A stretch of DNA of 64,000 nucleotides. Source: Candidatus Adlerbacteria bacterium (lineage in GTDB: Bacteria > Patescibacteriota > Minisyncoccia > Phycocordibacterales > SBAW01). This document shows, in pieces, positions 1 to 64,000 of this stretch. The DNA lies in the NCBI GenBank assembly GCA_026397405.1, contig JAPLUW010000001.1:407064-471063 (forward strand), in the 5' to 3' direction. Both the position numbers and the translations under genes were made by a program. The first letter of the stretch is position 1; every line of letters begins with the position of its first letter. Below the pieces are notes generated by a model, which worked only from the letters and a program-made list of their open reading frames with translations, had not been told where the DNA came from and did not search any database.

Positions 1-1
1 A

Positions 2-460
2 AATATTGCCTTTAGTAACACTGTTACCGACGAGTCGTTGCAAAAAGCAATTGACACTGCCGAACTCGGTGACTTTATTGGTGCGCTGCCGCAAGGCTTA
101 AACACCGTAGTCTCTGAGCGAGGAACATCACTTTCGGGCGGGCAGAAACAGCGCATTATGCTTGCGCGTGCATTGGCGCTTGACCCAAAAATACTTTTGC
201 TCGACGACTTTACCGCGCGTGTCGACACACGCACCGAGCAGAAGATCCTTGCAAACGTTGCAAAAAATTATCCGGGTTTAACCCTTGTGTCGGTAACGCA
301 AAAAATTGCATCGGTTGAACACTACGACCAAATTTTACTTTTGATGGAAGGGGAATTGCTCGCCCAAGGTACGCACGCCGAATTGCTCGAAACGTCGCCG
401 GAGTACGCGCAAATTTACGAGTCTCAAGCCAGCACCAACACCTATGAAGTACACGCTTAA
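2..460 (+). CDS. ABC transporter ATP-binding protein, C-terminal part (gene continues upstream of window)
   Basis: Frame is open to the window start. ABC signature LSGGQKQR and Walker B ILLLDD are present. Its stop overlaps the next ABC gene by 17 nt, which is typical of heterodimeric exporter pairs. Confidence 0.85.
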   Translation, partial: NIAFSNTVTDESLQKAIDTAELGDFIGALPQGLNTVVSERGTSLSGGQKQRIMLARALALDPKILLLDDFTARVDTRTEQKILANVAKNYPGLTLVSVTQKIASVEHYDQILLLMEGELLAQGTHAELLETSPEYAQIYESQASTNTYEVHA

Positions 461-2210
461 TACATCAAACACAAAGACCCAAGGAACGGTGATGACCGCG
501 CTCACGCGTTTGGTCCCCTTGATGCGCGGGGAAGGCAGGAGTATTGCTATTGCCTTTGCCGCTATACTTGTCAGCTCTGCCTCGACACTGCTCGCGCCCT
601 ATATCATCGGTCACACTATAGACACGTTTATTGTGCGAAAAGACTTCCACGGCGTGCTCGTGTGGTCGGGCATGCTGCTTGTTGTGTACTTGTTTGGCCT
701 TGCTAGCAGCTACATACAAACAATAACGATGGGCAGCGTTGGTCGCCGCGTGTTGTTTAACTTACGCAACACGCTGTTTACCAAATTGCAGGAACTGCCG
801 ATTGCGTTTTTTAACCAAAACAAAGCAGGTGACCTTATTTCGCGCATCAACAACGACACCGACAAGTTAAACCAGTTTTTTGCCCAGGCCTTGATGCAAT
901 TTTTGGGTAACGCATTTTTGATAGTGGGTGCCGGAATATTTTTGCTGGTGCTCAATTTTAAATTAGGCCTTGTGTCGCTTGCCCCTGCTTTGGGAGTGTT
1001 GCTTGTAACACTTGTCTTGGGTGGCTGGGTGCGCCGCAAAAACCTTGCGTCTTTGCAGTCGACGGGGAGTTTGAGCGGGGAAGTGCAGGAAAGTTTGGAA
1101 AATTTTAAAGTTATTGTCGCGTTTAACCGTGTCGACTACTTCCGCAAAAAATTTGACGACGTCAACCAAAAAAACTATGTGGCGTCAGTCTCTGCAGGTA
1201 TCGCTAACAATATTTTTACACCTGTCTACGGCCTGGCGTACAACCTGGCGCAGCTTGCCGTGTTGGCCTACGGCATTTATTTAATTTCTGTAGGTGGGAC
1301 AACAATAGGGTTGCTTATCGGTTTCCTATTGTACGTGACAAACTTTTACAATCCGCTGCGCCAGCTCGCGAGCGTGTGGTCGTCGTGGCAGTTAGCGCTT
1401 GCGGGGCTCGACCGCATTTCCGAAGTGCTTCAACTGGAGTCGGACATGCCGCGCATGGTGGAAGGTGCCGCGCAGATGCACGGCAAAGTAGATGCCGTGC
1501 TTGAATTTGCGAATGTTGGCTTTACGTACCCGGAAGGGAAGGAGGTATTGCGTGACAGTAGTTTTACATTGATGCCCGGTAAAACGTACGCGCTTGTGGG
1601 CCCGACGGGCGGAGGCAAGACAACAAATGCATCTTTGATGGCCCGTCTCTTTGACCCCACGCAGGGTGCCGTGTACTTGAACGGTAAAAATATACAGTCG
1701 TACGAGCCGGAAGTGCGCGCGGAAAAAATAGGATTTATTTTACAAGAGCCGTTCCTGTTTTCGGGCACTGTGCGCGACAACATTGTCTACGGCAACAAAA
1801 AGTATCACGACTATACGGGCGACAAACTCCGCGCACTGCTTGAAGACAAAGGCCTTTCAGAGTTGCTCGCACGGTTTGAAGGTGGGCTTGAAACCAAAGT
1901 AGCAACCAGTGGCGACTCTATCAGTTTGGGACAAAAACAACTTATCGCATTTATGCGTGCAGCACTTCGCGAGCCGGACCTACTTATTTTGGACGAAGCA
2001 ACGGCAAACATCGACACGGTCACCGAGCAGATGCTTGAAGATATCCTCCAAAAATTTCCACCATCAATTACGAAAGTTATTATTGCCCACCGCCTTAACA
2101 CTATTGCTGCTGCCGACGAGATATTCTTCGTCAACGGTGGGGAAGTAACCCCGGCAGGCTCGATGGAGCACGCGGTCGAGATGCTGTTGCACGGAAAACG
2201 TAAGAGTTGA
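444..2210 (+). CDS. ABC transporter permease/ATP-binding protein (MsbA-like exporter subunit)
   Basis: 588 aa. N-terminal multi-TM domain. Walker A GPTGGGKTT, signature SLGQKQ, Walker B LLILDEAT. Confidence 0.9.
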   Translation: MKYTLNTSNTKTQGTVMTALTRLVPLMRGEGRSIAIAFAAILVSSASTLLAPYIIGHTIDTFIVRKDFHGVLVWSGMLLVVYLFGLASSYIQTITMGSVGRRVLFNLRNTLFTKLQELPIAFFNQNKAGDLISRINNDTDKLNQFFAQALMQFLGNAFLIVGAGIFLLVLNFKLGLVSLAPALGVLLVTLVLGGWVRRKNLASLQSTGSLSGEVQESLENFKVIVAFNRVDYFRKKFDDVNQKNYVASVSAGIANNIFTPVYGLAYNLAQLAVLAYGIYLISVGGTTIGLLIGFLLYVTNFYNPLRQLASVWSSWQLALAGLDRISEVLQLESDMPRMVEGAAQMHGKVDAVLEFANVGFTYPEGKEVLRDSSFTLMPGKTYALVGPTGGGKTTNASLMARLFDPTQGAVYLNGKNIQSYEPEVRAEKIGFILQEPFLFSGTVRDNIVYGNKKYHDYTGDKLRALLEDKGLSELLARFEGGLETKVATSGDSISLGQKQLIAFMRAALREPDLLILDEATANIDTVTEQMLEDILQKFPPSITKVIIAHRLNTIAAADEIFFVNGGEVTPAGSMEHAVEMLLHGKRKS

Positions 2211-2244
2211 CAAATGAGGTGGAATATATTACTATTACGCCTTC

Positions 2245-3579
2245 ATGTCAGATAAATTTAAACGGCCTTTCACATCGGGAGGCAAACCCGCTCGAAAGCC
2301 TTATAACATAACATCTACACCCGGAATGTCTGCAGGGGGCAGCCGGCCGTATGCAAACTCGTCTGGGCCTCGTAAGAGCTTTGGGGGTGCTTCGCGCCGC
2401 CCATTTGGTGGTGGTGGATATGCCGGCGGAAGCCGTGGTGGGAACCGTGGCGGTGGCAAAAAGTTTGGTATGTCGTCGTTTGATCCGTCCCGCTTTATCA
2501 ACAAGGCGGTTATCACCGAGCAAGTTGAACACTTTACACCCGAACACAAGTTTGCCGACTTTTTGATTGAAGAAAAACTGAAAGCTAACATCATCAAAAA
2601 AGGATACGTCCTCCCGACACCGATCCAGGACCGTGCTATCCCGCACGTACTCCGCGGCTCGGACGTTGTGGGTATCGCAAACACAGGTACCGGCAAAACT
2701 GCTGCATTCTTGATCCCACTCATCAACAAAGTGCTGCTCAACAAAAACGAGCGTGTACTTATCATGGTCCCAACCCGCGAACTTGCGGTACAAATCGGTG
2801 ACGAGCTCCGGGGCTTTACCCCAGGGCTTGGAATATTTTCTGCAATCTGCGTAGGTGGCGCCGGCATCGGCCCACAAATGTCGGAACTCCGCCGCAAACC
2901 AAACTTTGTCATTGGTACTCCAGGCCGCCTCAAAGACTTGCTCGAACGCAAAACGTTGGTGCTTTCTGCATTTAACACTGCAGTCTTGGACGAAGCTGAC
3001 CGCATGTTGGACATGGGCTTTATCAACGACATGCGCACGATACTTTCGTTGCTGCCTTCGCCCCGCCACACACTGTTTTTCTCTGCAACACTTTCAACTG
3101 AAATTGAGCGCCTCATTGGCGAATTCCTCCGCGAGCCGGTGCGCATCTCGGTTAAGACTCGCGAGTCTGCTGCGTCAATCGAGCAGGACATTGTCCGCGT
3201 ACCCCGCGGTACAGACAAACTTACTGTGTTGCATGACCTACTTATCCAGCCGGAATTTAACAAAGTGCTAATCTTTGGCCGTACTAAACACGGCGTGGAA
3301 AAACTTTCCAAAACATTGCTCGCCAAGGGCTTTAAGTCGGAGTCTATCCACGGCAACAAAACACAAAACAAACGCCAAAAAGCGCTCGACCTCTTTAAGC
3401 GCGACCATGTAAAAATTTTGGTGGCGACAGACGTTGCTGCGCGCGGTTTGGACATTTCTGGCGTCTCACACGTCATCAACTATGACCTCCCGTCGAGCCA
3501 CGAAGACTACATCCACCGCATTGGCCGTACCGGCCGTGCTGGCAAGAAGGGTAAGGCACTGACCTTTATCGAAGCCTAA
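2245..3579 (+). CDS. DEAD-box ATP-dependent RNA helicase with Gly/Arg-rich N-terminal extension
   Basis: Motifs GTGKTAAF (motif I), PTRELA, DEAD (LDEADRMLDMGF), SAT, HRIGRTGRAG. The first ~80 aa are a G/R/S low-complexity region. Confidence 0.93.
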   Translation: MSDKFKRPFTSGGKPARKPYNITSTPGMSAGGSRPYANSSGPRKSFGGASRRPFGGGGYAGGSRGGNRGGGKKFGMSSFDPSRFINKAVITEQVEHFTPEHKFADFLIEEKLKANIIKKGYVLPTPIQDRAIPHVLRGSDVVGIANTGTGKTAAFLIPLINKVLLNKNERVLIMVPTRELAVQIGDELRGFTPGLGIFSAICVGGAGIGPQMSELRRKPNFVIGTPGRLKDLLERKTLVLSAFNTAVLDEADRMLDMGFINDMRTILSLLPSPRHTLFFSATLSTEIERLIGEFLREPVRISVKTRESAASIEQDIVRVPRGTDKLTVLHDLLIQPEFNKVLIFGRTKHGVEKLSKTLLAKGFKSESIHGNKTQNKRQKALDLFKRDHVKILVATDVAARGLDISGVSHVINYDLPSSHEDYIHRIGRTGRAGKKGKALTFIEA

Positions 3580-3932
3580 AGCCCCGAGGCGGTTTGTGTG
3601 CGTTCAACTACTATGGAAAAAACAACCAAACTAAAAAAGAAAAATGTAGAACACGTTGCACCGCAAAACATACCGGCGCAAATTCCCGTGCCTTCAACAG
3701 GTGTGCGCAACAACGCGCAGATGCGTGGGCCCAGCAAGACCTTCCAACAAGACGGTCACTGGATAGAAAAACCAAACAAAACAACTATTTTAATTTGCGA
3801 ATGCAGCAATAAATATTTAAAGACTCGTGCCGGCCAAGATAAGTGCTTGCGCTGCCTTTCGGCTTTTAAGCGTTAGTCTCCGTACATAAGCGCTTCCTTG
3901 TATCTTCATGAAGCAAGCCATATCATTGTGAT

Positions 3933-4646
3933 ATGAACCCACAACAAAATACCCCGTCACTCCGCGGCCGCACCGTAGTTACAACTGTTGTTATTGTCGT
4001 TGTGCTTATTGCACTGTGTTTAGTCTTGTGGATGTTCCGCAATACGGCGCCACTTTCTGGCCTGCTGGGCTCGACCGCTTCAACTACGCAGCAAACAACT
4101 GGTAGTACAAATACACAGACGGGCTCAACAAACCAAACTACTCCAAATCAAGAAAACTGGAGTACCTACACATCAACCAAGTTTGGTTTTTCTATTCGCT
4201 ATCCAAAAGAGTATCGTCTTGAAACTCCCTACGCGTACAGTGCGCTTGGTCCGGGGCTGACTATACCCGGTGTAAAGTTTGATATTTCTACAACGTCGAC
4301 AAAAGGTACTAACTTGGCGCAGGACACTGGTGTCTCGGTCGAAACTTTGACCACCACCCGAAGCTGTACTGCCGACTTGTTTGTCCACACAAACGACACA
4401 GTAAAAACAATGGTTGACCACGGCACGACCTACTCGGTTGCTGAAAGTAGCGATGCGGGTGCAGGCAACCTCTACCACGAAACTATCTTTGCATTGCCGG
4501 GCACGTCGCCATGTACTGCGGTGCGTTACTTTATACATTCGACACAGCTTGGTAACTACCCACCAAACACCGTTGTTGCCTTTGACCAAACCGCACTCCT
4601 TGCGCAGTTTGATGCAATTCGCCAGACACTTGTCTTGGGTCGCTAA
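3933..4646 (+). CDS. hypothetical membrane-anchored/secreted protein with Thr/Gln-rich linker
   Basis: N-terminal TM helix (VVTTVVIVVVLIALCLVLW) followed by a T/Q/S/N low-complexity linker and a globular domain. A rho-independent terminator follows. Confidence 0.6.
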   Translation: MNPQQNTPSLRGRTVVTTVVIVVVLIALCLVLWMFRNTAPLSGLLGSTASTTQQTTGSTNTQTGSTNQTTPNQENWSTYTSTKFGFSIRYPKEYRLETPYAYSALGPGLTIPGVKFDISTTSTKGTNLAQDTGVSVETLTTTRSCTADLFVHTNDTVKTMVDHGTTYSVAESSDAGAGNLYHETIFALPGTSPCTAVRYFIHSTQLGNYPPNTVVAFDQTALLAQFDAIRQTLVLGR

Positions 4647-4663
4647 TTAAAAATCTGTACCAG

Positions 4664-4694
4664 AAAAAGCTCCGCCTAGTGTGGAGCTTTTTCT
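4664..4694 (+). terminator. rho-independent terminator
   Basis: Hairpin AAAAAGCTCCGC...GTGGAGCTTTTT directly after the stop of 3933..4646. Confidence 0.6.
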
Positions 4695-4707
4695 GTATAC
4701 TGCGTAG

Positions 4708-5058
4708 ATGCTGTGGCGCCGAAGCAGAAGAGAATATTTAAAATATAGGGAAACCGCGCGTGCACAAGTGCACGCGCGGCTAAACCACTTCAACACCTTC
4801 TACAAATTTCCACTCAAAAAAGTATTTATCAAAAACCACAAGTCGCGCTGGGGTTCCTGTTCCGAGCGGGGGAACCTGAACTTTAACTACAAAGTCGTCT
4901 TCCTTCCTGTAGAAATTGTCGACTATATAATCGTCCACGAACTGTGCCACCTAGCCGAATTTAACCATTCTCCAGCCTTTTGGGCCCAAGTCGCACGCGC
5001 CCTCCCTAACCACGTAGCTTTGCGAAAGAGTTTGAGGAGGTTGGAGCGGAATCGATAA
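4708..5058 (+). CDS. DUF45/YgjP-like metal-dependent hydrolase, C-terminal domain only (possibly N-terminally truncated)
   Basis: Motif HELCHLAEFNHSPAFW (HExxH...NHS..FW of the DUF45 WLM-type zincin fold). It is only 116 aa and shorter than typical family members. It contains a 26-nt perfect palindrome at 4754..4779. Confidence 0.6.
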   Translation: MLWRRSRREYLKYRETARAQVHARLNHFNTFYKFPLKKVFIKNHKSRWGSCSERGNLNFNYKVVFLPVEIVDYIIVHELCHLAEFNHSPAFWAQVARALPNHVALRKSLRRLERNR

Positions 5059-5074
5059 TCCCTCCATATTTTAA

Positions 5075-5110
5075 GAAAAAACCGTCCAGGCTCTGAAAGA
5101 GTGGACGGTT
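5075..5110 (-). terminator. rho-independent terminator (minus strand)
   Basis: Stem CCGTCCA/TGGACGG followed by a T-run on the minus strand. Confidence 0.5.
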
Positions 5111-5116
5111 GGTGGC

Positions 5117-5344
5117 CTATAATTGCATTTTTGCGAAAAATTCTCGCCAAAAAATAGTGGTAAGAATATAACATTCGTGAATTTGTTTTAGATCAATGAC
5201 CGTATCTGTCATCGCATGTTCGAGGGCTCTGATGCGAAAAAATTCGCGTGTCGATACATGGTCTCCGTCATGTAAGGACAATACTTCGAGGACGTACGGA
5301 TCTTCTACGGCATGAGCCGAGCCGTTGCAGTATACCGTTGGCAT
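5117..5344 (-). CDS. hypothetical small protein
   Basis: 75-aa ORF with GGAG Shine-Dalgarno 8 nt upstream of its ATG. A downstream hairpin plus T-run terminator lies at 5075..5110 on the minus strand. Confidence 0.5.
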   Translation of the reverse strand: MPTVYCNGSAHAVEDPYVLEVLSLHDGDHVSTREFFRIRALEHAMTDTVIDLKQIHECYILTTIFWREFFAKMQL

Positions 5345-5492
5345 GAGGTATCTCCACGGGTGAAATATGTAGATAAGTCTGGACTCAATAGTACGAGGAG
5401 GGTGATATAAGTCAATTGCAGCTCTTGCCTTATTTCTGTTACTATGTACAATCTTTAATGTTGTGTTCTAACGTACATGAAGGGATAGTGTT

Positions 5493-5792
5493 ATGGTGCA
5501 TCAGCACAACCGGGCATTCCCGGTCGATTTTAGGAACCGGGCAAAGCCGCCGACGACTACACGGTCGACGAAGGTGAAGCCGGGTGTCGAGTCGGTCGTC
5601 GTCGGCTCGAAAACCAATAGGCAGCACGTAGCGGTGGGAGATGTTGTCGTCAACGACGCGCGCATCCACGCCACACTGCAAGCTGTCTACGAGAACGGCG
5701 ATTTGCAGCTGAAGCCCGTGGAGAAGTTCCACGGCAAGCAGCCTGCCTTTCGTTCCAGCCCTGAGCTGGTCAACGTCTCGTCGCTGAACTGA
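5493..5792 (+). CDS. hypothetical protein (GC-rich small gene)
   Basis: 99-aa ORF preceded by AAGGGA-N7-ATG and followed by a hairpin plus T-run at about 5801..5835. Its GC content is visibly higher than its neighbours. Confidence 0.5.
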   Translation: MVHQHNRAFPVDFRNRAKPPTTTRSTKVKPGVESVVVGSKTNRQHVAVGDVVVNDARIHATLQAVYENGDLQLKPVEKFHGKQPAFRSSPELVNVSSLN

Positions 5793-5888
5793 CCGCGTTC
5801 AATGCCTCGGTAACCCCGGGGCATTTTCTTTTTCTAATTTCACAATTCTTCATCATTCCTACAGGCGCCCCGCGCTACAGTAAGCCGC

Positions 5889-6221
5889 ATGACTGAAATT
5901 ACATCAACCGGATATTACTATCGCGGCAGTTTTGTTGCGCGGATTATCAACGGGGTTGTTGGTATTATTGAAGTGTTTCTTTTTGTGCGTTTGGTGCTGG
6001 AACTTTTTGGTGCAAACTCTTCATCACAATTTGTTGCATGGATATACAGCGTAAGCGGTGCGTTTATAGGGCCTTTTGCAGGAGCATTTTCTGGTATATC
6101 GCTCGGCGGCAACTCGGTGTTAGATATTGTCGCAATCTTCGCGATGATAGGCTACGCAATAATCGGCTGGCTCGTTATCGAGCTAGTTGCATTTATGTTC
6201 GGGACGATGAAAAGGATTTAG
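5889..6221 (+). CDS. small integral membrane protein (YggT-like)
   Basis: 110 aa with two hydrophobic helices flanking a Gly-rich loop. The architecture resembles the YGGT family. Confidence 0.5.
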   Translation: MTEITSTGYYYRGSFVARIINGVVGIIEVFLFVRLVLELFGANSSSQFVAWIYSVSGAFIGPFAGAFSGISLGGNSVLDIVAIFAMIGYAIIGWLVIELVAFMFGTMKRI

Positions 6222-6742
6222 CGGAACCAGCCGAAGAAATGCTGGAAAAATCCCTGCACTCCCCGCGGAGGTACGGGGTCAGTTGAAGATGCGTTGTTTG
6301 CAGCAACCTCTCTGCCTTGTGGCATAGGTGGGGTGGTGGTGCTTTCTTGTTTTTCTTTACTAAAAAAACTAAACATATGGTTCATAAACGCACGTGCAAC
6401 ACCTTTTGGTGGTGTTGTGGTCCCGATCATCTCGCGACGCTCCTGTTCAAATCGTTCCTCTCGCGGAGTGCTTGTGCCTGCCATAGGGCTCGTTGACGAC
6501 ATCACCTGGCGGCGACGTTCTTGTTCAAACAAGGGTCTGCTTTCTGTACTTGTTCCCACCAGTCGTGGGGGCATCATAGGCCGGCCTTCTGTGGTCGAGC
6601 CCATCATACTTTCTGGCATACGGCGTTCCAGCGGCTCCTTGTCGTGTGGGCGTGGAGGCAGACCTCTTTCTCTAGGGCCTTCAGCAAATGCACTGGGTGC
6701 AACCAATAATGCAGCAGCTATAGCAAGTATTTTGTAATTCAT
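6218..6742 (-). CDS. secreted repeat protein (hypothetical)
   Basis: Signal peptide MNYKILAIAAALLVAPSAFA at an internal Met (start moved to 6742). Repeated FEQERR-containing segments. P/T/S/M-rich. Confidence 0.55.
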   Translation of the reverse strand: MNYKILAIAAALLVAPSAFAEGPRERGLPPRPHDKEPLERRMPESMMGSTTEGRPMMPPRLVGTSTESRPLFEQERRRQVMSSTSPMAGTSTPREERFEQERREMIGTTTPPKGVARAFMNHMFSFFSKEKQESTTTPPMPQGREVAANNASSTDPVPPRGVQGFFQHFFGWFR

Positions 6743-6797
6743 ATGATGTATATAATCAGTAATAGAACTTCTACAGTATACCCTTGCTTTATTTTTT

Positions 6798-8405
6798 CTA
6801 AAATCTTTGCCAAAACTTCTGTAGTGCGTGCCACAATGGCCCACTCAACGTTGCGGCAACCCCCGCTATATTTGACGCGGCATCAAGCAGTAGAGATGTT
6901 TTTGCTTTAACGACGATTGTTTGTTTTTGAATTAGTTGCGCACTACTGGTGCCGGCTTTTTGGTAGAGTCCTGCAACATAGGTCCCTGCTATTGTGTACG
7001 TGTGCGCAAAAACAGCACTCTGTGCTTTGCAGACATTTTTCCCGACAGAGACAGTGCTTGTCCCCGAGCCGTCACCATACCCCAAGCTGTAGGTAAGTGC
7101 CGCACATGACTTTGCGTTGTTTACCGACGCAGTAAAAGTGACTGCAAGTGGCAAGGTCCCTGTAGGCGGAGTCGCAAGCAACGAGTCGAGCGTTGTGGTT
7201 GGAGTTGATGTCGCAACAACGGCAGCAACTTTTACAATTGGTACTTCTAAGTTTATTGAACAAGGTGCATTGCCGTACTGGTTGTAAAACGTCAACACAT
7301 ACGTGCGTGATGCTGCAAGGTTTGTAAATGTTCTGCTGCCTTGCGCCGTGTCGCGTGTGCCGTCGCTCCACAGCACATACGTAGTGTCGGTACCTGTCCA
7401 ACTTACCGTCACAGGTTTTCCGGATGTTGCTACAGTCACGTCTGATGTTACCGAACATGTAGGCAGCACAGGAATAGGAGAATTTGAACGGCCTTCGGTA
7501 AAACCACTTGTGGGCATAGACAAAATTTTTGCATTGAGCCAGTCTTCGCTCGTTGTTGCAGACGTGCCGTACGTGTTTGGAGACCAAACAAAGTTACTGG
7601 TTGATGCTTGGTCGGTTGCGTTTGCGAGCGGTTTAAAGGTGTCGCCAAGCAACACGGTATCGACAGAATATGTTGTGTCTGTCGGAGTAACTGTCCCGTC
7701 GAGTTCGAAGTAGTAACTTGTGCCCGCTGGAATTTCTATAGAAGTGTCGGGGACAATAGCAAACGTGTCGCTCGTTGGGTTTGCGAGAGACGAATTAAGC
7801 GGCGTGGTTGTTGCTGTGGTTGTAGATATATCTCTACTGTAAGCAGCGTCTGCAAAGACGTAGAGTCCAATGTCGCCGACCGAGGCTCCGGTTGTGTGTG
7901 TCGCAAAAGAGATCTGGCTAATTCCCACCGGCCCGCTGCTCCCTGCGCGCACGACAAAACGCATCAAACGTCCGTCTGCAACATCGTACGGCGGCAGTGA
8001 GTCGACAGGTTCTACTGTAGGTAGTGACCGGAGGCCAATAGTAAGTGTGCTCGTTGCAAGAGTCGTCGTTCCAGATAGTAACGAAAGGGCATACGTTCCG
8101 GTCGAAAGCGGAGGGAATACATGCGCGCTCCAACGGTTTTGTACAACAGAGACCGGGTTTAAAAATACAGGTGTATGTGTCGCAAGAGATGTTATCGAAA
8201 GGGTCAGCGGAGTCTGTAGCTGTGCGACACTGCCTGCGAGTGTCGGGTCTGCGCGTAGTGATGTTACTCTGCCGTCGAATGATGCTGTCGGGGGAATAGG
8301 AGCACTTACTACCAAGGGCGGCACAGCTGTTTTTCCTGCTACAGAATATGGGAGGAATGAGGAAATAATTCCTGCAATAGCAAGCAGATGTAGGATTTTT
8401 TGCAT
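6798..8405 (-). CDS. large secreted Thr/Ser-rich surface protein (hypothetical, Ig-like beta-rich repeats)
   Basis: Signal peptide MQKILHLLAIAGIISSFLPYSVAG at an internal Met (start moved from 8504 to 8405). About 535 aa. The composition is dominated by T/S/A/V/G with repeated TxT motifs. Confidence 0.65.
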   Translation of the reverse strand: MQKILHLLAIAGIISSFLPYSVAGKTAVPPLVVSAPIPPTASFDGRVTSLRADPTLAGSVAQLQTPLTLSITSLATHTPVFLNPVSVVQNRWSAHVFPPLSTGTYALSLLSGTTTLATSTLTIGLRSLPTVEPVDSLPPYDVADGRLMRFVVRAGSSGPVGISQISFATHTTGASVGDIGLYVFADAAYSRDISTTTATTTPLNSSLANPTSDTFAIVPDTSIEIPAGTSYYFELDGTVTPTDTTYSVDTVLLGDTFKPLANATDQASTSNFVWSPNTYGTSATTSEDWLNAKILSMPTSGFTEGRSNSPIPVLPTCSVTSDVTVATSGKPVTVSWTGTDTTYVLWSDGTRDTAQGSRTFTNLAASRTYVLTFYNQYGNAPCSINLEVPIVKVAAVVATSTPTTTLDSLLATPPTGTLPLAVTFTASVNNAKSCAALTYSLGYGDGSGTSTVSVGKNVCKAQSAVFAHTYTIAGTYVAGLYQKAGTSSAQLIQKQTIVVKAKTSLLLDAASNIAGVAATLSGPLWHALQKFWQRF

Positions 8406-8572
8406 AGCAGACAACGTTAGTTTGTTTAATCTTACACTATCATTTACAAAAGGGCTTAAAAATCGCCAAGTTTTTGTGTCCACAGGCTTTCGTTGTGTAA
8501 ACAAACACCCCCGATGCTATAGTTAGCTTCATGCCTTTTTCATATGGCATTTATTAATTTACTATTTTTTCG

Positions 8573-9130
8573 ATGTCCAAAACAAAATGGGTGGCAGCTG
8601 TAGTAATCGTCGTTGTACTTGTAGCAGCGTATGTAATGTGGAAAGGTAACACTGCTATGGTCCCAGCAAGCGACCAGCCGACAGCAGCTGCGGCAGCAAA
8701 CGCACCGGTTGCAAATAACAACACAGACGCGATGATGGCGGCAGATGCAGCGGCTCTCGACGCGCAGATCCAAGTGTATACAGCTAATGTAAAAGGTCTC
8801 GACCAGACATTAACTGTAGGGACTGTTACCGCAGCAGCAACCCAAACACAAGACATTCTCGCACTTGCCACAAAGTTGGGTGTTAAAATCCAGGTCCGTA
8901 TAGCGGGTGCAGGTGCAGCACAAGGTTCTTTGCAGGCACTCTTTGCTGACATGACACGTAACATCTCGAACGCAAGTTCACAGGCAGCTGCAGCAGCAAA
9001 GAATGTTGCAAAAACTCCTAACGGAACAGCGCTCGCACAGTCAAAAACACAGTTGAATGCAGCACAGGCTTACGTTGTTACTGTTCGCAGTGATATCCAG
9101 AAGTTGTTGGCCGGTATTGCACAACGCTAA
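8573..9130 (+). CDS. membrane-anchored Ala-rich protein (hypothetical); paralog of 12843..13127
   Basis: N-terminus MSKTKWVAAVVIVVVLVAAYVMWKGN (TM anchor) followed by an A/Q-rich, probably helical region. Confidence 0.55.
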   Translation: MSKTKWVAAVVIVVVLVAAYVMWKGNTAMVPASDQPTAAAAANAPVANNNTDAMMAADAAALDAQIQVYTANVKGLDQTLTVGTVTAAATQTQDILALATKLGVKIQVRIAGAGAAQGSLQALFADMTRNISNASSQAAAAAKNVAKTPNGTALAQSKTQLNAAQAYVVTVRSDIQKLLAGIAQR

Positions 9131-9191
9131 ATAGGTTTCTCGTTCTAAACAAAAACCCCGCCAGTGGCGGGGTTTTTGTTTAGGCAATTTT

Positions 9192-10232
9192 TTAATGCAC
9201 TACTACTGTGGCGCTTATAGTTGCCTGCTGGCCCGTGTCGTTTGAAACAGTAAATGTTGGGTGGTAGGTGCCAGCGGTAACATACATGTGGGTAAATGTT
9301 GCTGATGTTTGTATTGGTTGCCCATTTGCAACTGCGGCATAGGCGTAGGTAGTTTCGTCACCCCACACGCTCTGGTAGTGGAGGTTGGCGCCGTTTACAT
9401 AATTTTGCAAGGTTGCGCGGACTGTCCATGTGCCTGTTTGCCCGACAATCAACTGCGGGGGAGCATCAATACCGCTAATCACAGGTGTTTGGTTTTGTGC
9501 GCTCTGGTCAGTGACATAGAAGTTTACAGTATTGCTTGTGCCGTTTTGGTTTTGTACGTACACCTGATAGGCCCCGGGTGTAGTAGGGCGGACCCACAAG
9601 GCCGAGACTTCGGACGACATTGCACAATATGCGCCTGGCGGGCAGTTGGGAGATATATATTGTGGAACAGTAAATGTCAGTGTCGTTCCGTTGTTTGAAT
9701 ACACAGCGTCAAGCGCTTTGCCGCCAAAGTATACGGTGTTTGTTCCGTACAACCCTGACCCATACAAGGTGACAACTGTTCCAATAGGCCCGCTCTGGGG
9801 CGACATAGTTTGTACAGACACTTGTTGTACAGGAGGCACGGGTTGCGGCTGTGGGTATGGATACGGCGGGTAGGTAGTGGTTGTACAACCTATCTGTCCA
9901 AATACGCCGCGGGTCATCACACCTACATACCCTGTCCGCGGGAGGCCGTGCGCTGCTTGGAAGTTTTGTACTGCACGGAACGTGAGCGGCCCAAAAATAC
10001 CAATGGGCGAATAGGGGAAGTATCCTTGAGTAGAAAGAAACGCCTGCAAGTTAGTGACATCGGCATTTTGTAACCCCAAATATAGATTGTTGTAAAACAC
10101 TGGGCATGTCGTTGGTGCAGGCGCATATATAAGGTTAGGAGCCTGTGCAAGTGCGGCATAGGTAGGCAACAAAAGCCCTGCCATAAGTGTAACTGCAACC
10201 ACAGTGCGCTTTACGTTTACGCTTAGAGTCAT
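9192..10232 (-). CDS. secreted peptidoglycan-binding domain protein with Pro-rich linker and C-terminal beta domain
   Basis: Signal peptide ...AALAQA. PG_binding_1-like segment LQAFLSTQGYFPYSPIGIFGPLTFRAVQNFQAAHGLPRTGYV. PYPYPQPQPVPP linker. Confidence 0.65.
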   Translation of the reverse strand: MTLSVNVKRTVVAVTLMAGLLLPTYAALAQAPNLIYAPAPTTCPVFYNNLYLGLQNADVTNLQAFLSTQGYFPYSPIGIFGPLTFRAVQNFQAAHGLPRTGYVGVMTRGVFGQIGCTTTTYPPYPYPQPQPVPPVQQVSVQTMSPQSGPIGTVVTLYGSGLYGTNTVYFGGKALDAVYSNNGTTLTFTVPQYISPNCPPGAYCAMSSEVSALWVRPTTPGAYQVYVQNQNGTSNTVNFYVTDQSAQNQTPVISGIDAPPQLIVGQTGTWTVRATLQNYVNGANLHYQSVWGDETTYAYAAVANGQPIQTSATFTHMYVTAGTYHPTFTVSNDTGQQATISATVVVH

Positions 10233-10296
10233 AGACTGGTGATGACGGGCCGCACTTGTCCTGCTTACACTACAGCAATGTTGTATACTAGTAGGT

Positions 10297-10599
10297 ATGT
10301 ATACACATCACTATGGGATGGATCAGAGCTTTTTTATCAACTTGCCGTTTTGGTCGTCTCCGTTGTTTGGGTTAGTGGCAGTAGCCGCACTGTGGTCGCT
10401 TGTGTGGAAAGGTTTGGGGTTGTGGCACGCAAGCCGTAATGGCCAGCCGTGGTGGTTTATGGCTATCTTTGTTGTTAACACTGCTGGGATCTTGGAGATA
10501 TTCTACTTGTTTTTTGTGGCAAAGCTCAAGTTTGACCAGCTCTTTACCAAGGGTAATTCGCACGCACACGTTCACCCTCATCACGACCACACGCACTAA
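10297..10599 (+). CDS. small membrane protein with His-rich C-terminus (hypothetical)
   Basis: 100 aa with two TM helices and a C-terminal HAHVHPHHDHTH tail. It lies immediately upstream of lexA. Confidence 0.5.
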   Translation: MYTHHYGMDQSFFINLPFWSSPLFGLVAVAALWSLVWKGLGLWHASRNGQPWWFMAIFVVNTAGILEIFYLFFVAKLKFDQLFTKGNSHAHVHPHHDHTH

Positions 10600-10625
10600 A
10601 CTTATCCACATGCATTAGTGTATCT

Positions 10626-10664
10626 TGTGTATTAATTACACAAAAAGTTGATACACTAGTGTAT
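10626..10664. promoter_or_regulatory. candidate LexA operator: two adjacent palindromes TGTGTATTAATTACACA and ATACACTAGTGTAT overlapping the lexA start
   Basis: Perfect inverted repeats at 10626..10642 and 10651..10664, directly upstream of and overlapping the lexA start codon region. Confidence 0.45.
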
Positions 10665-11330
10665 ATGTATATCCAAAACCTTTTAACGTTCAAGCAGCAA
10701 CGGGTGCTTAATGTGGTGCGGGAATATCTCCGGACAGAAAATATGTCCCCAACGCTCGAACAGCTTCGTGAAAGTTTGGGGTTTAGTTCGCTCCGCACGG
10801 TCACGCAATACTTGGACATTTTAGAGCGCAAAGGCTACATCGTCCGCCGCAAAAACGCCGCACGTAATATCGAACTGCGCAACGTCGACGGGGCGTGGGG
10901 GACAGTGAGCATTCCCGTTATAGCAAACGTTGGCTGCGACGATCTTTCGGTGTTTGCCCAGCAGGAGGTGGACGAATTTTTAGAAGTCGACAAGCGTATT
11001 GTTGAAGAGGAGGACGGCGACATTGTCGCGGTGCGGGCAATTGGCGACAGTATGAACGATGCAGGCATCAACACCGGCGACTACGTTCTTATCCGCTTTA
11101 CCGACCACGCAGAAACTGGCGACCGTGTGGCTGCCATTGTTAACGACATGGTCACAGTTAAACGGCTCGAAAAACGCGACGGCATGACAATACTCTGGCC
11201 CGAGTCGAAAGACCCTAAATTTAAGCCTATTATCCTTAAAGAAGACTTTAAAATTGCCGGCAAAGTGCTGTGCGTGATACCTGCCCCACAGATGGAGGTC
11301 ACCGAAGTGGTGCCCTTGCCCGAATGGTAG
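10659..11330 (+). CDS. lexA: LexA repressor (S24 peptidase)
   Basis: N-terminal winged-helix LexA DNA-binding domain. C-terminal S24 domain with catalytic Ser (GDSM) and Lys (TVKRL). The track start at 10659 is GTG, and an ATG follows 6 nt later. Confidence 0.9.
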   Translation: MYMYIQNLLTFKQQRVLNVVREYLRTENMSPTLEQLRESLGFSSLRTVTQYLDILERKGYIVRRKNAARNIELRNVDGAWGTVSIPVIANVGCDDLSVFAQQEVDEFLEVDKRIVEEEDGDIVAVRAIGDSMNDAGINTGDYVLIRFTDHAETGDRVAAIVNDMVTVKRLEKRDGMTILWPESKDPKFKPIILKEDFKIAGKVLCVIPAPQMEVTEVVPLPEW

Positions 11331-11445
11331 CTCTGGCCTAGCTTGGCCCAGGCCCTTTGACAAGAAAGCTCTTCTGTAGTAGGCTTACCCTTGTCTAGAA
11401 GACTAAGAAACGAGGTCGGGTTTCTAACAAGAAAAACAAAACAAT

Positions 11446-11643
11446 ATGACAGGAACAATCAAAACGCTTACGGACCGTGGATTCGGATTCATCTCTCGCG
11501 AAGGCGAGGCGAAGGATCTCTTTTTTCACTCCAAAGAGTTGCAGGGAGTAACTTTTGACGAACTTAAAGTTGGCGATGTAGTCAGCTTTGAAGTCGCTCA
11601 GGGTGAAAAAGGCCCAAGTGCTGTAAACGTATCTCGCGCCTAA
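11446..11643 (+). CDS. cold-shock protein (CspA family)
   Basis: 65 aa with the RNP motifs of a cold-shock domain: GFGFI and DLFFH (variant of the VFVHF RNP-2 motif). Long 5' UTR. Terminator at 11667..11704. Confidence 0.9.
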   Translation: MTGTIKTLTDRGFGFISREGEAKDLFFHSKELQGVTFDELKVGDVVSFEVAQGEKGPSAVNVSRA

Positions 11644-11666
11644 TGTAGGCGAGGGAAACCTCGACA

Positions 11667-11704
11667 AAAGCCGCTCACGCTGTAAAGCTGGAGCGGCTTT
11701 TGTG
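11667..11704 (+). terminator. rho-independent terminator
   Basis: AAAAGCCGCTC...GAGCGGCTTTT hairpin after csp. Confidence 0.65.
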
Positions 11705-11728
11705 CTGCCAAAAAGCTATACTGTCTGT

Positions 11729-12415
11729 ATGAAGGTGTGGATAAACCGAATATTCCTTGTTTTGTTTTCGGGCTTTATAGTGTGTGCTGGGATAATTGCC
11801 TATGCAGACATTGTTACAGCGCCGTTTATATATTCCGCAACAGAAACACCGCCACATGCAGAAGTTGCATTGGTGCTGGGCGCTTCTGTTTCATCAAGCG
11901 GGAAGCTTTCGGCAGTGATGGCAGAGCGTGCCGACAAGGCGGTCCAGCTGTACAAAGCAAAAACAGTAGAAAAAATTTTAGTAACAGGAGACAACAGTAC
12001 TCTTTCGTACGATGAGGTCTACCCAGTTGGAAAATATTTACTTATACAAGGAGTGCCTGAAGAAGATATATTCCTAGATTACGCAGGGTTTGACACCTAC
12101 AGCAGTATGTACCGCGCACGCGAAGTGTTTGACGTTACCTCGGTGGTTGTAGTTTCTCAAGCGTTCCATTTGCGCCGCGCTGTATTTATCGCGCGTTCGC
12201 TTGGGCTCGATGCCACCGGCATCGACGCATCCCGAGGAGAAAGATATGTGTGGTACACAATGCGCGAAATCCCTGCATCTATTAAAGCAGTTCTCGACCT
12301 GTGGTCGAAGCGGGTGCCAAAATATTTAGGTGTACAATTTCCAGTTGGGGGTGACGGCTCAACAACCTGGGTTGGGAGCAGTGCACAGATGATATATTTC
12401 CAAAATCAAAACTAA
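11729..12415 (+). CDS. SanA/ElyC/YdcF family (DUF218) membrane-anchored protein
   Basis: N-terminal TM helix. DUF218 core VALVLGASV...ILVTGDN...[13 protein letters not shown]. Start placed at ATG 11729, downstream of the csp terminator. Confidence 0.8.
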
Positions 12416-12417
12416 AT

Positions 12418-12795
12418 ATGAACGACGAAGAATTTAAACAAAAATTAACGGAAGAGCAGTACAAAGTGTTGCGCGAAAAGGGAACCGAAGCCCCGTTTTC
12501 GGGAAAATTTGTGCATGAAAAACGCGACGGCATGTACACCTGTGTAGCGTGCGGAAATGTGTTATTTGCTTCGGATACTAAGTTTGACTCAGGTACCGGG
12601 TGGCCGTCGTTTGCAGACGCCTTGCCTGGTTCCACAAAAATTATAGATGACACATCGCACGGCATGCACCGGCAGGAGGTAGTGTGTGCCAACTGCGGTT
12701 CGCATTTGGGGCACGTGTTTGACGATGGTCCGACCGGTACAGGTAAACGCTACTGTATCAACTCGGTGTGTCTTGACTTGGAGGAAAAAAAGTAA
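12418..12795 (+). CDS. msrB: peptide-methionine (R)-S-oxide reductase MsrB
   Basis: Two CxxC pairs (CVACGN, CANCGS) and the catalytic region GWPSF...[10 protein letters not shown]. Confidence 0.92.
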
Positions 12796-12842
12796 GGTAT
12801 ACTTTCTGATATACAAGTGTTTACGAAATAATTATATAAAAT

Positions 12843-13127
12843 ATGTCGAAAGTATTTAAATGGGTTATTGCGGTTGTTGTTATTGTGGTTCTTGGGCTCC
12901 TCGTCTGGAGAAGCGGGTGGCTCACGTCGGTTAAGCCCGGTATGCAAACAAACACGCAAGGCACTAAAGCTCCTGCTGCTCCAAAAAACGGCATGAGTGC
13001 GTCAAACGATGCCTCTGATGCAGCTCTTGTACAGGACAGTGCAGCAATAGACAGCCAAATGCAAGGCTATTCGACCGACTCTGCGGCTGTCGACTCGGGG
13101 CTTGGTGACAAGTCAATAGGCCAATAA
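12843..13127 (+). CDS. membrane-anchored hypothetical protein; paralog of 8573..9130
   Basis: N-terminus MSKVFKWVIAVVVIVVLGLLVWRSGW parallels MSKTKWVAAVVIVVVLVAAYVMWKGN. Confidence 0.55.
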   Translation: MSKVFKWVIAVVVIVVLGLLVWRSGWLTSVKPGMQTNTQGTKAPAAPKNGMSASNDASDAALVQDSAAIDSQMQGYSTDSAAVDSGLGDKSIGQ

Positions 13128-13163
13128 TTTCTATTATCATTAATACTTCGCATATATAATTCT

Positions 13164-13955
13164 ATGAAAAAAAATATTCTCGTAGCTCTTTCACTGCTCG
13201 GGTTTAGCGTTGCCCTTGCGCCTGTCCTTGCCTCTGCTGCAACAGCAGTAACCACAAGCGCGAATATTACAACACCAGTTGCAACAGTAACTATGAGCGC
13301 AAGTGCCATGGCAGCTGCTAAGGCGCGCGGCGACAAAGAGCTTGACCGCCGTATCGCTGCACTCACCGACGTAAATGCACGCATCCAAACCATGCAAAAG
13401 GTGACCGACGCGTTTAAGCAAAACTTGGCAACAAATATTCAAACACAGATAACAGGCTTCGCTGCTCTTAAATCAAAAATTCAAGCTGACACCGACGCAG
13501 GTGTGTTGAAAGCGGATGTTACGTCAATAACCCAGTCGTATCGCGTCTACGCGCTGATACTCCCACAGGTGCGCATTGCCGCCGCTGCCGACCGCGGAGT
13601 GCTCATTGCTGAAATGATGACAACGCTTGGTAACAAACTTGCGGCGCGTATCCAGGCTGCTGGCAAGGGTGGGGCTGATGTTACTGCCATGACAGCTTCT
13701 TTGAACGATCTTGGTGCAAAGATCTCTGACGCAAGTACTCAAGCACAAGCCTCTGTTTCGACAAGTGCAGCACTTACACCAGACCGTGGTGACAAAACAA
13801 AGATGGCATCAAATACTGCAACGCTAGCAAAAGCACGCGCTAACTTGGCTGCAGTAGAAAAAGACTTCCTGGCAGCACGTAAAGACATCGACAGTATTAT
13901 GAAAGGTCTTAAGGCTGCAGCAAGCGCAACTACAAACACGACAGTAAGTCACTAA
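13164..13955 (+). CDS. secreted Ala-rich coiled-coil protein (hypothetical)
   Basis: Signal peptide MKKNILVALSLLGFSVALAPVLASA. Highly A/T/K-rich and helical. Confidence 0.6.
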   Translation: MKKNILVALSLLGFSVALAPVLASAATAVTTSANITTPVATVTMSASAMAAAKARGDKELDRRIAALTDVNARIQTMQKVTDAFKQNLATNIQTQITGFAALKSKIQADTDAGVLKADVTSITQSYRVYALILPQVRIAAAADRGVLIAEMMTTLGNKLAARIQAAGKGGADVTAMTASLNDLGAKISDASTQAQASVSTSAALTPDRGDKTKMASNTATLAKARANLAAVEKDFLAARKDIDSIMKGLKAAASATTNTTVSH

Positions 13956-13973
13956 CAGCTCAACTTTTACACA

Positions 13974-14693
13974 ATGGCACTTCTTATCGGTCTTGCAGCA
14001 TTTTGCTCAACACTGGTGGGAGGTGTTGTTGCGTTTAGGTTACGCGACCGCCTCCATTTAATTTTAGGTTTTAGTGCGGGGGCCGTTATCGCCGTTGCAT
14101 TCTTCGACCTAATACCCGAAGCGCTCGAACTCGGCGGCCAAAGTCACGAACTTAAAACAGTTGTGGCATTTGTGGCCCTCGGGTTTTTGTTGTATCTGCT
14201 GCTCGACAGGCTCTTGTTGTTGCACAGCGGCAGTCACGAAGACGGTGACGAACATACGCATGCGCGCGGGGCTTTGCGTGCGGGTTCGCTTTCGGTCCAC
14301 AGTTTTTTGGACGGCATTGGTATAGGTTTGGCATTCCAGGTTTCCCCGACAGTTGGTTTTATTGTTGCTGCGGCAGTGTTGACACACGATTTTTCTGACG
14401 GTATTAACACCGTCAATGTTGTGGTGCGCCATGGCGGCAAACGCTCGCAGGCACTACGTTGGTTAGTTGTCGACGCGCTTGCGCCTGTTGTTGGTATTAC
14501 GGCGACACTCTTTTTTACTGTTTCGCAAAGTATACTCGGATTGTTGCTGGCGATGTTTGCTGGGTTTTTTCTCTATATTGGTGCGTCTGACCTTATACCC
14601 GAAAGTCATCACGTACATCCAACCTTTTGGACAACGTTTATGACCCTTGTAGGCGCCCTCGTGCTCTACGTGGCAATTACTATCGCAGGCTAG
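13974..14693 (+). CDS. zupT: ZIP family metal (zinc) transporter
   Basis: Multi-TM protein. ZIP signature HSFLDGIGIGLAF. Metal-binding His-rich loop HSGSHEDGDEHTHAR. LTHDFSDGIN. Confidence 0.85.
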   Translation: MALLIGLAAFCSTLVGGVVAFRLRDRLHLILGFSAGAVIAVAFFDLIPEALELGGQSHELKTVVAFVALGFLLYLLLDRLLLLHSGSHEDGDEHTHARGALRAGSLSVHSFLDGIGIGLAFQVSPTVGFIVAAAVLTHDFSDGINTVNVVVRHGGKRSQALRWLVVDALAPVVGITATLFFTVSQSILGLLLAMFAGFFLYIGASDLIPESHHVHPTFWTTFMTLVGALVLYVAITIAG

Positions 14694-14804
14694 TGCGCCC
14701 GTAGAGAGGACTTGCATTTTTTTAAATTAGTGGTAAGATAGGTCCAGATTGGGCGTGGGCGCTATTTTATTTGAAGCCGTATTGTTAATTAAGCCTTATT
14801 CTAT

Positions 14805-15731
14805 ATGACATTTTCCCGTGCCGCTCTCGTCGCTGTAGTACTCGCACTCGCATCATATGCGGTGCCTTTTGTGTCTTCGGCCGACACCGCACCATATTCT
14901 GAAGTTGTAATAACAACCAGACTTGCTGCAGGTGTTTCAACCCCAATTGTCTCCCCAATTGTTACCGTTACTGCAACCGTACCGACCATGTACGGCGCTA
15001 CAAACAACGGCTCGTCACAGTTGTACTACCAGTCAAACTTTGCAAACGACACTCGGTATGTAACGTTTGTGCCGGGTAGTTACAATGTGTCTATAACAGA
15101 CTCAAACTATTATTTTACCTATTCTCCTGACTGTTCGGGTTTTACACCGCTTGGTGGTGCAATAAAAACCTGCACCGTTACGCTTTCAACAACACCACAA
15201 CTGAGCAATCCATGCACAGGTATTTGGTATGGGACAGCGGGGTGCCCAGCACCAATTGTGGCCTACGCAGGTGGCTCGTACGTGCCGACACACCTTTCCT
15301 GCACACCAAACTACCAGAGCATTGGCGCAGGACAGGCTGCAACTTTTACCGCAACAGGTGGCACACCTGGCGGGTATAATTGGTCCACTGCAGACCGCAC
15401 CTTCTTGAATGTTGGCGCGCAGCTCACAACCGTGTTCCAGACTATGGGCACACAAACGGTCAACGTTTCAAACGGTGTACAAAACGCAACCTGCACCGTC
15501 GCCATTAACTCAACCGGAGGTGCGATAACCTACAGTGGTAGTTCAAATGCTTCGGCAACAACGTACAGCGGTGCTGCGTCTGTCGTACAAAACTATGTCC
15601 CTGCATATCTGCCAAACACTGGCTTTGGCCCACAAAACGGGACAGTCTTTGCACTTATTGCAGTCTTGCTCATGAGCGCAGGAGTATTCTTCTTCCCGTA
15701 TGTCAGAAAAGCACTTGCTATTATCGGCTAG
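14805..15731 (+). CDS. LPXTG-anchored cell-surface protein (sortase substrate)
   Basis: N-terminal signal peptide. Thr/Ser-rich beta domain. C-terminal LPNTG, then hydrophobic segment ALIAVLLMSAGVFFF, then a basic tail (RK). Confidence 0.75.
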   Translation: MTFSRAALVAVVLALASYAVPFVSSADTAPYSEVVITTRLAAGVSTPIVSPIVTVTATVPTMYGATNNGSSQLYYQSNFANDTRYVTFVPGSYNVSITDSNYYFTYSPDCSGFTPLGGAIKTCTVTLSTTPQLSNPCTGIWYGTAGCPAPIVAYAGGSYVPTHLSCTPNYQSIGAGQAATFTATGGTPGGYNWSTADRTFLNVGAQLTTVFQTMGTQTVNVSNGVQNATCTVAINSTGGAITYSGSSNASATTYSGAASVVQNYVPAYLPNTGFGPQNGTVFALIAVLLMSAGVFFFPYVRKALAIIG

Positions 15732-16380
15732 CACAAGCGTAGTGCCGGTATCTCCACATACCTATACCCGACTGTTGTTCTCACTTGTGGGAGTAGCGGT
15801 TGTGCTTGTTGGTGCTGCTAACATACTTTCGCGTGTGGCTGGCACTACACTTGAGGGCAGTGCAGTACAGACTGCCTTTGCGCCAGCTGCGTCACTTTTG
15901 CTTTTGCCTGCAGGTGTTGCAACCACAACGCCGCTTACGCCGGCTCGTATAAAAATCCCAAGCATTGGTGTTGATGCTGTTGTTGAACATGTAGGGCGAA
16001 AAACCGACGGCTCTATGGCAACTCCGGCAGCGTTTGGAAATGTCGGATGGTACGAGCTTGGTGCACAGCCGGGGATGCCGGGCAACGCTGTTTTTGCTGG
16101 TCACGTAAACAATGCACTTACAAAGTCGGGAGTGTTCGAACATCTCTCCGATGTAAAAGTTGGCGACTATGTAACTGTTGCAGACGCTGCAGGCAAAACG
16201 CTTGTGTATGTTGTCACAGAAACCGACCAGTACCCGGCCGAACAAGCGCCCGCAACATCAATATTTTCACCAAATGGCCCAACACAACTTGTGCTTATTA
16301 CCTGTGACGGCGCGTGGGATGCCGCTGCACATTCCTACGATAAACGTTTTGTTGTCTACGCACGGCTCACCGCGCGTTAG
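15700..16380 (+). CDS. sortase (class E-like cysteine transpeptidase)
   Basis: N-terminal TM anchor. Conserved His (VFAGHVNN), catalytic Cys in LVLITCDG, Arg near the C-terminus. Overlaps the 3' end of the LPNTG-protein gene by 32 nt. Confidence 0.85.
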   Translation: MSEKHLLLSASTSVVPVSPHTYTRLLFSLVGVAVVLVGAANILSRVAGTTLEGSAVQTAFAPAASLLLLPAGVATTTPLTPARIKIPSIGVDAVVEHVGRKTDGSMATPAAFGNVGWYELGAQPGMPGNAVFAGHVNNALTKSGVFEHLSDVKVGDYVTVADAAGKTLVYVVTETDQYPAEQAPATSIFSPNGPTQLVLITCDGAWDAAAHSYDKRFVVYARLTAR

Positions 16381-16531
16381 CAGGTAGGGGACTAGTCCAA
16401 TTGCGTTTTACACGGCACCATGTTTTACTAGGGTCGTTCGAGTAAGTTCTCCACTGGTCCCGGCGTTTGCGGAAAAGTTAGGAGGGTCGTCTTACGAGAC
16501 ACTTTGTTAATTAGTTTTGTAATCGTACACT

Positions 16532-16786
16532 ATGGCACGCAAATTGTTCATCGGTGGCCTTCCATACCGCACAACGGGAGATGAGCTCCGGGACGCGTTC
16601 GCGCAGGCTGGCGAAGTTGCTTCGGCATCTATCGTCACCGACCGCGAGACTGGTCGCTCACGCGGCTTTGGCTTCGTAGAAATGGCAGATGATATGGGTG
16701 CTGACGCAGCTATTGCTATGTGGAATGGCAAAGACTTCGGAGGCCGCATGCTCACCGTTTCTGACGCTCGCCCAAAAGCAGAGTAA
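16532..16786 (+). CDS. RRM-type RNA-binding protein
   Basis: RNP-2 LFIGGL and RNP-1 RGFGFVEM. 84 aa. Confidence 0.9.
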   Translation: MARKLFIGGLPYRTTGDELRDAFAQAGEVASASIVTDRETGRSRGFGFVEMADDMGADAAIAMWNGKDFGGRMLTVSDARPKAE

Positions 16787-16804
16787 TCTAACTTTGCTTT
16801 AGAC

Positions 16805-16832
16805 AAAAAACCTCCCGAGTGGGAGGTTTTTT
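16805..16832 (+). terminator. rho-independent terminator
   Basis: AAAAAACCTCCCGAGTGGGAGGTTTTTT. Confidence 0.7.
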
Positions 16833-16846
16833 GTTATTATGGGCGC

Positions 16847-17578
16847 GTGCTAAAAGAATTAAAAAAGTTTTATAAAATACAGGGCCGGCATGACTTACCG
16901 TGGCGGAAGACTCGCGACCCGTACAAAATTTTAGTGTCAGAATTGATGTTGCAACAAACACAAGTTGCCCGGGTGTTGCTAAAATACAAACAGTTTTTGA
17001 AAGTATTTCCTACGTTTAAGAGTTTGGCAGAAGCCCCACTTTCTAAAGTGCTAGGCGAGTGGCAAGGGCTTGGGTACAACCGCCGGGCAAAGTTTTTACA
17101 GCAAACTGCCAAAATAATTACCGAACAGTATAAAGGGAAGTTTCCAAAAGATATTTTAGAAATAGAGAAACTTCCTGGCATTGGCCCCTACACCGCGCGA
17201 GCTATTTCTACGTTTGCGTTTAATAACCTAGAAGTATTTATCGAAACAAACATCCGTACCGTTTTTACACACCACTACTTCTCGGAAAAAATATCAAGGT
17301 TAAACCTTGATACAAAGATTGCCGACACAGAGATAATGCCGCTTATAGAGCGCGATCTGAAGAAGTCTAAGATGGAGCCGCGTGATTTTTATGCGGCTTT
17401 GATGGACTACGGCTCGCACTTAAAAACTTCGGGTGTTCGTATCAACAGTAAAAGTAAACATTACACCAAGCAAAGTAAGTTCGAAGGCTCTACACGCCAA
17501 AAACGTGCAGCAAAATTGCGCCAACTCCTAGAAGCTGGCGCATCTGATGCTGAGTTAGCAAAACTCCTACACTCCTAA
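16847..17578 (+). CDS. HhH-GPD superfamily DNA glycosylase (EndoIII/MutY-like, no Fe-S cysteine cluster visible)
   Basis: HhH motif LPGIGPYTARAI. Pseudo-HhH LMLQQTQV. No C-terminal Cys-X6-C-X2-C-X5-C cluster. Confidence 0.75.
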   Translation: MLKELKKFYKIQGRHDLPWRKTRDPYKILVSELMLQQTQVARVLLKYKQFLKVFPTFKSLAEAPLSKVLGEWQGLGYNRRAKFLQQTAKIITEQYKGKFPKDILEIEKLPGIGPYTARAISTFAFNNLEVFIETNIRTVFTHHYFSEKISRLNLDTKIADTEIMPLIERDLKKSKMEPRDFYAALMDYGSHLKTSGVRINSKSKHYTKQSKFEGSTRQKRAAKLRQLLEAGASDAELAKLLHS

Positions 17579-19480
17579 TACTACAGGTATTACGATAGGG
17601 CGTTTGTTGGTTTTTTCGAAGAGGAAGCGGGCCACGGCGTCGGTCACATTGTTTTTAACAAAGTCGAAGTTGACTGGGTTCATGCCCTTGGTTGTGTCTT
17701 CAATTGTTTTTTTAACTATAAGGCGAGTCTGGGAAAGCAGCTCCTGGTTTTCGCGTAGGTAGACAAAGCCGCGGGAAATAATGTCAGGACTTTTGCGCAA
17801 GCGGCCGTTCTTTGGGTTCACGGTTGCGATAATCACAAACATTCCTTCCTGTGCCAAAACACTTCTGTCGCGGATAACCACTTCCTGGATGTCGCCAATG
17901 GAGAAGCCGTCAACGAGGCGAAGTGAGTTTGGCGCCATTTCCTTCAAACGCACAAGGCTCTGGCCTTCGTCACGAATTTCGATAATGGTGCCGTTGTCTG
18001 GGACGATAACGTCTTCCTCGCGGCGGCCACAGGCCTTAGCAATTTCCGCATGGGTGCGGAGCATGTAGTGGTACCCGTGCATTGGCATAAAGAATTTCGG
18101 ATTTACACGCATGTGTATCCAAACAAGCTCGTCGCGGTTTGCGTGGCCCGATGCGTGGACGTCCATCGTTTTGCGGTGGATTATTTTTGCACCCTGGCGT
18201 GAAATATTGTCTTTTAGTTTTTGTACGGAACGTTCGTTACCAGGAATGATAGATGACGAAAGCAGCACAACGTCGCTTGGTTTTAGTTTTACGTTTTTAT
18301 GCGTCTTCATCGCGATGCGCATAAGTGCGGCAAATTCGTCGCCCTGTGCACCTGTCGCCAAAATGAGGATTTTATTGTCGGGAATACTTTCAAGTTCTCC
18401 GGGGCCAACGAATGTTTTTTCTGGCACTTTAAGCATGCCGAGTTGTTTAACGATGTCGATGTTAACTTTCATCGAGCGGCCTTCCACCAAAATAGACTTG
18501 CCGCAGTTCGCCGCAGTTTCAATGATATGGATTAAGCGTTCAAGCTGGGACGAGAACGTTCCAATGATAAGCCGCCCCTTGGTGGTCGAAATAATTTCTT
18601 CCATGTTTTTGCGCACCGTACGTTCTGGGATAGAAAAACCGGGCTCTTCGCAGTTGGTCGAGTCGGCCATTAGCATGAGCACGTTTTGGCCTTTAAATAT
18701 TTCCCACTCCTTTTCTTCTTCTTCCGTAGGGACACCGTTAACGTGGTCGAGCTTTAAGTCGCCCGTTGCAACTACCCAGCCGTGTGGAGTCTCGACAATA
18801 ATACCCATCGAGTCGGGGATAGTGTGTGTCACCGAGAAGAAGCGGATTTTTAATTTCCCTGCGCGGACAGTTTCGTTTTTTTCCACTTCGTGGATCGTTA
18901 GGGGTTTGAGGTTAGGAAATTCTTCCTGGCGCTTCTTTATCATTATCGACGTCAGCAAGCGTGTGTACACCTGTGGGTAGCCGATGCGGTCGATGATGTA
19001 GGGGATTGCGCCAATGTGGTCGAGGTGGCCGTGGGTGATAAACATGCCGCGGATCTTGTCTTGGCGGTCTTCCAAATATTTGGTGTTTGGCAAAATGTAG
19101 TCGATACCTGGAGTGCTGTCTTCGCGGAACTGGAAACCGCAGTCGACAATAATAATATCGTCGCCATATTCAATAGCGGTCATGTTGCGGCCGACTTCTT
19201 CAACGCCGCCAAGCGGGATAATGCGCACAACACCTGCCTCAAGCGGCGGGATATACGTATTTTCCCCAGCAAGAGGGGCGGGGGTGTTTGGGTCATGTTC
19301 TTTTATCTCGCGTGCAGGGTGCGCTTGGTGTGGCTTAGGGCCACCACGGCGGTTAAAGTCGTTTCGGCGGTTGCCTTTGCCGCCGCGGCCGCCGTGGGGT
19401 CCGCGAAACGGTTTTTTACCTTCTGTTTTTACTGCTGCGGTCGGTGCCCCACTTGCGCGGGGAGTGGTCTGTTCATCCAT
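17567..19480 (-). CDS. rnj: ribonuclease J (metallo-beta-lactamase/beta-CASP) with Gly/Arg-rich N-terminal extension
   Basis: HxHxDH motif ITHGHLDHIG. Beta-CASP and C-terminal domain length 637 aa. The first ~70 aa are a G/R/P low-complexity region. Confidence 0.9.
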   Translation of the reverse strand: MDEQTTPRASGAPTAAVKTEGKKPFRGPHGGRGGKGNRRNDFNRRGGPKPHQAHPAREIKEHDPNTPAPLAGENTYIPPLEAGVVRIIPLGGVEEVGRNMTAIEYGDDIIIVDCGFQFREDSTPGIDYILPNTKYLEDRQDKIRGMFITHGHLDHIGAIPYIIDRIGYPQVYTRLLTSIMIKKRQEEFPNLKPLTIHEVEKNETVRAGKLKIRFFSVTHTIPDSMGIIVETPHGWVVATGDLKLDHVNGVPTEEEEKEWEIFKGQNVLMLMADSTNCEEPGFSIPERTVRKNMEEIISTTKGRLIIGTFSSQLERLIHIIETAANCGKSILVEGRSMKVNIDIVKQLGMLKVPEKTFVGPGELESIPDNKILILATGAQGDEFAALMRIAMKTHKNVKLKPSDVVLLSSSIIPGNERSVQKLKDNISRQGAKIIHRKTMDVHASGHANRDELVWIHMRVNPKFFMPMHGYHYMLRTHAEIAKACGRREEDVIVPDNGTIIEIRDEGQSLVRLKEMAPNSLRLVDGFSIGDIQEVVIRDRSVLAQEGMFVIIATVNPKNGRLRKSPDIISRGFVYLRENQELLSQTRLIVKKTIEDTTKGMNPVNFDFVKNNVTDAVARFLFEKTNKRPIVIPVVLGV

Positions 19481-19517
19481 ACAATACTGTTAGTTATTAA
19501 TTACTATGGTTATAAAA

Positions 19518-21281
19518 TTAGTGCGCGAACGGCGGCCATACGTGGTCTGTCTCTTTATGCCAAGCGGTGATGCTCAAAAAACGGTCACTTGGTGTTTCTA
19601 CAAACCCAAGGTCAACTCCTGCGAGGTCTTTGGGTACAATATACACGAAATCGGGCGCATAGAGAAATATCGCTGGGATGTCTTTTTTAAGCTCGGCATT
19701 AAATTTTTCGTACAGTGCTGCGCGCTTGGTGTCGTCACTTGTCTGACGTAGTTGTTCAAGTATGGTGTCGGCTGTGGCATTTGCATACAGCGCGATGTTT
19801 AACCCAGGGTCGTTGCGCTGGCTCGAGTCCCAAAAGGCAAACAAGTCGAGTTCGCGTCCCACTACTTCGCCAAACAACAATGCGTCGTACTTGCGTGGGC
19901 GGATAACATTTTGCGACAGGTCGCCCTGGTCGTACATTTGTATGTCAACACGTGCACCAACTTTTTCCCACGTCATGCGCAAATATTCTGCAGCGGCGCG
20001 CAGTTCAGGTACGTTACCTGTCGCAAGCGAAAACTCCAGAGTCTCTGTGTGTGCCGTTTTGCCGCTACCTACTGTTTTTTGCATCAACTTTTCCGGACCC
20101 ATTTTCCACCCAGCTTTTTGTAGTTCGGCTTGGGCTTTTGCTATGAGTGCATCGTTGGTTGTTGTTGCCCCCGCGTTTGTGGTGGCGTTTTGGTTCTGCA
20201 ACATGCTTGGCGGCACGGGCCCGGTTAGGGGTGTGCCGTACCCGCCGAGCACCTGGGCGACAAGTGCGTCGCGGTCTATAGAGTCGTTTAATGCTTGGCG
20301 GACATCCTTTTCACGCAGCAGCGCCGACTGATTTTGATTAAAAAATACACCAAACACGCGGTTAAGCGACGACTGGTCAACGGTAAAACCTTTCAACTGT
20401 GTAAGTGCTGCGGGCGAGATACCGCTTGCGGCCTCTATCTGGCCGCTTTTGATAGCACCAACCAGGTCGTCTTCGCTCTGGTAAAAGTGGAATGTCAAAC
20501 TTTCAAGGTAGGGCTCGCCGAGTGCGTAGCCTGCAAACGAGTCGAGTATATACGACGATGGTATTCCAGACGATGTTCTTGAAATTGAGTGCACGCGGAA
20601 CGGGCCGGAACCGACAGGTGAGGTGTTTAAGTCGCTAAATGGAATTTCGTCATCGCTGACAGTTTGCCAAAGTGCTTTTGGTAAAATTCCGAGTGTAAGG
20701 TTTGCTATAAACGGGGCATAGGGTGCCTTTAATGTAAATTGCACTGTGTGCGGGTCTAGTTCTTTTACGACAACGCCGTCCCAGTTGGCGCGTTCGGGAC
20801 TTTTAAGCTGAGGGTCTTGGGTTTTTTGTATAGTAAAGAGTACATCGTCGGCAGTGACAGGCGTCCCGTTGTGGAATGTGGCATCTGGGCGCAGTTTAAA
20901 TGTGTACGTTCTGCCGTCGTCTGAAATGGTATAGCTTTCTGCCAAGTCGGGTACGTAGTCGCCTTTTGGTGTTGCTTGCAGGAGCCCCGAATATACTAAT
21001 GCGGAAAGGTCACGGTCGGCGTCGGAAATTGCCAAAATAGGGTTGATAAACCGGGGTGCACCGATAATACCTTCCGAAAGTGTGCCGCCGCGCAGGGGAA
21101 CAGCCACAAGCAGCTGTTCGTTTAATAAGTACACAAGGCCAATGGTGCTCACGAGCAAAAGCCCTGCAAAAAAAAGGAACAGTGCGCGCCCACTTGCCGA
21201 AAAGGAACGAAAAGTGTCTTCCGCTGTTTCTATAAGCGGGGAATACCACGACTGTGAGGCCTTGCGCCAAAACGTACGCAT
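19518..21281 (-). CDS. ABC transporter substrate-binding protein, family 5 (peptide/oligopeptide-binding, OppA-like)
   Basis: N-terminal TM/signal anchor. 587 aa with SBP_bac_5-like topology, including the conserved WxxxD near the N-terminal lobe and G-x-Y-x-L. Confidence 0.75.
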   Translation of the reverse strand: MRTFWRKASQSWYSPLIETAEDTFRSFSASGRALFLFFAGLLLVSTIGLVYLLNEQLLVAVPLRGGTLSEGIIGAPRFINPILAISDADRDLSALVYSGLLQATPKGDYVPDLAESYTISDDGRTYTFKLRPDATFHNGTPVTADDVLFTIQKTQDPQLKSPERANWDGVVVKELDPHTVQFTLKAPYAPFIANLTLGILPKALWQTVSDDEIPFSDLNTSPVGSGPFRVHSISRTSSGIPSSYILDSFAGYALGEPYLESLTFHFYQSEDDLVGAIKSGQIEAASGISPAALTQLKGFTVDQSSLNRVFGVFFNQNQSALLREKDVRQALNDSIDRDALVAQVLGGYGTPLTGPVPPSMLQNQNATTNAGATTTNDALIAKAQAELQKAGWKMGPEKLMQKTVGSGKTAHTETLEFSLATGNVPELRAAAEYLRMTWEKVGARVDIQMYDQGDLSQNVIRPRKYDALLFGEVVGRELDLFAFWDSSQRNDPGLNIALYANATADTILEQLRQTSDDTKRAALYEKFNAELKKDIPAIFLYAPDFVYIVPKDLAGVDLGFVETPSDRFLSITAWHKETDHVWPPFAH

Positions 21282-21310
21282 ATATAGTTACACCCCGCGA
21301 GGGGTAAGAG

Positions 21311-21541
21311 TTAGTGGATGATGAGGGCTACAAACGCCGACAGTGCGAACAAGACGCCTACAATAAGAGTCGTATAGAAGAGATATTTTTCCATGCCGCG
21401 GCGAGTATGGTATGCCGCGCTAAAGTTGTCTCCGCCGAACGCGCCACCAAGCGATGCCCCGGTCTGTTGCAACAAGATACAGACAATAAGCAGCACGGCG
21501 AGCACTATTTGTATGTAGGGCAATATGCCCTGTAGGGTCAT
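21311..21541 (-). CDS. secG: preprotein translocase subunit SecG
   Basis: 76 aa, two TM helices, LLQQTGASLGGAFGG motif. Confidence 0.85.
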   Translation of the reverse strand: MTLQGILPYIQIVLAVLLIVCILLQQTGASLGGAFGGDNFSAAYHTRRGMEKYLFYTTLIVGVLFALSAFVALIIH

Positions 21542-21589
21542 TACCTATAACCCTAGCATAGGGTAAAAAAGGGTGCAATGGTGTCAATC

Positions 21590-21617
21590 TTGACCCTTTC
21601 CCTTGTTCGACTATAGT
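21590..21617 (+). promoter_or_regulatory. sigma-70-like promoter of groES (-35 TTGACC, 16-nt spacer, -10 TATAGT)
   Basis: TTGACC at 21590..21595 and TATAGT at 21612..21617, 11 nt upstream of the groES ATG. A palindrome ACCCTAGCATAGGGT lies at 21550..21564 between the divergent secG and groES. Confidence 0.5.
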
Positions 21618-21627
21618 TTGTACTACT

Positions 21628-22020
21628 ATGAAAAAGACTAATAAGAAGAAAGCACAAAAGCCTATTAGTAAAAAGACCGTCAAAAAAACAGTTTCTGCGG
21701 TTAGCCTTAGTAAGGATACAAACAAGTCGGGTATAACCCCTATGGGTGACCGTGTGCTTGTGCAGCCAATTTCTAAAGAAGACACAACTACGTCGTTTGG
21801 AATTATTATCCCCGACACTGTCAGCAAAGAAAAAGCTGAACAGGGCACGGTGGTGGCTGTGGGTGCCGGAAAGAAGAACGACGAAGGTAAAGTTATCCCC
21901 CTGTCGGTTAAAGTTGGAGACAAAATTATGTTTTCTAAATACGGCTTTGATGAAATTAAAGTCGCAGGTGTCGAATACTATATATTGCCCGAAAGTAGCA
22001 TTTTAGCCGTACTAAACTAA
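21628..22020 (+). CDS. groES: co-chaperonin GroES with Lys-rich N-terminal extension
   Basis: GroES core ITPMGDRVLVQP...AGVEYYIL preceded by ~35 aa of K/T-rich sequence. Confidence 0.9.
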   Translation: MKKTNKKKAQKPISKKTVKKTVSAVSLSKDTNKSGITPMGDRVLVQPISKEDTTTSFGIIIPDTVSKEKAEQGTVVAVGAGKKNDEGKVIPLSVKVGDKIMFSKYGFDEIKVAGVEYYILPESSILAVLN

Positions 22021-23682
<1,662 letters not shown>

Positions 23683-23702
23683 CGAATTCTCAAATAATTT
23701 CA

Positions 23703-23740
23703 AAAACCGCCCCTCCAAACGAAAGGGGTGGTTTTTGTTT
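23703..23740 (+). terminator. rho-independent terminator
   Basis: AACCGCCCCTCC...GGGGTGGTTTTT after groEL. Confidence 0.65.
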
Positions 23741-23777
23741 TGCACGCTGTCTATATATAAGGTACTTTGATATGCAC

Positions 23778-23865
23778 GGAGGCGTCGGATAGTGGTTTAT
23801 TCCACCATCTTGGAAAGATGGCATACCGCAAGGTATCGTGAGTTCAAATCTCACCGCCTCCGCCA
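23778..23865 (+). tRNA. tRNA-Ser (anticodon GGA), CCA encoded
   Basis: Manual fold: acceptor GGAGGCG/CGCCTCC, anticodon loop TTGGAAA, long variable arm, T-loop TTCAAAT, G73. Confidence 0.85.
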
Positions 23866-23892
23866 TAAGAAAATTGTCTATAATTGCAGTAC

Positions 23893-23982
23893 GGAGAGAT
23901 GGATGAGTGGTTTAAATCAACAGTTTACTAAACTGTCGACCCTTAATTGGGTCCGCGAGTTCGAATCTCGCTCTCTCCGCCA
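23893..23982 (+). tRNA. Ser-type tRNA (long variable arm, G73) with apparent anticodon ACU; its 3' end overlaps the left inverted repeat of the mobile element
   Basis: Manual fold: acceptor GGAGAGA/TCTCTCC, D stem GAT/ATC, anticodon stem ACAGT/ACTGT, loop TTACTAA, T-loop TTCGAAT, CCA encoded. Confidence 0.75.
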
Positions 23983-24096
23983 AAATTCGGAATTCAAATT
24001 TCCGCCAAAAATATGGTCGGCGCGAAGCGCCGTCTGTTCTGCATTCCCCCCAAAAAATTCTGATTCAGAAAGGATTTTCCACGCTCCGCGTGGCTC
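23977..24096. repeat. IR1-L: 120-nt inverted repeat (partner 25341..25452, 119/120 identical)
   Basis: Reverse complement of 25341..25452. Contains the dyad site CCACGC-TCC-GCGTGG at 24079..24093. Overlaps the last ~34 codons of the recombinase gene and the tRNA 3' end. Confidence 0.9.
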
Positions 24097-25319
24097 AAAA
24101 TTCGATCCTTAATTTGAAAGTTCGAACCGACTTTTTTGAACAAATGAATATTTTCCTCATTTGTTCGGTCGTTTGCCAATTCCATATTGTATTTCAAAAA
24201 CTTTTCGGTAAGTTCGAACCGATTATTCGCTTTTATACCGTCCGCAAAAAGCGTACTCGATTGGACTTCCGATTGCCGATCTTTTGCATTCTCGGCAATC
24301 ATCCAATTTGCCCAATCGAGCGGCAAAGAAACTTTTTTGATTTCCTCTTGAATTTGAGAAGTGATGAGTTCCTCGCGGACATACTTCTGCTCACAAGGAT
24401 TTTTCCGTTTGGTACACCGCAAATAGTGATGACCTTTTTGTTGCTCGGTTGTTATAAAACATCCACATTCTCCGCAACGGAAAAATCCTCTGTACAAAAA
24501 TAGTTTCAGTCCTTTGGAGTGAGGTTTACTTTTCCTCATCATCACTTCTTGAACGGAATCAAAAAGTTTCTTTGTGATAATCGGTTCGTGCTTTCCCTCA
24601 AAAATCTCTCCGTTATATCGCATTAGACCAGTGTAAATAGGATTTTTGAGAAGTTTTTGATAATTCGACACCGCAAGCTCTCTACCGCTTTTTCTTTTCA
24701 ATCCAAGCCCATTAAACTTGTCGCGGACTTCCCTCAAAGTGAAGTTTCCAGTTGCATATGCCTCAAATGTCTTTTTCACTAAAATCGAAAGTTCGGGATG
24801 AGGCACAATACCTTTTCCTTTCTCGTTCACATAGCCAATCGGAGACATTTGAGGCCATATTCCTTCCTTCACTTTGTTTCTGTGTCCGCGCTTAATATTC
24901 TCCGACAAGTTATCTACATAATACTTGGATTGCGAAAAAGCGATTGAGAGCATGAATTTCCCTTGCGGTGTCGGATCAAACCAAAAAGTTGGAAATTTCA
25001 TTTCTACGATTACGCCAGTATCAACGAGGTAGATTATTTTTCCTCCATCTACCGAGTTGCGAGCAAGTCTATCGGGATGCCACGCCAAAATACCAGACGC
25101 CTCGCCTTTTTCCATTCGCTCCACCATTTCATTAAACACAGGGCGACCTGGTATTTTGGCGGTCTGCTTTTCGACAAAGACATCAACCACTTCCAGTTGT
25201 TCTTTCAACGCGAGTTCTTTTAACTCACTCAACTGGTCGGAAATACTGCGGACTTGTCTGTCTTTGTCGTCCGTAGACTTGCGAGTATAAATGAAAAACT
25301 TTTTGGTTTGATTATTCAT
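23994..25319 (-). CDS. large serine recombinase (resolvase/invertase catalytic domain + recombinase domain + zinc ribbon)
   Basis: N-terminal YTRKSTDD...ISDQ...LAWHPDRLARN resolvase fold with nucleophilic Ser. Central recombinase domain. Cys-rich zinc ribbon CGECGCF...YLRC. 441 aa. Confidence 0.9.
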   Translation of the reverse strand: MNNQTKKFFIYTRKSTDDKDRQVRSISDQLSELKELALKEQLEVVDVFVEKQTAKIPGRPVFNEMVERMEKGEASGILAWHPDRLARNSVDGGKIIYLVDTGVIVEMKFPTFWFDPTPQGKFMLSIAFSQSKYYVDNLSENIKRGHRNKVKEGIWPQMSPIGYVNEKGKGIVPHPELSILVKKTFEAYATGNFTLREVRDKFNGLGLKRKSGRELAVSNYQKLLKNPIYTGLMRYNGEIFEGKHEPIITKKLFDSVQEVMMRKSKPHSKGLKLFLYRGFFRCGECGCFITTEQQKGHHYLRCTKRKNPCEQKYVREELITSQIQEEIKKVSLPLDWANWMIAENAKDRQSEVQSSTLFADGIKANNRFELTEKFLKYNMELANDRTNEENIHLFKKVGSNFQIKDRILSHAERGKSFLNQNFLGGMQNRRRFAPTIFLAEI

Positions 25320-25340
25320 AGATTTGTATTGGCAAACGAC

Positions 25341-25452
25341 GAGCCACGCGGAGCGTGGAAAATCCTTTCTGAATCAGAGTTTTTTGGGGGGAATGCAGAA
25401 CAGACGGCGCTTCGCGCCGACCATATTTTTGGCGGAAATTTGAATTCCGAAT
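25341..25452. repeat. IR1-R: inverted partner of IR1-L
   Basis: Contains CCACGC-GGA-GCGTGG at 25344..25358. Confidence 0.9.
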
Positions 25453-25661
25453 TTTGGCGGTGTGTATTAAACAAAGTTCGAATGTATTTTGAGTTGAATC
25501 CTGACTCCGACTAATCGCACGCGCGGAGCGCGTAGTGGCTCTGGATTGAACCGTACGCCCCGATTGCGTGGGGAAACGAACCAATGCGCCTCGGACAGTC
25601 TCCTCCCCCCACCCCTCCACCGCGAAGCGGAAAAAGAAATGGAAAGGAAATTTTTGGTTTT
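25449..25661. repeat. IR2-L: ~213-nt inverted repeat (partner 35209..35431), identical except two indels
   Basis: Reverse complement of 35209..35431 is identical over ~165 nt. There is a 48-nt insertion here and a 57-nt insertion in the partner. Contains ACGCGC-GGA-GCGCGT at 25511..25525. Confidence 0.9.
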
Positions 25662-25744
25662 GCTTCGCCGTTGTCAATAATCTCATCTATTGTAATATAT
25701 CACATTATTGATATACGGCACAACAAACTGATACACTATAAACT

Positions 25745-25957
25745 GTGGATATGAAAACATCATCAATAAAACTGGGGAAAAACATAAAGCGCATACGAGA
25801 GCGAAAGAAAATGTCGCAAGGCGACATTTGTCGTGCACTCGGCTTTGATCGCGCTCAAATGAGTAATATTGAGGGCGGTAAGGGAAACCCGACACTTGCT
25901 ACTATTGAAAAAATCGCCCAAGCATTAGGAGTCGCTAGCGACGAACTTTTGAAATAA
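25745..25957 (+). CDS. XRE-family HTH transcriptional regulator
   Basis: 70 aa with a Cro/C1-type HTH (QGDICRALGFDRAQMSNIEGG...TLATIEKIAQALGV). Confidence 0.85.
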   Translation: MDMKTSSIKLGKNIKRIRERKKMSQGDICRALGFDRAQMSNIEGGKGNPTLATIEKIAQALGVASDELLK

Positions 25958-25959
25958 AT

Positions 25960-26823
25960 ATGACAACAAAAATATACAAATTCATACCACTCACACTGCT
26001 CGCACTATTTGTCTTCGCTCCGAGTCTTGTTCTAGCCCATCAACCTCGCATTACCGAGAGCAGGCAAACACAAGTCCCTAGTCCAGAAATTTCCAAAGCG
26101 TATTACGGCAAGCTTACCGGCGAGCCAGATGTCTATGTCATACAGGCAAGCGAGCCCTTTGATCTCTACGTCAATATACTCGTCCCCGATATTGCCGGCC
26201 AAAAGAAAGATGTCTCTGCCGTAGTCATTAAAGACGGCAATGTTGAAAAACCTCTGGCAGTTCTTGACGGTATACATTTTGAATGGAAGAAGTTTTATGA
26301 ACCTTTTGGTGCTGACAGCTACTGGATGGGGCCAGAGTACAAGGCCCGCGCAGTAGCTGGTATGTATGAGATCCGCGTATCGAGCCCAAACAACGACAGC
26401 AAGTACTCACTCGCCATCGGCGAGATAGAAGCTTTTGACGGCAAGGAGGGATTGAATGCACTCACTGTCATCCCCGAGCTAAAGAAAAACTTTTTTGAAG
26501 TATCTCCAATAAGTTTTATTAAATCACCGTTCGGCTGGGGACTTATCGTGGTTATGTATATTCTTGCGTTCATTGTGGGCTTCATCTACCGCACAATTTT
26601 GAAAAAGTTTGCCAAAAATTCTTCCCGTGGCGTTGCCCGAAATATCGGCAAGCCCGACCGCTTGCTCCGTGCGGTCATCGGCGTAGCATTACTCCTATGG
26701 GCTATCACCACCACATGGAGCCCTATCCTCATCTTCTTCTCCGGCTTCGCATTCTTTGAGTCGATATTTAGCTGGTGTGGATTTTATGCAGCTCTCGGCA
26801 AAAACACCTGCCCGGTGGAGTAA
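25960..26823 (+). CDS. secreted/membrane protein with C-terminal DUF2892-like (YgaP-type) TM domain
   Basis: Signal peptide. Soluble ~190-aa domain. C-terminal two-TM segment ending SWCGFYAALGKNTCP, typical of DUF2892. Confidence 0.6.
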   Translation: MTTKIYKFIPLTLLALFVFAPSLVLAHQPRITESRQTQVPSPEISKAYYGKLTGEPDVYVIQASEPFDLYVNILVPDIAGQKKDVSAVVIKDGNVEKPLAVLDGIHFEWKKFYEPFGADSYWMGPEYKARAVAGMYEIRVSSPNNDSKYSLAIGEIEAFDGKEGLNALTVIPELKKNFFEVSPISFIKSPFGWGLIVVMYILAFIVGFIYRTILKKFAKNSSRGVARNIGKPDRLLRAVIGVALLLWAITTTWSPILIFFSGFAFFESIFSWCGFYAALGKNTCPVE

Positions 26824-26943
26824 AAATTTACGGCCAAAGTATCACTTGCCACTGAAGATTGGGGTTCGCAAATAGGATGGGGAGGGAATAGTGGCTATTG
26901 AAAAATAAAGTTTATAATAGAAGTAAGGACTGAAGATACATAA

Positions 26944-27210
26944 ATGGATACTATAACCATACACACGATTGCCATCATTGCGTTTATTATCTGGAGTTTT
27001 CCTCTGGGATTGTTTCGCAGTCGATTTAGGAAGATGGTCTATCAAACTGATAGCTGGTGGATTAATGTAAAGCCCGTTTTTTGGGAGGAGATCAAAGTGC
27101 TTTTTGGCTTTCATCAGCGCACGAAGAGGGCAGAGTTGCGGCTGATTAATTTCTATCGTTTTTATCTGATCGTATACTTCGCTATTTTAATTTTAATACT
27201 ATCAACCTGA
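26944..27210 (+). CDS. small membrane protein (hypothetical)
   Basis: 88 aa with two hydrophobic helices. Followed by hairpin 27309..27350. Confidence 0.45.
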   Translation: MDTITIHTIAIIAFIIWSFPLGLFRSRFRKMVYQTDSWWINVKPVFWEEIKVLFGFHQRTKRAELRLINFYRFYLIVYFAILILILST

Positions 27211-27352
27211 TAGATAAATACTACCTACACCTTGTACTCATACCATGAGAAGCCCACATGAGCGCCACCCTCCTGGCTTTTTTAGTTGGGTGGGGGAGGT
27301 GGTAGAATAAAACGTAAATTTAGTCGATATTCGTGTATAATTTACGTTTTTC

Positions 27353-27381
27353 TTGACTTATTTTAATAAATAGACTATAAT
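27353..27381 (+). promoter_or_regulatory. consensus sigma-70 promoter upstream of fic (-35 TTGACT, 17-nt spacer, -10 TATAAT)
   Basis: TTGACT at 27353..27358 and TATAAT at 27376..27381, 14 nt before the ATG. Preceded by an 11-bp-arm hairpin plus T-run (27309..27350). Confidence 0.55.
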
Positions 27382-27395
27382 TTGAGTAAATATTT

Positions 27396-28289
27396 ATGAA
27401 AAATATACCCAAAAAAGTCCAAAATATCATAGATTTAAAAAAGAAATTCGATGCTCTTAAAAAGGGCAAAGATTCTCTTTTAACTATTCTTGAAGATGTA
27501 GAGTTGGCGGAATCTGTTTATAACTCAAATGCTATTGAAAACAGCACACTTACTCTACCTGACACAGAAAAAATACTATTGGATCTGGAAGTTTCTAAGG
27601 ATTATTCTTTACGTGAAGTTTTTGAAGCCAAAAATCTAGCTCGTGTATATGAATACATAAAGATAAAAAAAGATAGTATTGTTCTTAATCAAAAAACAAT
27701 GCTTTTTCTCCATAGCCTGCTTATTGGTGGCATAGATGATTCGATTGCTGGCAGGTTTAGAAAAGAGAGCGAATATGTCAGAGTTGGCAAACATGTAGCT
27801 CCAGCGCCAGAACATGTAATACGAATGATCGAGGTAATTCTCGATGAATACAAATCAAATCATGATGCAAATGTATTTGCCAAGATTGCTCACTTCCATT
27901 TACAGTTTGAAACAATACATCCATTTTGTGATGGGAATGGGCGTATTGGGCGTGTATTAATAAATCTGCAACTTCAGGAATTTGGTTATCCAAATATAAT
28001 TATTCGTGATAAAGAAAAGCAAGTTTATTATAGAACTTTTACACATTTTCGTGATACAAAATCAACAAAGCAAATGGAGAAAGTTATACATCTTGCATTG
28101 TTAGAGGGTTTACACAAAAGGATTGCATATTTAGAAAGCGCAACCATAGTCACTCTTTCTGCTTACGCAAAGAAACATTCATTACCCCTTGCAAATCTTA
28201 TCAATAGCGGAAGACGACAAACTATTCCAGCTTTTCGTGAAAAGGGTATTTGGAAAATAGGAGTTGAATATAAAAAAATAGATTTATGA
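27396..28289 (+). CDS. Fic family protein (AMPylator/NMP-transferase) with N-terminal inhibitory motif
   Basis: Fic motif HPFCDGNGRIGR. N-terminal [ST]xxxE[GN]-type inhibitory motif SNAIEN. Confidence 0.9.
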   Translation: MKNIPKKVQNIIDLKKKFDALKKGKDSLLTILEDVELAESVYNSNAIENSTLTLPDTEKILLDLEVSKDYSLREVFEAKNLARVYEYIKIKKDSIVLNQKTMLFLHSLLIGGIDDSIAGRFRKESEYVRVGKHVAPAPEHVIRMIEVILDEYKSNHDANVFAKIAHFHLQFETIHPFCDGNGRIGRVLINLQLQEFGYPNIIIRDKEKQVYYRTFTHFRDTKSTKQMEKVIHLALLEGLHKRIAYLESATIVTLSAYAKKHSLPLANLINSGRRQTIPAFREKGIWKIGVEYKKIDL

Positions 28290-28363
28290 AGAAAATTATT
28301 TAAAAATTGCAAAGGAGTATCTGTCTAAAAACTAATTTCATATACAAATGGTATAATAAATGT

Positions 28364-30034
28364 ATGAATGAAATTTTTTATACGGATGTCGCTAATGATT
28401 TGCGTACAATAATCAAAGGAGATATTTCTATCTTAGACAGTGATCGAGAAAAAGCTGCGCGAGACACAAGCCTTTTTTATGTAAAACCTCGCATTGTTGT
28501 CTACCCAAAAAGCAAAGAAGACATTGCAAGACTTGTTGCTTATGTGCATGCAAAAAAAACTAAAGATATAGATCAGGGTGTTCCGTTATCCCTCACCATG
28601 CGAGCCGCTGGTACATGTATGACCGGTGGCCCACTTTCGGAATCCATCGTCGTAGACACAATGAAATACATGAATCATGTATTTTCTGTCACCGACACAG
28701 AGGCCATAACAGAGCCGGGAGTATACTATAGTGATTTTGAGAAAAAAACTCTTGCGCACGGCTGGCTTTTGCCAAGCTATCCGGCGTCTCGTGATTTGGC
28801 TGCGATTGGAGGTATTGTCTCTAATAACTCAGGAGGTGAAAAGACACTTACCTATGGAAAGACGGAAAAGTATGTTCGCTCGCTCCGTGTTGTATTTGCA
28901 AATGGAGAAGAAGATGTTCTAGAACCACTTCATGCAGAGAAACTTATCGCAAAATGCGAAGAGCAAACTGAAAGCGGGCGAATTCATCGAGAGATATTTG
29001 CCCTTGTAAAGGACAACTATGATGTACTGCAACAAGCAAAACCGACAGTAACAAAAAATTCTTCGGGGTACTATCTTTGGAATGTCTACGATAAAGAATC
29101 AGGAGTATTTGACCTATCAAAGCTCGTTGTGGGCAGTCAGGGAACCCTTGCCTGTGTGACTGAAGCGACATTGAGTGGAATTGCCCCCAAAAAACATTCC
29201 AGAATGCTCGTTATGTTTTTGCCAGCCACAACACAACTAGGAGAAATAATTCCAAGACTTTTAAAACATACACCTGAAACCATCGAATCTTATGATGATC
29301 ATACGTTTAAAATAGCGATTAAATTCTTTGGCTCAATTGCAAAAAGCATGGGGGGTACTATGTTGACGCTCGGGTTCCAATTTTTGCCTGAGTTTTGGAT
29401 GGCAATCACTGGCGGAGTTCCAAAGATAATTCTCATGGCAGAATTTGCAGGGGATACTGAAGAAGAAGTTGCAGAGCAGGTACAGTCAGCATATAACGAG
29501 ATGAAGGTATTCGGATTTCCTATTACATTGACGCACTCGGAACAAGAAGCAAAAAAGTATTGGACATTCAGGCGCGAAAGCTTCAACCTGCTTCGCCAGA
29601 AGTTGCGAGGGTATCGAACGGCACCCACAATTGATGATATTGTCGTACACACAAAAGATCTCCCGGAGTTTCTTCCCAAACTTGAAATTATTTTTTCAAA
29701 ATATGATCTTATTTATACTGTAGCCGGACATATGGGAGATGCAAACTTTCATATTATTCCGCTTATTGACATTCATAAAGAAGGAATAGTTGAGACTCTC
29801 CACACACTCATGGATGAAGTCTATACTCTCGTATTTCAGTATGGAGGTTCTATGTCTGGAGAACATAATGACGGACTTTTACGTACCTCGTACCTTTCGC
29901 AGATGTTTAACCCTGAGATCGTACGTCTCTTTGAAAAGACAAAAGATATTTTTGACCCGCTTGCTATTTTAAACCCAGGTAAAAAAGTGTATGGAGACAA
30001 GGGTTTTGCGTGGAATCATATTGATACAAAATAA
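28364..30034 (+). CDS. FAD-linked oxidase (FAD_binding_4 / GlcD-like, D-lactate dehydrogenase family)
   Basis: FAD-binding PCMH domain (VVYPKSKEDIARLV...RAAGTCMTGG) and a C-terminal FAD-oxidase_C region. Start moved to internal ATG 28364. Confidence 0.8.
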   Translation: MNEIFYTDVANDLRTIIKGDISILDSDREKAARDTSLFYVKPRIVVYPKSKEDIARLVAYVHAKKTKDIDQGVPLSLTMRAAGTCMTGGPLSESIVVDTMKYMNHVFSVTDTEAITEPGVYYSDFEKKTLAHGWLLPSYPASRDLAAIGGIVSNNSGGEKTLTYGKTEKYVRSLRVVFANGEEDVLEPLHAEKLIAKCEEQTESGRIHREIFALVKDNYDVLQQAKPTVTKNSSGYYLWNVYDKESGVFDLSKLVVGSQGTLACVTEATLSGIAPKKHSRMLVMFLPATTQLGEIIPRLLKHTPETIESYDDHTFKIAIKFFGSIAKSMGGTMLTLGFQFLPEFWMAITGGVPKIILMAEFAGDTEEEVAEQVQSAYNEMKVFGFPITLTHSEQEAKKYWTFRRESFNLLRQKLRGYRTAPTIDDIVVHTKDLPEFLPKLEIIFSKYDLIYTVAGHMGDANFHIIPLIDIHKEGIVETLHTLMDEVYTLVFQYGGSMSGEHNDGLLRTSYLSQMFNPEIVRLFEKTKDIFDPLAILNPGKKVYGDKGFAWNHIDTK

Positions 30035-30057
30035 AAAATTTGTAGCCATTCTTAATT

Positions 30058-30447
30058 TTGCTATACTACAAGCATATGGAACATACAACTATACAGAGTC
30101 AGACCCCTACTCCTGAAAATAACTCGCCACTGACTCAACAAAAATGCATGGCATGCGAGGGTGGTGTCATTCCTTTTTCAAAGATAGAGGCAGATATATT
30201 ATGCAAGCAAATTCCCGGCTGGGATATTTCGCTTGATGCTAAAAGTATCGCCAAGCGATATGGTTTTAAAGACTTCAATGAAGCTCTTGTTTTTGTAAAT
30301 AAGGTTGGCGTTTTGGCTGAATCAGAGGGGCATCATCCGGACATATATCTGAAAGACTACAAATTTGTAGAGCTCACACTGTCCACCCATGCAATTAACG
30401 GACTCTCTCAAAATGATTTTATTCTTGCGGCTAAAATAGACGCCTAA
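30058..30447 (+). CDS. pterin-4-alpha-carbinolamine dehydratase (PCD/DCoH) with short Cys-containing N-terminal extension
   Basis: PCD signature region FNEALVFVNKVGVLAESEGHHPDIYLKDYKFVELTLSTHA. Confidence 0.85.
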   Translation: MLYYKHMEHTTIQSQTPTPENNSPLTQQKCMACEGGVIPFSKIEADILCKQIPGWDISLDAKSIAKRYGFKDFNEALVFVNKVGVLAESEGHHPDIYLKDYKFVELTLSTHAINGLSQNDFILAAKIDA

Positions 30448-30539
30448 TGTACTAGTATAATTCCATTAAACTATGATTAATCATTCTCCCTGTTATAGTT
30501 CTTGCAATGAAATCATGGTGGATATTAATAAATAACATT

Positions 30540-31667
30540 ATGGAAGAATCTTTGACAAAAAAACTCGATTTTATAGTCATAGGCGCAGGTATTGCCGGGC
30601 TTTCGTGTGCTTATCACCTCACCAAAGATGGTTACAGCGTCATGGTGTTCGAGAAATCGGACGGAAAAGATAATGCAAGCTATGCCTCTACCGCGGAGAT
30701 GAATCACGATCCGGACGCAAGCTGGGATAGGATCATAAGTAAGTTTGGTATTCGGGGGGCAAGGTACATCTGGAAACTTTCTGAATTTTCTGCGCAGAAA
30801 CTTACGAAATTCGCACATCGTCCGGGGTCGGAACACTTTTCGACCAAGCGAGTGCCGGCGCATATTTTTACCTATGACCAGAAAGGCGTAACGCTCTTAA
30901 AAAAGAGATTTGAACTATATAAGAAAATAGGGGCACAGGTTACGTTCACAGAAAACGCAAAATCTCTGCACAAGAATTTTCGTTCCTCGATAACTATAAA
31001 AAACGAAGGCGCAACAAATAACCAAGCTCTACTAATAGCTCTCCGGGCCGCCACGCACGAACAGGGTGGCAAGGTTATGTACAAGACGCCAGTAGTAGAT
31101 CTCAAGGTCAACAAGCAGGGGGTAGAAGTCAGAACAAAAAAAGGGAATATATTTCATGCAAAGCATGTGATACTCGCGACAGGCGGAATAGAGCTCATTA
31201 ATCTCCCGATCAAGATTGGGAGAGAGCGAACGTTTGTTGTGAGTTACAAAAAGCGAAATATGGACAAACTTTTCTCGTCTTCGCTCCTGTGGGATACAGC
31301 TGAGCCATTTCATTACATCCGTTCATTTGTAGGAAAGCGACTTTGGGTCGGAGGAGAAGACGTGGCAGAGGAATCCTATACACCTAGCTCGGACAAAAGG
31401 CATATTGCTGCACTGGATAAATATTCCAGAGAAGTATTGGCACTTGATTCCTCATACGTTCTTGAAAAGAAAAAAAGTTGGAGCGGAGTTTTTTTTCCGA
31501 CCGCGCGTGGATTGCCGTATATTGGCGACGTAGCCGGAACACCTATAAAACTTGCATTAGGATTCGGTGGGTCAGGTATTCTTATGTCTTTTGTATCTGG
31601 ATATCTAATTGCCTCATGGCTGAAGAAAAAAGAAATGAAATACAAACCGCTGTTCAAGATATGGTGA
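30540..31667 (+). CDS. FAD-dependent oxidoreductase (DadA/glycine-oxidase-like)
   Basis: Rossmann DFIVIGAGIAGLSCAYHL. C-terminal GG..G (FGGSGILMS). Confidence 0.8.
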   Translation: MEESLTKKLDFIVIGAGIAGLSCAYHLTKDGYSVMVFEKSDGKDNASYASTAEMNHDPDASWDRIISKFGIRGARYIWKLSEFSAQKLTKFAHRPGSEHFSTKRVPAHIFTYDQKGVTLLKKRFELYKKIGAQVTFTENAKSLHKNFRSSITIKNEGATNNQALLIALRAATHEQGGKVMYKTPVVDLKVNKQGVEVRTKKGNIFHAKHVILATGGIELINLPIKIGRERTFVVSYKKRNMDKLFSSSLLWDTAEPFHYIRSFVGKRLWVGGEDVAEESYTPSSDKRHIAALDKYSREVLALDSSYVLEKKKSWSGVFFPTARGLPYIGDVAGTPIKLALGFGGSGILMSFVSGYLIASWLKKKEMKYKPLFKIW

Positions 31668-31750
31668 ACTTTTACTCCGAATTGGGGAGCTAAGATGTCG
31701 GGGAAAAGGGGCTGGAAAACTGAGGCTTTTAGTGTCTGATCAATACAAAT

Positions 31751-31782
31751 AAAAAAACTCTAACTTTTGTTAGAGTTTTTTT
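31751..31782. terminator. bidirectional rho-independent terminator between convergent genes
   Basis: AAAAAAACTCTAAC...GTTAGAGTTTTTTT. Confidence 0.7.
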
Positions 31783-31801
31783 ATTTGTATTTCAGATGTA
31801 T

Positions 31802-32203
31802 TTATTTTGGCATCAAGACTGAGTCGATGACATGGATTACTCCGTTTGTACATTCTATGTCTGTTTGTACTACTTTGGCGTCGTTTACCATAACTCCATT
31901 TGCAGTGTCTATTTTAACTTCACCACCCTGTACTGTCTTTGCAGAAGTTAGACCCATTACATCAGAAGCCATTACTTTTCCTGCCACTACATGGTACGTA
32001 AGTATAGCTGTTAGCTTTGCTTTATCCGCGAGGACTGCATCGAGAGTCTCTTTTGGAATTTTGGCGAAAGCCTCATCAGTTGGAGCAAATACAGTGAAGG
32101 GCCCTGCACCAGATAGAGTGTCTACTAATCCTGCTACTTGTACTGCTGTTACTAAAGTTTTAAAGGATCCTGCCGCGACAGCTGTTTCTACGATATTTTG
32201 CAT
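31802..32203 (-). CDS. fasciclin (FAS1) domain protein
   Basis: [11 protein letters not shown]...LTYHVV...[13 protein letters not shown]1 motifs. Confidence 0.85.
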
Positions 32204-32265
32204 ATATTTATTTTAAATTGATTAAATATTGTTAATGCATACATGAAACAATTCGGGGTCGGAGA

Positions 32266-32472
32266 TTACTTTCTTCCAAGGTTTCCTAATTGAGTAAGAA
32301 GGTATACAGCTGATAGTCCTACCAATGTATATACTATTCTTGAGATTGCTGACATGTCACCAAACAGAGTTGCAACTAAGTCGAAATTTATTACCCCAAC
32401 TAATGCCCAGTTTAGACCACCTACAATCACAAGGATCATAGATACTAAATCCAATAAGTTTAATTTATTCAT
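32266..32472 (-). CDS. DUF378 family small membrane protein
   Basis: 68 aa. VGGLNWALVG motif. Confidence 0.8.
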   Translation of the reverse strand: MNKLNLLDLVSMILVIVGGLNWALVGVINFDLVATLFGDMSAISRIVYTLVGLSAVYLLTQLGNLGRK

Positions 32473-32584
32473 TTTATTTTTTTAATATTTTAAATTATCA
32501 ATTCGACCTTCCTCACTTGATATAGTTATATTATAAGATTTATGATAAAATAATGCAATACTTGTTTATAATTAACAATAACGT

Positions 32585-33241
32585 ATGTCGATGAATAAAA
32601 CTATGATCAATATACTTATCGCTTTGTTTGTTATTGTGGTGCTTTGGTCTATCTCAGGATTTTTTGGTTCTCGTGTTGAGCAAGCTGACTATACTGTCCT
32701 TGAGATAAAGGATGGATATGAAATACGAGAATATCCGGCACATATCGTAGCGCAGACTATGGTAAAGGGTTCTTATGGAGAATCTATGAATAATGGTTTT
32801 AGAATTGTGGCTGGGTATATCTTTGGCGGGAATACAAAAAAAGAAAGCATAGCCATGACCGCTCCAGTCGTCGCGCAAAGTGGCAAAGGTGAAAAAATAT
32901 CAGAAAGCATAGCCATGACTGTACCAGTCGTCGCGACGACTGAGGGCGACTCGCAAATAATATCTTTCGGCATGCCTCGTTCTTATACTCTGGAAACATT
33001 GCCGACACCAAATGATCCTCGAGTGAAAATTGTGATGATTCCTACCAAGAAATATGCAGTACTGCAGTTCTCATGGTATCGCTCGGATGCTCGGGTAAAA
33101 AACATGCAAGAAAAATTAGCTTCGGCACTTGCTCGTGATGGAGTAGCAACAAAGGGAAACACTGCATACGCTGGATACAATGCACCGTGGACTCCACCGT
33201 GGATGAATCGTAACGAAGTATTGGTTGAAATTATTAATTAA
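32585..33241 (+). CDS. SOUL/HBP heme-binding family protein with internal 20-aa tandem duplication
   Basis: SOUL-like fold (N-terminal TM, GYIFGGN, C-terminal ...YNAPWTPPWMNRNEV). 60-nt tandem duplication at 32843..32935 (ESIAMTAPVV / ESIAMTVPVV). Confidence 0.75.
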   Translation: MSMNKTMINILIALFVIVVLWSISGFFGSRVEQADYTVLEIKDGYEIREYPAHIVAQTMVKGSYGESMNNGFRIVAGYIFGGNTKKESIAMTAPVVAQSGKGEKISESIAMTVPVVATTEGDSQIISFGMPRSYTLETLPTPNDPRVKIVMIPTKKYAVLQFSWYRSDARVKNMQEKLASALARDGVATKGNTAYAGYNAPWTPPWMNRNEVLVEIIN

Positions 33242-33252
33242 TCTTATTTTTT

Positions 33253-33651
33253 ATGTTCATAAAACTTTACGCAATCGCATTACCAGTTTTCTTCGCCATC
33301 GACATGGTGTGGCTCGGGCTCGTGGCCAAAGACTTTTATCGAGGGCAAATAGGCACGCTTATGAAAAGTGATGTCAACTGGACCGCGGGGATTATTTTTT
33401 ACCTGATATTTATTGTGGGACTAGTGGTATTTGTCATCACACCAGCCGTGGAAAGGGGCTCATGGACGCACGCACTACTTTTCGGTGCGCTGTTTGGTTT
33501 GGTGTGTTATGCAACCTATGACCTCACCAACCTCGCGACACTCAAAGATTGGCCATTGCTCGTAACTATCGTTGATTTAGCGTGGGGTGCAGTACTCGCG
33601 GCTTCCGTATCTACCGCGACATACTTCATCGCAAGCAAGATCGGTTTATGA
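33253..33651 (+). CDS. DUF2177 family membrane protein
   Basis: 132 aa with 4 TM helices. YDLTNLATLKDWP motif. Confidence 0.65.
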   Translation: MFIKLYAIALPVFFAIDMVWLGLVAKDFYRGQIGTLMKSDVNWTAGIIFYLIFIVGLVVFVITPAVERGSWTHALLFGALFGLVCYATYDLTNLATLKDWPLLVTIVDLAWGAVLAASVSTATYFIASKIGL

Positions 33652-34412
33652 GTTATTACACAGCGCTCATTTTACTATTGTTTGCATACATGAGCCTGTG
33701 GTTTGCGGTTTCTTTGATTAAAAAAAGGAATGATGTGGCTGATGTGGCATGGGGTCTGGGATTCGTACTCATGACATGGGTGTCTTTTTTTCTTTCGGAT
33801 GATTCGGGAGTAAGAGGGCTGCTGGTGGGTATCTTGGTAACTGTGTGGGGCTTGCGTTTGGCGTGGCATATTCATGCACGAAACAAGGGCAAGGCGGAGG
33901 ACTATCGGTATCTCGCGTGGCGGAAAGAATGGGGCAAGTGGTTTTATATTCGTTCGTATTTCCAAGTCTATCTTTTGCAAGGTCTGTTTTTGTTTCTCAT
34001 CGTTCTGCCAGTACTGCTTATAAACAAAAGTGCAAGCGGAGATATCGGCTTACTCGATTTCTTAGGCGTAGCCGTTTGGCTCTTTGGTTTTTATTATGAA
34101 GCTGTCGGTGATGCACAACTCGCCCGATTTATTAAAAATCCTGCAAACAAAGGTAAGCTACTGCAAAGCGGACTGTGGGCATATACTCGGCATCCAAATT
34201 ATTTTGGTGAAGTAACGCAATGGTGGGGCATTTGGCTTGTCGCGCTTTCTGTACCTAGTGGTTGGTTTAGTATAATTGGGCCGATAACTATAACCTTTTT
34301 GATTTTGAAAGTTTCAGGTATTCCTATGCTCGAGAAAAAAATGGAAGAGAATCCAGATTTTGCAGAGTATAAAAGTAAAACAAGCGTATTTATTCCGTTG
34401 CCTAGAAAATAA
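33648..34412 (+). CDS. DUF1295 / 3-oxo-5-alpha-steroid 4-dehydrogenase-like membrane protein
   Basis: YTRHPNYFGEVTQWWGIW motif. Start ATG 33648 overlaps the previous stop (ATGA). Confidence 0.8.
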   Translation: MSYYTALILLLFAYMSLWFAVSLIKKRNDVADVAWGLGFVLMTWVSFFLSDDSGVRGLLVGILVTVWGLRLAWHIHARNKGKAEDYRYLAWRKEWGKWFYIRSYFQVYLLQGLFLFLIVLPVLLINKSASGDIGLLDFLGVAVWLFGFYYEAVGDAQLARFIKNPANKGKLLQSGLWAYTRHPNYFGEVTQWWGIWLVALSVPSGWFSIIGPITITFLILKVSGIPMLEKKMEENPDFAEYKSKTSVFIPLPRK

Positions 34413-34418
34413 CGTAGC

Positions 34419-34856
34419 ATGCATAATTTTGATCCACGCTTTAAACCAGACCTTACTCCAAAAGAAATGCTTCGTCTTGGAGTCTTTGGCGGATTATATT
34501 TTTCTGATAAGCCGAAGGAATTTCCAAAAGATTGGTGGCGGAGTGCAAAATTATCACCCGATGGAAAACGGCACAAAGAACTGAATTATTTTGGCGTGAA
34601 TGCCAGTCAGCCGCTTTCAGTGTGGCAAGCCAAAGGCTGGATCAATCCACAAGATCCACGTGGATGGTTTCAGTGGTATTGCAGATACTATATGGGTCGT
34701 AGAACAGCCGACGACGAGCGACAAATTAAAAGATGGCTCGCTATGCGACGACATATAATGCAAATCAAAAATAATTGCAGAGCTGAAGATATTTTTTGTC
34801 GGCCTCGCCAAAGACAAGCGGTATTGCATTGGGCCTATGACGCGAGAAAAATGTGA
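34419..34856 (+). CDS. conserved hypothetical protein (possibly DUF4385)
   Basis: 145-aa soluble protein. GWFQWYCRYYMGRR...DERQIKRW. Confidence 0.5.
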   Translation: MHNFDPRFKPDLTPKEMLRLGVFGGLYFSDKPKEFPKDWWRSAKLSPDGKRHKELNYFGVNASQPLSVWQAKGWINPQDPRGWFQWYCRYYMGRRTADDERQIKRWLAMRRHIMQIKNNCRAEDIFCRPRQRQAVLHWAYDARKM

Positions 34857-35208
34857 TCTAGGGAGCAATCCCCGTTGTTTTATAATGTTTTCTAAAAACG
34901 GCGAGGATTGTTGTGCGCGCATAGGGCGGGCGGGGCAAGCACATACAGATTTGTTTGTGCCTATGCACAATCCATATTCTTTAGGGTTACCACTCCACTC
35001 CCTCGAAGCCACCAAGCGAACAGACACAACGCCAAAGCAGCCAGCGCGAGCGAATGCGAGCGGGCTATGCGGAGGCGATTGTGTGTGGTTCGCGGACTCT
35101 AGAACTACCACTAAACGTCGCTATGGCACGCGCCTCGGTCGCCACAAGGAAATGGAGCAAATGGGCTTCATTGTGATAACTTTGTTGCCCTTTGTGGAGT
35201 TTCCTTGT

Positions 35209-35431
35209 GGCGAAGCAAAACCAAAAATTTCCTTTCCATTTCTTTTTCCGCTTCGCGGTGGAGGGGTGGGGGGAGGAGACGCGAGAAAAATGCAAGGAAA
35301 TTTTTTGGTTTTTGCACACGCGAGTCCGCGAGCGTGTCCGAGGCGCATTCCACTACGCGCTCCGCGCGTGCGATTAGTCGGAGTCAGGATTCAACTCAAA
35401 ATACATTCGAACTTTGTTTAATACACACCGC
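35209..35431. repeat. IR2-R: inverted partner of IR2-L
   Basis: Contains ACGCGC-TCC-GCGCGT at 35355..35369. Ends ...ACACACCGC followed by AAAAT. Confidence 0.9.
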
Positions 35432-35600
35432 AAAATAATGCGCCCGACAAGTATGTATTGGGGGGGGATTATATTTTTGCGTGAGAAGCGGATATTTATA
35501 ATTCACCCAGTGCTCCTAGCACGACATCTATTAATAGGTAATAATGTCACTACTGAAGGCCGTTTTCATACGTATCTTTATTCTCTAATACAATTCACAC

Positions 35601-36344
35601 ATGCATTTAAAAGGACTTGTTGATTATGCCCAACCTTTGGTGGCAGCGGGAACGGTGCTCTCATTGGCCTTTGTCATCTCTGTTGGTATCGGGGCATACA
35701 CCTCCTACCAAATTAAGGTGGAAAGTAACACCATCGAAGTGACGGGTTCGGCAAAAGAATCAGTCGTTTCTGACTTTGGACGTTGGACCATTAACCTTAC
35801 TACCGCGACATCTGTCGATAATCAACAAGTGGGGTTCGACCGGTTGGAGAATGCCTCAAAACATATTCTTGCGTATCTTGCTGGCCAGGGATTCGCGAAT
35901 GTAGAAACTCCTGCTCCTGTAGTCGATTCGAGTTATATATATCCTGAAAAGAGCGCACCTATACTTACTGGCTATACAGTATCGCGCCAGATAATTGTAA
36001 GCAGTGCTGACATTGATAAGCTTTCAGTGCTTGCAGGGTCGGTAGCTCCGCTGTCTGGCTTTGGGTATAACGTAACTACAAATAGCGTAGAGCTTACGTA
36101 TCAAAAACTTCCGGAAGAAAGAGTCGTGCTGCTCTCAGGTGCCATTAAAGATGCACAGGCTCGCGCGGAAGCCATCGCAAAAGAAACTGGAAGGTCGGTA
36201 GGGGCCCTTAAGTCAGCCACGGGCGGGGTAGTACAAGTCCTTCCTAAAGGCGGTGTTGATATAAGTGACTCTGGTATGTATGACACCTCCAATAAAAATA
36301 AGGATGTGATGGTTACTGTGCGAGCCAGTTTCATTTTGAAATAA
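35601..36344 (+). CDS. SIMPL domain (DUF541) membrane-anchored protein
   Basis: N-terminal TM. SIMPL-like ~220-aa domain. Confidence 0.65.
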   Translation: MHLKGLVDYAQPLVAAGTVLSLAFVISVGIGAYTSYQIKVESNTIEVTGSAKESVVSDFGRWTINLTTATSVDNQQVGFDRLENASKHILAYLAGQGFANVETPAPVVDSSYIYPEKSAPILTGYTVSRQIIVSSADIDKLSVLAGSVAPLSGFGYNVTTNSVELTYQKLPEERVVLLSGAIKDAQARAEAIAKETGRSVGALKSATGGVVQVLPKGGVDISDSGMYDTSNKNKDVMVTVRASFILK

Positions 36345-36419
36345 CGGATGTTTTAGGAGGCTCAGAAATTGGGGTTAGTAGTATTCTCCGTCAAAAGAAA
36401 AACGAACACAAAGTGTTCG

Positions 36420-36863
36420 TTAGAGATTTCGAGCATTTAGTTGCTCCTGTGTGAGTTCGTCTAGCGTAATTACAAATCCCAGGCCGTGGAACATGTCTAT
36501 CACGCGGTCGATAATACTGTATACAGGGCGTGGTAGCGGGTTGCCCCAACCTGGGTCGCCTCCATGCCATCCGAACGAAAGCACAGTGTGCGGTGCCAGG
36601 GATGACACGTCCGCTTGTTCGTGAGGTACAAGTTTGTCTTGCTTCAATATTGCAGTCAGTGCTTCACGTACAAGCGTTACCATTGTGGGGTCGGTAATTA
36701 TTACATCCCAACTACAGGTAAGGTTGCGCTCTTGTATGTCGATATGGTGTAGCTCGTTGATAACGACGGTGTACTTTTCGCAAAGAGCTTTTGCACGCGC
36801 CTCGCTAATTGAAGAAGTAAAACCACTCTTTCTAGTGCCCGTGCACAGTATGAGGTTCGGCAT
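36420..36863 (-). CDS. hypothetical protein
   Basis: 147-aa ORF with no motif I can name confidently. It is divergent from the DnaA-domain gene, and the palindrome 36928..36948 lies in the shared intergenic region. Confidence 0.5.
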   Translation of the reverse strand: MPNLILCTGTRKSGFTSSISEARAKALCEKYTVVINELHHIDIQERNLTCSWDVIITDPTMVTLVREALTAILKQDKLVPHEQADVSSLAPHTVLSFGWHGGDPGWGNPLPRPVYSIIDRVIDMFHGLGFVITLDELTQEQLNARNL

Positions 36864-36927
36864 GAATGTATCTCCTTGTGCGTTGTGTCCGAATATTGAA
36901 ACGAATTTTATAAGTGAAAAGTCACCA

Positions 36928-36948
36928 AGTTTCTAAATTTAGAAAACT
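36928..36948. promoter_or_regulatory. perfect palindromic operator-like site AGTTTCTAAATTTAGAAAACT
   Basis: 10-nt arms. Sits in the 146-nt divergent intergenic region upstream of the DnaA-domain-IV gene. Confidence 0.45.
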
Positions 36949-37009
36949 ATAGACATTGCAAAACGGCACTGTATAAGTAGTATAAAATCAGCCAGTACAG
37001 GAGGGGCAC

Positions 37010-37567
37010 ATGACCGATTCTGGTCCAGGAAAAAGTCTTGCTGAACAACAAATTGAAAAGCACGTTCCAAGGCACTATAGGGTAATTCCTCTCAGGCCTA
37101 GGTTTGAGAAGGCAGCAAAGCCTCCGGCTGAGGTTCACGCTGAAAAACCGAAGGAAACCAAGACAGAGCTGACGGAAGAGCTCTGCGTTCGGATTAATCA
37201 ACAGTCTGAGAACCTCTCCGATGGGTCGTCCCCAACGATTACGCTCGAAGCAATAAAGAGGGAAGTCCTCCAACGTAGTGGCCTAAGCATCGAGGAATTT
37301 GAAGGGATCCGGCGTACTAGGAGACTGGCACGGCCTCGGCAGGTGTTCGCATATTTTGCCTATATGTGCGGACAAGGCTACATCGTTCGAGAGATCGGGG
37401 AAGTATGTAAACGTCACTACACAACCGTCTTGAATTCGATAGAAGAGATTGAGAGCCTTAGATGTGGTAACGTGCTCTGGAATGATGATACAGATGCCTT
37501 GGAGCTGCTTGAACAACTTTGTCAGCATTTCAAAGTATCATTGCCAAAACCCAAACCCTCCCCGTAG
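37010..37567 (+). CDS. standalone DnaA C-terminal (domain IV) HTH protein
   Basis: RRTRRLARPRQVFAYFAYMCGQGYIVREIGEVCKRHYTTVLNSIEEIESLR aligns with Bac_DnaA_C (R..AFPRQIAMYL....SL.EIG..FG.RDHTTVLHA..KI). No AAA+ domain. Confidence 0.75.
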   Translation: MTDSGPGKSLAEQQIEKHVPRHYRVIPLRPRFEKAAKPPAEVHAEKPKETKTELTEELCVRINQQSENLSDGSSPTITLEAIKREVLQRSGLSIEEFEGIRRTRRLARPRQVFAYFAYMCGQGYIVREIGEVCKRHYTTVLNSIEEIESLRCGNVLWNDDTDALELLEQLCQHFKVSLPKPKPSP

Positions 37568-37618
37568 TGCACGGGGAGTTTTCTTTTTAAGATTTCGCAG
37601 GCATGCTAGGCTTAGTGC

Positions 37619-38161
37619 ATGCAAGACATTACCTTTATAACCGGCAATCAAAACAAAGCCGACTATTTGGCAAAATATTTAGGCTTCTCGGTCAAGCACG
37701 TAAAGCTCGACCTAGGCGAACTACAGTCCATGGACTTGAAAGAAATTGTCGAACATAAAGTCCGCCAGGCATATTCCAAGATACAGTCCCCAGTTATTGT
37801 CGAAGATGTGTCACTCGGCTTCGAGGCACTTGGGGGCTTGCCCGGGCCGTTCATTAAATTTTTTATCGACCGTATGCCGTTCGAAACTATCTGTTCATTG
37901 CTTGCGGGAAAATCTCGAAAGGCTACTGCAACATGTGTGTTTGGATATTATGACGGCGAGATTTTAAAATTATTTGAAGGGGGGCTGGACGGAGAAATTG
38001 CAGAAGTTCCTGCGGGTGACGGTGGCTACGGTTGGGACAAAATTTTTATCCCCGACGGGTACACACAAACTCGCGCACAACTAAGTGAGGCAGACGACCA
38101 AAAAACATATCTCCAGATAAAACCATTTGCTGCACTCAAGGAGTTTTTACTATCAAGGTAG
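37619..38161 (+). CDS. non-canonical purine NTP pyrophosphatase (Ham1/RdgB family)
   Basis: ITFITGNQNK... Ham1-type N-terminus. 180 aa. Confidence 0.8.
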   Translation: MQDITFITGNQNKADYLAKYLGFSVKHVKLDLGELQSMDLKEIVEHKVRQAYSKIQSPVIVEDVSLGFEALGGLPGPFIKFFIDRMPFETICSLLAGKSRKATATCVFGYYDGEILKLFEGGLDGEIAEVPAGDGGYGWDKIFIPDGYTQTRAQLSEADDQKTYLQIKPFAALKEFLLSR

Positions 38162-38182
38162 GAAAGTTTTTTGTGCTAGCAT

Positions 38183-40642
38183 ATGGTTACTAAACCTATG
38201 AATGTGTGGAAGCGGCTCAAACAGTACGACTTGCTGGCAGTGGTGTTTATAACCGGTGCTGCAGTGCTTATTGTTGAAGTAACGGCAGTTAGGATTCTTT
38301 CTATTTATTTCGGCAACACTATATATACCGTGTCGGGTGTTGTGGGGGTTATTTTGGCAGGACTCTCTGTTGGCTACGCGCGTGGCGGGGTGCGCGCCGA
38401 CAACATACCAACCCGCCTAGAATTTTTCCGCACTATTGAAAAAGGCGGTATTGCTCTTTTGGTACTTTTTGCACTTATGTTTAAGGCTGCCGAGGCGCTT
38501 GCTGCCGCGCTGCCACTGTCCTGGGGGCCGTTTGCGCTGGCGCTCGTGCTGTTTTTTGTCCCCAGTTACTACCTTGGGATGCTTTCTCCATTTGCTATTA
38601 AACTTGGCGAACGCGAACATCCACACGCCGGCACGGGGCGTGTCAGTGGACAGGTATTTTTTTGGTCAACATGTGGCAGCTTGGCCGGGACACTTCTTAC
38701 GGCATTTGTTCTTATCCCGCAATTTGGGCTCACCGCAATTATGTGTGGCACAACACTTGGTGTGTTAGTGCTTGGCTCTGGTGGAAAAATTTGTACAGAC
38801 ACTCCTGCAAAACGCTCGCGACATTTCGGTTTTTTAGTTTTTCTTGTTGTAGTGCTTGGCTGCGTGTTGTATGCAAGTACACGTACACCGCCTGGTGTGC
38901 TGTTTAGTGCAGACGGCGTATACCAGCGCTTGGTGATACGTGACGGGACATACGCGGGGCGACCCGCGCGATTTTTTTATCAAGACAGGAGTGAAGACGA
39001 CGTGCGCTTCCTAGACGGCGACGACCTTGCGGCGGCGTATACAAAATATTATGCGCTGTATAAAATTTTAAAACCCGACCTTACCCACGCATTGTTTATA
39101 GGTGGCGGGATGTACAGTATGCCGGCAGCTTTGCACCGCGACGCACCCGATGCACACATAGACATTGCCGAAATTGAGCCGTCGCTATTTTCGCTCGCAC
39201 AAAAATATTTTGGTGTACCGAACGACCCGCACCTTGCAAACCATGTTGTGGACGGGCGGCGTTTTTTGCAGGAAAGCAGCGTCTCGTACGATCTTATATT
39301 TAGCGACGTATACTATTCGCTCTATTCAATTCCGCCCGCCTACACAACAAAAGAATTTTTTACACAGGCACGTAGCAAGCTTAACGACGGGGGGATTTTT
39401 GTTGCAAATTTTATAGGCAACCTTTCACCAGATAACCCATCACTGATATTGTCTGAAATTCATACGCTGCAGGAAGTATTTCCCCAGGTGTATGTGTTTG
39501 CGACCGTATCTCCGGACATTACGAGTAATCAAAATATTGTAGTCGTTGGTGTTACCGGCACGAGCACTTCTGCTGCAGCATTTCCTCATGTGCCTCCTAC
39601 ACCACTACCTAAAGATTTAAATGCGCACCTAGTGCCACTTGAGCAGTACAGCCTCGGAAATTATCCAATACTGACCGACGACTACGCACCGGTCGAATAT
39701 ATGACAGGTAAAATTCTTACTGACACTCATACAAAAAAAGTTACAGCCGCGGCTGCACCTAACGCCACTTCTGGCGCAAGCGTAGACCCTTCTGTGTGGA
39801 GCGGCGCGCGAGCGATGGAAACAATTGCAACGCAACTTTCGTTTGGTGTACGTGCGCTTGGTACACCTGGCCACCAAAAAACAATAAATTTTATTACGTC
39901 ACAGTTGGCTTCTACCTCGGCGCACGTGTTGGTGCAAAACGGCACGTATACAGAAGCGGGCGTGCCACATCCACTTACAAATATTATTGCGCGCTTTGAC
40001 CCGAGCAACCCGCGGCGTGTTGTTGTAGCAACGCATTACGACAGTATTGTGCGCGCCTATGCCGACAAAAAAAGTCCCTATGCACCAATGCCTGGCGCCA
40101 ATAACTCTGCGTCGGGCGTTGCATTATTGCTTGAAACTGCGCGCATGCTCGACCACACAAAAAAACTTTCCGTTGGAATTGACTTCGTATTTTTTGATGG
40201 AGAAGAGGGTCCTCAGTCGCTCGGTGCAGGTGACCCAGATTGGCACGCACTTGGCTCGCCGTTTTTTGTTCAGCACTTGTCCGACTTATATAGAACAGCT
40301 GCGGGGCATGCCCCCGAACAGGTAGCCGTGTTCGACATGGTGTGCGACGCGCATTTAAATGTACGGCGGGAACCATTGTCACTCCTCTCTGCGCAAAAAC
40401 AGGTAGATGCATTTTGGAAGATAGGGCAGGCAATTGCGCCTGCGGCATTTGTGACAGAGCCTTCTGCACACATAAGTGACGACCAAACTGCATTTGTACA
40501 AGCGGGAGTGCCCAGTTTTTTGGTAATCGACTTCGACTATGCGCCGTGGTTTAACACGACAGAGGATACGCTCGACAAATGTTCGTCAGAGAGTCTTCAA
40601 ACTATTGGCCGCACATTGACCCAGTATCTTTACACACTTTAA
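38183..40642 (+). CDS. fused membrane protein: N-terminal multi-TM + spermidine-synthase-like domain, C-terminal M28 peptidase / glutaminyl-cyclase-like domain
   Basis: ~8 TM helices. SpeE-like region (LFIGGGMYSMPAALH...DLIFSDVY). C-terminal PMPGANNSASGVALLLETARML...VFFDGEEGP (M28 metal-binding signature). Confidence 0.7.
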   Translation: MVTKPMNVWKRLKQYDLLAVVFITGAAVLIVEVTAVRILSIYFGNTIYTVSGVVGVILAGLSVGYARGGVRADNIPTRLEFFRTIEKGGIALLVLFALMFKAAEALAAALPLSWGPFALALVLFFVPSYYLGMLSPFAIKLGEREHPHAGTGRVSGQVFFWSTCGSLAGTLLTAFVLIPQFGLTAIMCGTTLGVLVLGSGGKICTDTPAKRSRHFGFLVFLVVVLGCVLYASTRTPPGVLFSADGVYQRLVIRDGTYAGRPARFFYQDRSEDDVRFLDGDDLAAAYTKYYALYKILKPDLTHALFIGGGMYSMPAALHRDAPDAHIDIAEIEPSLFSLAQKYFGVPNDPHLANHVVDGRRFLQESSVSYDLIFSDVYYSLYSIPPAYTTKEFFTQARSKLNDGGIFVANFIGNLSPDNPSLILSEIHTLQEVFPQVYVFATVSPDITSNQNIVVVGVTGTSTSAAAFPHVPPTPLPKDLNAHLVPLEQYSLGNYPILTDDYAPVEYMTGKILTDTHTKKVTAAAAPNATSGASVDPSVWSGARAMETIATQLSFGVRALGTPGHQKTINFITSQLASTSAHVLVQNGTYTEAGVPHPLTNIIARFDPSNPRRVVVATHYDSIVRAYADKKSPYAPMPGANNSASGVALLLETARMLDHTKKLSVGIDFVFFDGEEGPQSLGAGDPDWHALGSPFFVQHLSDLYRTAAGHAPEQVAVFDMVCDAHLNVRREPLSLLSAQKQVDAFWKIGQAIAPAAFVTEPSAHISDDQTAFVQAGVPSFLVIDFDYAPWFNTTEDTLDKCSSESLQTIGRTLTQYLYTL

Positions 40643-40663
40643 TTTTTTGTGGTATAGTACATT

Positions 40664-40958
40664 CAGCGCGTTGGAAAGTAGCCTTTGTTTCTTTCGGGAA
40701 GCAGGGGAGGAAAGTCCGAACACTCACTAACCGCAAGGTTAGTAGCAAGGTAGCAGGTAACCCCTGTCATTCGCTTTTTGCGGGCGAAAGAGGTGCGAAC
40801 AGTGACGAACCGATTTAGTTCGGGTGAAACGGCAAAATCCTTACCCGGGTGCAAGGTCGTGCTTCGTGCAAACGAAGAGTGCCGCTCGATCTCTGCGGCG
40901 ACGCAGGGACCAGATAAATTACTTTTCACGACAGAATTCGGCTTACAGACGCGCGCGC
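40664..40958 (+). ncRNA. rnpB: RNase P RNA (bacterial, reduced)
   Basis: P4 halves GGAGGAAAGTCCGAAC and ACAGAATTCGGCTTACAG. GGTGAAACGG. P1 pairing of the GCGCG ends. Hairpin terminator at 40968..40993. ORF-track entries here are spurious. Confidence 0.8.
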
Positions 40959-41064
40959 AAAAATGTGAACGCCCCCATACTCTGGGGGCGTTTGCGCGTC
41001 TGGCAATACACAATTCACATGCTGTTAGGCCAGTGCGGGCTGACTCTCGGGTATACTGGTGTGT

Positions 41065-43416
41065 ATGCGAACATTTCTATCTACCTCGTGGGCAAAAATT
41101 ATTTTTAGTGTTGGTGTTGTTCTTTCTCTTGTATGTATTATCCCAGCAGTGTGGTTTCCTCTCCAGCTCGGTAAAATTACTCTTTTTAGTTTGTGTGCCC
41201 TTGTTGGCGCGATACTTTTTTTTGTGAGCGGCGGCGTTGCGCGTATACACGGTAAACGGGGTGTGCTGCCCGCGTTACTTGTTGGGTTGCTTCCGGTCGC
41301 GTACGTGCTTTCGTATCTCTTTTCTACGGACCGTGCTGTCGGGTTCCTTGGATACTCTGTTGAAGGGGACACAGTCATGTTTATTGTCCTTGGGTTTATA
41401 GCATTTATACTTTCGTCGTACCTATTTCGAGAACTCGCTGCCGCTCGGATACTGCTTGTTTCCGTTGTCTCCTGTATATGTGCGGCCGTCGCCTTCCAAT
41501 GCGTACTTATTTTACTCGGAACAAAAGGAATATCGTGGTCGGTTTTTTCGGGCGTATCAGTTAACCTTGTTGGTAAATGGAACGACCTCGGTCTTGCTGC
41601 TGGCCTCGCACTGTGTGTGCTAGTCGTATGGCTCGCGTGTGGTGAGCTTTCGCGCGTAAAGCGTCTTGGAGTTACATGCGCTGTCCTCGTGCTGACACTG
41701 TTCCTTGCAATCGTCCAATTTCCCCTCGTGTGGGCATTGTTAGTAGGCAGTTTTTTTGCGCTTGCACTGTGGATGTATGTCAACGCTACCAACGTAGTAG
41801 ACAATACAAACGCTACGCGTGTACGGGGTTTAAAGGCATTTCCGTGGTTGCCACTAGCGGCAGGGGTAGTAAGCGGCCTGTTTTTGCTCTGGGGTGTTAT
41901 CTTCCAGGGTGGTTTTGCACAGCTATTTTCTGCGTCGTCTCTGGAAGTTCGCCCGTCTCTTTCGTCAACCCTTGATGTGGTCCGGTCTGCGCACGGCACC
42001 TCCGTTACCCGTTTTTTGGTCGGCACAGGTCCTAACACTTTTAGCGACGCGTGGTTCCTGTACAAATCAGCGGAAGTAAGCAAATCACAATTTTGGAATC
42101 TCGACTTTACGGTCGGCTTTAGCACGTTTACAACGGCACTTGGTACTGTTGGTGTGTTGGGTGCGCTTGCATGGCTCATACCCCTGTTGTTTGTTGTGCT
42201 AGGGCTTGTCCGTGTGATGCGTTTGTCCAGCGTGTTTTCACTACGTGAAAAAATCTCCATCTTTTCTCTTGGGGTATCCAGCATATATGCATGGTGCAGC
42301 GTGCTCTTCTACGTCCCAAGCCAAAACATTGTTTTGCTTGCCTTCGTGCTTTCGGGTGCCGTATTTGGGTTGTCTATGAAAGAGGTTCCTGGTGGGGGTG
42401 ACATGTCAAACCACCCATACGCGCATCTGTATACACGGCTTCTTCAAGGGATTTTTATTCTTTGTGTAGTGGTGTTGGTAGCCCTAAGCGGTGTATTGGT
42501 GCGGCGTTTTATCGGCGAAGCATATGTAAATAAAGGCTTATATGCGCTCTCTCAAAATAATGCCGACGATGCGCTCCTTGCTGCGGCACATGCACTAAAA
42601 ATTGAAACAACAGCAGATGCGCTCCATGTGGGAGTTGTCGCGGGCTTGGCAAAAATGCAGCAACTAGTAAGCATCCAAGCTCCATCGCAAGATGTGCAGG
42701 CGCACTTTGTGTCACTGACGCAAGCAACTATTACAGCCGGGCAGGAAGCAATTAGGCGCACTCCAGGCGACTATCGCACGTACTTTGCATTGGCACGCGT
42801 CTATGATGTACTTGCGTCTATTGAGGTTTCGCAGGCGTATGAAAATGCAAAAGCATTGTACATGCAAGCCTATACGTACAACCCAACTAATCCAGAAATT
42901 CCGCTCGCAGTCGCACGCTTAGAGTCTGTCCACGGCAACTCTGCGGCAGTGACCGCTGCTCTCACGCAGGCGTTGACACTCAAACCCGACTACACCGACG
43001 CTATTTTGTTTGTCGTACAGCTCAACGTTGTAAATAAAGATATTCCAAATGCTATTGTCGCAGCACGTGCGGCAGTGAACAGTGCCCCGGGAGTGCCTTC
43101 CATTTGGTTTGAACTAGGTCTTCTGTACTACTCTGCAGGAAATATGAAAGATGCGGCGACAGCGCTTGCCCAAGCAGTAGTGCTTGCACCGCAGTATGCA
43201 AATGCAAAATATTTCCTCGGCCTCGCATATGCTGCACTTGGACGCACGTCCGACGCAGTAGTCCAGTTTAAAGATCTGCAAGCTTCAAACCCCGACAATA
43301 CCGAAGTTGCATTTATTCTTGGGAATTTAGAGTCTGGTAAGGCACCGTTTGATGGCGCTAAAGCTCCCGTGACGCCTACACCACAAAATCGAGCAACTGC
43401 GCCTGTTTCGCAGTAG
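41065..43416 (+). CDS. O-antigen ligase-like multi-TM protein with C-terminal TPR repeats
   Basis: ~12 TM helices with a Wzy/O-antigen-ligase-like loop. C-terminal ~300 aa of TPR-like repeats (YALSQNN..., YFALARVYD..., WFELGLLYYSAGN...). Confidence 0.7.
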   Translation: MRTFLSTSWAKIIFSVGVVLSLVCIIPAVWFPLQLGKITLFSLCALVGAILFFVSGGVARIHGKRGVLPALLVGLLPVAYVLSYLFSTDRAVGFLGYSVEGDTVMFIVLGFIAFILSSYLFRELAAARILLVSVVSCICAAVAFQCVLILLGTKGISWSVFSGVSVNLVGKWNDLGLAAGLALCVLVVWLACGELSRVKRLGVTCAVLVLTLFLAIVQFPLVWALLVGSFFALALWMYVNATNVVDNTNATRVRGLKAFPWLPLAAGVVSGLFLLWGVIFQGGFAQLFSASSLEVRPSLSSTLDVVRSAHGTSVTRFLVGTGPNTFSDAWFLYKSAEVSKSQFWNLDFTVGFSTFTTALGTVGVLGALAWLIPLLFVVLGLVRVMRLSSVFSLREKISIFSLGVSSIYAWCSVLFYVPSQNIVLLAFVLSGAVFGLSMKEVPGGGDMSNHPYAHLYTRLLQGIFILCVVVLVALSGVLVRRFIGEAYVNKGLYALSQNNADDALLAAAHALKIETTADALHVGVVAGLAKMQQLVSIQAPSQDVQAHFVSLTQATITAGQEAIRRTPGDYRTYFALARVYDVLASIEVSQAYENAKALYMQAYTYNPTNPEIPLAVARLESVHGNSAAVTAALTQALTLKPDYTDAILFVVQLNVVNKDIPNAIVAARAAVNSAPGVPSIWFELGLLYYSAGNMKDAATALAQAVVLAPQYANAKYFLGLAYAALGRTSDAVVQFKDLQASNPDNTEVAFILGNLESGKAPFDGAKAPVTPTPQNRATAPVSQ

Positions 43417-43425
43417 AATACCCAC

Positions 43426-45099
43426 ATGGTCCGGTCACTGTTGTCTGCGTTCGGTAAAGAAGCTCGTGGTATGCACGAGGCGGCGTATCTGCTTGCCGCA
43501 TTTGCGCTCGGCTCGCAGTTGCTAGCCCTTGTGCGTGACCGCCTGTTGGCTTTCAACTTTGGTGCGTCCCATACACTCGACCTCTACTACGCAGCATTCC
43601 GTATACCCGACTTTTTGTTTGCTACTATTGCGTCGCTGCTTTCTCTGTACGCGTTGCTCCCTGTGCTGACACGGTTGGAAAGCCGTCACCCAGGGCTGAT
43701 GATCTCTTTTTTGCGGCAAATACTTTTGGTGTTTTTTGCAGGGATGGGACTTATTTCTTGTGTTGTGTATGTGTTGGCTCCGTGGCTCGTGCCACTCATA
43801 GCTCCTGGCATTGCGACGCCAGAACTCGTGTTGCTGGTACGCGTTTTACTGCTGCAGCCTATTCTCCTTGGCGCATCAAATATTTTAGCAGCACTCACAC
43901 AACTGAGACATCGCTTTTTTCTGTACTCTATTTCGCCACTGCTGTATAACCTCGGGATTATTTTTGGCATCGTCGTGTTGTATCCCTCCATGGGCATTGT
44001 GGGACTTGGGTGGGGGGTAGTGCTTGGTGCGTGCATGCATTTCCTTATACAACTACCTTTTTTTACAAGCGAAAAAAATACTGAAACAGTAGGCTTGCGC
44101 GAAATGTTTACTGAACTTACAAGTGTGTTGCGTCTGTCTGTGCCGCGGACTGCTGCACTTGCGGCAGGACAAATTTCGCTATTGTTGCTTGTTGCGCTCG
44201 CATCATTTTTTGCCCCGGGCTCTATTGCAATATTTATGTTTGCGTACAATTTGCAGGCAGTACCACTTACTATCATAGGCGTGTCCTATTCGGTCGCGGC
44301 ATTCCCAACACTCGCACGCCTCCATGCACGGGGGGAACATAGCGAATTTGTCCGCTACATAGAAACTGCGCTGCGGCACATTTTCTTTTGGGCAATTCCT
44401 GCAAGTGTGCTGATAATTGTGTTGCGCGCCCAGCTGGTGCGCGTCATTTTAGGTGCCGGTGCATTTAGTTGGGATGCGACACGTCTTACGGCTGCAGCGT
44501 TGGCATTGTTTGTGCTTTCGCTCGCAGCGCAGTCGGTGACATTACTTATTGCGCGCGCATACTACGCGGCAGGCAATACAAAAAAACCGCTGTACTTTGC
44601 GGCTGTCGACATAGGTGTCTCGGTTGCGTCGGCATTTTGTTTTGTTGCGCTCTTCCATTGGAGCCCGTTTGCGCGCAATTTTATTGAGTTGCTGTTGCGC
44701 GTTGGCGACGTACCGGGCACTAGTGTGTTGATGTTGGCACTTGGATATTGTTTTGGTTCAGTTGCGGAGTTCGCCCTCGGGATGTTCTTTTTTATACGAG
44801 ACTTTTCTATCCCGCGCATGCGTATTTCAGCTTTGTTGTTCCAGAGTTTTTCAGCGTCTGTTATAGGCGGCGCGGCTGCCTACAGTGTGCTCGCATTTAC
44901 CGGTACCGCAGGCACTATACACACCACACTACTACTGGTCTTGCAGGGTACTGCTGCTGGGCTACTCGGGCTCCTCACAACTGCAGGTGTGTTGTGGTTG
45001 CTCAAAAATGAAGAACTTGCAGAAGCCACACTCGCGTTCCAGAGGCGCTTCCGTGACACAAAGGGTGTGCCGCTTGAAACGACCGACATCTCGTCATAG
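43426..45099 (+). CDS. murJ: lipid II flippase MurJ (MviN)
   Basis: Classic N-terminus ...LGSQLLALVRDRLLAFNFGASHTLDLYYAAFRIPDFLF. 14 TM. Confidence 0.9.
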   Translation: MVRSLLSAFGKEARGMHEAAYLLAAFALGSQLLALVRDRLLAFNFGASHTLDLYYAAFRIPDFLFATIASLLSLYALLPVLTRLESRHPGLMISFLRQILLVFFAGMGLISCVVYVLAPWLVPLIAPGIATPELVLLVRVLLLQPILLGASNILAALTQLRHRFFLYSISPLLYNLGIIFGIVVLYPSMGIVGLGWGVVLGACMHFLIQLPFFTSEKNTETVGLREMFTELTSVLRLSVPRTAALAAGQISLLLLVALASFFAPGSIAIFMFAYNLQAVPLTIIGVSYSVAAFPTLARLHARGEHSEFVRYIETALRHIFFWAIPASVLIIVLRAQLVRVILGAGAFSWDATRLTAAALALFVLSLAAQSVTLLIARAYYAAGNTKKPLYFAAVDIGVSVASAFCFVALFHWSPFARNFIELLLRVGDVPGTSVLMLALGYCFGSVAEFALGMFFFIRDFSIPRMRISALLFQSFSASVIGGAAAYSVLAFTGTAGTIHTTLLLVLQGTAAGLLGLLTTAGVLWLLKNEELAEATLAFQRRFRDTKGVPLETTDISS

Positions 45100-45125
45100 T
45101 TCGTCCGAAATGCTAGACTCCTCTG

Positions 45126-46913
45126 ATGCAGCAGATTAGAAATTTTTCAATAATCGCCCACATAGACCACGGCAAGTCGACGCTTGCGGACCGGTTTTTA
45201 GAGCTGACCGGTACTATTGAAAAACGCAAAATGCGCGAACAAGTGCTCGACTCTATGGACCTCGAGCGTGAGCGTGGTATCACCATTAAGATGCAGCCAG
45301 TGCGTATGCGCTATACAAAAGACGGCACAGAGTATCTGTTGCACCTTATCGACACGCCCGGACATATCGACTTTTCGTACGAAGTGTCGCGCGCACTCAC
45401 GGCGGTTGAAGGCGCTATATTGCTTGTCGATGCAACTCAGGGTGTACAAGCCCAAACACTTACAACCCTTCGCACGGCGCAAGAATTAGGGTTGGTTATT
45501 GTGCCGGCAATTTCAAAAATCGACTCACCGCTTGCGAATGTTGACGATGTCCGTATGCAAGTCGCGTTGTTGCTTAACGTTGACCCAGCATCTATTCTCA
45601 CGTGTTCGGGAAGAACGGGGGAGGGAGTAGATGAGTTACTTAATGAAATCATCAAAAAAGTTCCGCCACCAAAACTATCTACAGAAAAATCACCTCGAGG
45701 CTTAGTTTTCGACTTTCAATATTCTGACCACCAAGGCGTTATTGTCTACGTGCGCATGTTCGACGGCAAAATAAAAAAAGGTGACGTGCTCGAATTTTCG
45801 GCAACAGGGAGAAAGTTTACAGCGCTCGACGTGGGCACATTTTCTCCAACACCTATTTCACTCCAAGACGGGCTTGATGCAGGCTCAATTGGGTATGTTG
45901 TGACAGGTATCAAAGAGCCGGGGTTGGCGCGTGTTGGAGACACGGTGCGCGAATATGGCTCCAAGGCCGCACCACTTTCTGGCTATGCCGAACCTAAGGC
46001 CGTTGTGTGGGCCAGCGTTTACCCAGAAAGCCAGGACGACTTTACGGCACTCCGCCAGGCCCTTTCGCGCTTGCGCCTCTCCGACTCGTCTTTGTCGTTT
46101 GAAGAAGAGTCCTCGGGCATGCTTGGGCGTGGGTTCCGCTGCGGCCTGCTTGGCATGTTGCACCTGGAAATTGTTACCGAGCGCCTGCGCCGCGAGGCCA
46201 ACCTTTCCTTGGTTGTCACCACACCAACCATTACGTATGAAGTGGAAACAAAAGACGGCAAGCGCCACACGGTCTATTCGCCGCCACAATTTCCCGAATT
46301 CGGCGACATCAAGGAAGTATGGGAGCCGTTTGTCTCTGCAGAAATTATTTTGCCGCTCGACTACTTAGGCAACTTACTGCCTATGTTGTTTGAACACGAG
46401 GCCGCTGTCGAGTCGACAGAAACATTTTCGCAGGAGCGCGCCATTGTAAAAGTGGTGATGCCTCTGCGCGAGTTGATGCGGAACTTTTTCGACAAACTTA
46501 AAAGTATTTCCTCTGGCTACGCATCAATTTCCTACGAACTGCGCGAGCTACGCTTGGCCGACGTTGCGCGTTTAGACATCTACGTTGCCGACGAACTAGT
46601 GCCAGCATTTTCCCGCATTATTGCAAAACATCGTGCCGACGAAGAGGCCATAGCGGCAGTTGAAAAGCTTTACAAAATTTTGCCGCGCCAGCAGTTTGCT
46701 ACCAAAATACAGGGGAGGGCACTTGGGCGTATTATTTCCTCGCGCACACTTTCAGCACTTTCTAAAGACGTTACGCAGCACATGTACGGCGGTGACATTA
46801 CCCGCAAAATGAAGCTCCGCGAAAAGCAGAAAAAAGGTAAGAAAAAAGCTCTCGCAAACGCTAAAGTAAACATCCCGAGCGACGTCTTTTTGAAGATGAT
46901 CAAGAGTGAATAG
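45126..46913 (+). CDS. lepA: elongation factor 4 (LepA)
   Basis: IRNFSIIAHIDHGKSTLADR. 595 aa. LepA C-terminal domain. Confidence 0.97.
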   Translation: MQQIRNFSIIAHIDHGKSTLADRFLELTGTIEKRKMREQVLDSMDLERERGITIKMQPVRMRYTKDGTEYLLHLIDTPGHIDFSYEVSRALTAVEGAILLVDATQGVQAQTLTTLRTAQELGLVIVPAISKIDSPLANVDDVRMQVALLLNVDPASILTCSGRTGEGVDELLNEIIKKVPPPKLSTEKSPRGLVFDFQYSDHQGVIVYVRMFDGKIKKGDVLEFSATGRKFTALDVGTFSPTPISLQDGLDAGSIGYVVTGIKEPGLARVGDTVREYGSKAAPLSGYAEPKAVVWASVYPESQDDFTALRQALSRLRLSDSSLSFEEESSGMLGRGFRCGLLGMLHLEIVTERLRREANLSLVVTTPTITYEVETKDGKRHTVYSPPQFPEFGDIKEVWEPFVSAEIILPLDYLGNLLPMLFEHEAAVESTETFSQERAIVKVVMPLRELMRNFFDKLKSISSGYASISYELRELRLADVARLDIYVADELVPAFSRIIAKHRADEEAIAAVEKLYKILPRQQFATKIQGRALGRIISSRTLSALSKDVTQHMYGGDITRKMKLREKQKKGKKKALANAKVNIPSDVFLKMIKSE

Positions 46914-46934
46914 TGTCCGTGATATACTTTTAGT

Positions 46935-47207
46935 ATGGAAGAAAAGCTCGACCGACTGGAGAAAAATATGAACGATCTTATTGAGATCGTCGTATCTATT
47001 AAAGACAATATGGCAACGAAGCAAGAGTTAGCTGAAGTCGAAGAAAGGCTCACTGCTAAGATGGTAACCAACATAGAACTTACAGAGTTAGAAGAAAGGT
47101 TGAGTGGAAAAATAGAAGGTGTGCAGCGCTCGGTAGACGGCGCATACGAACGCCAGAGTGCGCTCGAAGCCCGCGTCTCAAAAGTCGAAGCTGAGCTGCA
47201 TATATAA
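46935..47207 (+). CDS. small coiled-coil protein; paralog of 59496..59795
   Basis: Shared C-terminal block GKIEGVQRSVDG[AS]YERQSxLExRVSKVExELH[IV]. Confidence 0.6.
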   Translation: MEEKLDRLEKNMNDLIEIVVSIKDNMATKQELAEVEERLTAKMVTNIELTELEERLSGKIEGVQRSVDGAYERQSALEARVSKVEAELHI

Positions 47208-47391
47208 AAACAATAAACCCCTGCTCCAAAAGAGCTTGTGAAATAGAGATTTTAGGAGTTTTTTACTACACCAGCAGGGAGAAGTACGACAAAATCATAC
47301 TGAGGATAACGATGCCGCCAAGGACACCGGACCAGATCTGCATATTGCGCTTCCTATTTTTTCCAAACATATAACTGCTAGAATAGCATAT

Positions 47392-47784
47392 ATGCGTGAG
47401 TTCAAAAAGCGCCGGAGCAGCAGGGGCGAAGTGCTCTATTTTTGCTACCGTCTTGGCGGCACCCTGGTGTTGTTACTTATAACCCTAGTGGCTGTGCGTG
47501 CGGCGTGGGGCATGTATGGGAGGCTCGGGAGCGCCTCGGCAGGCCAACAAGAGGCAGAGGCGCAACTGCAGGCGCTCCAGGCCCAGCAACGGCAGATTAC
47601 GGCATCTGTGGGGGAGTTGTATTCTGACCGTGGGGTCGAGGCGTTGATGCGCGAACATTTTGGCGTTGTCCGGCCGGGCGAGGGGGTTGTGCAAATAGTC
47701 CACGAAACAGCTACAACAACCACACGTGACACCGCGTCTAAGGGTTGGTTTGAACGGCTATTTCACACCCTATTTTCGTGGTAG
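47392..47784 (+). CDS. FtsB/DivIC-like septum formation initiator
   Basis: N-terminal TM, Q/A-rich coiled coil, then a conserved VVRPGEGV-type C-terminus. Confidence 0.6.
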   Translation: MREFKKRRSSRGEVLYFCYRLGGTLVLLLITLVAVRAAWGMYGRLGSASAGQQEAEAQLQALQAQQRQITASVGELYSDRGVEALMREHFGVVRPGEGVVQIVHETATTTTRDTASKGWFERLFHTLFSW

Positions 47785-47812
47785 AATTTTTGCGATTTAG
47801 AGGGTGATATTT

Positions 47813-47883
47813 GCGAGTGTAGTTTAGTGGCAGAACTGGTGCTTCCCAAGCATCGGGCGGGAGTTCGATTCTCCCCACTCGCA
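47813..47883 (+). tRNA. tRNA-Gly (anticodon CCC)
   Basis: Manual fold: acceptor GCGAGTG/CACTCGC, anticodon loop TTCCCAA, T-loop TTCGATT. Confidence 0.8.
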
Positions 47884-47927
47884 CAGAAAATGATATAATG
47901 GCCCTCTAGCTACTAAATTATATTTGT

Positions 47928-48170
47928 ATGCAAAATACTGTCACTATTTACACCACGCCAACCTGCCATTTTTGCAAATTAGCAAAAGAGTTTTTTGCTG
48001 AAAAGAATGTTCAGTACACCGCCTACGATGTTTCGGCAGACGCAGCTAAGCGCGAAGAAATGATACAGATGACAGGACAGCTTGGTGTCCCAGTTATCGA
48101 CATTAACGGTGACCTTATGGTCGGCTTTGACCGCGAAAAAATTGCCGCAAAGCTCGGGATCGAAGCGTAG
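47928..48170 (+). CDS. glutaredoxin-like protein (NrdH/Grx family)
   Basis: CHFC active site. 80 aa. GVPVI motif. Confidence 0.85.
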   Translation: MQNTVTIYTTPTCHFCKLAKEFFAEKNVQYTAYDVSADAAKREEMIQMTGQLGVPVIDINGDLMVGFDREKIAAKLGIEA

Positions 48171-48227
48171 CAAAAAAATAAAATATATCGCATACTCAAA
48201 CTGGCCCTGAAGGCCAGTTTTGTATTA

Positions 48228-48299
48228 GCCCCCGTAGTTCAATGGATAGAACAGCCCCGTCCTAAGGGGTAGATGCTGGTTCGATTCCGGCCAGGGGCA
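48228..48299 (+). tRNA. tRNA-Arg (anticodon CCU)
   Basis: Manual fold: acceptor GCCCCCG/CAGGGGC (one C-A mismatch), anticodon loop GTCCTAA, T-loop TTCGATT. Confidence 0.7.
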
Positions 48300-48358
48300 C
48301 AAAATATCTGCGATTGTGTGGTCTTCCTGAATAACTTTAAATCTGGTATATTCATGGT

Positions 48359-48640
48359 GTGGACGAGGACATTGAAGAGCTTAAAGAACTTGTAAAAAAG
48401 AACCTCCAAATGACGGAGGATACACACCGTATAGTACGGGGCATGCGCAGCAGTGCACGGTGGGGAAGATTCTTTTCTATAGTGTGGTGGCTTGTAGTGC
48501 TTGCAGTGTCGGGCGCTACGTACTATATCTATGTCCAGCCGTATGTGCAGCAGGTAGAAAACGCATATACAAACGGGAAAAATTTTGAAACACAGGTACA
48601 AGATTTCTTTAAAAACTTCGGTCAAAAGTTCACACAGTAG
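48359..48640 (+). CDS. hypothetical small membrane protein
   Basis: GTG start. Acidic N-terminus and one TM helix. Sits between tRNA genes. Confidence 0.45.
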   Translation: MDEDIEELKELVKKNLQMTEDTHRIVRGMRSSARWGRFFSIVWWLVVLAVSGATYYIYVQPYVQQVENAYTNGKNFETQVQDFFKNFGQKFTQ

Positions 48641-48645
48641 GTAAT

Positions 48646-48718
48646 GCCTGGGTAGCTCAGTTGGTAGAGCATTTCCCTGAAGAGGAAGGGGTCGCCGGTT
48701 CGATCCCGGCCCCAGGCA
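48646..48718 (+). tRNA. tRNA-Phe (anticodon GAA)
   Basis: Acceptor GCCTGGG/CCCAGGC, D-loop AGTTGGTA, anticodon loop CTGAAGA, T-loop TTCGATC. Confidence 0.9.
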
Positions 48719-48866
48719 CAGACAAGGTAAAAAATCTGCCCAGTGGCAGTTTTTTTGCTTGGATGTGAGGCGGAGCGATGTTTTGCATTTGCAAAACCGT
48801 GAGCCAGGGTCGAGAGCGAATTTTCTGACGAGAAAATTTGACTCGTGACCCAAATAACTCGCAAAC

Positions 48867-49364
48867 CTAATTCGACTTAATTTTGAGTTTTGCTTGGCGG
48901 CCCTTGTCGAGTTTTGGCAGGCGGATAGTTAGAAGCCCGTGTTTTTCGCTTGCCTCAGCTTCTTCAATTTCTATTTCTTGCGGCAGTACTATTGTGCGTG
49001 AAAATGCTCCCCAGTACAGCTCAGAGAAGAAAAAGTCGCCTGCAGTGCCTTCGGTATGTCTCTCGCGTTTACCGCGGAGTGTAACCATGTCGCGAGTAAT
49101 TGAGACATCTAAGTCCTCTGGTCGGACACCGGCTATCATAGCTTTGATTATTATGTGCGTGGGAGTTTGATACACGTCGACGGCAAGTTCGCCTTCGGCA
49201 GGTTCTTCTTCAGCGATAACGTTTACCTGATGCTGTGCGGAGCTTGGCATTTTGGATGGATATCCTCCTGTACCCCCGCTTTCGAGATCTTCAAACGAAT
49301 AGTCGCTTTCGGCTGCCGAGCCACCGGTGAGCCATTCAAATAAAGATCGTTTTTCTTTTGCCAT
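48867..49364 (-). CDS. Hsp20/alpha-crystallin family small heat-shock protein
   Basis: Alpha-crystallin domain (...VYQTPTHIIIKAMIAGVRPEDLDVSITRDMVTLRGKR...LLTIRLPK). Confidence 0.88.
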   Translation of the reverse strand: MAKEKRSLFEWLTGGSAAESDYSFEDLESGGTGGYPSKMPSSAQHQVNVIAEEEPAEGELAVDVYQTPTHIIIKAMIAGVRPEDLDVSITRDMVTLRGKRERHTEGTAGDFFFSELYWGAFSRTIVLPQEIEIEEAEASEKHGLLTIRLPKLDKGRQAKLKIKSN

Positions 49365-49393
49365 AATCTAATGAGTGAGAAGTAAAATATTTT

Positions 49394-50080
49394 TTAGCAG
49401 TAGTCTTTTGTGGGTTGTTTTACCCGCTCTATCATCAGCAGCGCTGCGATAATACCAAACCAAATACAAAGGAAAATCCAGAATGTTGCACTGCTTCCTT
49501 GTTGAAGTATAAAAAAATTAAACAGTGTGTGCAAGGTAATGGCGAGGACAACTCCAACAAGCGCAAACATTCGTCGCACATCAACCTCTTTATGGAACGA
49601 CCACGCGAGCGCAAGACCTATTGTGGCCGACGCAAGTGTATGCAAAAGTGTTGCTCCCATAAAACGCAGGTCGCCTGTCACAATGGTACGCAGCAAGTCG
49701 CCTTGCTGAAGAGGAGTCCACAAAAATAATGCGTTTTCCAGTGCGGAAAACCCAAGTGCTGCAGTGACCAGGTATATAACTGCATCGAGTGGCTCATCAA
49801 ATACGCGGAAGCGAAGGGCTGCAAAATATGCCGCTGCAAACTTAAGCAATTCTTCACATATGGCCCAGCAAAACAGCAGTGCTCCGCCCGAAAGGTAGCC
49901 CGCCGCCGCACGTTCGAGAGGCAGTGCCACAAGTACGGCAACCATACCCGCAAGAAAGGTAAAAAATATATAGCGTTTTGGCTCCGGCTCGCAGCGGTCT
50001 TCGAGTAGCCAAAAAAACAACCAGACGAGCGCCGGCAACATCCCACCTAAAAATGCAAGAAGCAATATACCTGCGTTCAT
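49394..50080 (-). CDS. PrsW-like intramembrane metalloprotease (CPBP/PrsW family)
   Basis: Multi-TM. Motifs CEELLKF (EExxK), GFSALENALF, HTLASA / HTLFN. Confidence 0.65.
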   Translation of the reverse strand: MNAGILLLAFLGGMLPALVWLFFWLLEDRCEPEPKRYIFFTFLAGMVAVLVALPLERAAAGYLSGGALLFCWAICEELLKFAAAYFAALRFRVFDEPLDAVIYLVTAALGFSALENALFLWTPLQQGDLLRTIVTGDLRFMGATLLHTLASATIGLALAWSFHKEVDVRRMFALVGVVLAITLHTLFNFFILQQGSSATFWIFLCIWFGIIAALLMIERVKQPTKDYC

Positions 50081-50130
50081 TACTTGCTAGTATATCACTG
50101 AGATTTATTTAGTTGGCCCTCGGCCGTAGC

Positions 50131-52194
50131 CTATGGGCGAGGCCACTGTTCAACTATCAATAAATTTTTTACTCCAGGCATGTCCTGCCAAATTTCTTCT
50201 GTCACAAACGGCATAAACGGGTGGAGGAGTTTGAGTGAACCTTCCAATAGGTAGTAGAGAGTCGCGTTATATTCGGGTTTGCCTTTGCTTTCTTCCAAGA
50301 TCTGCGACGCAAAACGGTCCCACACATAGTGGTACAGCTTTTCTGCGGCCATATACACCCGGTATTCTGCAATATCTTTTGTGACATCTGCGGCCATAGC
50401 ATCAAATTCCTCTTTTAGTTCTGTTTTTATTTCACCACTGTTTTCTTGCGAAAGTACAAAGCGGGTAATGTTCCAGAGTTTGTTTGCAAATTTTTTGTAT
50501 GCGCCAATTTTTTGTGGGTCGAGGTTTAAGTCGGTTCCTGGCGTGTTGCCGACAATAAGCCCCATACGTAGTGCGTCGGTGCCGTATTCGTCCGAAACTT
50601 GAAGTGGCGAAATAACATTCCCTTTGCTTTTACTCATTTTTGCGCCTTTAGCGTCGCGCACCATTCCATGGAGGTACACAGTTTTAAACGGCACATCGCC
50701 GGCACGGTAGAGTCCGAGCATTATCATCCGGGCTATCCAAAAAAAGATAAGATCCGAACCACTCTCCATTACAGATGTTGGATAAAAAGTTTTGAAGTCG
50801 CTGGAGTCGGGATAGCCGAGTGTTGCAAATGGCCACTGGCCGGAAGAAAACCATGTATCAAAGGTGTCCGGGTCACGTGCCCAGCCTTCGCCCGGAGAGT
50901 CTTCGCAAATCTTCCATTCGTCTCCTTTACTCCATGCAGGTATCGGAATGCCCCAGACAATTTGGCGGGAAATATTCCAGTCTTGAATGTTTTCGAGCCA
51001 ATGGAGGAGAATTTTCTCATGGGCTTGGGTAACAATTTTTACATCCCCGTTTTTAACTGCGGCAATCGCTTTTTCTGCAAGGGGCTGCATCTTAACAAAC
51101 CACTGTGCTTTAACTTGTGGTTCGATCTCGCGACCGCACTTGTAGCACACAGGGACTTCGTGGGTGTACGTTTCGTCAATTTTTGTTACTAACCCTTTTG
51201 ACTGGAGTTTTTCGACAATTTTTTCGCGCGCTTCTTTTATATTCATCCCTGCAAACTCGCCAGCAATAGGGAGCAGCTTTCCGCGCCAATCGATTACTTG
51301 CTCGTAGGGGAGGTTGTGGCGCTGTGCAATGTCGAAGTCGGCTTGGTCGTGCCACGGGGTAATGGTCATGACGCCAGTACCCAGCTCCATGTCTATGTGC
51401 GCGTCTTTGACAACTGTTGCAGTAATGGGGCCGTTGATCCACTCCAATTCAAACTGCTGGCCTTGTGTGTACTGCGCGTAGCGCGGGTCATCTGGGTGCA
51501 TCACCACGTACTTGTCGCCAAATTTTGTTTCTGGCCGTGCGGTGGCTATAACAAACGGCCCGTATTGTAAATAATAAAATTTGTCAGTGCGTGTCTCGCG
51601 GTCGGTTTCCAAGTTGGAAAGAGATGTCTGATGTTTGGGGCACCAGTTTACAATGCGTGAACCGCGGTACAGAAGCCCGTCGTCGTTTAATTTTTTAAAT
51701 GTGTCGTATACAGTTTTGATTACTTTTTCATCAAGCGTAAACATCTCGCGTGACCAGTCACACGATGCACCGAGTTGGCGGATCTGTCCTTCCATAAACG
51801 ACTTGTTGGACAGGGTAAAGTCCATGATTTCTTTATAGAGCTGTTCGGGCTCCATGCCAAAACGCGAACGCCCTTCTTTTTCTAGCTGGCGTTCATACAC
51901 TACCTGTGTTTCAAAACCAGCGTGGTCGGCGCCAGGTAACCACAAAGCTTTTTTGCCCCGCATACGCGCGAAGCGGGTCATAATGTCTTGTAGAGTTACA
52001 AAGAGCGCATGCCCGGCATGGAGCGAGCCGTTCGCATTTGGTGGCGGCATAATTATCGTAAACGGCTCGGTGCGTTCTCCCGGCAAGTTGTCGGGGTTAA
52101 AAAAGCCGCTGTCTTCCCACTTTTTATATATAGCAGGCTCGACAGTTTTTGGATCGTAGGGTTTTAGGAATTTTTCCGGAATGTGTTCTTCCAT
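50131..52194 (-). CDS. valS: valine--tRNA ligase (short form lacking C-terminal coiled-coil)
   Basis: HIGH region PPPNANGSLHAGHA (ValRS-type). KMSKS present. 687 aa. Confidence 0.85.
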   Translation of the reverse strand: MEEHIPEKFLKPYDPKTVEPAIYKKWEDSGFFNPDNLPGERTEPFTIIMPPPNANGSLHAGHALFVTLQDIMTRFARMRGKKALWLPGADHAGFETQVVYERQLEKEGRSRFGMEPEQLYKEIMDFTLSNKSFMEGQIRQLGASCDWSREMFTLDEKVIKTVYDTFKKLNDDGLLYRGSRIVNWCPKHQTSLSNLETDRETRTDKFYYLQYGPFVIATARPETKFGDKYVVMHPDDPRYAQYTQGQQFELEWINGPITATVVKDAHIDMELGTGVMTITPWHDQADFDIAQRHNLPYEQVIDWRGKLLPIAGEFAGMNIKEAREKIVEKLQSKGLVTKIDETYTHEVPVCYKCGREIEPQVKAQWFVKMQPLAEKAIAAVKNGDVKIVTQAHEKILLHWLENIQDWNISRQIVWGIPIPAWSKGDEWKICEDSPGEGWARDPDTFDTWFSSGQWPFATLGYPDSSDFKTFYPTSVMESGSDLIFFWIARMIMLGLYRAGDVPFKTVYLHGMVRDAKGAKMSKSKGNVISPLQVSDEYGTDALRMGLIVGNTPGTDLNLDPQKIGAYKKFANKLWNITRFVLSQENSGEIKTELKEEFDAMAADVTKDIAEYRVYMAAEKLYHYVWDRFASQILEESKGKPEYNATLYYLLEGSLKLLHPFMPFVTEEIWQDMPGVKNLLIVEQWPRP

Positions 52195-52208
52195 AGGGCA
52201 ATTTTATG

Positions 52209-53279
52209 CTATTTGGCTGTTTGAAGCGAGAGGCTCCCTTTGGCTGCAATTGTTTCGGGTGGAGGGATAATTTCTGCCCCAGACAGCATACGGGCAAGTG
52301 CGGCCATGGCTATCATCACGGCGTTGTCGCCGGTTATGTCGAGTGCAGGGAGACGGAACTCGACGTTAGGAAATTCTGCTTCAATGCGTGCCCCAAGAGT
52401 GCGACGCAGATGTTTACTTGCCGCAACTCCGCCGCCTATGACAAATGTTTTGGAGTCTGTCTGTTCCAGTGCGCGTCGTGTTTTTGCAATAAGCACGTCG
52501 GACACGGCATCTTCAAACTCGCGGGCAAAGGCTGTTATGTGGTCACTGGAGAGTGTGTGCATGCCTCCCAAGTCACGCAGCGCATACAACACCGCAGTCT
52601 TTAACCCTGAAAAAGAAAAGTCGCACGTAGGTTCGTGCAGCATGGGGCGGGGAAGTTTAATGTCGGAGGTTATATTATTTTGCCGTGCATATTCTGCAAG
52701 TTTGGAAATTTCTGGGCCGCCGGGGTAGGAGAGCCCGAGCATGCGTGCGACTTTGTCGAACGCTTCGCCCACGGCGTCGTCTTTGGTTTGGCCAACAAGT
52801 GTGTAGTCGAACCAGTCCTTCATTAATGCAAATTCTGTATGGCCACCCGAAATTAGTAGGCCAAGTACTGGCAGTGCAACATGTTCCAGCTTTCCGTTTT
52901 GCACCAATGAAGAAATTAAGTGCCCTTCCATATGGTTTATCGGCAACAGCGGTAGGCCCCACTCTGCTGCAAGTTTTTGCGCAAACGTTATCCCTGTCCA
53001 AAGTGCAGGTTCGAGCCCTGGCCCGTAGGTTACGGCGATTGCGTCCAGCGTTTGTTCGCCAGCTTGTTTCAGAGCTTGTTCAAGCATGGGCGGTAAGTTT
53101 TTTATGTGCTCGCGTTTTGCAAGGGCGGGGAATACGCCGCCATATTCTGCATGTAGCGCAGCTTGGGAAAGCAGTGCGTTTCCAAGTACGGTAAAAGAAA
53201 AAGACTCTCCATCTTTAGTGCCTTCAAGTATGGCAATGCCCGTCTCGTCGCAGCTTGTTTCTATAGCGAGGATTTTCAT
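52209..53279 (-). CDS. tsaD: tRNA N6-adenosine threonylcarbamoyltransferase TsaD
   Basis: MKILAIETSCDETGIAIL N-terminus. HMEGHL metal-binding motif. Start moved to internal ATG 53279. Confidence 0.9.
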   Translation of the reverse strand: MKILAIETSCDETGIAILEGTKDGESFSFTVLGNALLSQAALHAEYGGVFPALAKREHIKNLPPMLEQALKQAGEQTLDAIAVTYGPGLEPALWTGITFAQKLAAEWGLPLLPINHMEGHLISSLVQNGKLEHVALPVLGLLISGGHTEFALMKDWFDYTLVGQTKDDAVGEAFDKVARMLGLSYPGGPEISKLAEYARQNNITSDIKLPRPMLHEPTCDFSFSGLKTAVLYALRDLGGMHTLSSDHITAFAREFEDAVSDVLIAKTRRALEQTDSKTFVIGGGVAASKHLRRTLGARIEAEFPNVEFRLPALDITGDNAVMIAMAALARMLSGAEIIPPPETIAAKGSLSLQTAK

Positions 53280-53471
53280 AGATTGTTTTGTGGTCACAAA
53301 AGAGAACAGGATTCTGCCAAGAACATTTTTATTCGCCGTCGCTATTAAAAATTTCTCGGCCCTGCTCACACGACCCATTGCGCTCAATGGGTGCCCGCGC
53401 TCGCTTTCTCATCCTGTACACCGCAAAAACAGTAATCCCTAAAGGGCATGCCTTTAGTTCAACTGTTTTAG

Positions 53472-53544
53472 TGCGCGATACAGGATTCGAACCTGTGACC
53501 CTCCCCACGTCAAGGGGATGCTCTACCAACTGAGCTAACCGCGC
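53472..53544 (-). tRNA. tRNA-Val (anticodon GAC)
   Basis: Reverse complement folds: acceptor GCGCGGT/ATCGCGC, D-loop AGTTGGTA, anticodon loop TTGACGT, T-loop TTCGAAT. Confidence 0.85.
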
Positions 53545-53581
53545 GTAGCCCCAAAATAGCCTATTTTGGGGTGGAATTCAA

Positions 53582-54007
53582 TTACTTGGTTGGCATTGGG
53601 GCTGGCTGCAAAATGCCAAAGATATTACCCTCCGTGTCTTTGTAGTAACGCAGTTGACCTATATTAGGCACATCCATTTTGTCAGTCTGTGGCTTGCCAC
53701 CAGCCGCTTCTATTCTTTCCATGTACATGTCGATATTGTCGACGCCAATAATGCAGGTGTATGCATTTGGGCACGCGCCGTCTGCGGGTGCTGTGCCATT
53801 GCGTTTCATTAGGTCACCGTTAATGCCAACATCTTCCATCTTTACCCCTTTTGCCATCTCGTCGGGCCCAGGGCCAGTAGAAATAACACGGTAGCCGCCA
53901 TATTCTTCGCCCATAACTTTAAATGTCCAGCCAAACACTGCTTCGTAAAACTTCTGCGCGCGGTCCATGTCGTCTGCTTGGATTTCGAAATGTACTACTC
54001 GGTTCAT
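53582..54007 (-). CDS. VOC family protein (glyoxalase/bleomycin-resistance fold)
   Basis: VVHFEIQADDMDRAQKFYEAVFGWTF N-terminus typical of the VOC superfamily. Confidence 0.8.
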   Translation of the reverse strand: MNRVVHFEIQADDMDRAQKFYEAVFGWTFKVMGEEYGGYRVISTGPGPDEMAKGVKMEDVGINGDLMKRNGTAPADGACPNAYTCIIGVDNIDMYMERIEAAGGKPQTDKMDVPNIGQLRYYKDTEGNIFGILQPAPMPTK

Positions 54008-54053
54008 AATTTATATATGTGAGCGGATAAGATTCCCTGAACATCTAGTATAC

Positions 54054-54437
54054 CTAATCGGCGGTGACAGATTTAAATGTTTCTACGTGTGCATTGAATC
54101 CTTCGTCGTCTAAAATTTCTACGTCTCGCAACACAGGAAGGAAAGCTTTTTTAATTTCTTTCAGTTCCGACTCACTAGTCTCTATAAAAAACTTCGTTTC
54201 AACAGGCACGTCGAGCCGCCAGACACGAATGCAGCCCTGGAGATTGCCTGTTCCAACGAAGACGTCGAGCTCGGCACCGTCTTCCCCCGTGTAGCCTTGT
54301 ATATATCCGTAATCAACAGGGTAGGTTACGCCTTGCAGTGGATACGATGACCAGACGGGGTCGTTCTCAATTCCAAAAGATTTATATGAACCTTTTTGAT
54401 TTTCTATACTGATTTTAAAATCTGAAGCGCTAATCAT
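54054..54437 (-). CDS. inorganic pyrophosphatase family protein (short)
   Basis: YPVDYGYIQGYTGEDGAELDVFV resembles family I PPase YPxNYGFIPxTLxEDGDPLDVLV. Confidence 0.6.
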   Translation of the reverse strand: MISASDFKISIENQKGSYKSFGIENDPVWSSYPLQGVTYPVDYGYIQGYTGEDGAELDVFVGTGNLQGCIRVWRLDVPVETKFFIETSESELKEIKKAFLPVLRDVEILDDEGFNAHVETFKSVTAD

Positions 54438-54452
54438 ATTTTATTTATTGTG

Positions 54453-54539
54453 CGGAGAGGGAGGGATTTGAACCCTCGATCCAGTTTCCCAGATGCCGGT
54501 TTTCGAAACCGGTGCCTTCGACCACTCAGCCACCTCTCC
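54453..54539 (-). tRNA. tRNA-Ser (anticodon CGA)
   Basis: Reverse complement: acceptor GGAGAGG/CCTCTCC, anticodon loop TTCGAAA, long variable arm, T-loop TTCAAAT, G73. Confidence 0.85.
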
Positions 54540-54567
54540 TTGGAACAACGCCCACTATAACAAAAAC

Positions 54568-55203
54568 TTACCCAAAAATCTCCTGTATTTTTTCTGCCGA
54601 AACTGCACCTTCGCGGAGAATTTTTGGCTCGCTCGACGTAAGGTCTACTACAGTTGAGGGGAGCGACGGTGGAAGAACGCCTGCGTCAATAACCAAATCA
54701 ATTATCTCCGCTTCAAGCCCTAACTGTTCCAATATTTTTTCTACAGAATGTTCCGGTTCCAGTCCGCTTTTGTTGGCGCTGGTTGCTGTAATTGGTCGGC
54801 CATATTGTTTTGTCAGTTCCAAACAAAATGTATTGTCGGGAACTCGTGCCCCGAATGTTTCAATGTCTCGGAGTGTGCCGGTATCGAATCCAAGTTTTTT
54901 CTTGAAGATGAATGTAGTAGGACCAGGTATGAGTGACCGAACTCCTTTCTCTAATAAAGGATCTATTTCTGCGTAATGTTTGAGTGTTTCAAAACTATCA
55001 ACCAATGCACGGATAAATTTACCTTCCTTCCGGTTCTTTACCGCATATATCTTGTCTACAGCTTCGTCAGACAAGGCATCCGCCCCCAACCCATATATCG
55101 TGTCGGTTGGGTAGAGAATTACGCCGCCGTTTTTGAGCACCTCGGCTGTCTTTTGTGCAGCTGCAGCAATATCTGCAGGGGTTGTAATACGCACTATATC
55201 CAT
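54568..55203 (-). CDS. tsaC: L-threonylcarbamoyladenylate synthase (TsaC/YrdC/Sua5 family)
   Basis: YrdC fold motifs: ILYPTDTIYGLGADA, KNRKEGKFIRALV, YGRPITATSANKSG. Confidence 0.88.
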   Translation of the reverse strand: MDIVRITTPADIAAAAQKTAEVLKNGGVILYPTDTIYGLGADALSDEAVDKIYAVKNRKEGKFIRALVDSFETLKHYAEIDPLLEKGVRSLIPGPTTFIFKKKLGFDTGTLRDIETFGARVPDNTFCLELTKQYGRPITATSANKSGLEPEHSVEKILEQLGLEAEIIDLVIDAGVLPPSLPSTVVDLTSSEPKILREGAVSAEKIQEIFG

Positions 55204-55215
55204 ATACCTAAATCA

Positions 55216-55287
55216 TGACCCTACGGGGAATCGAACCCCGATTTAAAGCTTGAAAAGCTTCCGTCCTAACCGTTAGACGATAGGGCC
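55216..55287 (-). tRNA. tRNA-Glu (anticodon UUC)
   Basis: Reverse complement: acceptor GGCCCTA/TAGGGTC, anticodon loop TTTTCAA, T-loop TTCGATT. Confidence 0.8.
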
Positions 55288-55345
55288 TCACAGACGCGCC
55301 AATAGTATCGTTTTTTTGTCAAAAACGCAAAAATCTCTGAACAGG

Positions 55346-56269
55346 CTAGTTAGCCTTTACGTAAAAATAGATATCCTCGAGGGCCTTCACCGCGTCGCCG
55401 GCAGCGATGTTGTTTTGGTGGTACAAGCCGTCTGAGCAGTCGCCTGCAGACCAAATACCAAGCACCGACGAGCGCTGGCTCTTGCCGTCTACCTTAACGC
55501 GGCCCCATTCGTCCAAGGCGACCAAGTCTTTTACCAAGTCGGTTGCAGCGGTCATACCGATTTCAACAAAAATGCCGGTTGCAGCAAGTTCGGTAGTTTC
55601 ACCGGTCTGTGTATTTTTAACGACAACACTTTTTACAAATGAACCGCCTTTTACCTCTGCAGGTTCTGTGTTGGTGAGTGCCTTCATGTTTGGGTGCGCC
55701 AGTACTGCTTGTACTGTGGCAGCGTCGGCACGGCTAAATTCAGCACTACGGTGTATAAGCGTCACCGACTTGCAGTACGCAAGGAGTTGCGCGGCACTTT
55801 CAAACCCGGCATTACCGCCGCCAACAACAATAACGTCTTGTCCGCCAAACATCGGCCCGTCGCACGACGCGCAATAGGTGACACCTTTATTTTCAAATTC
55901 TGCAGCGCCGGGAATGTCGAGTTTACGGCGCGAACCGCCGGTTGCTATAAGCACTGCTTTTGCTTCGTAGGTTTGCGAACCTGTTTGTATAGAGAAACCA
56001 CCATCGATTTTTGTAACCTTGTTTGCACGAGTGCCGGTTTTGATTTCTACAAACGTACCTGCGTATGCTTTTAAGTGGCTTTCGAGCGCTTTTGCCAAGT
56101 CGAGGCCGGAAATTTTTTCGGTGCCTATCCAGTTTTGGATTTCGACCGAGTCGGTGCTTTGGCCTCCGATACTTTCGGCTATAAAAATAGTTTTTAACTG
56201 TTTGCGTGCTGCATACACTCCGGCAGCGACGCCCGCGGGGCCGCCTCCAATTATTGCCAAGTCATACAT
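55346..56269 (-). CDS. trxB: thioredoxin-disulfide reductase
   Basis: FAD Rossmann AIIGGGPAG. Redox CASCDG. NAD(P) GGGNAGFE. Start at internal Met 56269. Confidence 0.9.
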   Translation of the reverse strand: MYDLAIIGGGPAGVAAGVYAARKQLKTIFIAESIGGQSTDSVEIQNWIGTEKISGLDLAKALESHLKAYAGTFVEIKTGTRANKVTKIDGGFSIQTGSQTYEAKAVLIATGGSRRKLDIPGAAEFENKGVTYCASCDGPMFGGQDVIVVGGGNAGFESAAQLLAYCKSVTLIHRSAEFSRADAATVQAVLAHPNMKALTNTEPAEVKGGSFVKSVVVKNTQTGETTELAATGIFVEIGMTAATDLVKDLVALDEWGRVKVDGKSQRSSVLGIWSAGDCSDGLYHQNNIAAGDAVKALEDIYFYVKAN

Positions 56270-56372
56270 AAAAAAGAGTTTAACATGTCTCCACAAAAGA
56301 AGCCCATAAAAGAGTGCGCTCCGGGCCGCTAGGCCAAGTCTAACCCTCTTTTACAGGCTCTTTTGTTTCGCA

Positions 56373-57578
56373 CTATTTAATCTTTGGTCTGCGGAGGAAT
56401 GAAGGCACTGCGCCCCATTCGTCGTCTTCGTCCTCTTCTTTTTTGAGTTTTACTTCAGGTTCGGGAGTTTTTTTAGGCTCTTCCTCTTTTTCTTTTGGGA
56501 CTTCGCGCGGTGTGGGGGCAGGTGCTGGAGTGTTAAAGATTTTGCCAATTGGTGTAACGTCAGCCTCTTTTGTTTCGCGTGCGCCGAAGTTAAACAGTGG
56601 TGTGCCGCGTGGTGTGATGCCTGCCGCAGGGAAGCCAGTTGCTATAACAGTTACGCGGACTTCGCCTTTTTTGAGTTTTTCGTCGCGGATTGCGCCGAAG
56701 ATTATTTTTGCATTTGGGTCGACAGACTCGGTGATTATCTTTGCAGCTTCATGGACTTCGATCATACCCAAGTCGTCTTGGCCTGCAATTGCAAACAATA
56801 CACCCTTTGCACCGTTAATTGAAAGTTCAAGAAGTGGGGAAGATACTGCCGCCTTTGCTGCAATTGCTGCGCGGTTTTCGCCGCTCGCGATACCGATACC
56901 CATCAATGCTGACCCAGCGTTTTCCATTACGGCGCGGATGTCGGCAAAGTCGACGTTAATGATACCTGGGTTGGTAATGAGGTCGGAAATTCCTTCCACT
57001 GCTTGTTTTAAAATGTCATCGCACGCTGCAAATGCTGCTTTAAGCGTTGTGTCTTTTGCAACCGTTGCCAAGATGCGGTCGTTCGGGATTACGATAAGCG
57101 CGTCGACTTCCTTGCGGAGTTCTTCCAACCCTTGGTCGGCAAGGCGGCTGCGCTGTTGACCTTCAAATGAAAATGGTTTTGTAACAACAGCAACGGTAAG
57201 TGCGCCGAGTTCCTTTGCTGTCTTTGCAACAATTGGTGCCGCACCTGTGCCGGTGCCGCCGCCCATACCGCAGGCAATAAACACCATGTCAGAACCTTTA
57301 ATGGCCTGCTGGATTTCTTCTTTAGTTTCTTCGGCTGCACGTTTGCCGATTTCCGGGTTCATCCCGGCACCAAGGCCACGTGTAAGGTTTTTACCAACGT
57401 GGATTTTTTTCTTTGCGAGTGAGTGGTGGAGGTCTTGTGCGTCTGTATTGATGGAGATGAAGTCTACACCGCGTACTTTGCTTTCAACCATGTGGTTGAC
57501 CGCGTTCTTACCCGAGCCTCCAACGCCGACAACTCGGATGCGTGCGAATGCTTCAATTTCTGCTTGTACTTGTGGCAT
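56373..57578 (-). CDS. ftsZ: cell division protein FtsZ
   Basis: Tubulin signature GMGGGTGTGAAP. N-terminal GGSGKNAVN. Confidence 0.97.
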   Translation of the reverse strand: MPQVQAEIEAFARIRVVGVGGSGKNAVNHMVESKVRGVDFISINTDAQDLHHSLAKKKIHVGKNLTRGLGAGMNPEIGKRAAEETKEEIQQAIKGSDMVFIACGMGGGTGTGAAPIVAKTAKELGALTVAVVTKPFSFEGQQRSRLADQGLEELRKEVDALIVIPNDRILATVAKDTTLKAAFAACDDILKQAVEGISDLITNPGIINVDFADIRAVMENAGSALMGIGIASGENRAAIAAKAAVSSPLLELSINGAKGVLFAIAGQDDLGMIEVHEAAKIITESVDPNAKIIFGAIRDEKLKKGEVRVTVIATGFPAAGITPRGTPLFNFGARETKEADVTPIGKIFNTPAPAPTPREVPKEKEEEPKKTPEPEVKLKKEEDEDDEWGAVPSFLRRPKIK

Positions 57579-57670
57579 AGAATACTGGAGTTTTCTGGTA
57601 ATGGGTGCGCGGAAAGTATACCACTTCTAATGTAGAAGCAAACTTTGACAAAAAGACGTTTTGTTTCAGG

Positions 57671-58846
57671 TTACGGAAGGAATTTCTTGAACCAGCGCCA
57701 GAGGTTTTTAACAAGTTCACCCATAGATGGGTCTTCGTGATGTTCCAGGTCGCCACCAGACGTAAAACCCCAAATGGTGAGGCCGTATGCAACTGCCCAC
57801 GAGCCGTCTTTAAGCTGCATCTTTGTTGCAGCGCCTTCGGCGAGTGACGCAGTGCGTGCGGGCAAGCGCAGCGCTGCTTTTGCGAGATCAGATACACTTT
57901 GGATAAGCGAGCCCCCACCGGTCAAAATAATCCCCGCGGGCAGGAGTTCGTCTTTGCCAATTTTTTTCAAATGTGACTCTATGAGTTTAAACATCTCGGA
58001 CACTTTTTTTGCAATGATGTCGTCTATCTTCTTTTTTGGAAATGGGGCACCAAGCACGGCACCTTGTTTTAACTGTTCGGCATCTTCGGGCGAAATGCGC
58101 AGGCCGAGTGCGATTTCGTTGGTAACGTTACCGGCACCTATCGGGAACACTTTTATAGAAATGGGTGTCGTATCTTCAAACACGGCAATGGAAAGAGTTT
58201 CCGAACCGATGTTTGCTAGCACGCAGCCGACACGTTTTTGCATCTTGGTGAGTGCAACAAAACTTGCGGCAATGGGCGAGGCAACAATGTCTTCTACCTC
58301 AATGCCTGCATCTTCGACTGCGGCAACGAGGTCGGTCACATGGCGCTCGAGGCAGGTAATAAACAACGTCTCGACTGCAATACGCATACCTTTCATCCCC
58401 GCGGGTGAGCCACCCATCACTTTGACGCCGTCGACCGCAAACCGCAGGGGAATAGTATGAATTATTTTCCTATTTAAAATTGCACTTGGTGCCAGAGCTT
58501 TTTCGCTTGCGGCAATGGCGCGTGGGATGTCGCGGTCGGTAATTTCCGAGTCGCCACGCTCCACGACTGCCTCGCCGCGGGAAAATGCTTCGTCTAAGCC
58601 GATGCCGCCAATGCCAATGTATGCACGTTTTACTTTAACGTGTGCGGCCTTAGAGGCCTGTGCAACAGCCGCTGCAATAGAGCGCGACACTTCCTGCCCA
58701 GATAGTATGTACCCTTGTTTGAGCCCGCGGCTTTCTGCGTAGCCGGTGCCTAAGATACGTGGGGGCTGGTGTGGGTCGGTACTTTCAGCAATGACCACTT
58801 TGACATGGTAGGTGCCGACATCAATTCCTGTAACGATTTTGCTCAT
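57671..58846 (-). CDS. ftsA: cell division protein FtsA
   Basis: Actin-like ATPase. IVTGIDVGTYHVKVVIAE. SHS2 insert. Start at Met 58846. Confidence 0.92.
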   Translation of the reverse strand: MSKIVTGIDVGTYHVKVVIAESTDPHQPPRILGTGYAESRGLKQGYILSGQEVSRSIAAAVAQASKAAHVKVKRAYIGIGGIGLDEAFSRGEAVVERGDSEITDRDIPRAIAASEKALAPSAILNRKIIHTIPLRFAVDGVKVMGGSPAGMKGMRIAVETLFITCLERHVTDLVAAVEDAGIEVEDIVASPIAASFVALTKMQKRVGCVLANIGSETLSIAVFEDTTPISIKVFPIGAGNVTNEIALGLRISPEDAEQLKQGAVLGAPFPKKKIDDIIAKKVSEMFKLIESHLKKIGKDELLPAGIILTGGGSLIQSVSDLAKAALRLPARTASLAEGAATKMQLKDGSWAVAYGLTIWGFTSGGDLEHHEDPSMGELVKNLWRWFKKFLP

Positions 58847-59162
58847 GTAATGCAAGACCGAATTGTTTTAAAATTCGGCGTTCTTGTTTTTCCATTGTAG
58901 CACCATGTTTGAACCCTTTAATATGAAACAACCCGTGGATAAAGAGGTAGCCGACACTAAACGGATGCGCCGCGCGGCGGCAGATCAAAATCTCGCCAGA
59001 ATTTTTAGAAAGGGGAAATGAAAGGACGTTAGACACTTTGTCGACTTTTTTTGAACGGAGCGTCACGGCGCGCATCTCGCGCATAGACAAAAAAGCATAC
59101 GAGAGGTCGTATGCTTTTCCTAACACTTCGTTTTTGAGCGCCACGTAGGGAACGCGCTTCAT
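58821..59162 (-). CDS. ybeY: endoribonuclease YbeY (rRNA maturation factor)
   Basis: HxxxHxxxxxH zinc motif IHGLFHIKGFKH. 113 aa. Confidence 0.85.
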   Translation of the reverse strand: MKRVPYVALKNEVLGKAYDLSYAFLSMREMRAVTLRSKKVDKVSNVLSFPLSKNSGEILICRRAAHPFSVGYLFIHGLFHIKGFKHGATMEKQERRILKQFGLALHEQNRYRN

Positions 59163-59167
59163 TACGA

Positions 59168-59422
59168 TTATTTACGGCGGAAACCGCGTGGAGCGCGTTC
59201 TTCCATCTTGCCGAGCTTTATAAGCTCTTTAACGTTTTCGCGACGTTTGATTACTTTAAGAGTTTGTTTGCGGCGCACTTCGCGGGACTTGATGCGGGTG
59301 GCATAGCGGCGGCTGCGCATGCGCTGGATAAGCCCCGACCCCTGCACGCGCTTTGAAAAGCGGCGGATAAGGTTTACCGGGGTCTCGTTTTCGTTTTTGG
59401 TGACTTCTGCGTTAATTGCCAT
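59168..59422 (-). CDS. rpsU: 30S ribosomal protein S21
   Basis: 84 aa and highly basic. Motifs NETPVNLIRRFSKRVQ...RRYATR. Confidence 0.85.
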   Translation of the reverse strand: MAINAEVTKNENETPVNLIRRFSKRVQGSGLIQRMRSRRYATRIKSREVRRKQTLKVIKRRENVKELIKLGKMEERAPRGFRRK

Positions 59423-59495
59423 GTGGTCAAAATACTACCACATCCAGGCGTTATGGCGCAAGTGACCTATTTCAACATGATATACTTTTTGTTAT

Positions 59496-59795
59496 ATGGA
59501 CGAGAAAATCGACCGAATAGAAAAAGCGGTTGAGCGGACGGAGAAAAACGTCAGCGACCTAACTGAAATTGTAGTTGCTATTAAAGACTATATGCTTACG
59601 CACATGGCAACAAAAGAAGAATTGACAGAGGAACTTTCCAGCGTAAAAAAAGAATTACGGAAAGACCTTGCCGATGTGCGTGAAGAGCTTGGCGGTAAAA
59701 TTGAAGGAGTTCAGCGTTCGGTTGATGGAAGTTATGAACGCCAAAGTCTGCTCGAAACGCGTGTTTCGAAAGTTGAAACTGAATTGCACGTATAA
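59496..59795 (+). CDS. small coiled-coil protein; paralog of 46935..47207
   Basis: See 46935..47207. Shares the same conserved C-terminal block. Confidence 0.6.
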   Translation: MDEKIDRIEKAVERTEKNVSDLTEIVVAIKDYMLTHMATKEELTEELSSVKKELRKDLADVREELGGKIEGVQRSVDGSYERQSLLETRVSKVETELHV

Positions 59796-59854
59796 AGTAT
59801 AAAGAAAAAAGCCGGCCCGGGTGGGACGGCGTTGAAGATCGTGACCAGCATGAG

Positions 59855-60163
59855 TTAACTGACCTGCGGTTCCTGTTTGGGCTGCTGGGAGCCGTTGATG
59901 AGGTTTGCCATGTCCATCTGGAGCTTCCACTGGTCGATAGTTGGAGCGCGATTGCCGTAGCTTCCCAGAAGATTAGCGATGATATCCTCGAGCACCCCCT
60001 CTTGCTCGAGCGTCAGCTCGGCGTCCCGCCGAGTAAACGCGATAGCGACACCAAGCGGGTTCAAGGTCGTTTTGGTAGCAACGTTGCGTGCAATCAGAAA
60101 ATTGCGAGCATTGGTTCCCATAGCACGTTCCTTTGTTAGTGGGCAATTCGCCCGTGTACTCAC
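59855..60163 (-). CDS. hypothetical protein
   Basis: 102-aa ORF. Real start possibly at internal Met (60121). No recognisable motif. Confidence 0.4.
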   Translation of the reverse strand: MSTRANCPLTKERAMGTNARNFLIARNVATKTTLNPLGVAIAFTRRDAELTLEQEGVLEDIIANLLGSYGNRAPTIDQWKLQMDMANLINGSQQPKQEPQVS

Positions 60164-60329
60164 ATAACCTCACGCAAAATATCTATTTAGCCCGAAGTTG
60201 TCAACTACACCTTAATTGTTTTTAAAAAGCGGGGAAGTGAAATTTGATGTGGATAAAATCCTAGCAGGCATAACCACTACGATATATCGTAGTGGTTTGC
60301 ATTGTGGTTGGAAGAGGAATAATAAGGGG

Positions 60330-60677
60330 TTACAAAAACAATGTGGCGGCGATGCCGAGGGCTCCGAGGCAGAGGCCAATACCAGCGCCCAAGGTTGGTG
60401 TCTGATGAAAGAGTACAAATGCCAAAAACGGTTCAACAATTAAAATTGAACCAACAGAGAGCGCAGTTACAATCCAAATATTTTTAAATTGTGTGTACCC
60501 GAGCATGTAGCCGCCAACAAGAAGCGCTCCGCCTAGAATTACGATAGGAAGCATTACAAAGAAGGTTGAAGCATAGCTACCAACTTCAGCAGCGCGTTTT
60601 GAACCAACCAGTTCCGCACCAATTGAAAGCGTTTCGCCGAGAAATAGTAAAAGCAGTGGAGTAATTTTTTGCAGCAT
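60330..60677 (-). CDS. small 4-TM membrane protein (SMR/EamA-like fold, hypothetical)
   Basis: 115 aa with four hydrophobic helices. Start codon abuts the hisS stop. Confidence 0.55.
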   Translation of the reverse strand: MLQKITPLLLLFLGETLSIGAELVGSKRAAEVGSYASTFFVMLPIVILGGALLVGGYMLGYTQFKNIWIVTALSVGSILIVEPFLAFVLFHQTPTLGAGIGLCLGALGIAATLFL

Positions 60678-61826
60678 TTATACTTTAATAGTTTTTAAAA
60701 AGCGGGGGAGGGCGGAGAGCTGCAAAATTGTTTGTGACGAATTGGTAGACGAGCGGACAATGATAGTGCCGTCCAGGGCCTCGCGTTGGCCCATTATTAA
60801 AAGATGTGAGACACCTTGTGCCTTTGCCGACTCGAGCTGGGTACCGAGGCTCTTTGCGTCGAATGACTGCGAGACAGACACGTTTGCACTGCGGAGCATG
60901 TCGACAACCTGGAGGCCTTCCAGCTTGGCGCGGAGGCCGAGTTGTACAAAGTACACTTTTGGCATTTTTGCCGAAGGGGCTGGGGTAAAGTTGGCGCGCA
61001 CCGTGCCTTTTTTACGGAAGAAGACGCTCGCAGAGACTGCACTGCCGTCTTTTTTACCGGTTAGTTTGCGAACATATTCGTCATAGCGGCCACCCATAGC
61101 CGAAAGCACCGTCGCGTCTTCGCCTACCAGGTCGAGGGCAAAGACAATGCGCGGTTCGCGGTCATCGCCCACCAACAAGTCGTCGAGTTCGTATGGGAAG
61201 CCCAAGCGTTCGACATGTTCGAGCACTTCGCGGAAGTGGCCGCGGCTTTTTTCGGAAAGGAAGTTCATCGCACGGGGGCCGTCGCTCAAAATTTGGCGGC
61301 ATGTCTCGCCGGTGCAGTTGTACAAAGCAAGCGGGTCTTTTGCCAACATCGCACGGCACCCTTCATCTAAATTGTTTGCGTGTTTGCGGACGTAGCCCGA
61401 GAGTTCGCGTTCGAAGCGTGCTTTGGAGTCGCGGTCGCCTAGTGCGTTAACGCGTACGCGCGAAACAGTTGCGCCCCACTCGGTCATAATTGCAAACAAT
61501 GTTTTAAGCAAAATAACTTCGCCTAAACTCTCTGGCGAGCCAACCACTTGAAGCCCAAATTCTCCCGTGTCTTTTGGAATGTAGCTTGCAGGCACGTGCG
61601 AAGGAGTTGGGGTTGCGTAAAAAGCGAGTACGGGGTCGGTTGGTTTTTGTATGACGCATGAGGCGCAGGTTTGTGCAGTTGTCCCGAAGGAATGCACACC
61701 TTTTACGCGGTCAGCACGGGGGATGCCACGTTCGACTTCTTTCATCGGGCGGAAGCCATAGAAAGACGAAACGTCAGCAGCGTGTTTGATAAACAGCTCG
61801 GGCGAAAGTTTTTGAGGTGAACCCAT
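60678..61826 (-). CDS. hisS: histidine--tRNA ligase (short class II HisRS) or HisZ-like paralog
   Basis: Class II core with motif-3 GGRYDE. C-terminal anticodon-binding-like domain (VYFVQLG...HLLIMGQREALDGTIIVR). 382 aa. Confidence 0.75.
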   Translation of the reverse strand: MGSPQKLSPELFIKHAADVSSFYGFRPMKEVERGIPRADRVKGVHSFGTTAQTCASCVIQKPTDPVLAFYATPTPSHVPASYIPKDTGEFGLQVVGSPESLGEVILLKTLFAIMTEWGATVSRVRVNALGDRDSKARFERELSGYVRKHANNLDEGCRAMLAKDPLALYNCTGETCRQILSDGPRAMNFLSEKSRGHFREVLEHVERLGFPYELDDLLVGDDREPRIVFALDLVGEDATVLSAMGGRYDEYVRKLTGKKDGSAVSASVFFRKKGTVRANFTPAPSAKMPKVYFVQLGLRAKLEGLQVVDMLRSANVSVSQSFDAKSLGTQLESAKAQGVSHLLIMGQREALDGTIIVRSSTNSSQTILQLSALPRFLKTIKV

Positions 61827-61829
61827 ATG

Positions 61830-62405
61830 TTATTGAGGTTCTGCTATGCTGCCGGGAAAGATGTTTGCGGTTTGTACGGGGAGCAGGCGTAAAAAGACAC
61901 GACCGACAATATTTTCGCGAGGCACGGTGCCCCAGGAACGTGAGTCGGAGCTTTCCGGCCGATTGTCGCCCATCACAAAGTAGTTGCTGGTGCCAACTGA
62001 GTAGTCTTTGTTGGAGCCGTCGCCTTGGTTAACAACATACGACTCGTCTAGCTGCACTGTACTGCCGTCAACTTTAGAAACAGATACTGTGCCGTTTAAC
62101 ACATGCACAGTTTCACCCGGCAAACCAATGATGCGTTTGATAAAAAATTGTGTTGGGTCTTTAGGATAGCGGAAAACAATAACGTCGCCGCGCTTTGGTT
62201 GTTCAAAATGGTACGTTGCTTCGTCGATTATTAAATATTGCGCGTCTTCGAACGTGGGGACCATCGATGCACCAGAGACAATGAAAGGTTGTGCAACAAA
62301 AAGGCGTATTGGTAGAACGATGACGAGGGCAACGAGTGCGAACTTGAGGAGTTCTGTGAAAAAATTCTCACTTTTTTCCTCTGGCATGGAGATATTGTAG
62401 TTCAC
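61830..62405 (-). CDS. lepB: signal peptidase I
   Basis: N-terminal TM. Catalytic Ser in SGASMVPTF. Box E GDNRPESSDSRSWG. Confidence 0.92.
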   Translation of the reverse strand: MNYNISMPEEKSENFFTELLKFALVALVIVLPIRLFVAQPFIVSGASMVPTFEDAQYLIIDEATYHFEQPKRGDVIVFRYPKDPTQFFIKRIIGLPGETVHVLNGTVSVSKVDGSTVQLDESYVVNQGDGSNKDYSVGTSNYFVMGDNRPESSDSRSWGTVPRENIVGRVFLRLLPVQTANIFPGSIAEPQ

Positions 62406-62568
62406 TCTTTGGAAGATGCAAGTTTTTTGTATAGCTTGAATAGTAAGCTCTCAGGAGTACGCAATTTTTCTGCTAAAAAATTGCTCAGTTCTCGCACCGT
62501 CGTGCTCAAAAGCCTCCTTTAAGCTTCTATTCTTCGCTTTTTTCCTTTGTGTTATGCTTTGCCTCATG

Positions 62569-63153
62569 AATTGGATAATCGCAGGCCTTGGCAACCCTGG
62601 AAAAGAGTACGACGGCACGCGCCACAACGTCGGCCGTGAGTTTTTGCAGCAGATAGAGAAGTCCGCCGGAGGCGGATCCGCCTCCGGCGGAAAGGAAATA
62701 AGAAAAGTTGAGTTGTTTGGTAAAAAAGTCACTGTAGTGACGCCTGACACCTACATGAACAACTCCGGGTTGGCGTTTAAAAAGCTTGTGACATCTAAAA
62801 AACAGGCCGAACAGTTCGTTGTCTTGCAAGACGAACTAGACTTGCCGCTGGGTAAAGTAAAACTTTCGTTCGGGTCGTCGTCTGGCGGACACAACGGCAT
62901 TAATTCAATCCATACAGCTCTTAAAACCAAAGACTTTGTGCGTATCCGTATTGGTATTTCGCCCGCAACCCCTTCGGGTAAATTAAAAAAACCGACAGGC
63001 GAAGAAAAGGTAGTCGACTTTGTGCTCGGCAAATTTAAAGCAACTGAGCAAGACAAATTAAAAAAAGCAAAAAAGCTTGTCCGCGACGCACTCGAACTCC
63101 TCGTGACCGAAGGTCGCGAAAAAGCAACGATGGAAATCCATTCGCGCAATTAA
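62569..63153 (+). CDS. pth: peptidyl-tRNA hydrolase, with a 10-aa Gly/Ser loop encoded by a perfect 30-nt palindrome
   Basis: MNWIIAGLGNPGKEYDGTRHNVG. D..D..LP.G. Catalytic His and Asp positions conserved. Palindrome at 62662..62691. Confidence 0.9.
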   Translation, partial: NWIIAGLGNPGKEYDGTRHNVGREFLQQIEKSAGGGSASGGKEIRKVELFGKKVTVVTPDTYMNNSGLAFKKLVTSKKQAEQFVVLQDELDLPLGKVKLSFGSSSGGHNGINSIHTALKTKDFVRIRIGISPATPSGKLKKPTGEEKVVDFVLGKFKATEQDKLKKAKKLVRDALELLVTEGREKATMEIHSRN

Positions 63154-63155
63154 GC

Positions 63156-63572
63156 ATGGAGCGGAAAATTGATATCCATAAAGCATCGGGAGTTTTGATT
63201 CAAGGCCGGAAGTTTTTAATTGTGCGCCAAATAGGAAAGAAGTTTTTTGTAGCACCGGGCGGCAGGGTAGAAGTAGGCGAAATTGTAATAGATGCGTTGA
63301 AGCGTGAACTAAAAGAAGAGCTCACGATAGATGTTGATATCTCCGATTTAGAAGAGTTCGGAACATTTTATGCCCCGGCAATTGGCGAAGAAAATAAATA
63401 CCTCCAGTCGGATGTCTTTTTGGTCACCAAATGGAGTGGAACTATTGCTCCTGCAAGCGAAATTGAAGAAATAATGTGGGTTAATTCTGTTTTGCCTCCC
63501 GACATTGAACTCGGTTCAATATTTCATCACGACGTGTTACCAAAATTGAAAGAGTTAGGTCTTATTGATTAA
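63156..63572 (+). CDS. NUDIX hydrolase
   Basis: Nudix box GGRVEVGEIVIDALKRELKEELTI. Confidence 0.88.
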   Translation: MERKIDIHKASGVLIQGRKFLIVRQIGKKFFVAPGGRVEVGEIVIDALKRELKEELTIDVDISDLEEFGTFYAPAIGEENKYLQSDVFLVTKWSGTIAPASEIEEIMWVNSVLPPDIELGSIFHHDVLPKLKELGLID

Positions 63573-63623
63573 CAAAAAAACTCTCCAGTCTGGAGAGTTT
63601 TTTTAATTTTTATTTCTTGGAAA

Positions 63624-64000
63624 TTACTTTTTATCGCCACCAAAAGCCAAAGCCATGCGCATTTCTTTTGGATCAAACAAAGAGATGGTGAATGGGTAGC
63701 GTTTGCCAAGTTCGAGTGCTTGGCGGAGTTTTTCTTCCGAGCCAAACTCCGACACGTGCACCAAGCCTGCGATACCTTCTTCAATACTTGCAAGTGCCCC
63801 GTGCTTGTTGAACTTAATGACAACACCTTCGACTTTGTCGCCTTTGTTGTATTTACCCACAGCGTCTGTCCATGGGTTGCTCTTAAGTGCTTTGACTGAA
63901 AGCGAAACTTTGCCGTCTTTGATGTCGATAATTTTAACTTTTACCTTGTCACCAACTTTAAAGAAGTGGCGTGGGTCGTCCACCAATCCCCAGTCAATTT
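63624..64000 (-). CDS. S1 RNA-binding domain protein, C-terminal part (possibly ribosomal protein S1; N-terminus beyond window end)
   Basis: Two S1-like OB segments (VGDKVKVKIIDI...VSLS and KGDKVEGVVIKF...LVHVSE). The ORF is open to the window end. Confidence 0.7.
   Translation of the reverse strand, partial: IDWGLVDDPRHFFKVGDKVKVKIIDIKDGKVSLSVKALKSNPWTDAVGKYNKGDKVEGVVIKFNKHGALASIEEGIAGLVHVSEFGSEEKLRQALELGKRYPFTISLFDPKEMRMALAFGGDKK

What the first reader, a model, noticed from the sequence alone, without database searches (positions are those of the whole stretch)
25683..35208. Cargo gene set of the island: XRE regulator, Fic AMPylator, FAD oxidase / pterin dehydratase / FAD oxidoreductase trio, and a run of small membrane and heme/fasciclin-type proteins
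The cargo between the IR2 copies is markedly AT-rich compared with the ~50% GC flanks. Its promoters have canonical sigma-70 consensus (TTGACT-17-TATAAT before fic), and its own terminators are bidirectional A/T hairpins. Gene content, in order, is:
- XRE HTH
- DUF2892-tailed membrane protein
- small membrane protein
- Fic with intact HPFCDGNGR and an N-terminal SNAIEN inhibitory motif
- GlcD-like FAD-linked oxidase
- PCD/DCoH
- DadA-like FAD oxidoreductase
- fasciclin
- DUF378
- SOUL heme-binding protein
- DUF2177
- DUF1295
- a DUF4385-like protein

The FAD-oxidase + PCD + FAD-oxidoreductase trio is co-directional and tightly spaced (24- and 60-nt gaps), which looks like a small redox/pterin module of unknown substrate. 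Fic proteins on mobile elements often act as toxins or in host manipulation.
Basis: partly seen in the sequence, partly recalled or inferred. Interest (0 to 1): 0.6.

Follow-up and report, generated by a model that had tools for sequence, protein, structure and literature searches.

The report
Mosaic payload of a tRNA-Ser island
The AT-rich block is the real payload of a small mobile island in an ultra-small (CPR/Nomurabacteria-like) bacterium, but it is a patchwork of separately swapped gene modules, probably for light and oxidative-damage protection, and not one redox/pterin pathway.

Summary
Window 25683-35208 is AT-rich (GC 0.409 against 0.485-0.49 in the flanks; GC3 0.384 against 0.484). 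Twelve of the 13 domain calls were confirmed; "DUF4385-like" was not.

The FAD oxidase / PCD / DAO trio is not a conserved unit. Only three of the 84 other oxidase loci examined have PCD next to the oxidase, and only one has DAO. DAO relatives elsewhere lack both partners.

The payload is a mosaic of modules:
- Fic sits where the closest relatives carry a photolyase-related (DPRP) gene.
- DAO and DUF378 are extra insertions.
- The recurring core is YgaP_TM ... SOUL-DUF2177-DUF1295-p145.

In relatives this core travels with TspO, NmrA, photolyase and DPRP. Four of its families (SOUL, fasciclin, DUF2177, DUF1295) are singlet-oxygen-induced in Chlamydomonas. My best guess, at moderate confidence, is a membrane/tetrapyrrole photo-oxidative protection set.

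The carrier is one member of a large family (at least 556 relatives) of serine-recombinase elements inserted at tRNA-Ser genes. The family shares an XRE gene, a non-coding tail, variable cargo (mostly defence systems) and an unexplained internal inverted attP copy.

The parts
23893..23982 (+). tRNA-Ser gene whose 3' end is the integration site (attL core about CCGCCAAAAT at 23977-23986).
   Evidence: ARAGORN and Rfam; sequence read. The same tRNA (96.7% nt) flanks the recombinase-less version of the cluster in L007 and L040.
23977..24096 (.). IR1 outer arm (P' arm of attL). It also encodes the C-terminal tail of the recombinase.
   Evidence: 120 nt, 99% complementary to 25341-25460. Equivalent arms occur in about 65 of 80 relatives.
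23994..25319 (-). Large serine recombinase (441 aa). It lacks a 51-aa segment (likely the coiled-coil motif, inferred by analogy with other large serine recombinases) that most relatives have, and its C-terminal tail is frameshifted.
   Evidence: Pfam Resolvase + Recombinase + Zn_ribbon_recom; weak NCBIfam CcrB and XisF matches below cut-off; protein alignment.
25341..25669 (.). Segment X: the inner arms of IR1 and IR2 joined. It reads as an inverted, intact copy of the attP that attL x attR excision would recreate. It also holds the divergent recombinase/XRE promoter region.
   Evidence: The arms abut or overlap by 3-14 nt in 11 relatives and by 2 nt in L001.
25745..25957 (+). XRE-family HTH regulator. 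It is part of the conserved element backbone and the first gene of the cargo operon.
   Evidence: Pfam HTH_31 and HTH_3. XRE lies divergent from the recombinase, about 400 nt upstream, in roughly 40 relatives.
25960..26823 (+). Secreted or membrane protein with a C-terminal YgaP-like TM domain. It recurs at the head of the cluster in relatives.
   Evidence: Pfam PF11127; signal peptide plus about 4 TM segments by hydropathy; homologues in L001, L007, L040, L087-89, L097/98.
26944..27210 (+). 88-aa two-TM protein.
   Evidence: No family hit; 95-97% aa identity in L006, L007 and L040; hydropathy.
27224..28288 (+). Fic replacement module: promoter TTGACT-17-TATAAT (27353-27381) plus a class II, FICD-like Fic gene (27396-28289). 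It is the most AT-rich coding part.
   Evidence: Pfam Fic; best PDB matches are FICD; promoter scan; GC 0.336 and GC3 0.22. Breakpoints at 27223 and 28289 against L007, where a DPRP gene fills the slot.
28364..30034 (+). VAO/GlcD-superfamily FAD-linked 2-hydroxy-acid-type dehydrogenase. It is a widespread CPR gene.
   Evidence: Pfam. NCBIfam YdiJ and GlcD matches are far below cut-off. PDB best matches are LctD and glycolate oxidase. More than 8000 homologues; 80 species-level loci.
30058..30447 (+). PhhB-type pterin-4a-carbinolamine dehydratase (PCD/DCoH). It is paired with the oxidase only in this island lineage.
   Evidence: Pfam Pterin_4a; NCBIfam below cut-offs; HHP catalytic motif aligned to PDB 2v6s; adjacency seen only in L001, L007 and L040.
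30507..31667 (+). DAO-superfamily FAD oxidoreductase. It is a separately inserted module.
   Evidence: Pfam DAO. No NCBIfam equivalog reached, with the D-amino-acid dehydrogenase model at 54.9 against a cut-off of 383. Present in L001 (90% nt) and absent in L007 and L040. About 55 CPR homologues at 40-57% identity in unrelated contexts.
31742..31791 (.). Bidirectional A/U-rich terminator hairpin between the convergent DAO and fasciclin genes.
   Evidence: 23-nt perfect arms; dG -33.8 kcal/mol, z = -11; retained in L007 and L040.
31802..32472 (-). Minus-strand unit: DUF378 (32266-32472) followed by fasciclin (31802-32203).
   Evidence: Pfam. Fasciclin is 96-97% aa identical in L007 and L040 and 83% in L001, where it lies in the opposite orientation. 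DUF378 is unique to the window.
32585..34856 (+). Tightly packed operon SOUL - DUF2177 - DUF1295 - p145, with gaps of 11 nt, a 7-nt overlap and 6 nt. This is the truly recurrent core of the cargo.
   Evidence: Pfam; promoter-like TTGATA-18-TATGAT at 32517-32546; 82% nt to L007 and L040. DUF2177-DUF1295 are adjacent in L001, L007, L040 and L097/98. p145 sits next to SOUL, TspO, DUF2177 or DUF1295 in 3 of 5 independent look-ups.
34857..35208 (.). Conserved non-coding backbone tail: a terminator hairpin after p145 plus about 290 nt conserved across elements that carry unrelated cargo.
   Evidence: blastn matches of 74-93% in at least 25 related elements. Indels are not in multiples of three and no frame is conserved. 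RNAalifold structure is inconclusive. No Rfam hit.
35209..35435 (.). IR2 outer arm (P arm) ending in the attR core (about CCGCAAAAT at 35428-35436).
   Evidence: Equivalent arms of 200-290 nt bracket the cargo in 16 relatives.

Best explanation
Window 25683-35208 is the payload of an 11.5-kb integrative element (23977-35435). The element is driven by a large serine recombinase and sits in the 3' end of a tRNA-Ser gene of a Nomurabacteria/Paceibacteria-like (CPR) genome.

**Shown**
- The element belongs to a large family with a fixed backbone. In order this is: tRNA, P' arm, recombinase, inverted attP copy, XRE, then the cargo operon(s). It ends with a terminator, a roughly 300-nt non-coding tail and the P arm.
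- Cargo in the family varies widely, from 1.5 to 15 kb.
- In this copy the cargo is a mosaic of at least seven independently exchanged modules in four transcription units.
- FAD oxidase-PCD-DAO is not a conserved unit.
- Fic occupies the slot that holds a photolyase-related DPRP gene in the nearest relatives.
- The recurrent core is YgaP_TM ... SOUL-DUF2177-DUF1295-p145. The same core is found without any recombinase at the same tRNA-Ser in related genomes and at other chromosomal sites in other CPR bacteria. There it is often accompanied by TspO, NmrA, photolyase and DPRP.

**Inferred**
- The core acts at the membrane to limit light- or singlet-oxygen-type damage.
- SOUL (and TspO in relatives) would bind or dispose of photosensitising tetrapyrroles.
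- DUF1295 (a steroid-reductase / ICMT-like membrane enzyme) with its coupled partner DUF2177 would remodel oxidation-prone membrane lipids or isoprenoids.
- The FAD enzymes, PCD and the self-inhibited FICD-type Fic are add-on redox and regulatory functions with unknown substrates.
- XRE controls the operon.
- The element spreads the set between lineages. After recombinase decay the cargo stays behind next to the tRNA.
For: **Island and family**
- The same architecture occurs at a tRNA-Gln in L001, with 90-92% identical oxidase-PCD and DAO DNA but only 68% identical recombinase DNA.
- At least 556 metagenomic relatives exist. About 65 of 80 show IR1 and 16 of 21 long loci show IR2.
- XRE is conserved next to the recombinase. 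The tail is conserved in at least 25 elements.
- Other cargos are restriction-modification systems, GmrSD, Shedu, AAA_15/21, Schlafen helicase, P-type ATPases and a TPM-domain protein.
- Tandem arrays occur.
- The family is absent from viral contigs.

**Foreign composition**
-.

**Mosaic structure**
- Breakpoints and identity steps against L007 and L040 are 81%, replaced, 98%, absent, 93%, absent, 82%.
- DPRP fills the Fic slot.

**Trio not conserved**
-.

**Core recurrence**
- L086 has SOUL-p145. L087-89 have YgaP_TM-TspO-DUF1295-NmrA-p145. L091 has TspO-DUF2177-p145. L097/98 have XRE-YgaP_TM-TspO-DUF2177-DUF1295-x-p145. L001 has TspO, photolyase and DPRP.

**Light and singlet-oxygen link**
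- The Chlamydomonas SAK1-dependent singlet-oxygen regulon lists SOUL1, SOUL2, the fasciclin-like FAS2, DUF2177 and DUF1295 (PMC4067076).
- DUF2177 and DUF1295 are characteristic neighbours of heliorhodopsin genes, including in Patescibacteria. SOUL and photolyase are also found there (bioRxiv 10.1101/2021.02.16.431466).
- Three of the four papers in the library that mention DUF2177 are about light.
- DUF1295 matches Steroid_dh, ICMT and PEMT models.
- Six of the 13 proteins are membrane proteins by hydropathy.
Against: **Functional theme**
- It rests on guilt by association and one eukaryotic regulon. No protein here has a tested function.
- This copy of the island has no photolyase, DPRP or TspO. 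The one light-specific gene slot has been replaced by Fic.
- The bacterial sigmaE-ChrR core regulon, as described in the papers read, does not list DUF1295, DUF2177 or SOUL. Its hallmark genes (CFA synthase, UfaD, UfaO/DUF1365, ChrR) are absent.
- No rhodopsin is present in the window.
- Two of five independent p145 neighbourhoods lack the other core families.
- CPR bacteria are episymbionts. SOUL, fasciclin and lipid enzymes could equally serve scavenging or attachment.

**Mobility**
- No empty attB site or excised circle was observed.
- The recombinase of this copy lacks the 51-aa segment and has a frameshifted tail, so this copy may be immobile.
- The internal inverted attP copy is not explained by the model.
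Confidence: 0.6

Rival explanations
1. Redox/pterin pathway. FAD oxidase, PCD and DAO act together on one pterin-linked or 2-hydroxy-acid/amine substrate and are the functional heart of the island.
For: The three genes are co-directional and closely spaced, downstream of one strong promoter-like site. All three are intact with cofactor-binding domains, and PCD keeps its catalytic HHP motif. The oxidase-PCD pair is kept in all four island-type loci: the window, L001, L007 and L040.
Against: DAO is absent from L007 and L040. In L001 it is separated from PCD by three genes. Eighty-one of the 84 other oxidase loci (47-80% identity) have neither PCD nor DAO within 10 kb. DAO homologues in L172 and L173 have neither partner. 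No pterin-dependent hydroxylase or pterin synthesis gene lies in the island. Different identity levels to relatives (98%, 92% and 90%, or absent) show separate histories.
Confidence: 0.1
2. Host-interaction or scavenging set. The episymbiotic bacterium uses fasciclin for adhesion, membrane-anchored SOUL to capture host haem or porphyrin, DUF1295/DUF2177 to remodel scavenged host lipids, and Fic to modify host or own chaperones. Light has nothing to do with it.
For: The organism is CPR. From general knowledge, such bacteria lack haem and lipid synthesis and live attached to hosts. SOUL carries an N-terminal membrane anchor or signal, and six of the 13 proteins are membrane proteins. Fasciclin is an adhesion fold. 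The Fic protein is FICD-like. This copy carries no photolyase.
Against: The fasciclin here has no signal peptide or TM segment, so it is not obviously surface-exposed. Relatives of the cluster repeatedly carry DNA photolyase or DPRP, which are light-specific enzymes. Published associations of DUF2177, DUF1295 and SOUL are with light and singlet oxygen.
Confidence: 0.2
3. Functionally incoherent grab-bag. The element simply accumulated unrelated accessory genes by successive insertions and replacements. The recurrence of some neighbours only reflects shared ancestry of a few related islands.
For: There is strong mosaicism with sharp identity steps and slot replacements. Cargo of sister elements is unrelated, mostly defence systems and ion pumps. 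Composition is heterogeneous, with GC3 from 0.22 to 0.53. Two of five p145 contexts have no shared neighbours.
Against: DUF2177-DUF1295 are translationally coupled and co-occur in every version. p145 neighbours SOUL, TspO, DUF2177 or DUF1295 in contigs from unrelated samples that have no recombinase. The same families co-occur in a green-alga regulon and next to heliorhodopsins, which shared ancestry of islands cannot explain.
Confidence: 0.1

Closest known systems
Tycheposons: cargo-carrying, tRNA-targeting integrative elements of Prochlorococcus and other streamlined bacteria (Hackl et al., bioRxiv 10.1101/2020.12.28.424599)
   Same: Small site-specific elements that insert at the 3' end of particular tRNA genes in a streamlined genome. 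They carry niche-adaptive or defence cargo and occur in tandem arrays. They leave cargo behind next to the tRNA after the integrase is lost, which seeds islands. L007 and L040, and the arrays in L138, L150 and L165, match this behaviour.
   Different: Almost all tycheposons use tyrosine recombinases and many carry replication genes. This family uses a large serine recombinase and has no replication gene. It also has a fixed XRE gene, a non-coding tail and an internal inverted attP copy with long, near-identical inverted repeats. None of these is described for tycheposons in the text read.
Large-serine-recombinase islands and cassettes (SCCmec CcrAB/CcrC; the Anabaena fdxN element with XisF; serine-integrase prophages)
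   Same: Same three-domain recombinase (Resolvase + Recombinase + Zn ribbon), with weak NCBIfam similarity to CcrB and XisF. The element is bounded by a short core repeat at a specific chromosomal site.
   Different: NCBIfam scores are far below the cut-offs (94 against 900; 84 against 375), so this is not one of those equivalogs. The target is a tRNA 3' end. The recombinase gene is bracketed by 120-nt inverted repeats that evolve in concert, and the cargo by 200-290-nt repeats. To my knowledge this is not a feature of SCC, of the fdxN element or of serine-integrase phages.
Singlet-oxygen / photo-oxidative stress gene sets (Chlamydomonas SAK1 regulon; Rhodobacter sigmaE-ChrR regulon; heliorhodopsin neighbourhoods)
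   Same: SOUL, fasciclin, DUF2177 and DUF1295 are all SAK1-dependent, singlet-oxygen-induced genes. DUF2177 + DUF1295, SOUL and photolyase are neighbours of rhodopsin genes. Relatives of this cluster carry photolyase, DPRP and TspO.
   Different: No ChrR/sigmaE, CFA synthase/UfaM, UfaD or UfaO (DUF1365) is present. No photolyase is in this copy. Regulation would be by an XRE protein, and induction is untested. The bacterial regulon papers read do not mention the DUF families.
Invertible DNA segments (Mu Gin G-segment, Salmonella Hin, shufflons) and the yeast 2-micron circle
   Same: A recombinase gene lies next to, or inside, segments bounded by inverted repeats. The cargo segment is found in both orientations among related elements. 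An excised circle would have two inverted repeats dividing it into two unique arcs, as in the 2-micron plasmid.
   Different: Those systems use small serine invertases with short (26-34 bp) sites, or a tyrosine recombinase (FLP). Here the enzyme is a large serine recombinase and the repeats are 120-290 nt. The recombinase segment was never seen flipped (0 of about 55). No gene fusion or promoter switch created by inversion is evident.
FICD/HYPE-type class II Fic AMPylases
   Same: Best structural-sequence matches are FICD (E = 2e-24 over residues 4-215). The N-terminal inhibitory motif SNAIEN fits (S/T)xxxE(G/N) and the catalytic loop HPFCDGNGRIGR is present.
   Different: There is no TPR or membrane anchor. 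A roughly 80-aa C-terminal extension is shared with a 46% identical CPR homologue. The target is unknown, and toxin behaviour is neither indicated nor excluded.

Membership tests
Genomic island / integrative element at a tRNA gene | Site-specific recombinase gene at one edge | tested here: met
   Large serine recombinase at 23994-25319, with Pfam Resolvase + Recombinase + Zn_ribbon_recom.
Genomic island / integrative element at a tRNA gene | Inserted at the 3' end of a tRNA gene and bounded by a direct repeat of the att core | tested here: met
   tRNA-Ser ends at 23982. The core CCGC(C)AAAAT occurs at 23977 and at 35428, with one indel. Relatives sit at tRNA-Ser GCT, GGA, CGA or TGA, and also at tRNA-Trp and tRNA-Gln.
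Genomic island / integrative element at a tRNA gene | Composition differs from the host genome | tested here: met
   GC 0.409 against 0.485-0.49; GC3 p = 5e-4; codon JS divergence outside the null range.
Genomic island / integrative element at a tRNA gene | Presence/absence polymorphism, with an empty site or excised circle in relatives | tested here: inconclusive
   L007 and L040 have the same tRNA and much of the cargo but no recombinase or repeats. No empty attB or circular junction was found.
   Among the 84 other oxidase loci examined, PCD lies within 10 kb in 3 (L001, L007, L040) and DAO in 1 (L001, three genes away). DAO homologues in L172 and L173 have neither partner.
DUF4385 (Pfam PF14328) | Significant match to the Pfam model | tested here: not met
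   No Pfam hit at E <= 1 except a spurious CDC73_C match (E = 0.076). No NCBIfam hit either. Ten distant homologues also have no Pfam hit in that region.
Class II Fic AMPylase (FICD-like) | Fic domain above the Pfam cut-off with catalytic HxFx(D/E)GNGRxxR | tested here: met
   PF02661 at 76.4 bits against a cut-off of 24. HPFCDGNGRIGR is read.
Class II Fic AMPylase (FICD-like) | N-terminal inhibitory helix motif (S/T)xxxE(G/N) in the same chain | tested here: met
   SNAIEN at residues 44-49. The alignment to FICD covers residues 4-215.
Class II Fic AMPylase (FICD-like) | AMPylation/deAMPylation activity on a defined target | not testable with these tools
   This needs biochemistry.
Pterin-4a-carbinolamine dehydratase (PhhB/DCoH) | Pterin_4a domain and the catalytic [DE]x3HHP...H...D signature | tested here: met
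   PF01329 at 94 bits against a cut-off of 26. ESEGHHP...STH...ND aligns to PDB 2v6s, with one extra residue in the x5 spacer. NCBIfam equivalog cut-offs are not reached (96.9 against 137).
Pterin-4a-carbinolamine dehydratase (PhhB/DCoH) | A pterin-dependent aromatic amino-acid hydroxylase partner in the genome | not tested
   None lies in the island. The rest of the genome is not available.
GlcD / D-2-hydroxyglutarate dehydrogenase YdiJ equivalogs | Score above the NCBIfam equivalog cut-off | tested here: not met
   YdiJ 226.7 against 1350; GlcD 186.2 against 567.9. Membership holds only at superfamily level (FAD_binding_4 + FAD-oxidase_C).
DadA D-amino-acid dehydrogenase | Score above the NCBIfam cut-off | tested here: not met
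   NF001933 scores 54.9 against 383. The best PDB match is glycine oxidase at only E = 6e-10. It is a DAO-superfamily member only.
SigmaE-ChrR / SAK1-type singlet-oxygen response set | Contains the hallmark families | tested here: inconclusive
   SOUL, fasciclin, DUF2177 and DUF1295 are present, matching the SAK1 list. Photolyase, CFA synthase, DUF1365/UfaO, UfaD and ChrR are absent from the window. Photolyase, DPRP and TspO occur only in relatives.
SigmaE-ChrR / SAK1-type singlet-oxygen response set | Induced by light or singlet oxygen and protective against them | not testable with these tools
   This needs expression data or genetics.
Site-specific invertible segment (Gin/Hin/shufflon type) | Segment bounded by inverted repeats and found in both orientations | tested here: met
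   IR2 arms at 25453-25669 and 35209-35435. Related elements L092, L093 and L095 against L099 and L120 carry the cargo in opposite orientation relative to the recombinase. This was seen between elements, not within one population.
Site-specific invertible segment (Gin/Hin/shufflon type) | Small serine invertase (or shufflon tyrosine recombinase) acting on short sites, with a gene or promoter switch as output | tested here: not met
   The enzyme is a 441-aa large serine recombinase. The repeats are 120-290 nt. No fusion or promoter switch is evident. The recombinase segment is never inverted in about 55 loci.

The most novel reading that the evidence does not exclude
The carrier may be an undescribed, CPR-wide class of large-serine-recombinase 'cassette shuttles'. 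In this reading the kept, inverted, concertedly evolving attP copy between recombinase and cargo is functional. It would let the recombinase flip or swap the cargo arc, a 2-micron-like or integron/shufflon-like exchange of whole operons. The conserved roughly 300-nt non-coding tail would be a regulatory or directionality RNA/DNA element. The family would then be a main route by which ultra-small bacteria trade defence systems and a light-stress membrane module that includes the highly conserved orphan protein p145.
Probability: 0.2. Interest if true: 0.75.

Novelty: new variant of a known kind. Interest (0 to 1): 0.45.

Why it matters
As first proposed (a new redox/pterin pathway on an island), the finding would not hold up. 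Three things remain of value.

1. **Gene flow in CPR bacteria.** It documents how ultra-small, host-dependent bacteria gain and shuffle accessory genes. A very abundant recombinase element family targets tRNA-Ser genes and carries mostly defence cargo. Here it carries a membrane/tetrapyrrole set. Little is written about mobile elements in this radiation.

2. **A concrete gene set to test.** SOUL or TspO, DUF2177-DUF1295, p145, and DPRP or photolyase form a candidate set for the unknown functions of DUF2177 and DUF1295. These families turn up in algal singlet-oxygen responses and beside heliorhodopsins.

3. **An unusual element layout.** The internal inverted attP copy and repeat arms that stay identical within each element but diverge between elements are not explained by the textbook serine-integrase cycle.

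Tried and rejected
**p145 (34419-34856)**
- The DUF4385 assignment was rejected: no Pfam or NCBIfam hit.
- No PDB sequence match.
- The AlphaFold model is moderate (pLDDT 73.5). It has no Foldseek match in PDB and one unnamed viral match.

**Searches that found nothing useful**
- Rfam over the whole window found only tRNAs.
- A rhodopsin search in the window failed. The only 7-TM candidate is a ZIP transporter.
- The recombinase family is absent from viral contigs; only 24-25% identical hits were found. A prophage origin is therefore rejected.
- Literature searches for CPR serine-recombinase elements returned nothing specific.

**Corrected or inconclusive**
- I recalled that the Rhodobacter sigmaE operon contains DUF1295. 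The papers do not support this: RSP1091 is UfaD, an FAD desaturase, and RSP1090 is UfaO. The bacterial-regulon argument was dropped, and only the Chlamydomonas and heliorhodopsin evidence is used.
- Protein coding in the 34857-35208 tail was rejected because frames are not conserved. The RNA structure there is inconclusive, with a covariation term of +1.28.
- Promoter-like sites are not enriched.
- ORFs 34837-35421 (+), 25312-25686 (-) and 25683-25895 (-) were treated as spurious. They overlap repeats or real genes and have no family hits.

Full report
**1. What is there**

The window has a GC content of about 0.49, except for a trough between roughly 24 and 35 kb. The layout from left to right is as follows.
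- groEL lies at 22030-23682.
- Two tRNA-Ser genes follow.
- A 441-aa large serine recombinase lies on the minus strand at 23994-25319 (Resolvase + Recombinase + Zn ribbon).
- After it comes the block named in the finding.

Two nested pairs of inverted repeats frame these parts.
- IR1 has arms at 23977-24096 and 25341-25460 (120 nt, 99%) and brackets the recombinase.
- IR2 has arms at 25453-25669 and 35209-35435 and brackets the cargo.

Reading the junctions gives three results.
- The left end of the island is the last bases of the second tRNA-Ser.
- A short core, CCGC(C)AAAAT, is repeated at both ends.
- The 329-nt piece between recombinase and cargo (25341-25669) is an inverted, intact copy of the attP that excision would recreate.

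**2. Checking the observation**

*Composition.* The AT-richness is real.
- The cargo has GC 0.409 and the flanks 0.485-0.49. No 9.5-kb flank window is below 0.479.
- GC3 is 0.384 against 0.484 (p = 5e-4), and codon usage lies outside the flank-versus-flank null.
- The dip is uneven. Fic has GC3 of 0.22. YgaP_TM and DUF2177 have flank-like values.

*Gene content.* Pfam confirms twelve of the thirteen proposed identities.
- Fasciclin and DUF378 are on the minus strand.
- The last gene, which I call p145 (34419-34856), matches nothing in Pfam or NCBIfam, so 'DUF4385-like' fails.

*Regulatory signals.*
- The Fic promoter match (TTGACT-17-TATAAT, 27353-27381) exists. Promoter-like sites as a class are not enriched.
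- The A/U-rich bidirectional hairpin at 31742-31791 is very stable (z = -11).

*Transcription units inferred from spacing and signals.*
- XRE - YgaP_TM (- the 88-aa protein)
- Fic - oxidase - PCD - DAO
- DUF378 - fasciclin, on the minus strand
- SOUL - DUF2177 - DUF1295 - p145

**3. The organism and the closest relatives**

The FAD oxidase has thousands of homologues. All named ones are from CPR/Patescibacteria: Paceibacterota, Nomurabacteria and others. Three relatives are informative.

*L001.* This locus comes from a 385-kb contig.
- It has the same architecture at a tRNA-Gln: recombinase inside a 132-nt perfect IR1, and IR2 around a 15-kb cargo.
- Its gene order is XRE, YgaP_TM, EcoRI methylase, GmrSD, TspO, oxidase, PCD, a 145-aa ORF, photolyase, DPRP, DAO, fasciclin, DUF2177, DUF1295, NmrA, p145.
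- Oxidase-PCD and DAO DNA are 92% and 90% identical to the window, but the recombinase only 68%.

*L007 and L040.* These are Nomurabacteria MAGs.
- They carry the same tRNA-Ser (96.7% nt).
- It is followed, with no recombinase, XRE or repeats, by YgaP_TM, the 88-aa protein, a DPRP gene, and oxidase-PCD (98% nt).
- Then come fasciclin and SOUL-DUF2177-DUF1295-p145, and directly after them Ham1.

Comparison with these gives sharp breakpoints.
- The Fic module (27224-28288) replaces DPRP.
- DAO (30449-31735) and DUF378 are insertions.
- Identity steps along the cargo run 81%, replaced, 98%, absent, 93%, absent, 82%.

The payload is therefore a mosaic of modules with separate histories.

**4. The trio**

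I tested co-occurrence from two sides.

From the oxidase side:
- The scan returned 80 loci from a one-genome-per-species collection, 47-99% identical, with up to 10 kb on either side, plus five loci look-ups.
- PCD is nearby only in L001, L007 and L040, and DAO only in L001.

From the DAO side:
- The family is small, with about 55 CPR members at 40-57% identity, then Bacteroidota at 25-30%.
- Two CPR contexts and one Bacteroidota context have neither partner.

Only an oxidase-PCD pair survives, and only inside this island lineage. There it sits next to a DPRP or photolyase gene in every relative.

None of the three enzymes reaches an NCBIfam equivalog cut-off. 'GlcD-like' and 'DadA-like' are therefore superfamily labels only.

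PCD keeps the HHP catalytic signature.

**5. The recurrent core**

*Gene coupling.*
- DUF2177 and DUF1295 overlap by 7 nt here and by 4 nt in L001.
- They are adjacent in every version.

*p145.*
- It follows DUF1295 after 6 nt.
- The p145 family is large: 2014 clusters at 50% identity, and more than 8000 close homologues at 75-93% identity.
- It is found overwhelmingly in CPR and is unannotated.

*Five independent neighbourhood look-ups for p145 gave:*
- SOUL-p145
- YgaP_TM-TspO-DUF1295-NmrA-p145
- TspO-DUF2177-p145
- Fic-p145, with a Fic 46% identical to the window's
- one uninformative context

*A compact version.* A sister element, L097/98, carries XRE-YgaP_TM-TspO-DUF2177-DUF1295-x-p145.

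*Membrane character.* Six of the 13 cargo proteins are membrane proteins by hydropathy.

*p145 structure.* The model is all-helical at moderate confidence and has no solved structural neighbour.

**6. What it probably does**

Direct function is unknown for nearly every gene, so this part is inference.

*Literature evidence.*
- The SAK1-dependent singlet-oxygen regulon of Chlamydomonas contains two SOUL proteins, a fasciclin-like protein, a DUF2177 protein and a DUF1295 protein (PMC4067076).
- DUF2177 and DUF1295 are the characteristic neighbours of heliorhodopsin genes, including in Patescibacteria. SOUL and photolyase are also found there.
- TspO is a tetrapyrrole-binding protein linked to protoporphyrin IX turnover (PMC4926414 and PMC12002307, listed; only title and abstract were seen).

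*Evidence from the sequences.*
- Relatives of this cluster carry photolyase and DPRP.
- DUF1295 resembles steroid 5-alpha-reductase / ICMT-type membrane enzymes.

*Proposed function.* I propose a membrane-centred protection set against photosensitised oxidation.
- SOUL or TspO sequesters or disposes of tetrapyrroles.
- DUF2177-DUF1295 remodels lipids or isoprenoids.
- Flavoenzymes, PCD and a self-inhibited FICD-type Fic are accessories.

I put this at roughly 0.4-0.5. The structural conclusions (mosaic island payload; trio not a unit) stand at about 0.85.

*Counter-evidence.*
- This copy has lost its only light-specific slot to Fic.
- The bacterial sigmaE-ChrR hallmark genes are absent. My initial recollection that DUF1295 belongs to that operon was wrong.
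- A scavenging or host-interaction reading is a fair rival.

**7. The carrier**

A metagenome scan found at least 556 relatives of the recombinase at 75-84% identity. The family shares these features.
- Nearly all loci with enough sequence show 120-nt IR1 arms around the recombinase.
- The 3' end of the recombinase abuts a tRNA-Ser, of any isoacceptor.
- A divergent XRE gene lies about 400 nt upstream.
- IR2 arms of 200-290 nt surround a cargo of 1.5-7 kb. The inner arms of IR1 and IR2 overlap by 3-14 nt.
- The 350 nt at the right end of the finding (34857-35208) is conserved in at least 25 of these elements, whatever their cargo. It is non-coding.

Sampled cargos are mainly defence systems and a few transport or other genes:
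- restriction-modification systems, GmrSD, Mrr, Shedu, AAA_15/21 and Schlafen helicase
- P-type ATPases and a TPM-domain protein

Other properties of the family:
- Tandem arrays occur.
- The family is absent from viral contigs.
- IR1 arms are 99.1% identical within elements (20 of 31 perfect) but only 79% identical between elements. That is lower than the recombinase gene itself at 85.5%, so the arms evolve in concert.
- The recombinase segment was never found flipped. The cargo is in opposite orientation in some related elements.

The window's recombinase lacks a 51-aa segment that most relatives have. I take this to be the coiled-coil motif, by analogy with other large serine recombinases. 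Its C-terminal tail is also frameshifted, so this copy may no longer move on its own.

I have no tested explanation for the retained inverted attP copy.

**8. Comparison and verdict**

The closest known concept is the tycheposon, a tRNA-targeting cargo element of streamlined genomes. Like this family, tycheposons leave cargo behind at the tRNA. The recombinase type, the fixed XRE gene and tail, and the double inverted-repeat layout differ.

The cargo itself is an ordinary, if poorly understood, accessory set. The proposed trio pathway is not supported.

Overall I rate this a new variant of a known kind, of moderate interest. The element architecture and the p145/DUF2177/DUF1295 module are the parts worth following.

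Noticed in passing
window 23977-24096, 25341-25669, 35209-35435; also L001 and L092-L171: The island keeps an intact inverted copy of its own attP between the recombinase and the cargo. The IR1 arms are near-identical within each element (99.1%) but only 79% identical between elements, which indicates concerted evolution. The layout is conserved in hundreds of metagenomic relatives. It is not explained by the standard serine-integrase cycle.
   Followed up: partly
L092, L093, L095 versus L099, L120: Related elements (88-93% nt) carry the cargo segment in opposite orientation relative to the recombinase. The IR2-bounded cargo has therefore inverted, or re-inserted, at least once. The recombinase segment was never seen inverted (0 of about 55 loci).
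   Followed up: partly
window 34857-35208: This roughly 350-nt non-coding segment consists of a hairpin just after p145 plus about 290 nt. It is conserved at 74-93% in at least 25 related elements with unrelated cargo. Indels break any reading frame. The RNAalifold structure has a few compensatory pairs but no net covariation support. It could be a regulatory RNA or DNA element of the backbone.
   Followed up: partly
window 34419-34856: p145 belongs to a very large, very conserved orphan family: more than 8000 homologues at 75-93% identity and 2014 clusters at 50% identity. The family is almost confined to CPR bacteria. It has no Pfam or NCBIfam model and no structural neighbour in the PDB. 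Invariant residues include the GWI..DPRGWFQWYCRYY.GRR..DD.RQI.RW block and two Cys.
   Followed up: partly
window 23994-25319 (about residue 365 and the C-terminal tail): The recombinase lacks a 51-aa segment that most family members have (likely the coiled-coil motif). The deletion is shared with L148. The last roughly 35 residues are also frameshifted, whereas the inverted copy at 25341-25460 still encodes the family's consensus tail. This copy may be inactive.
   Followed up: partly
window 23893-23982; L007 6226-6313; L040 2388-2475: ARAGORN calls this tRNA-Ser with anticodon ACT (A at position 34). That is unusual for a bacterial tRNA-Ser. It recurs in two related genomes, next to a normal tRNA-Ser(GCT) in those.
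   Followed up: no
L175/L176 4070-5438: In an unrelated CPR contig, a Fic protein 46% identical over its full length to the window's Fic lies 49 nt upstream of a p145 homologue. The shared C-terminal extension is included. This hints at a Fic-p145 link.
   Followed up: partly
L138, L150, L165/L166: Two elements of the family, with recombinases only about 64-77% identical in DNA, are integrated in tandem at one tRNA-Ser.
   Followed up: partly
window 32842-32935: There is a 34-nt direct repeat, 91% identical and spaced 60 nt, inside the SOUL gene. It duplicates the peptide ESIAMT(A/V)PVVA.
   Followed up: no
window 37010-37567: A 185-aa ORF just right of the island carries only the C-terminal DNA-binding domain of DnaA (Bac_DnaA_C, E = 5e-11). 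It is absent, together with the SIMPL gene at 35601-36344, from the syntenic region of L007 and L040.
   Followed up: no
L006 (JBAXVK010000063.1): A 3.5-kb contig binned as Polynucleobacter carries the 88-aa protein, DPRP and an oxidase 99% identical to the window's. It is very probably a mis-binned CPR contig.
   Followed up: no
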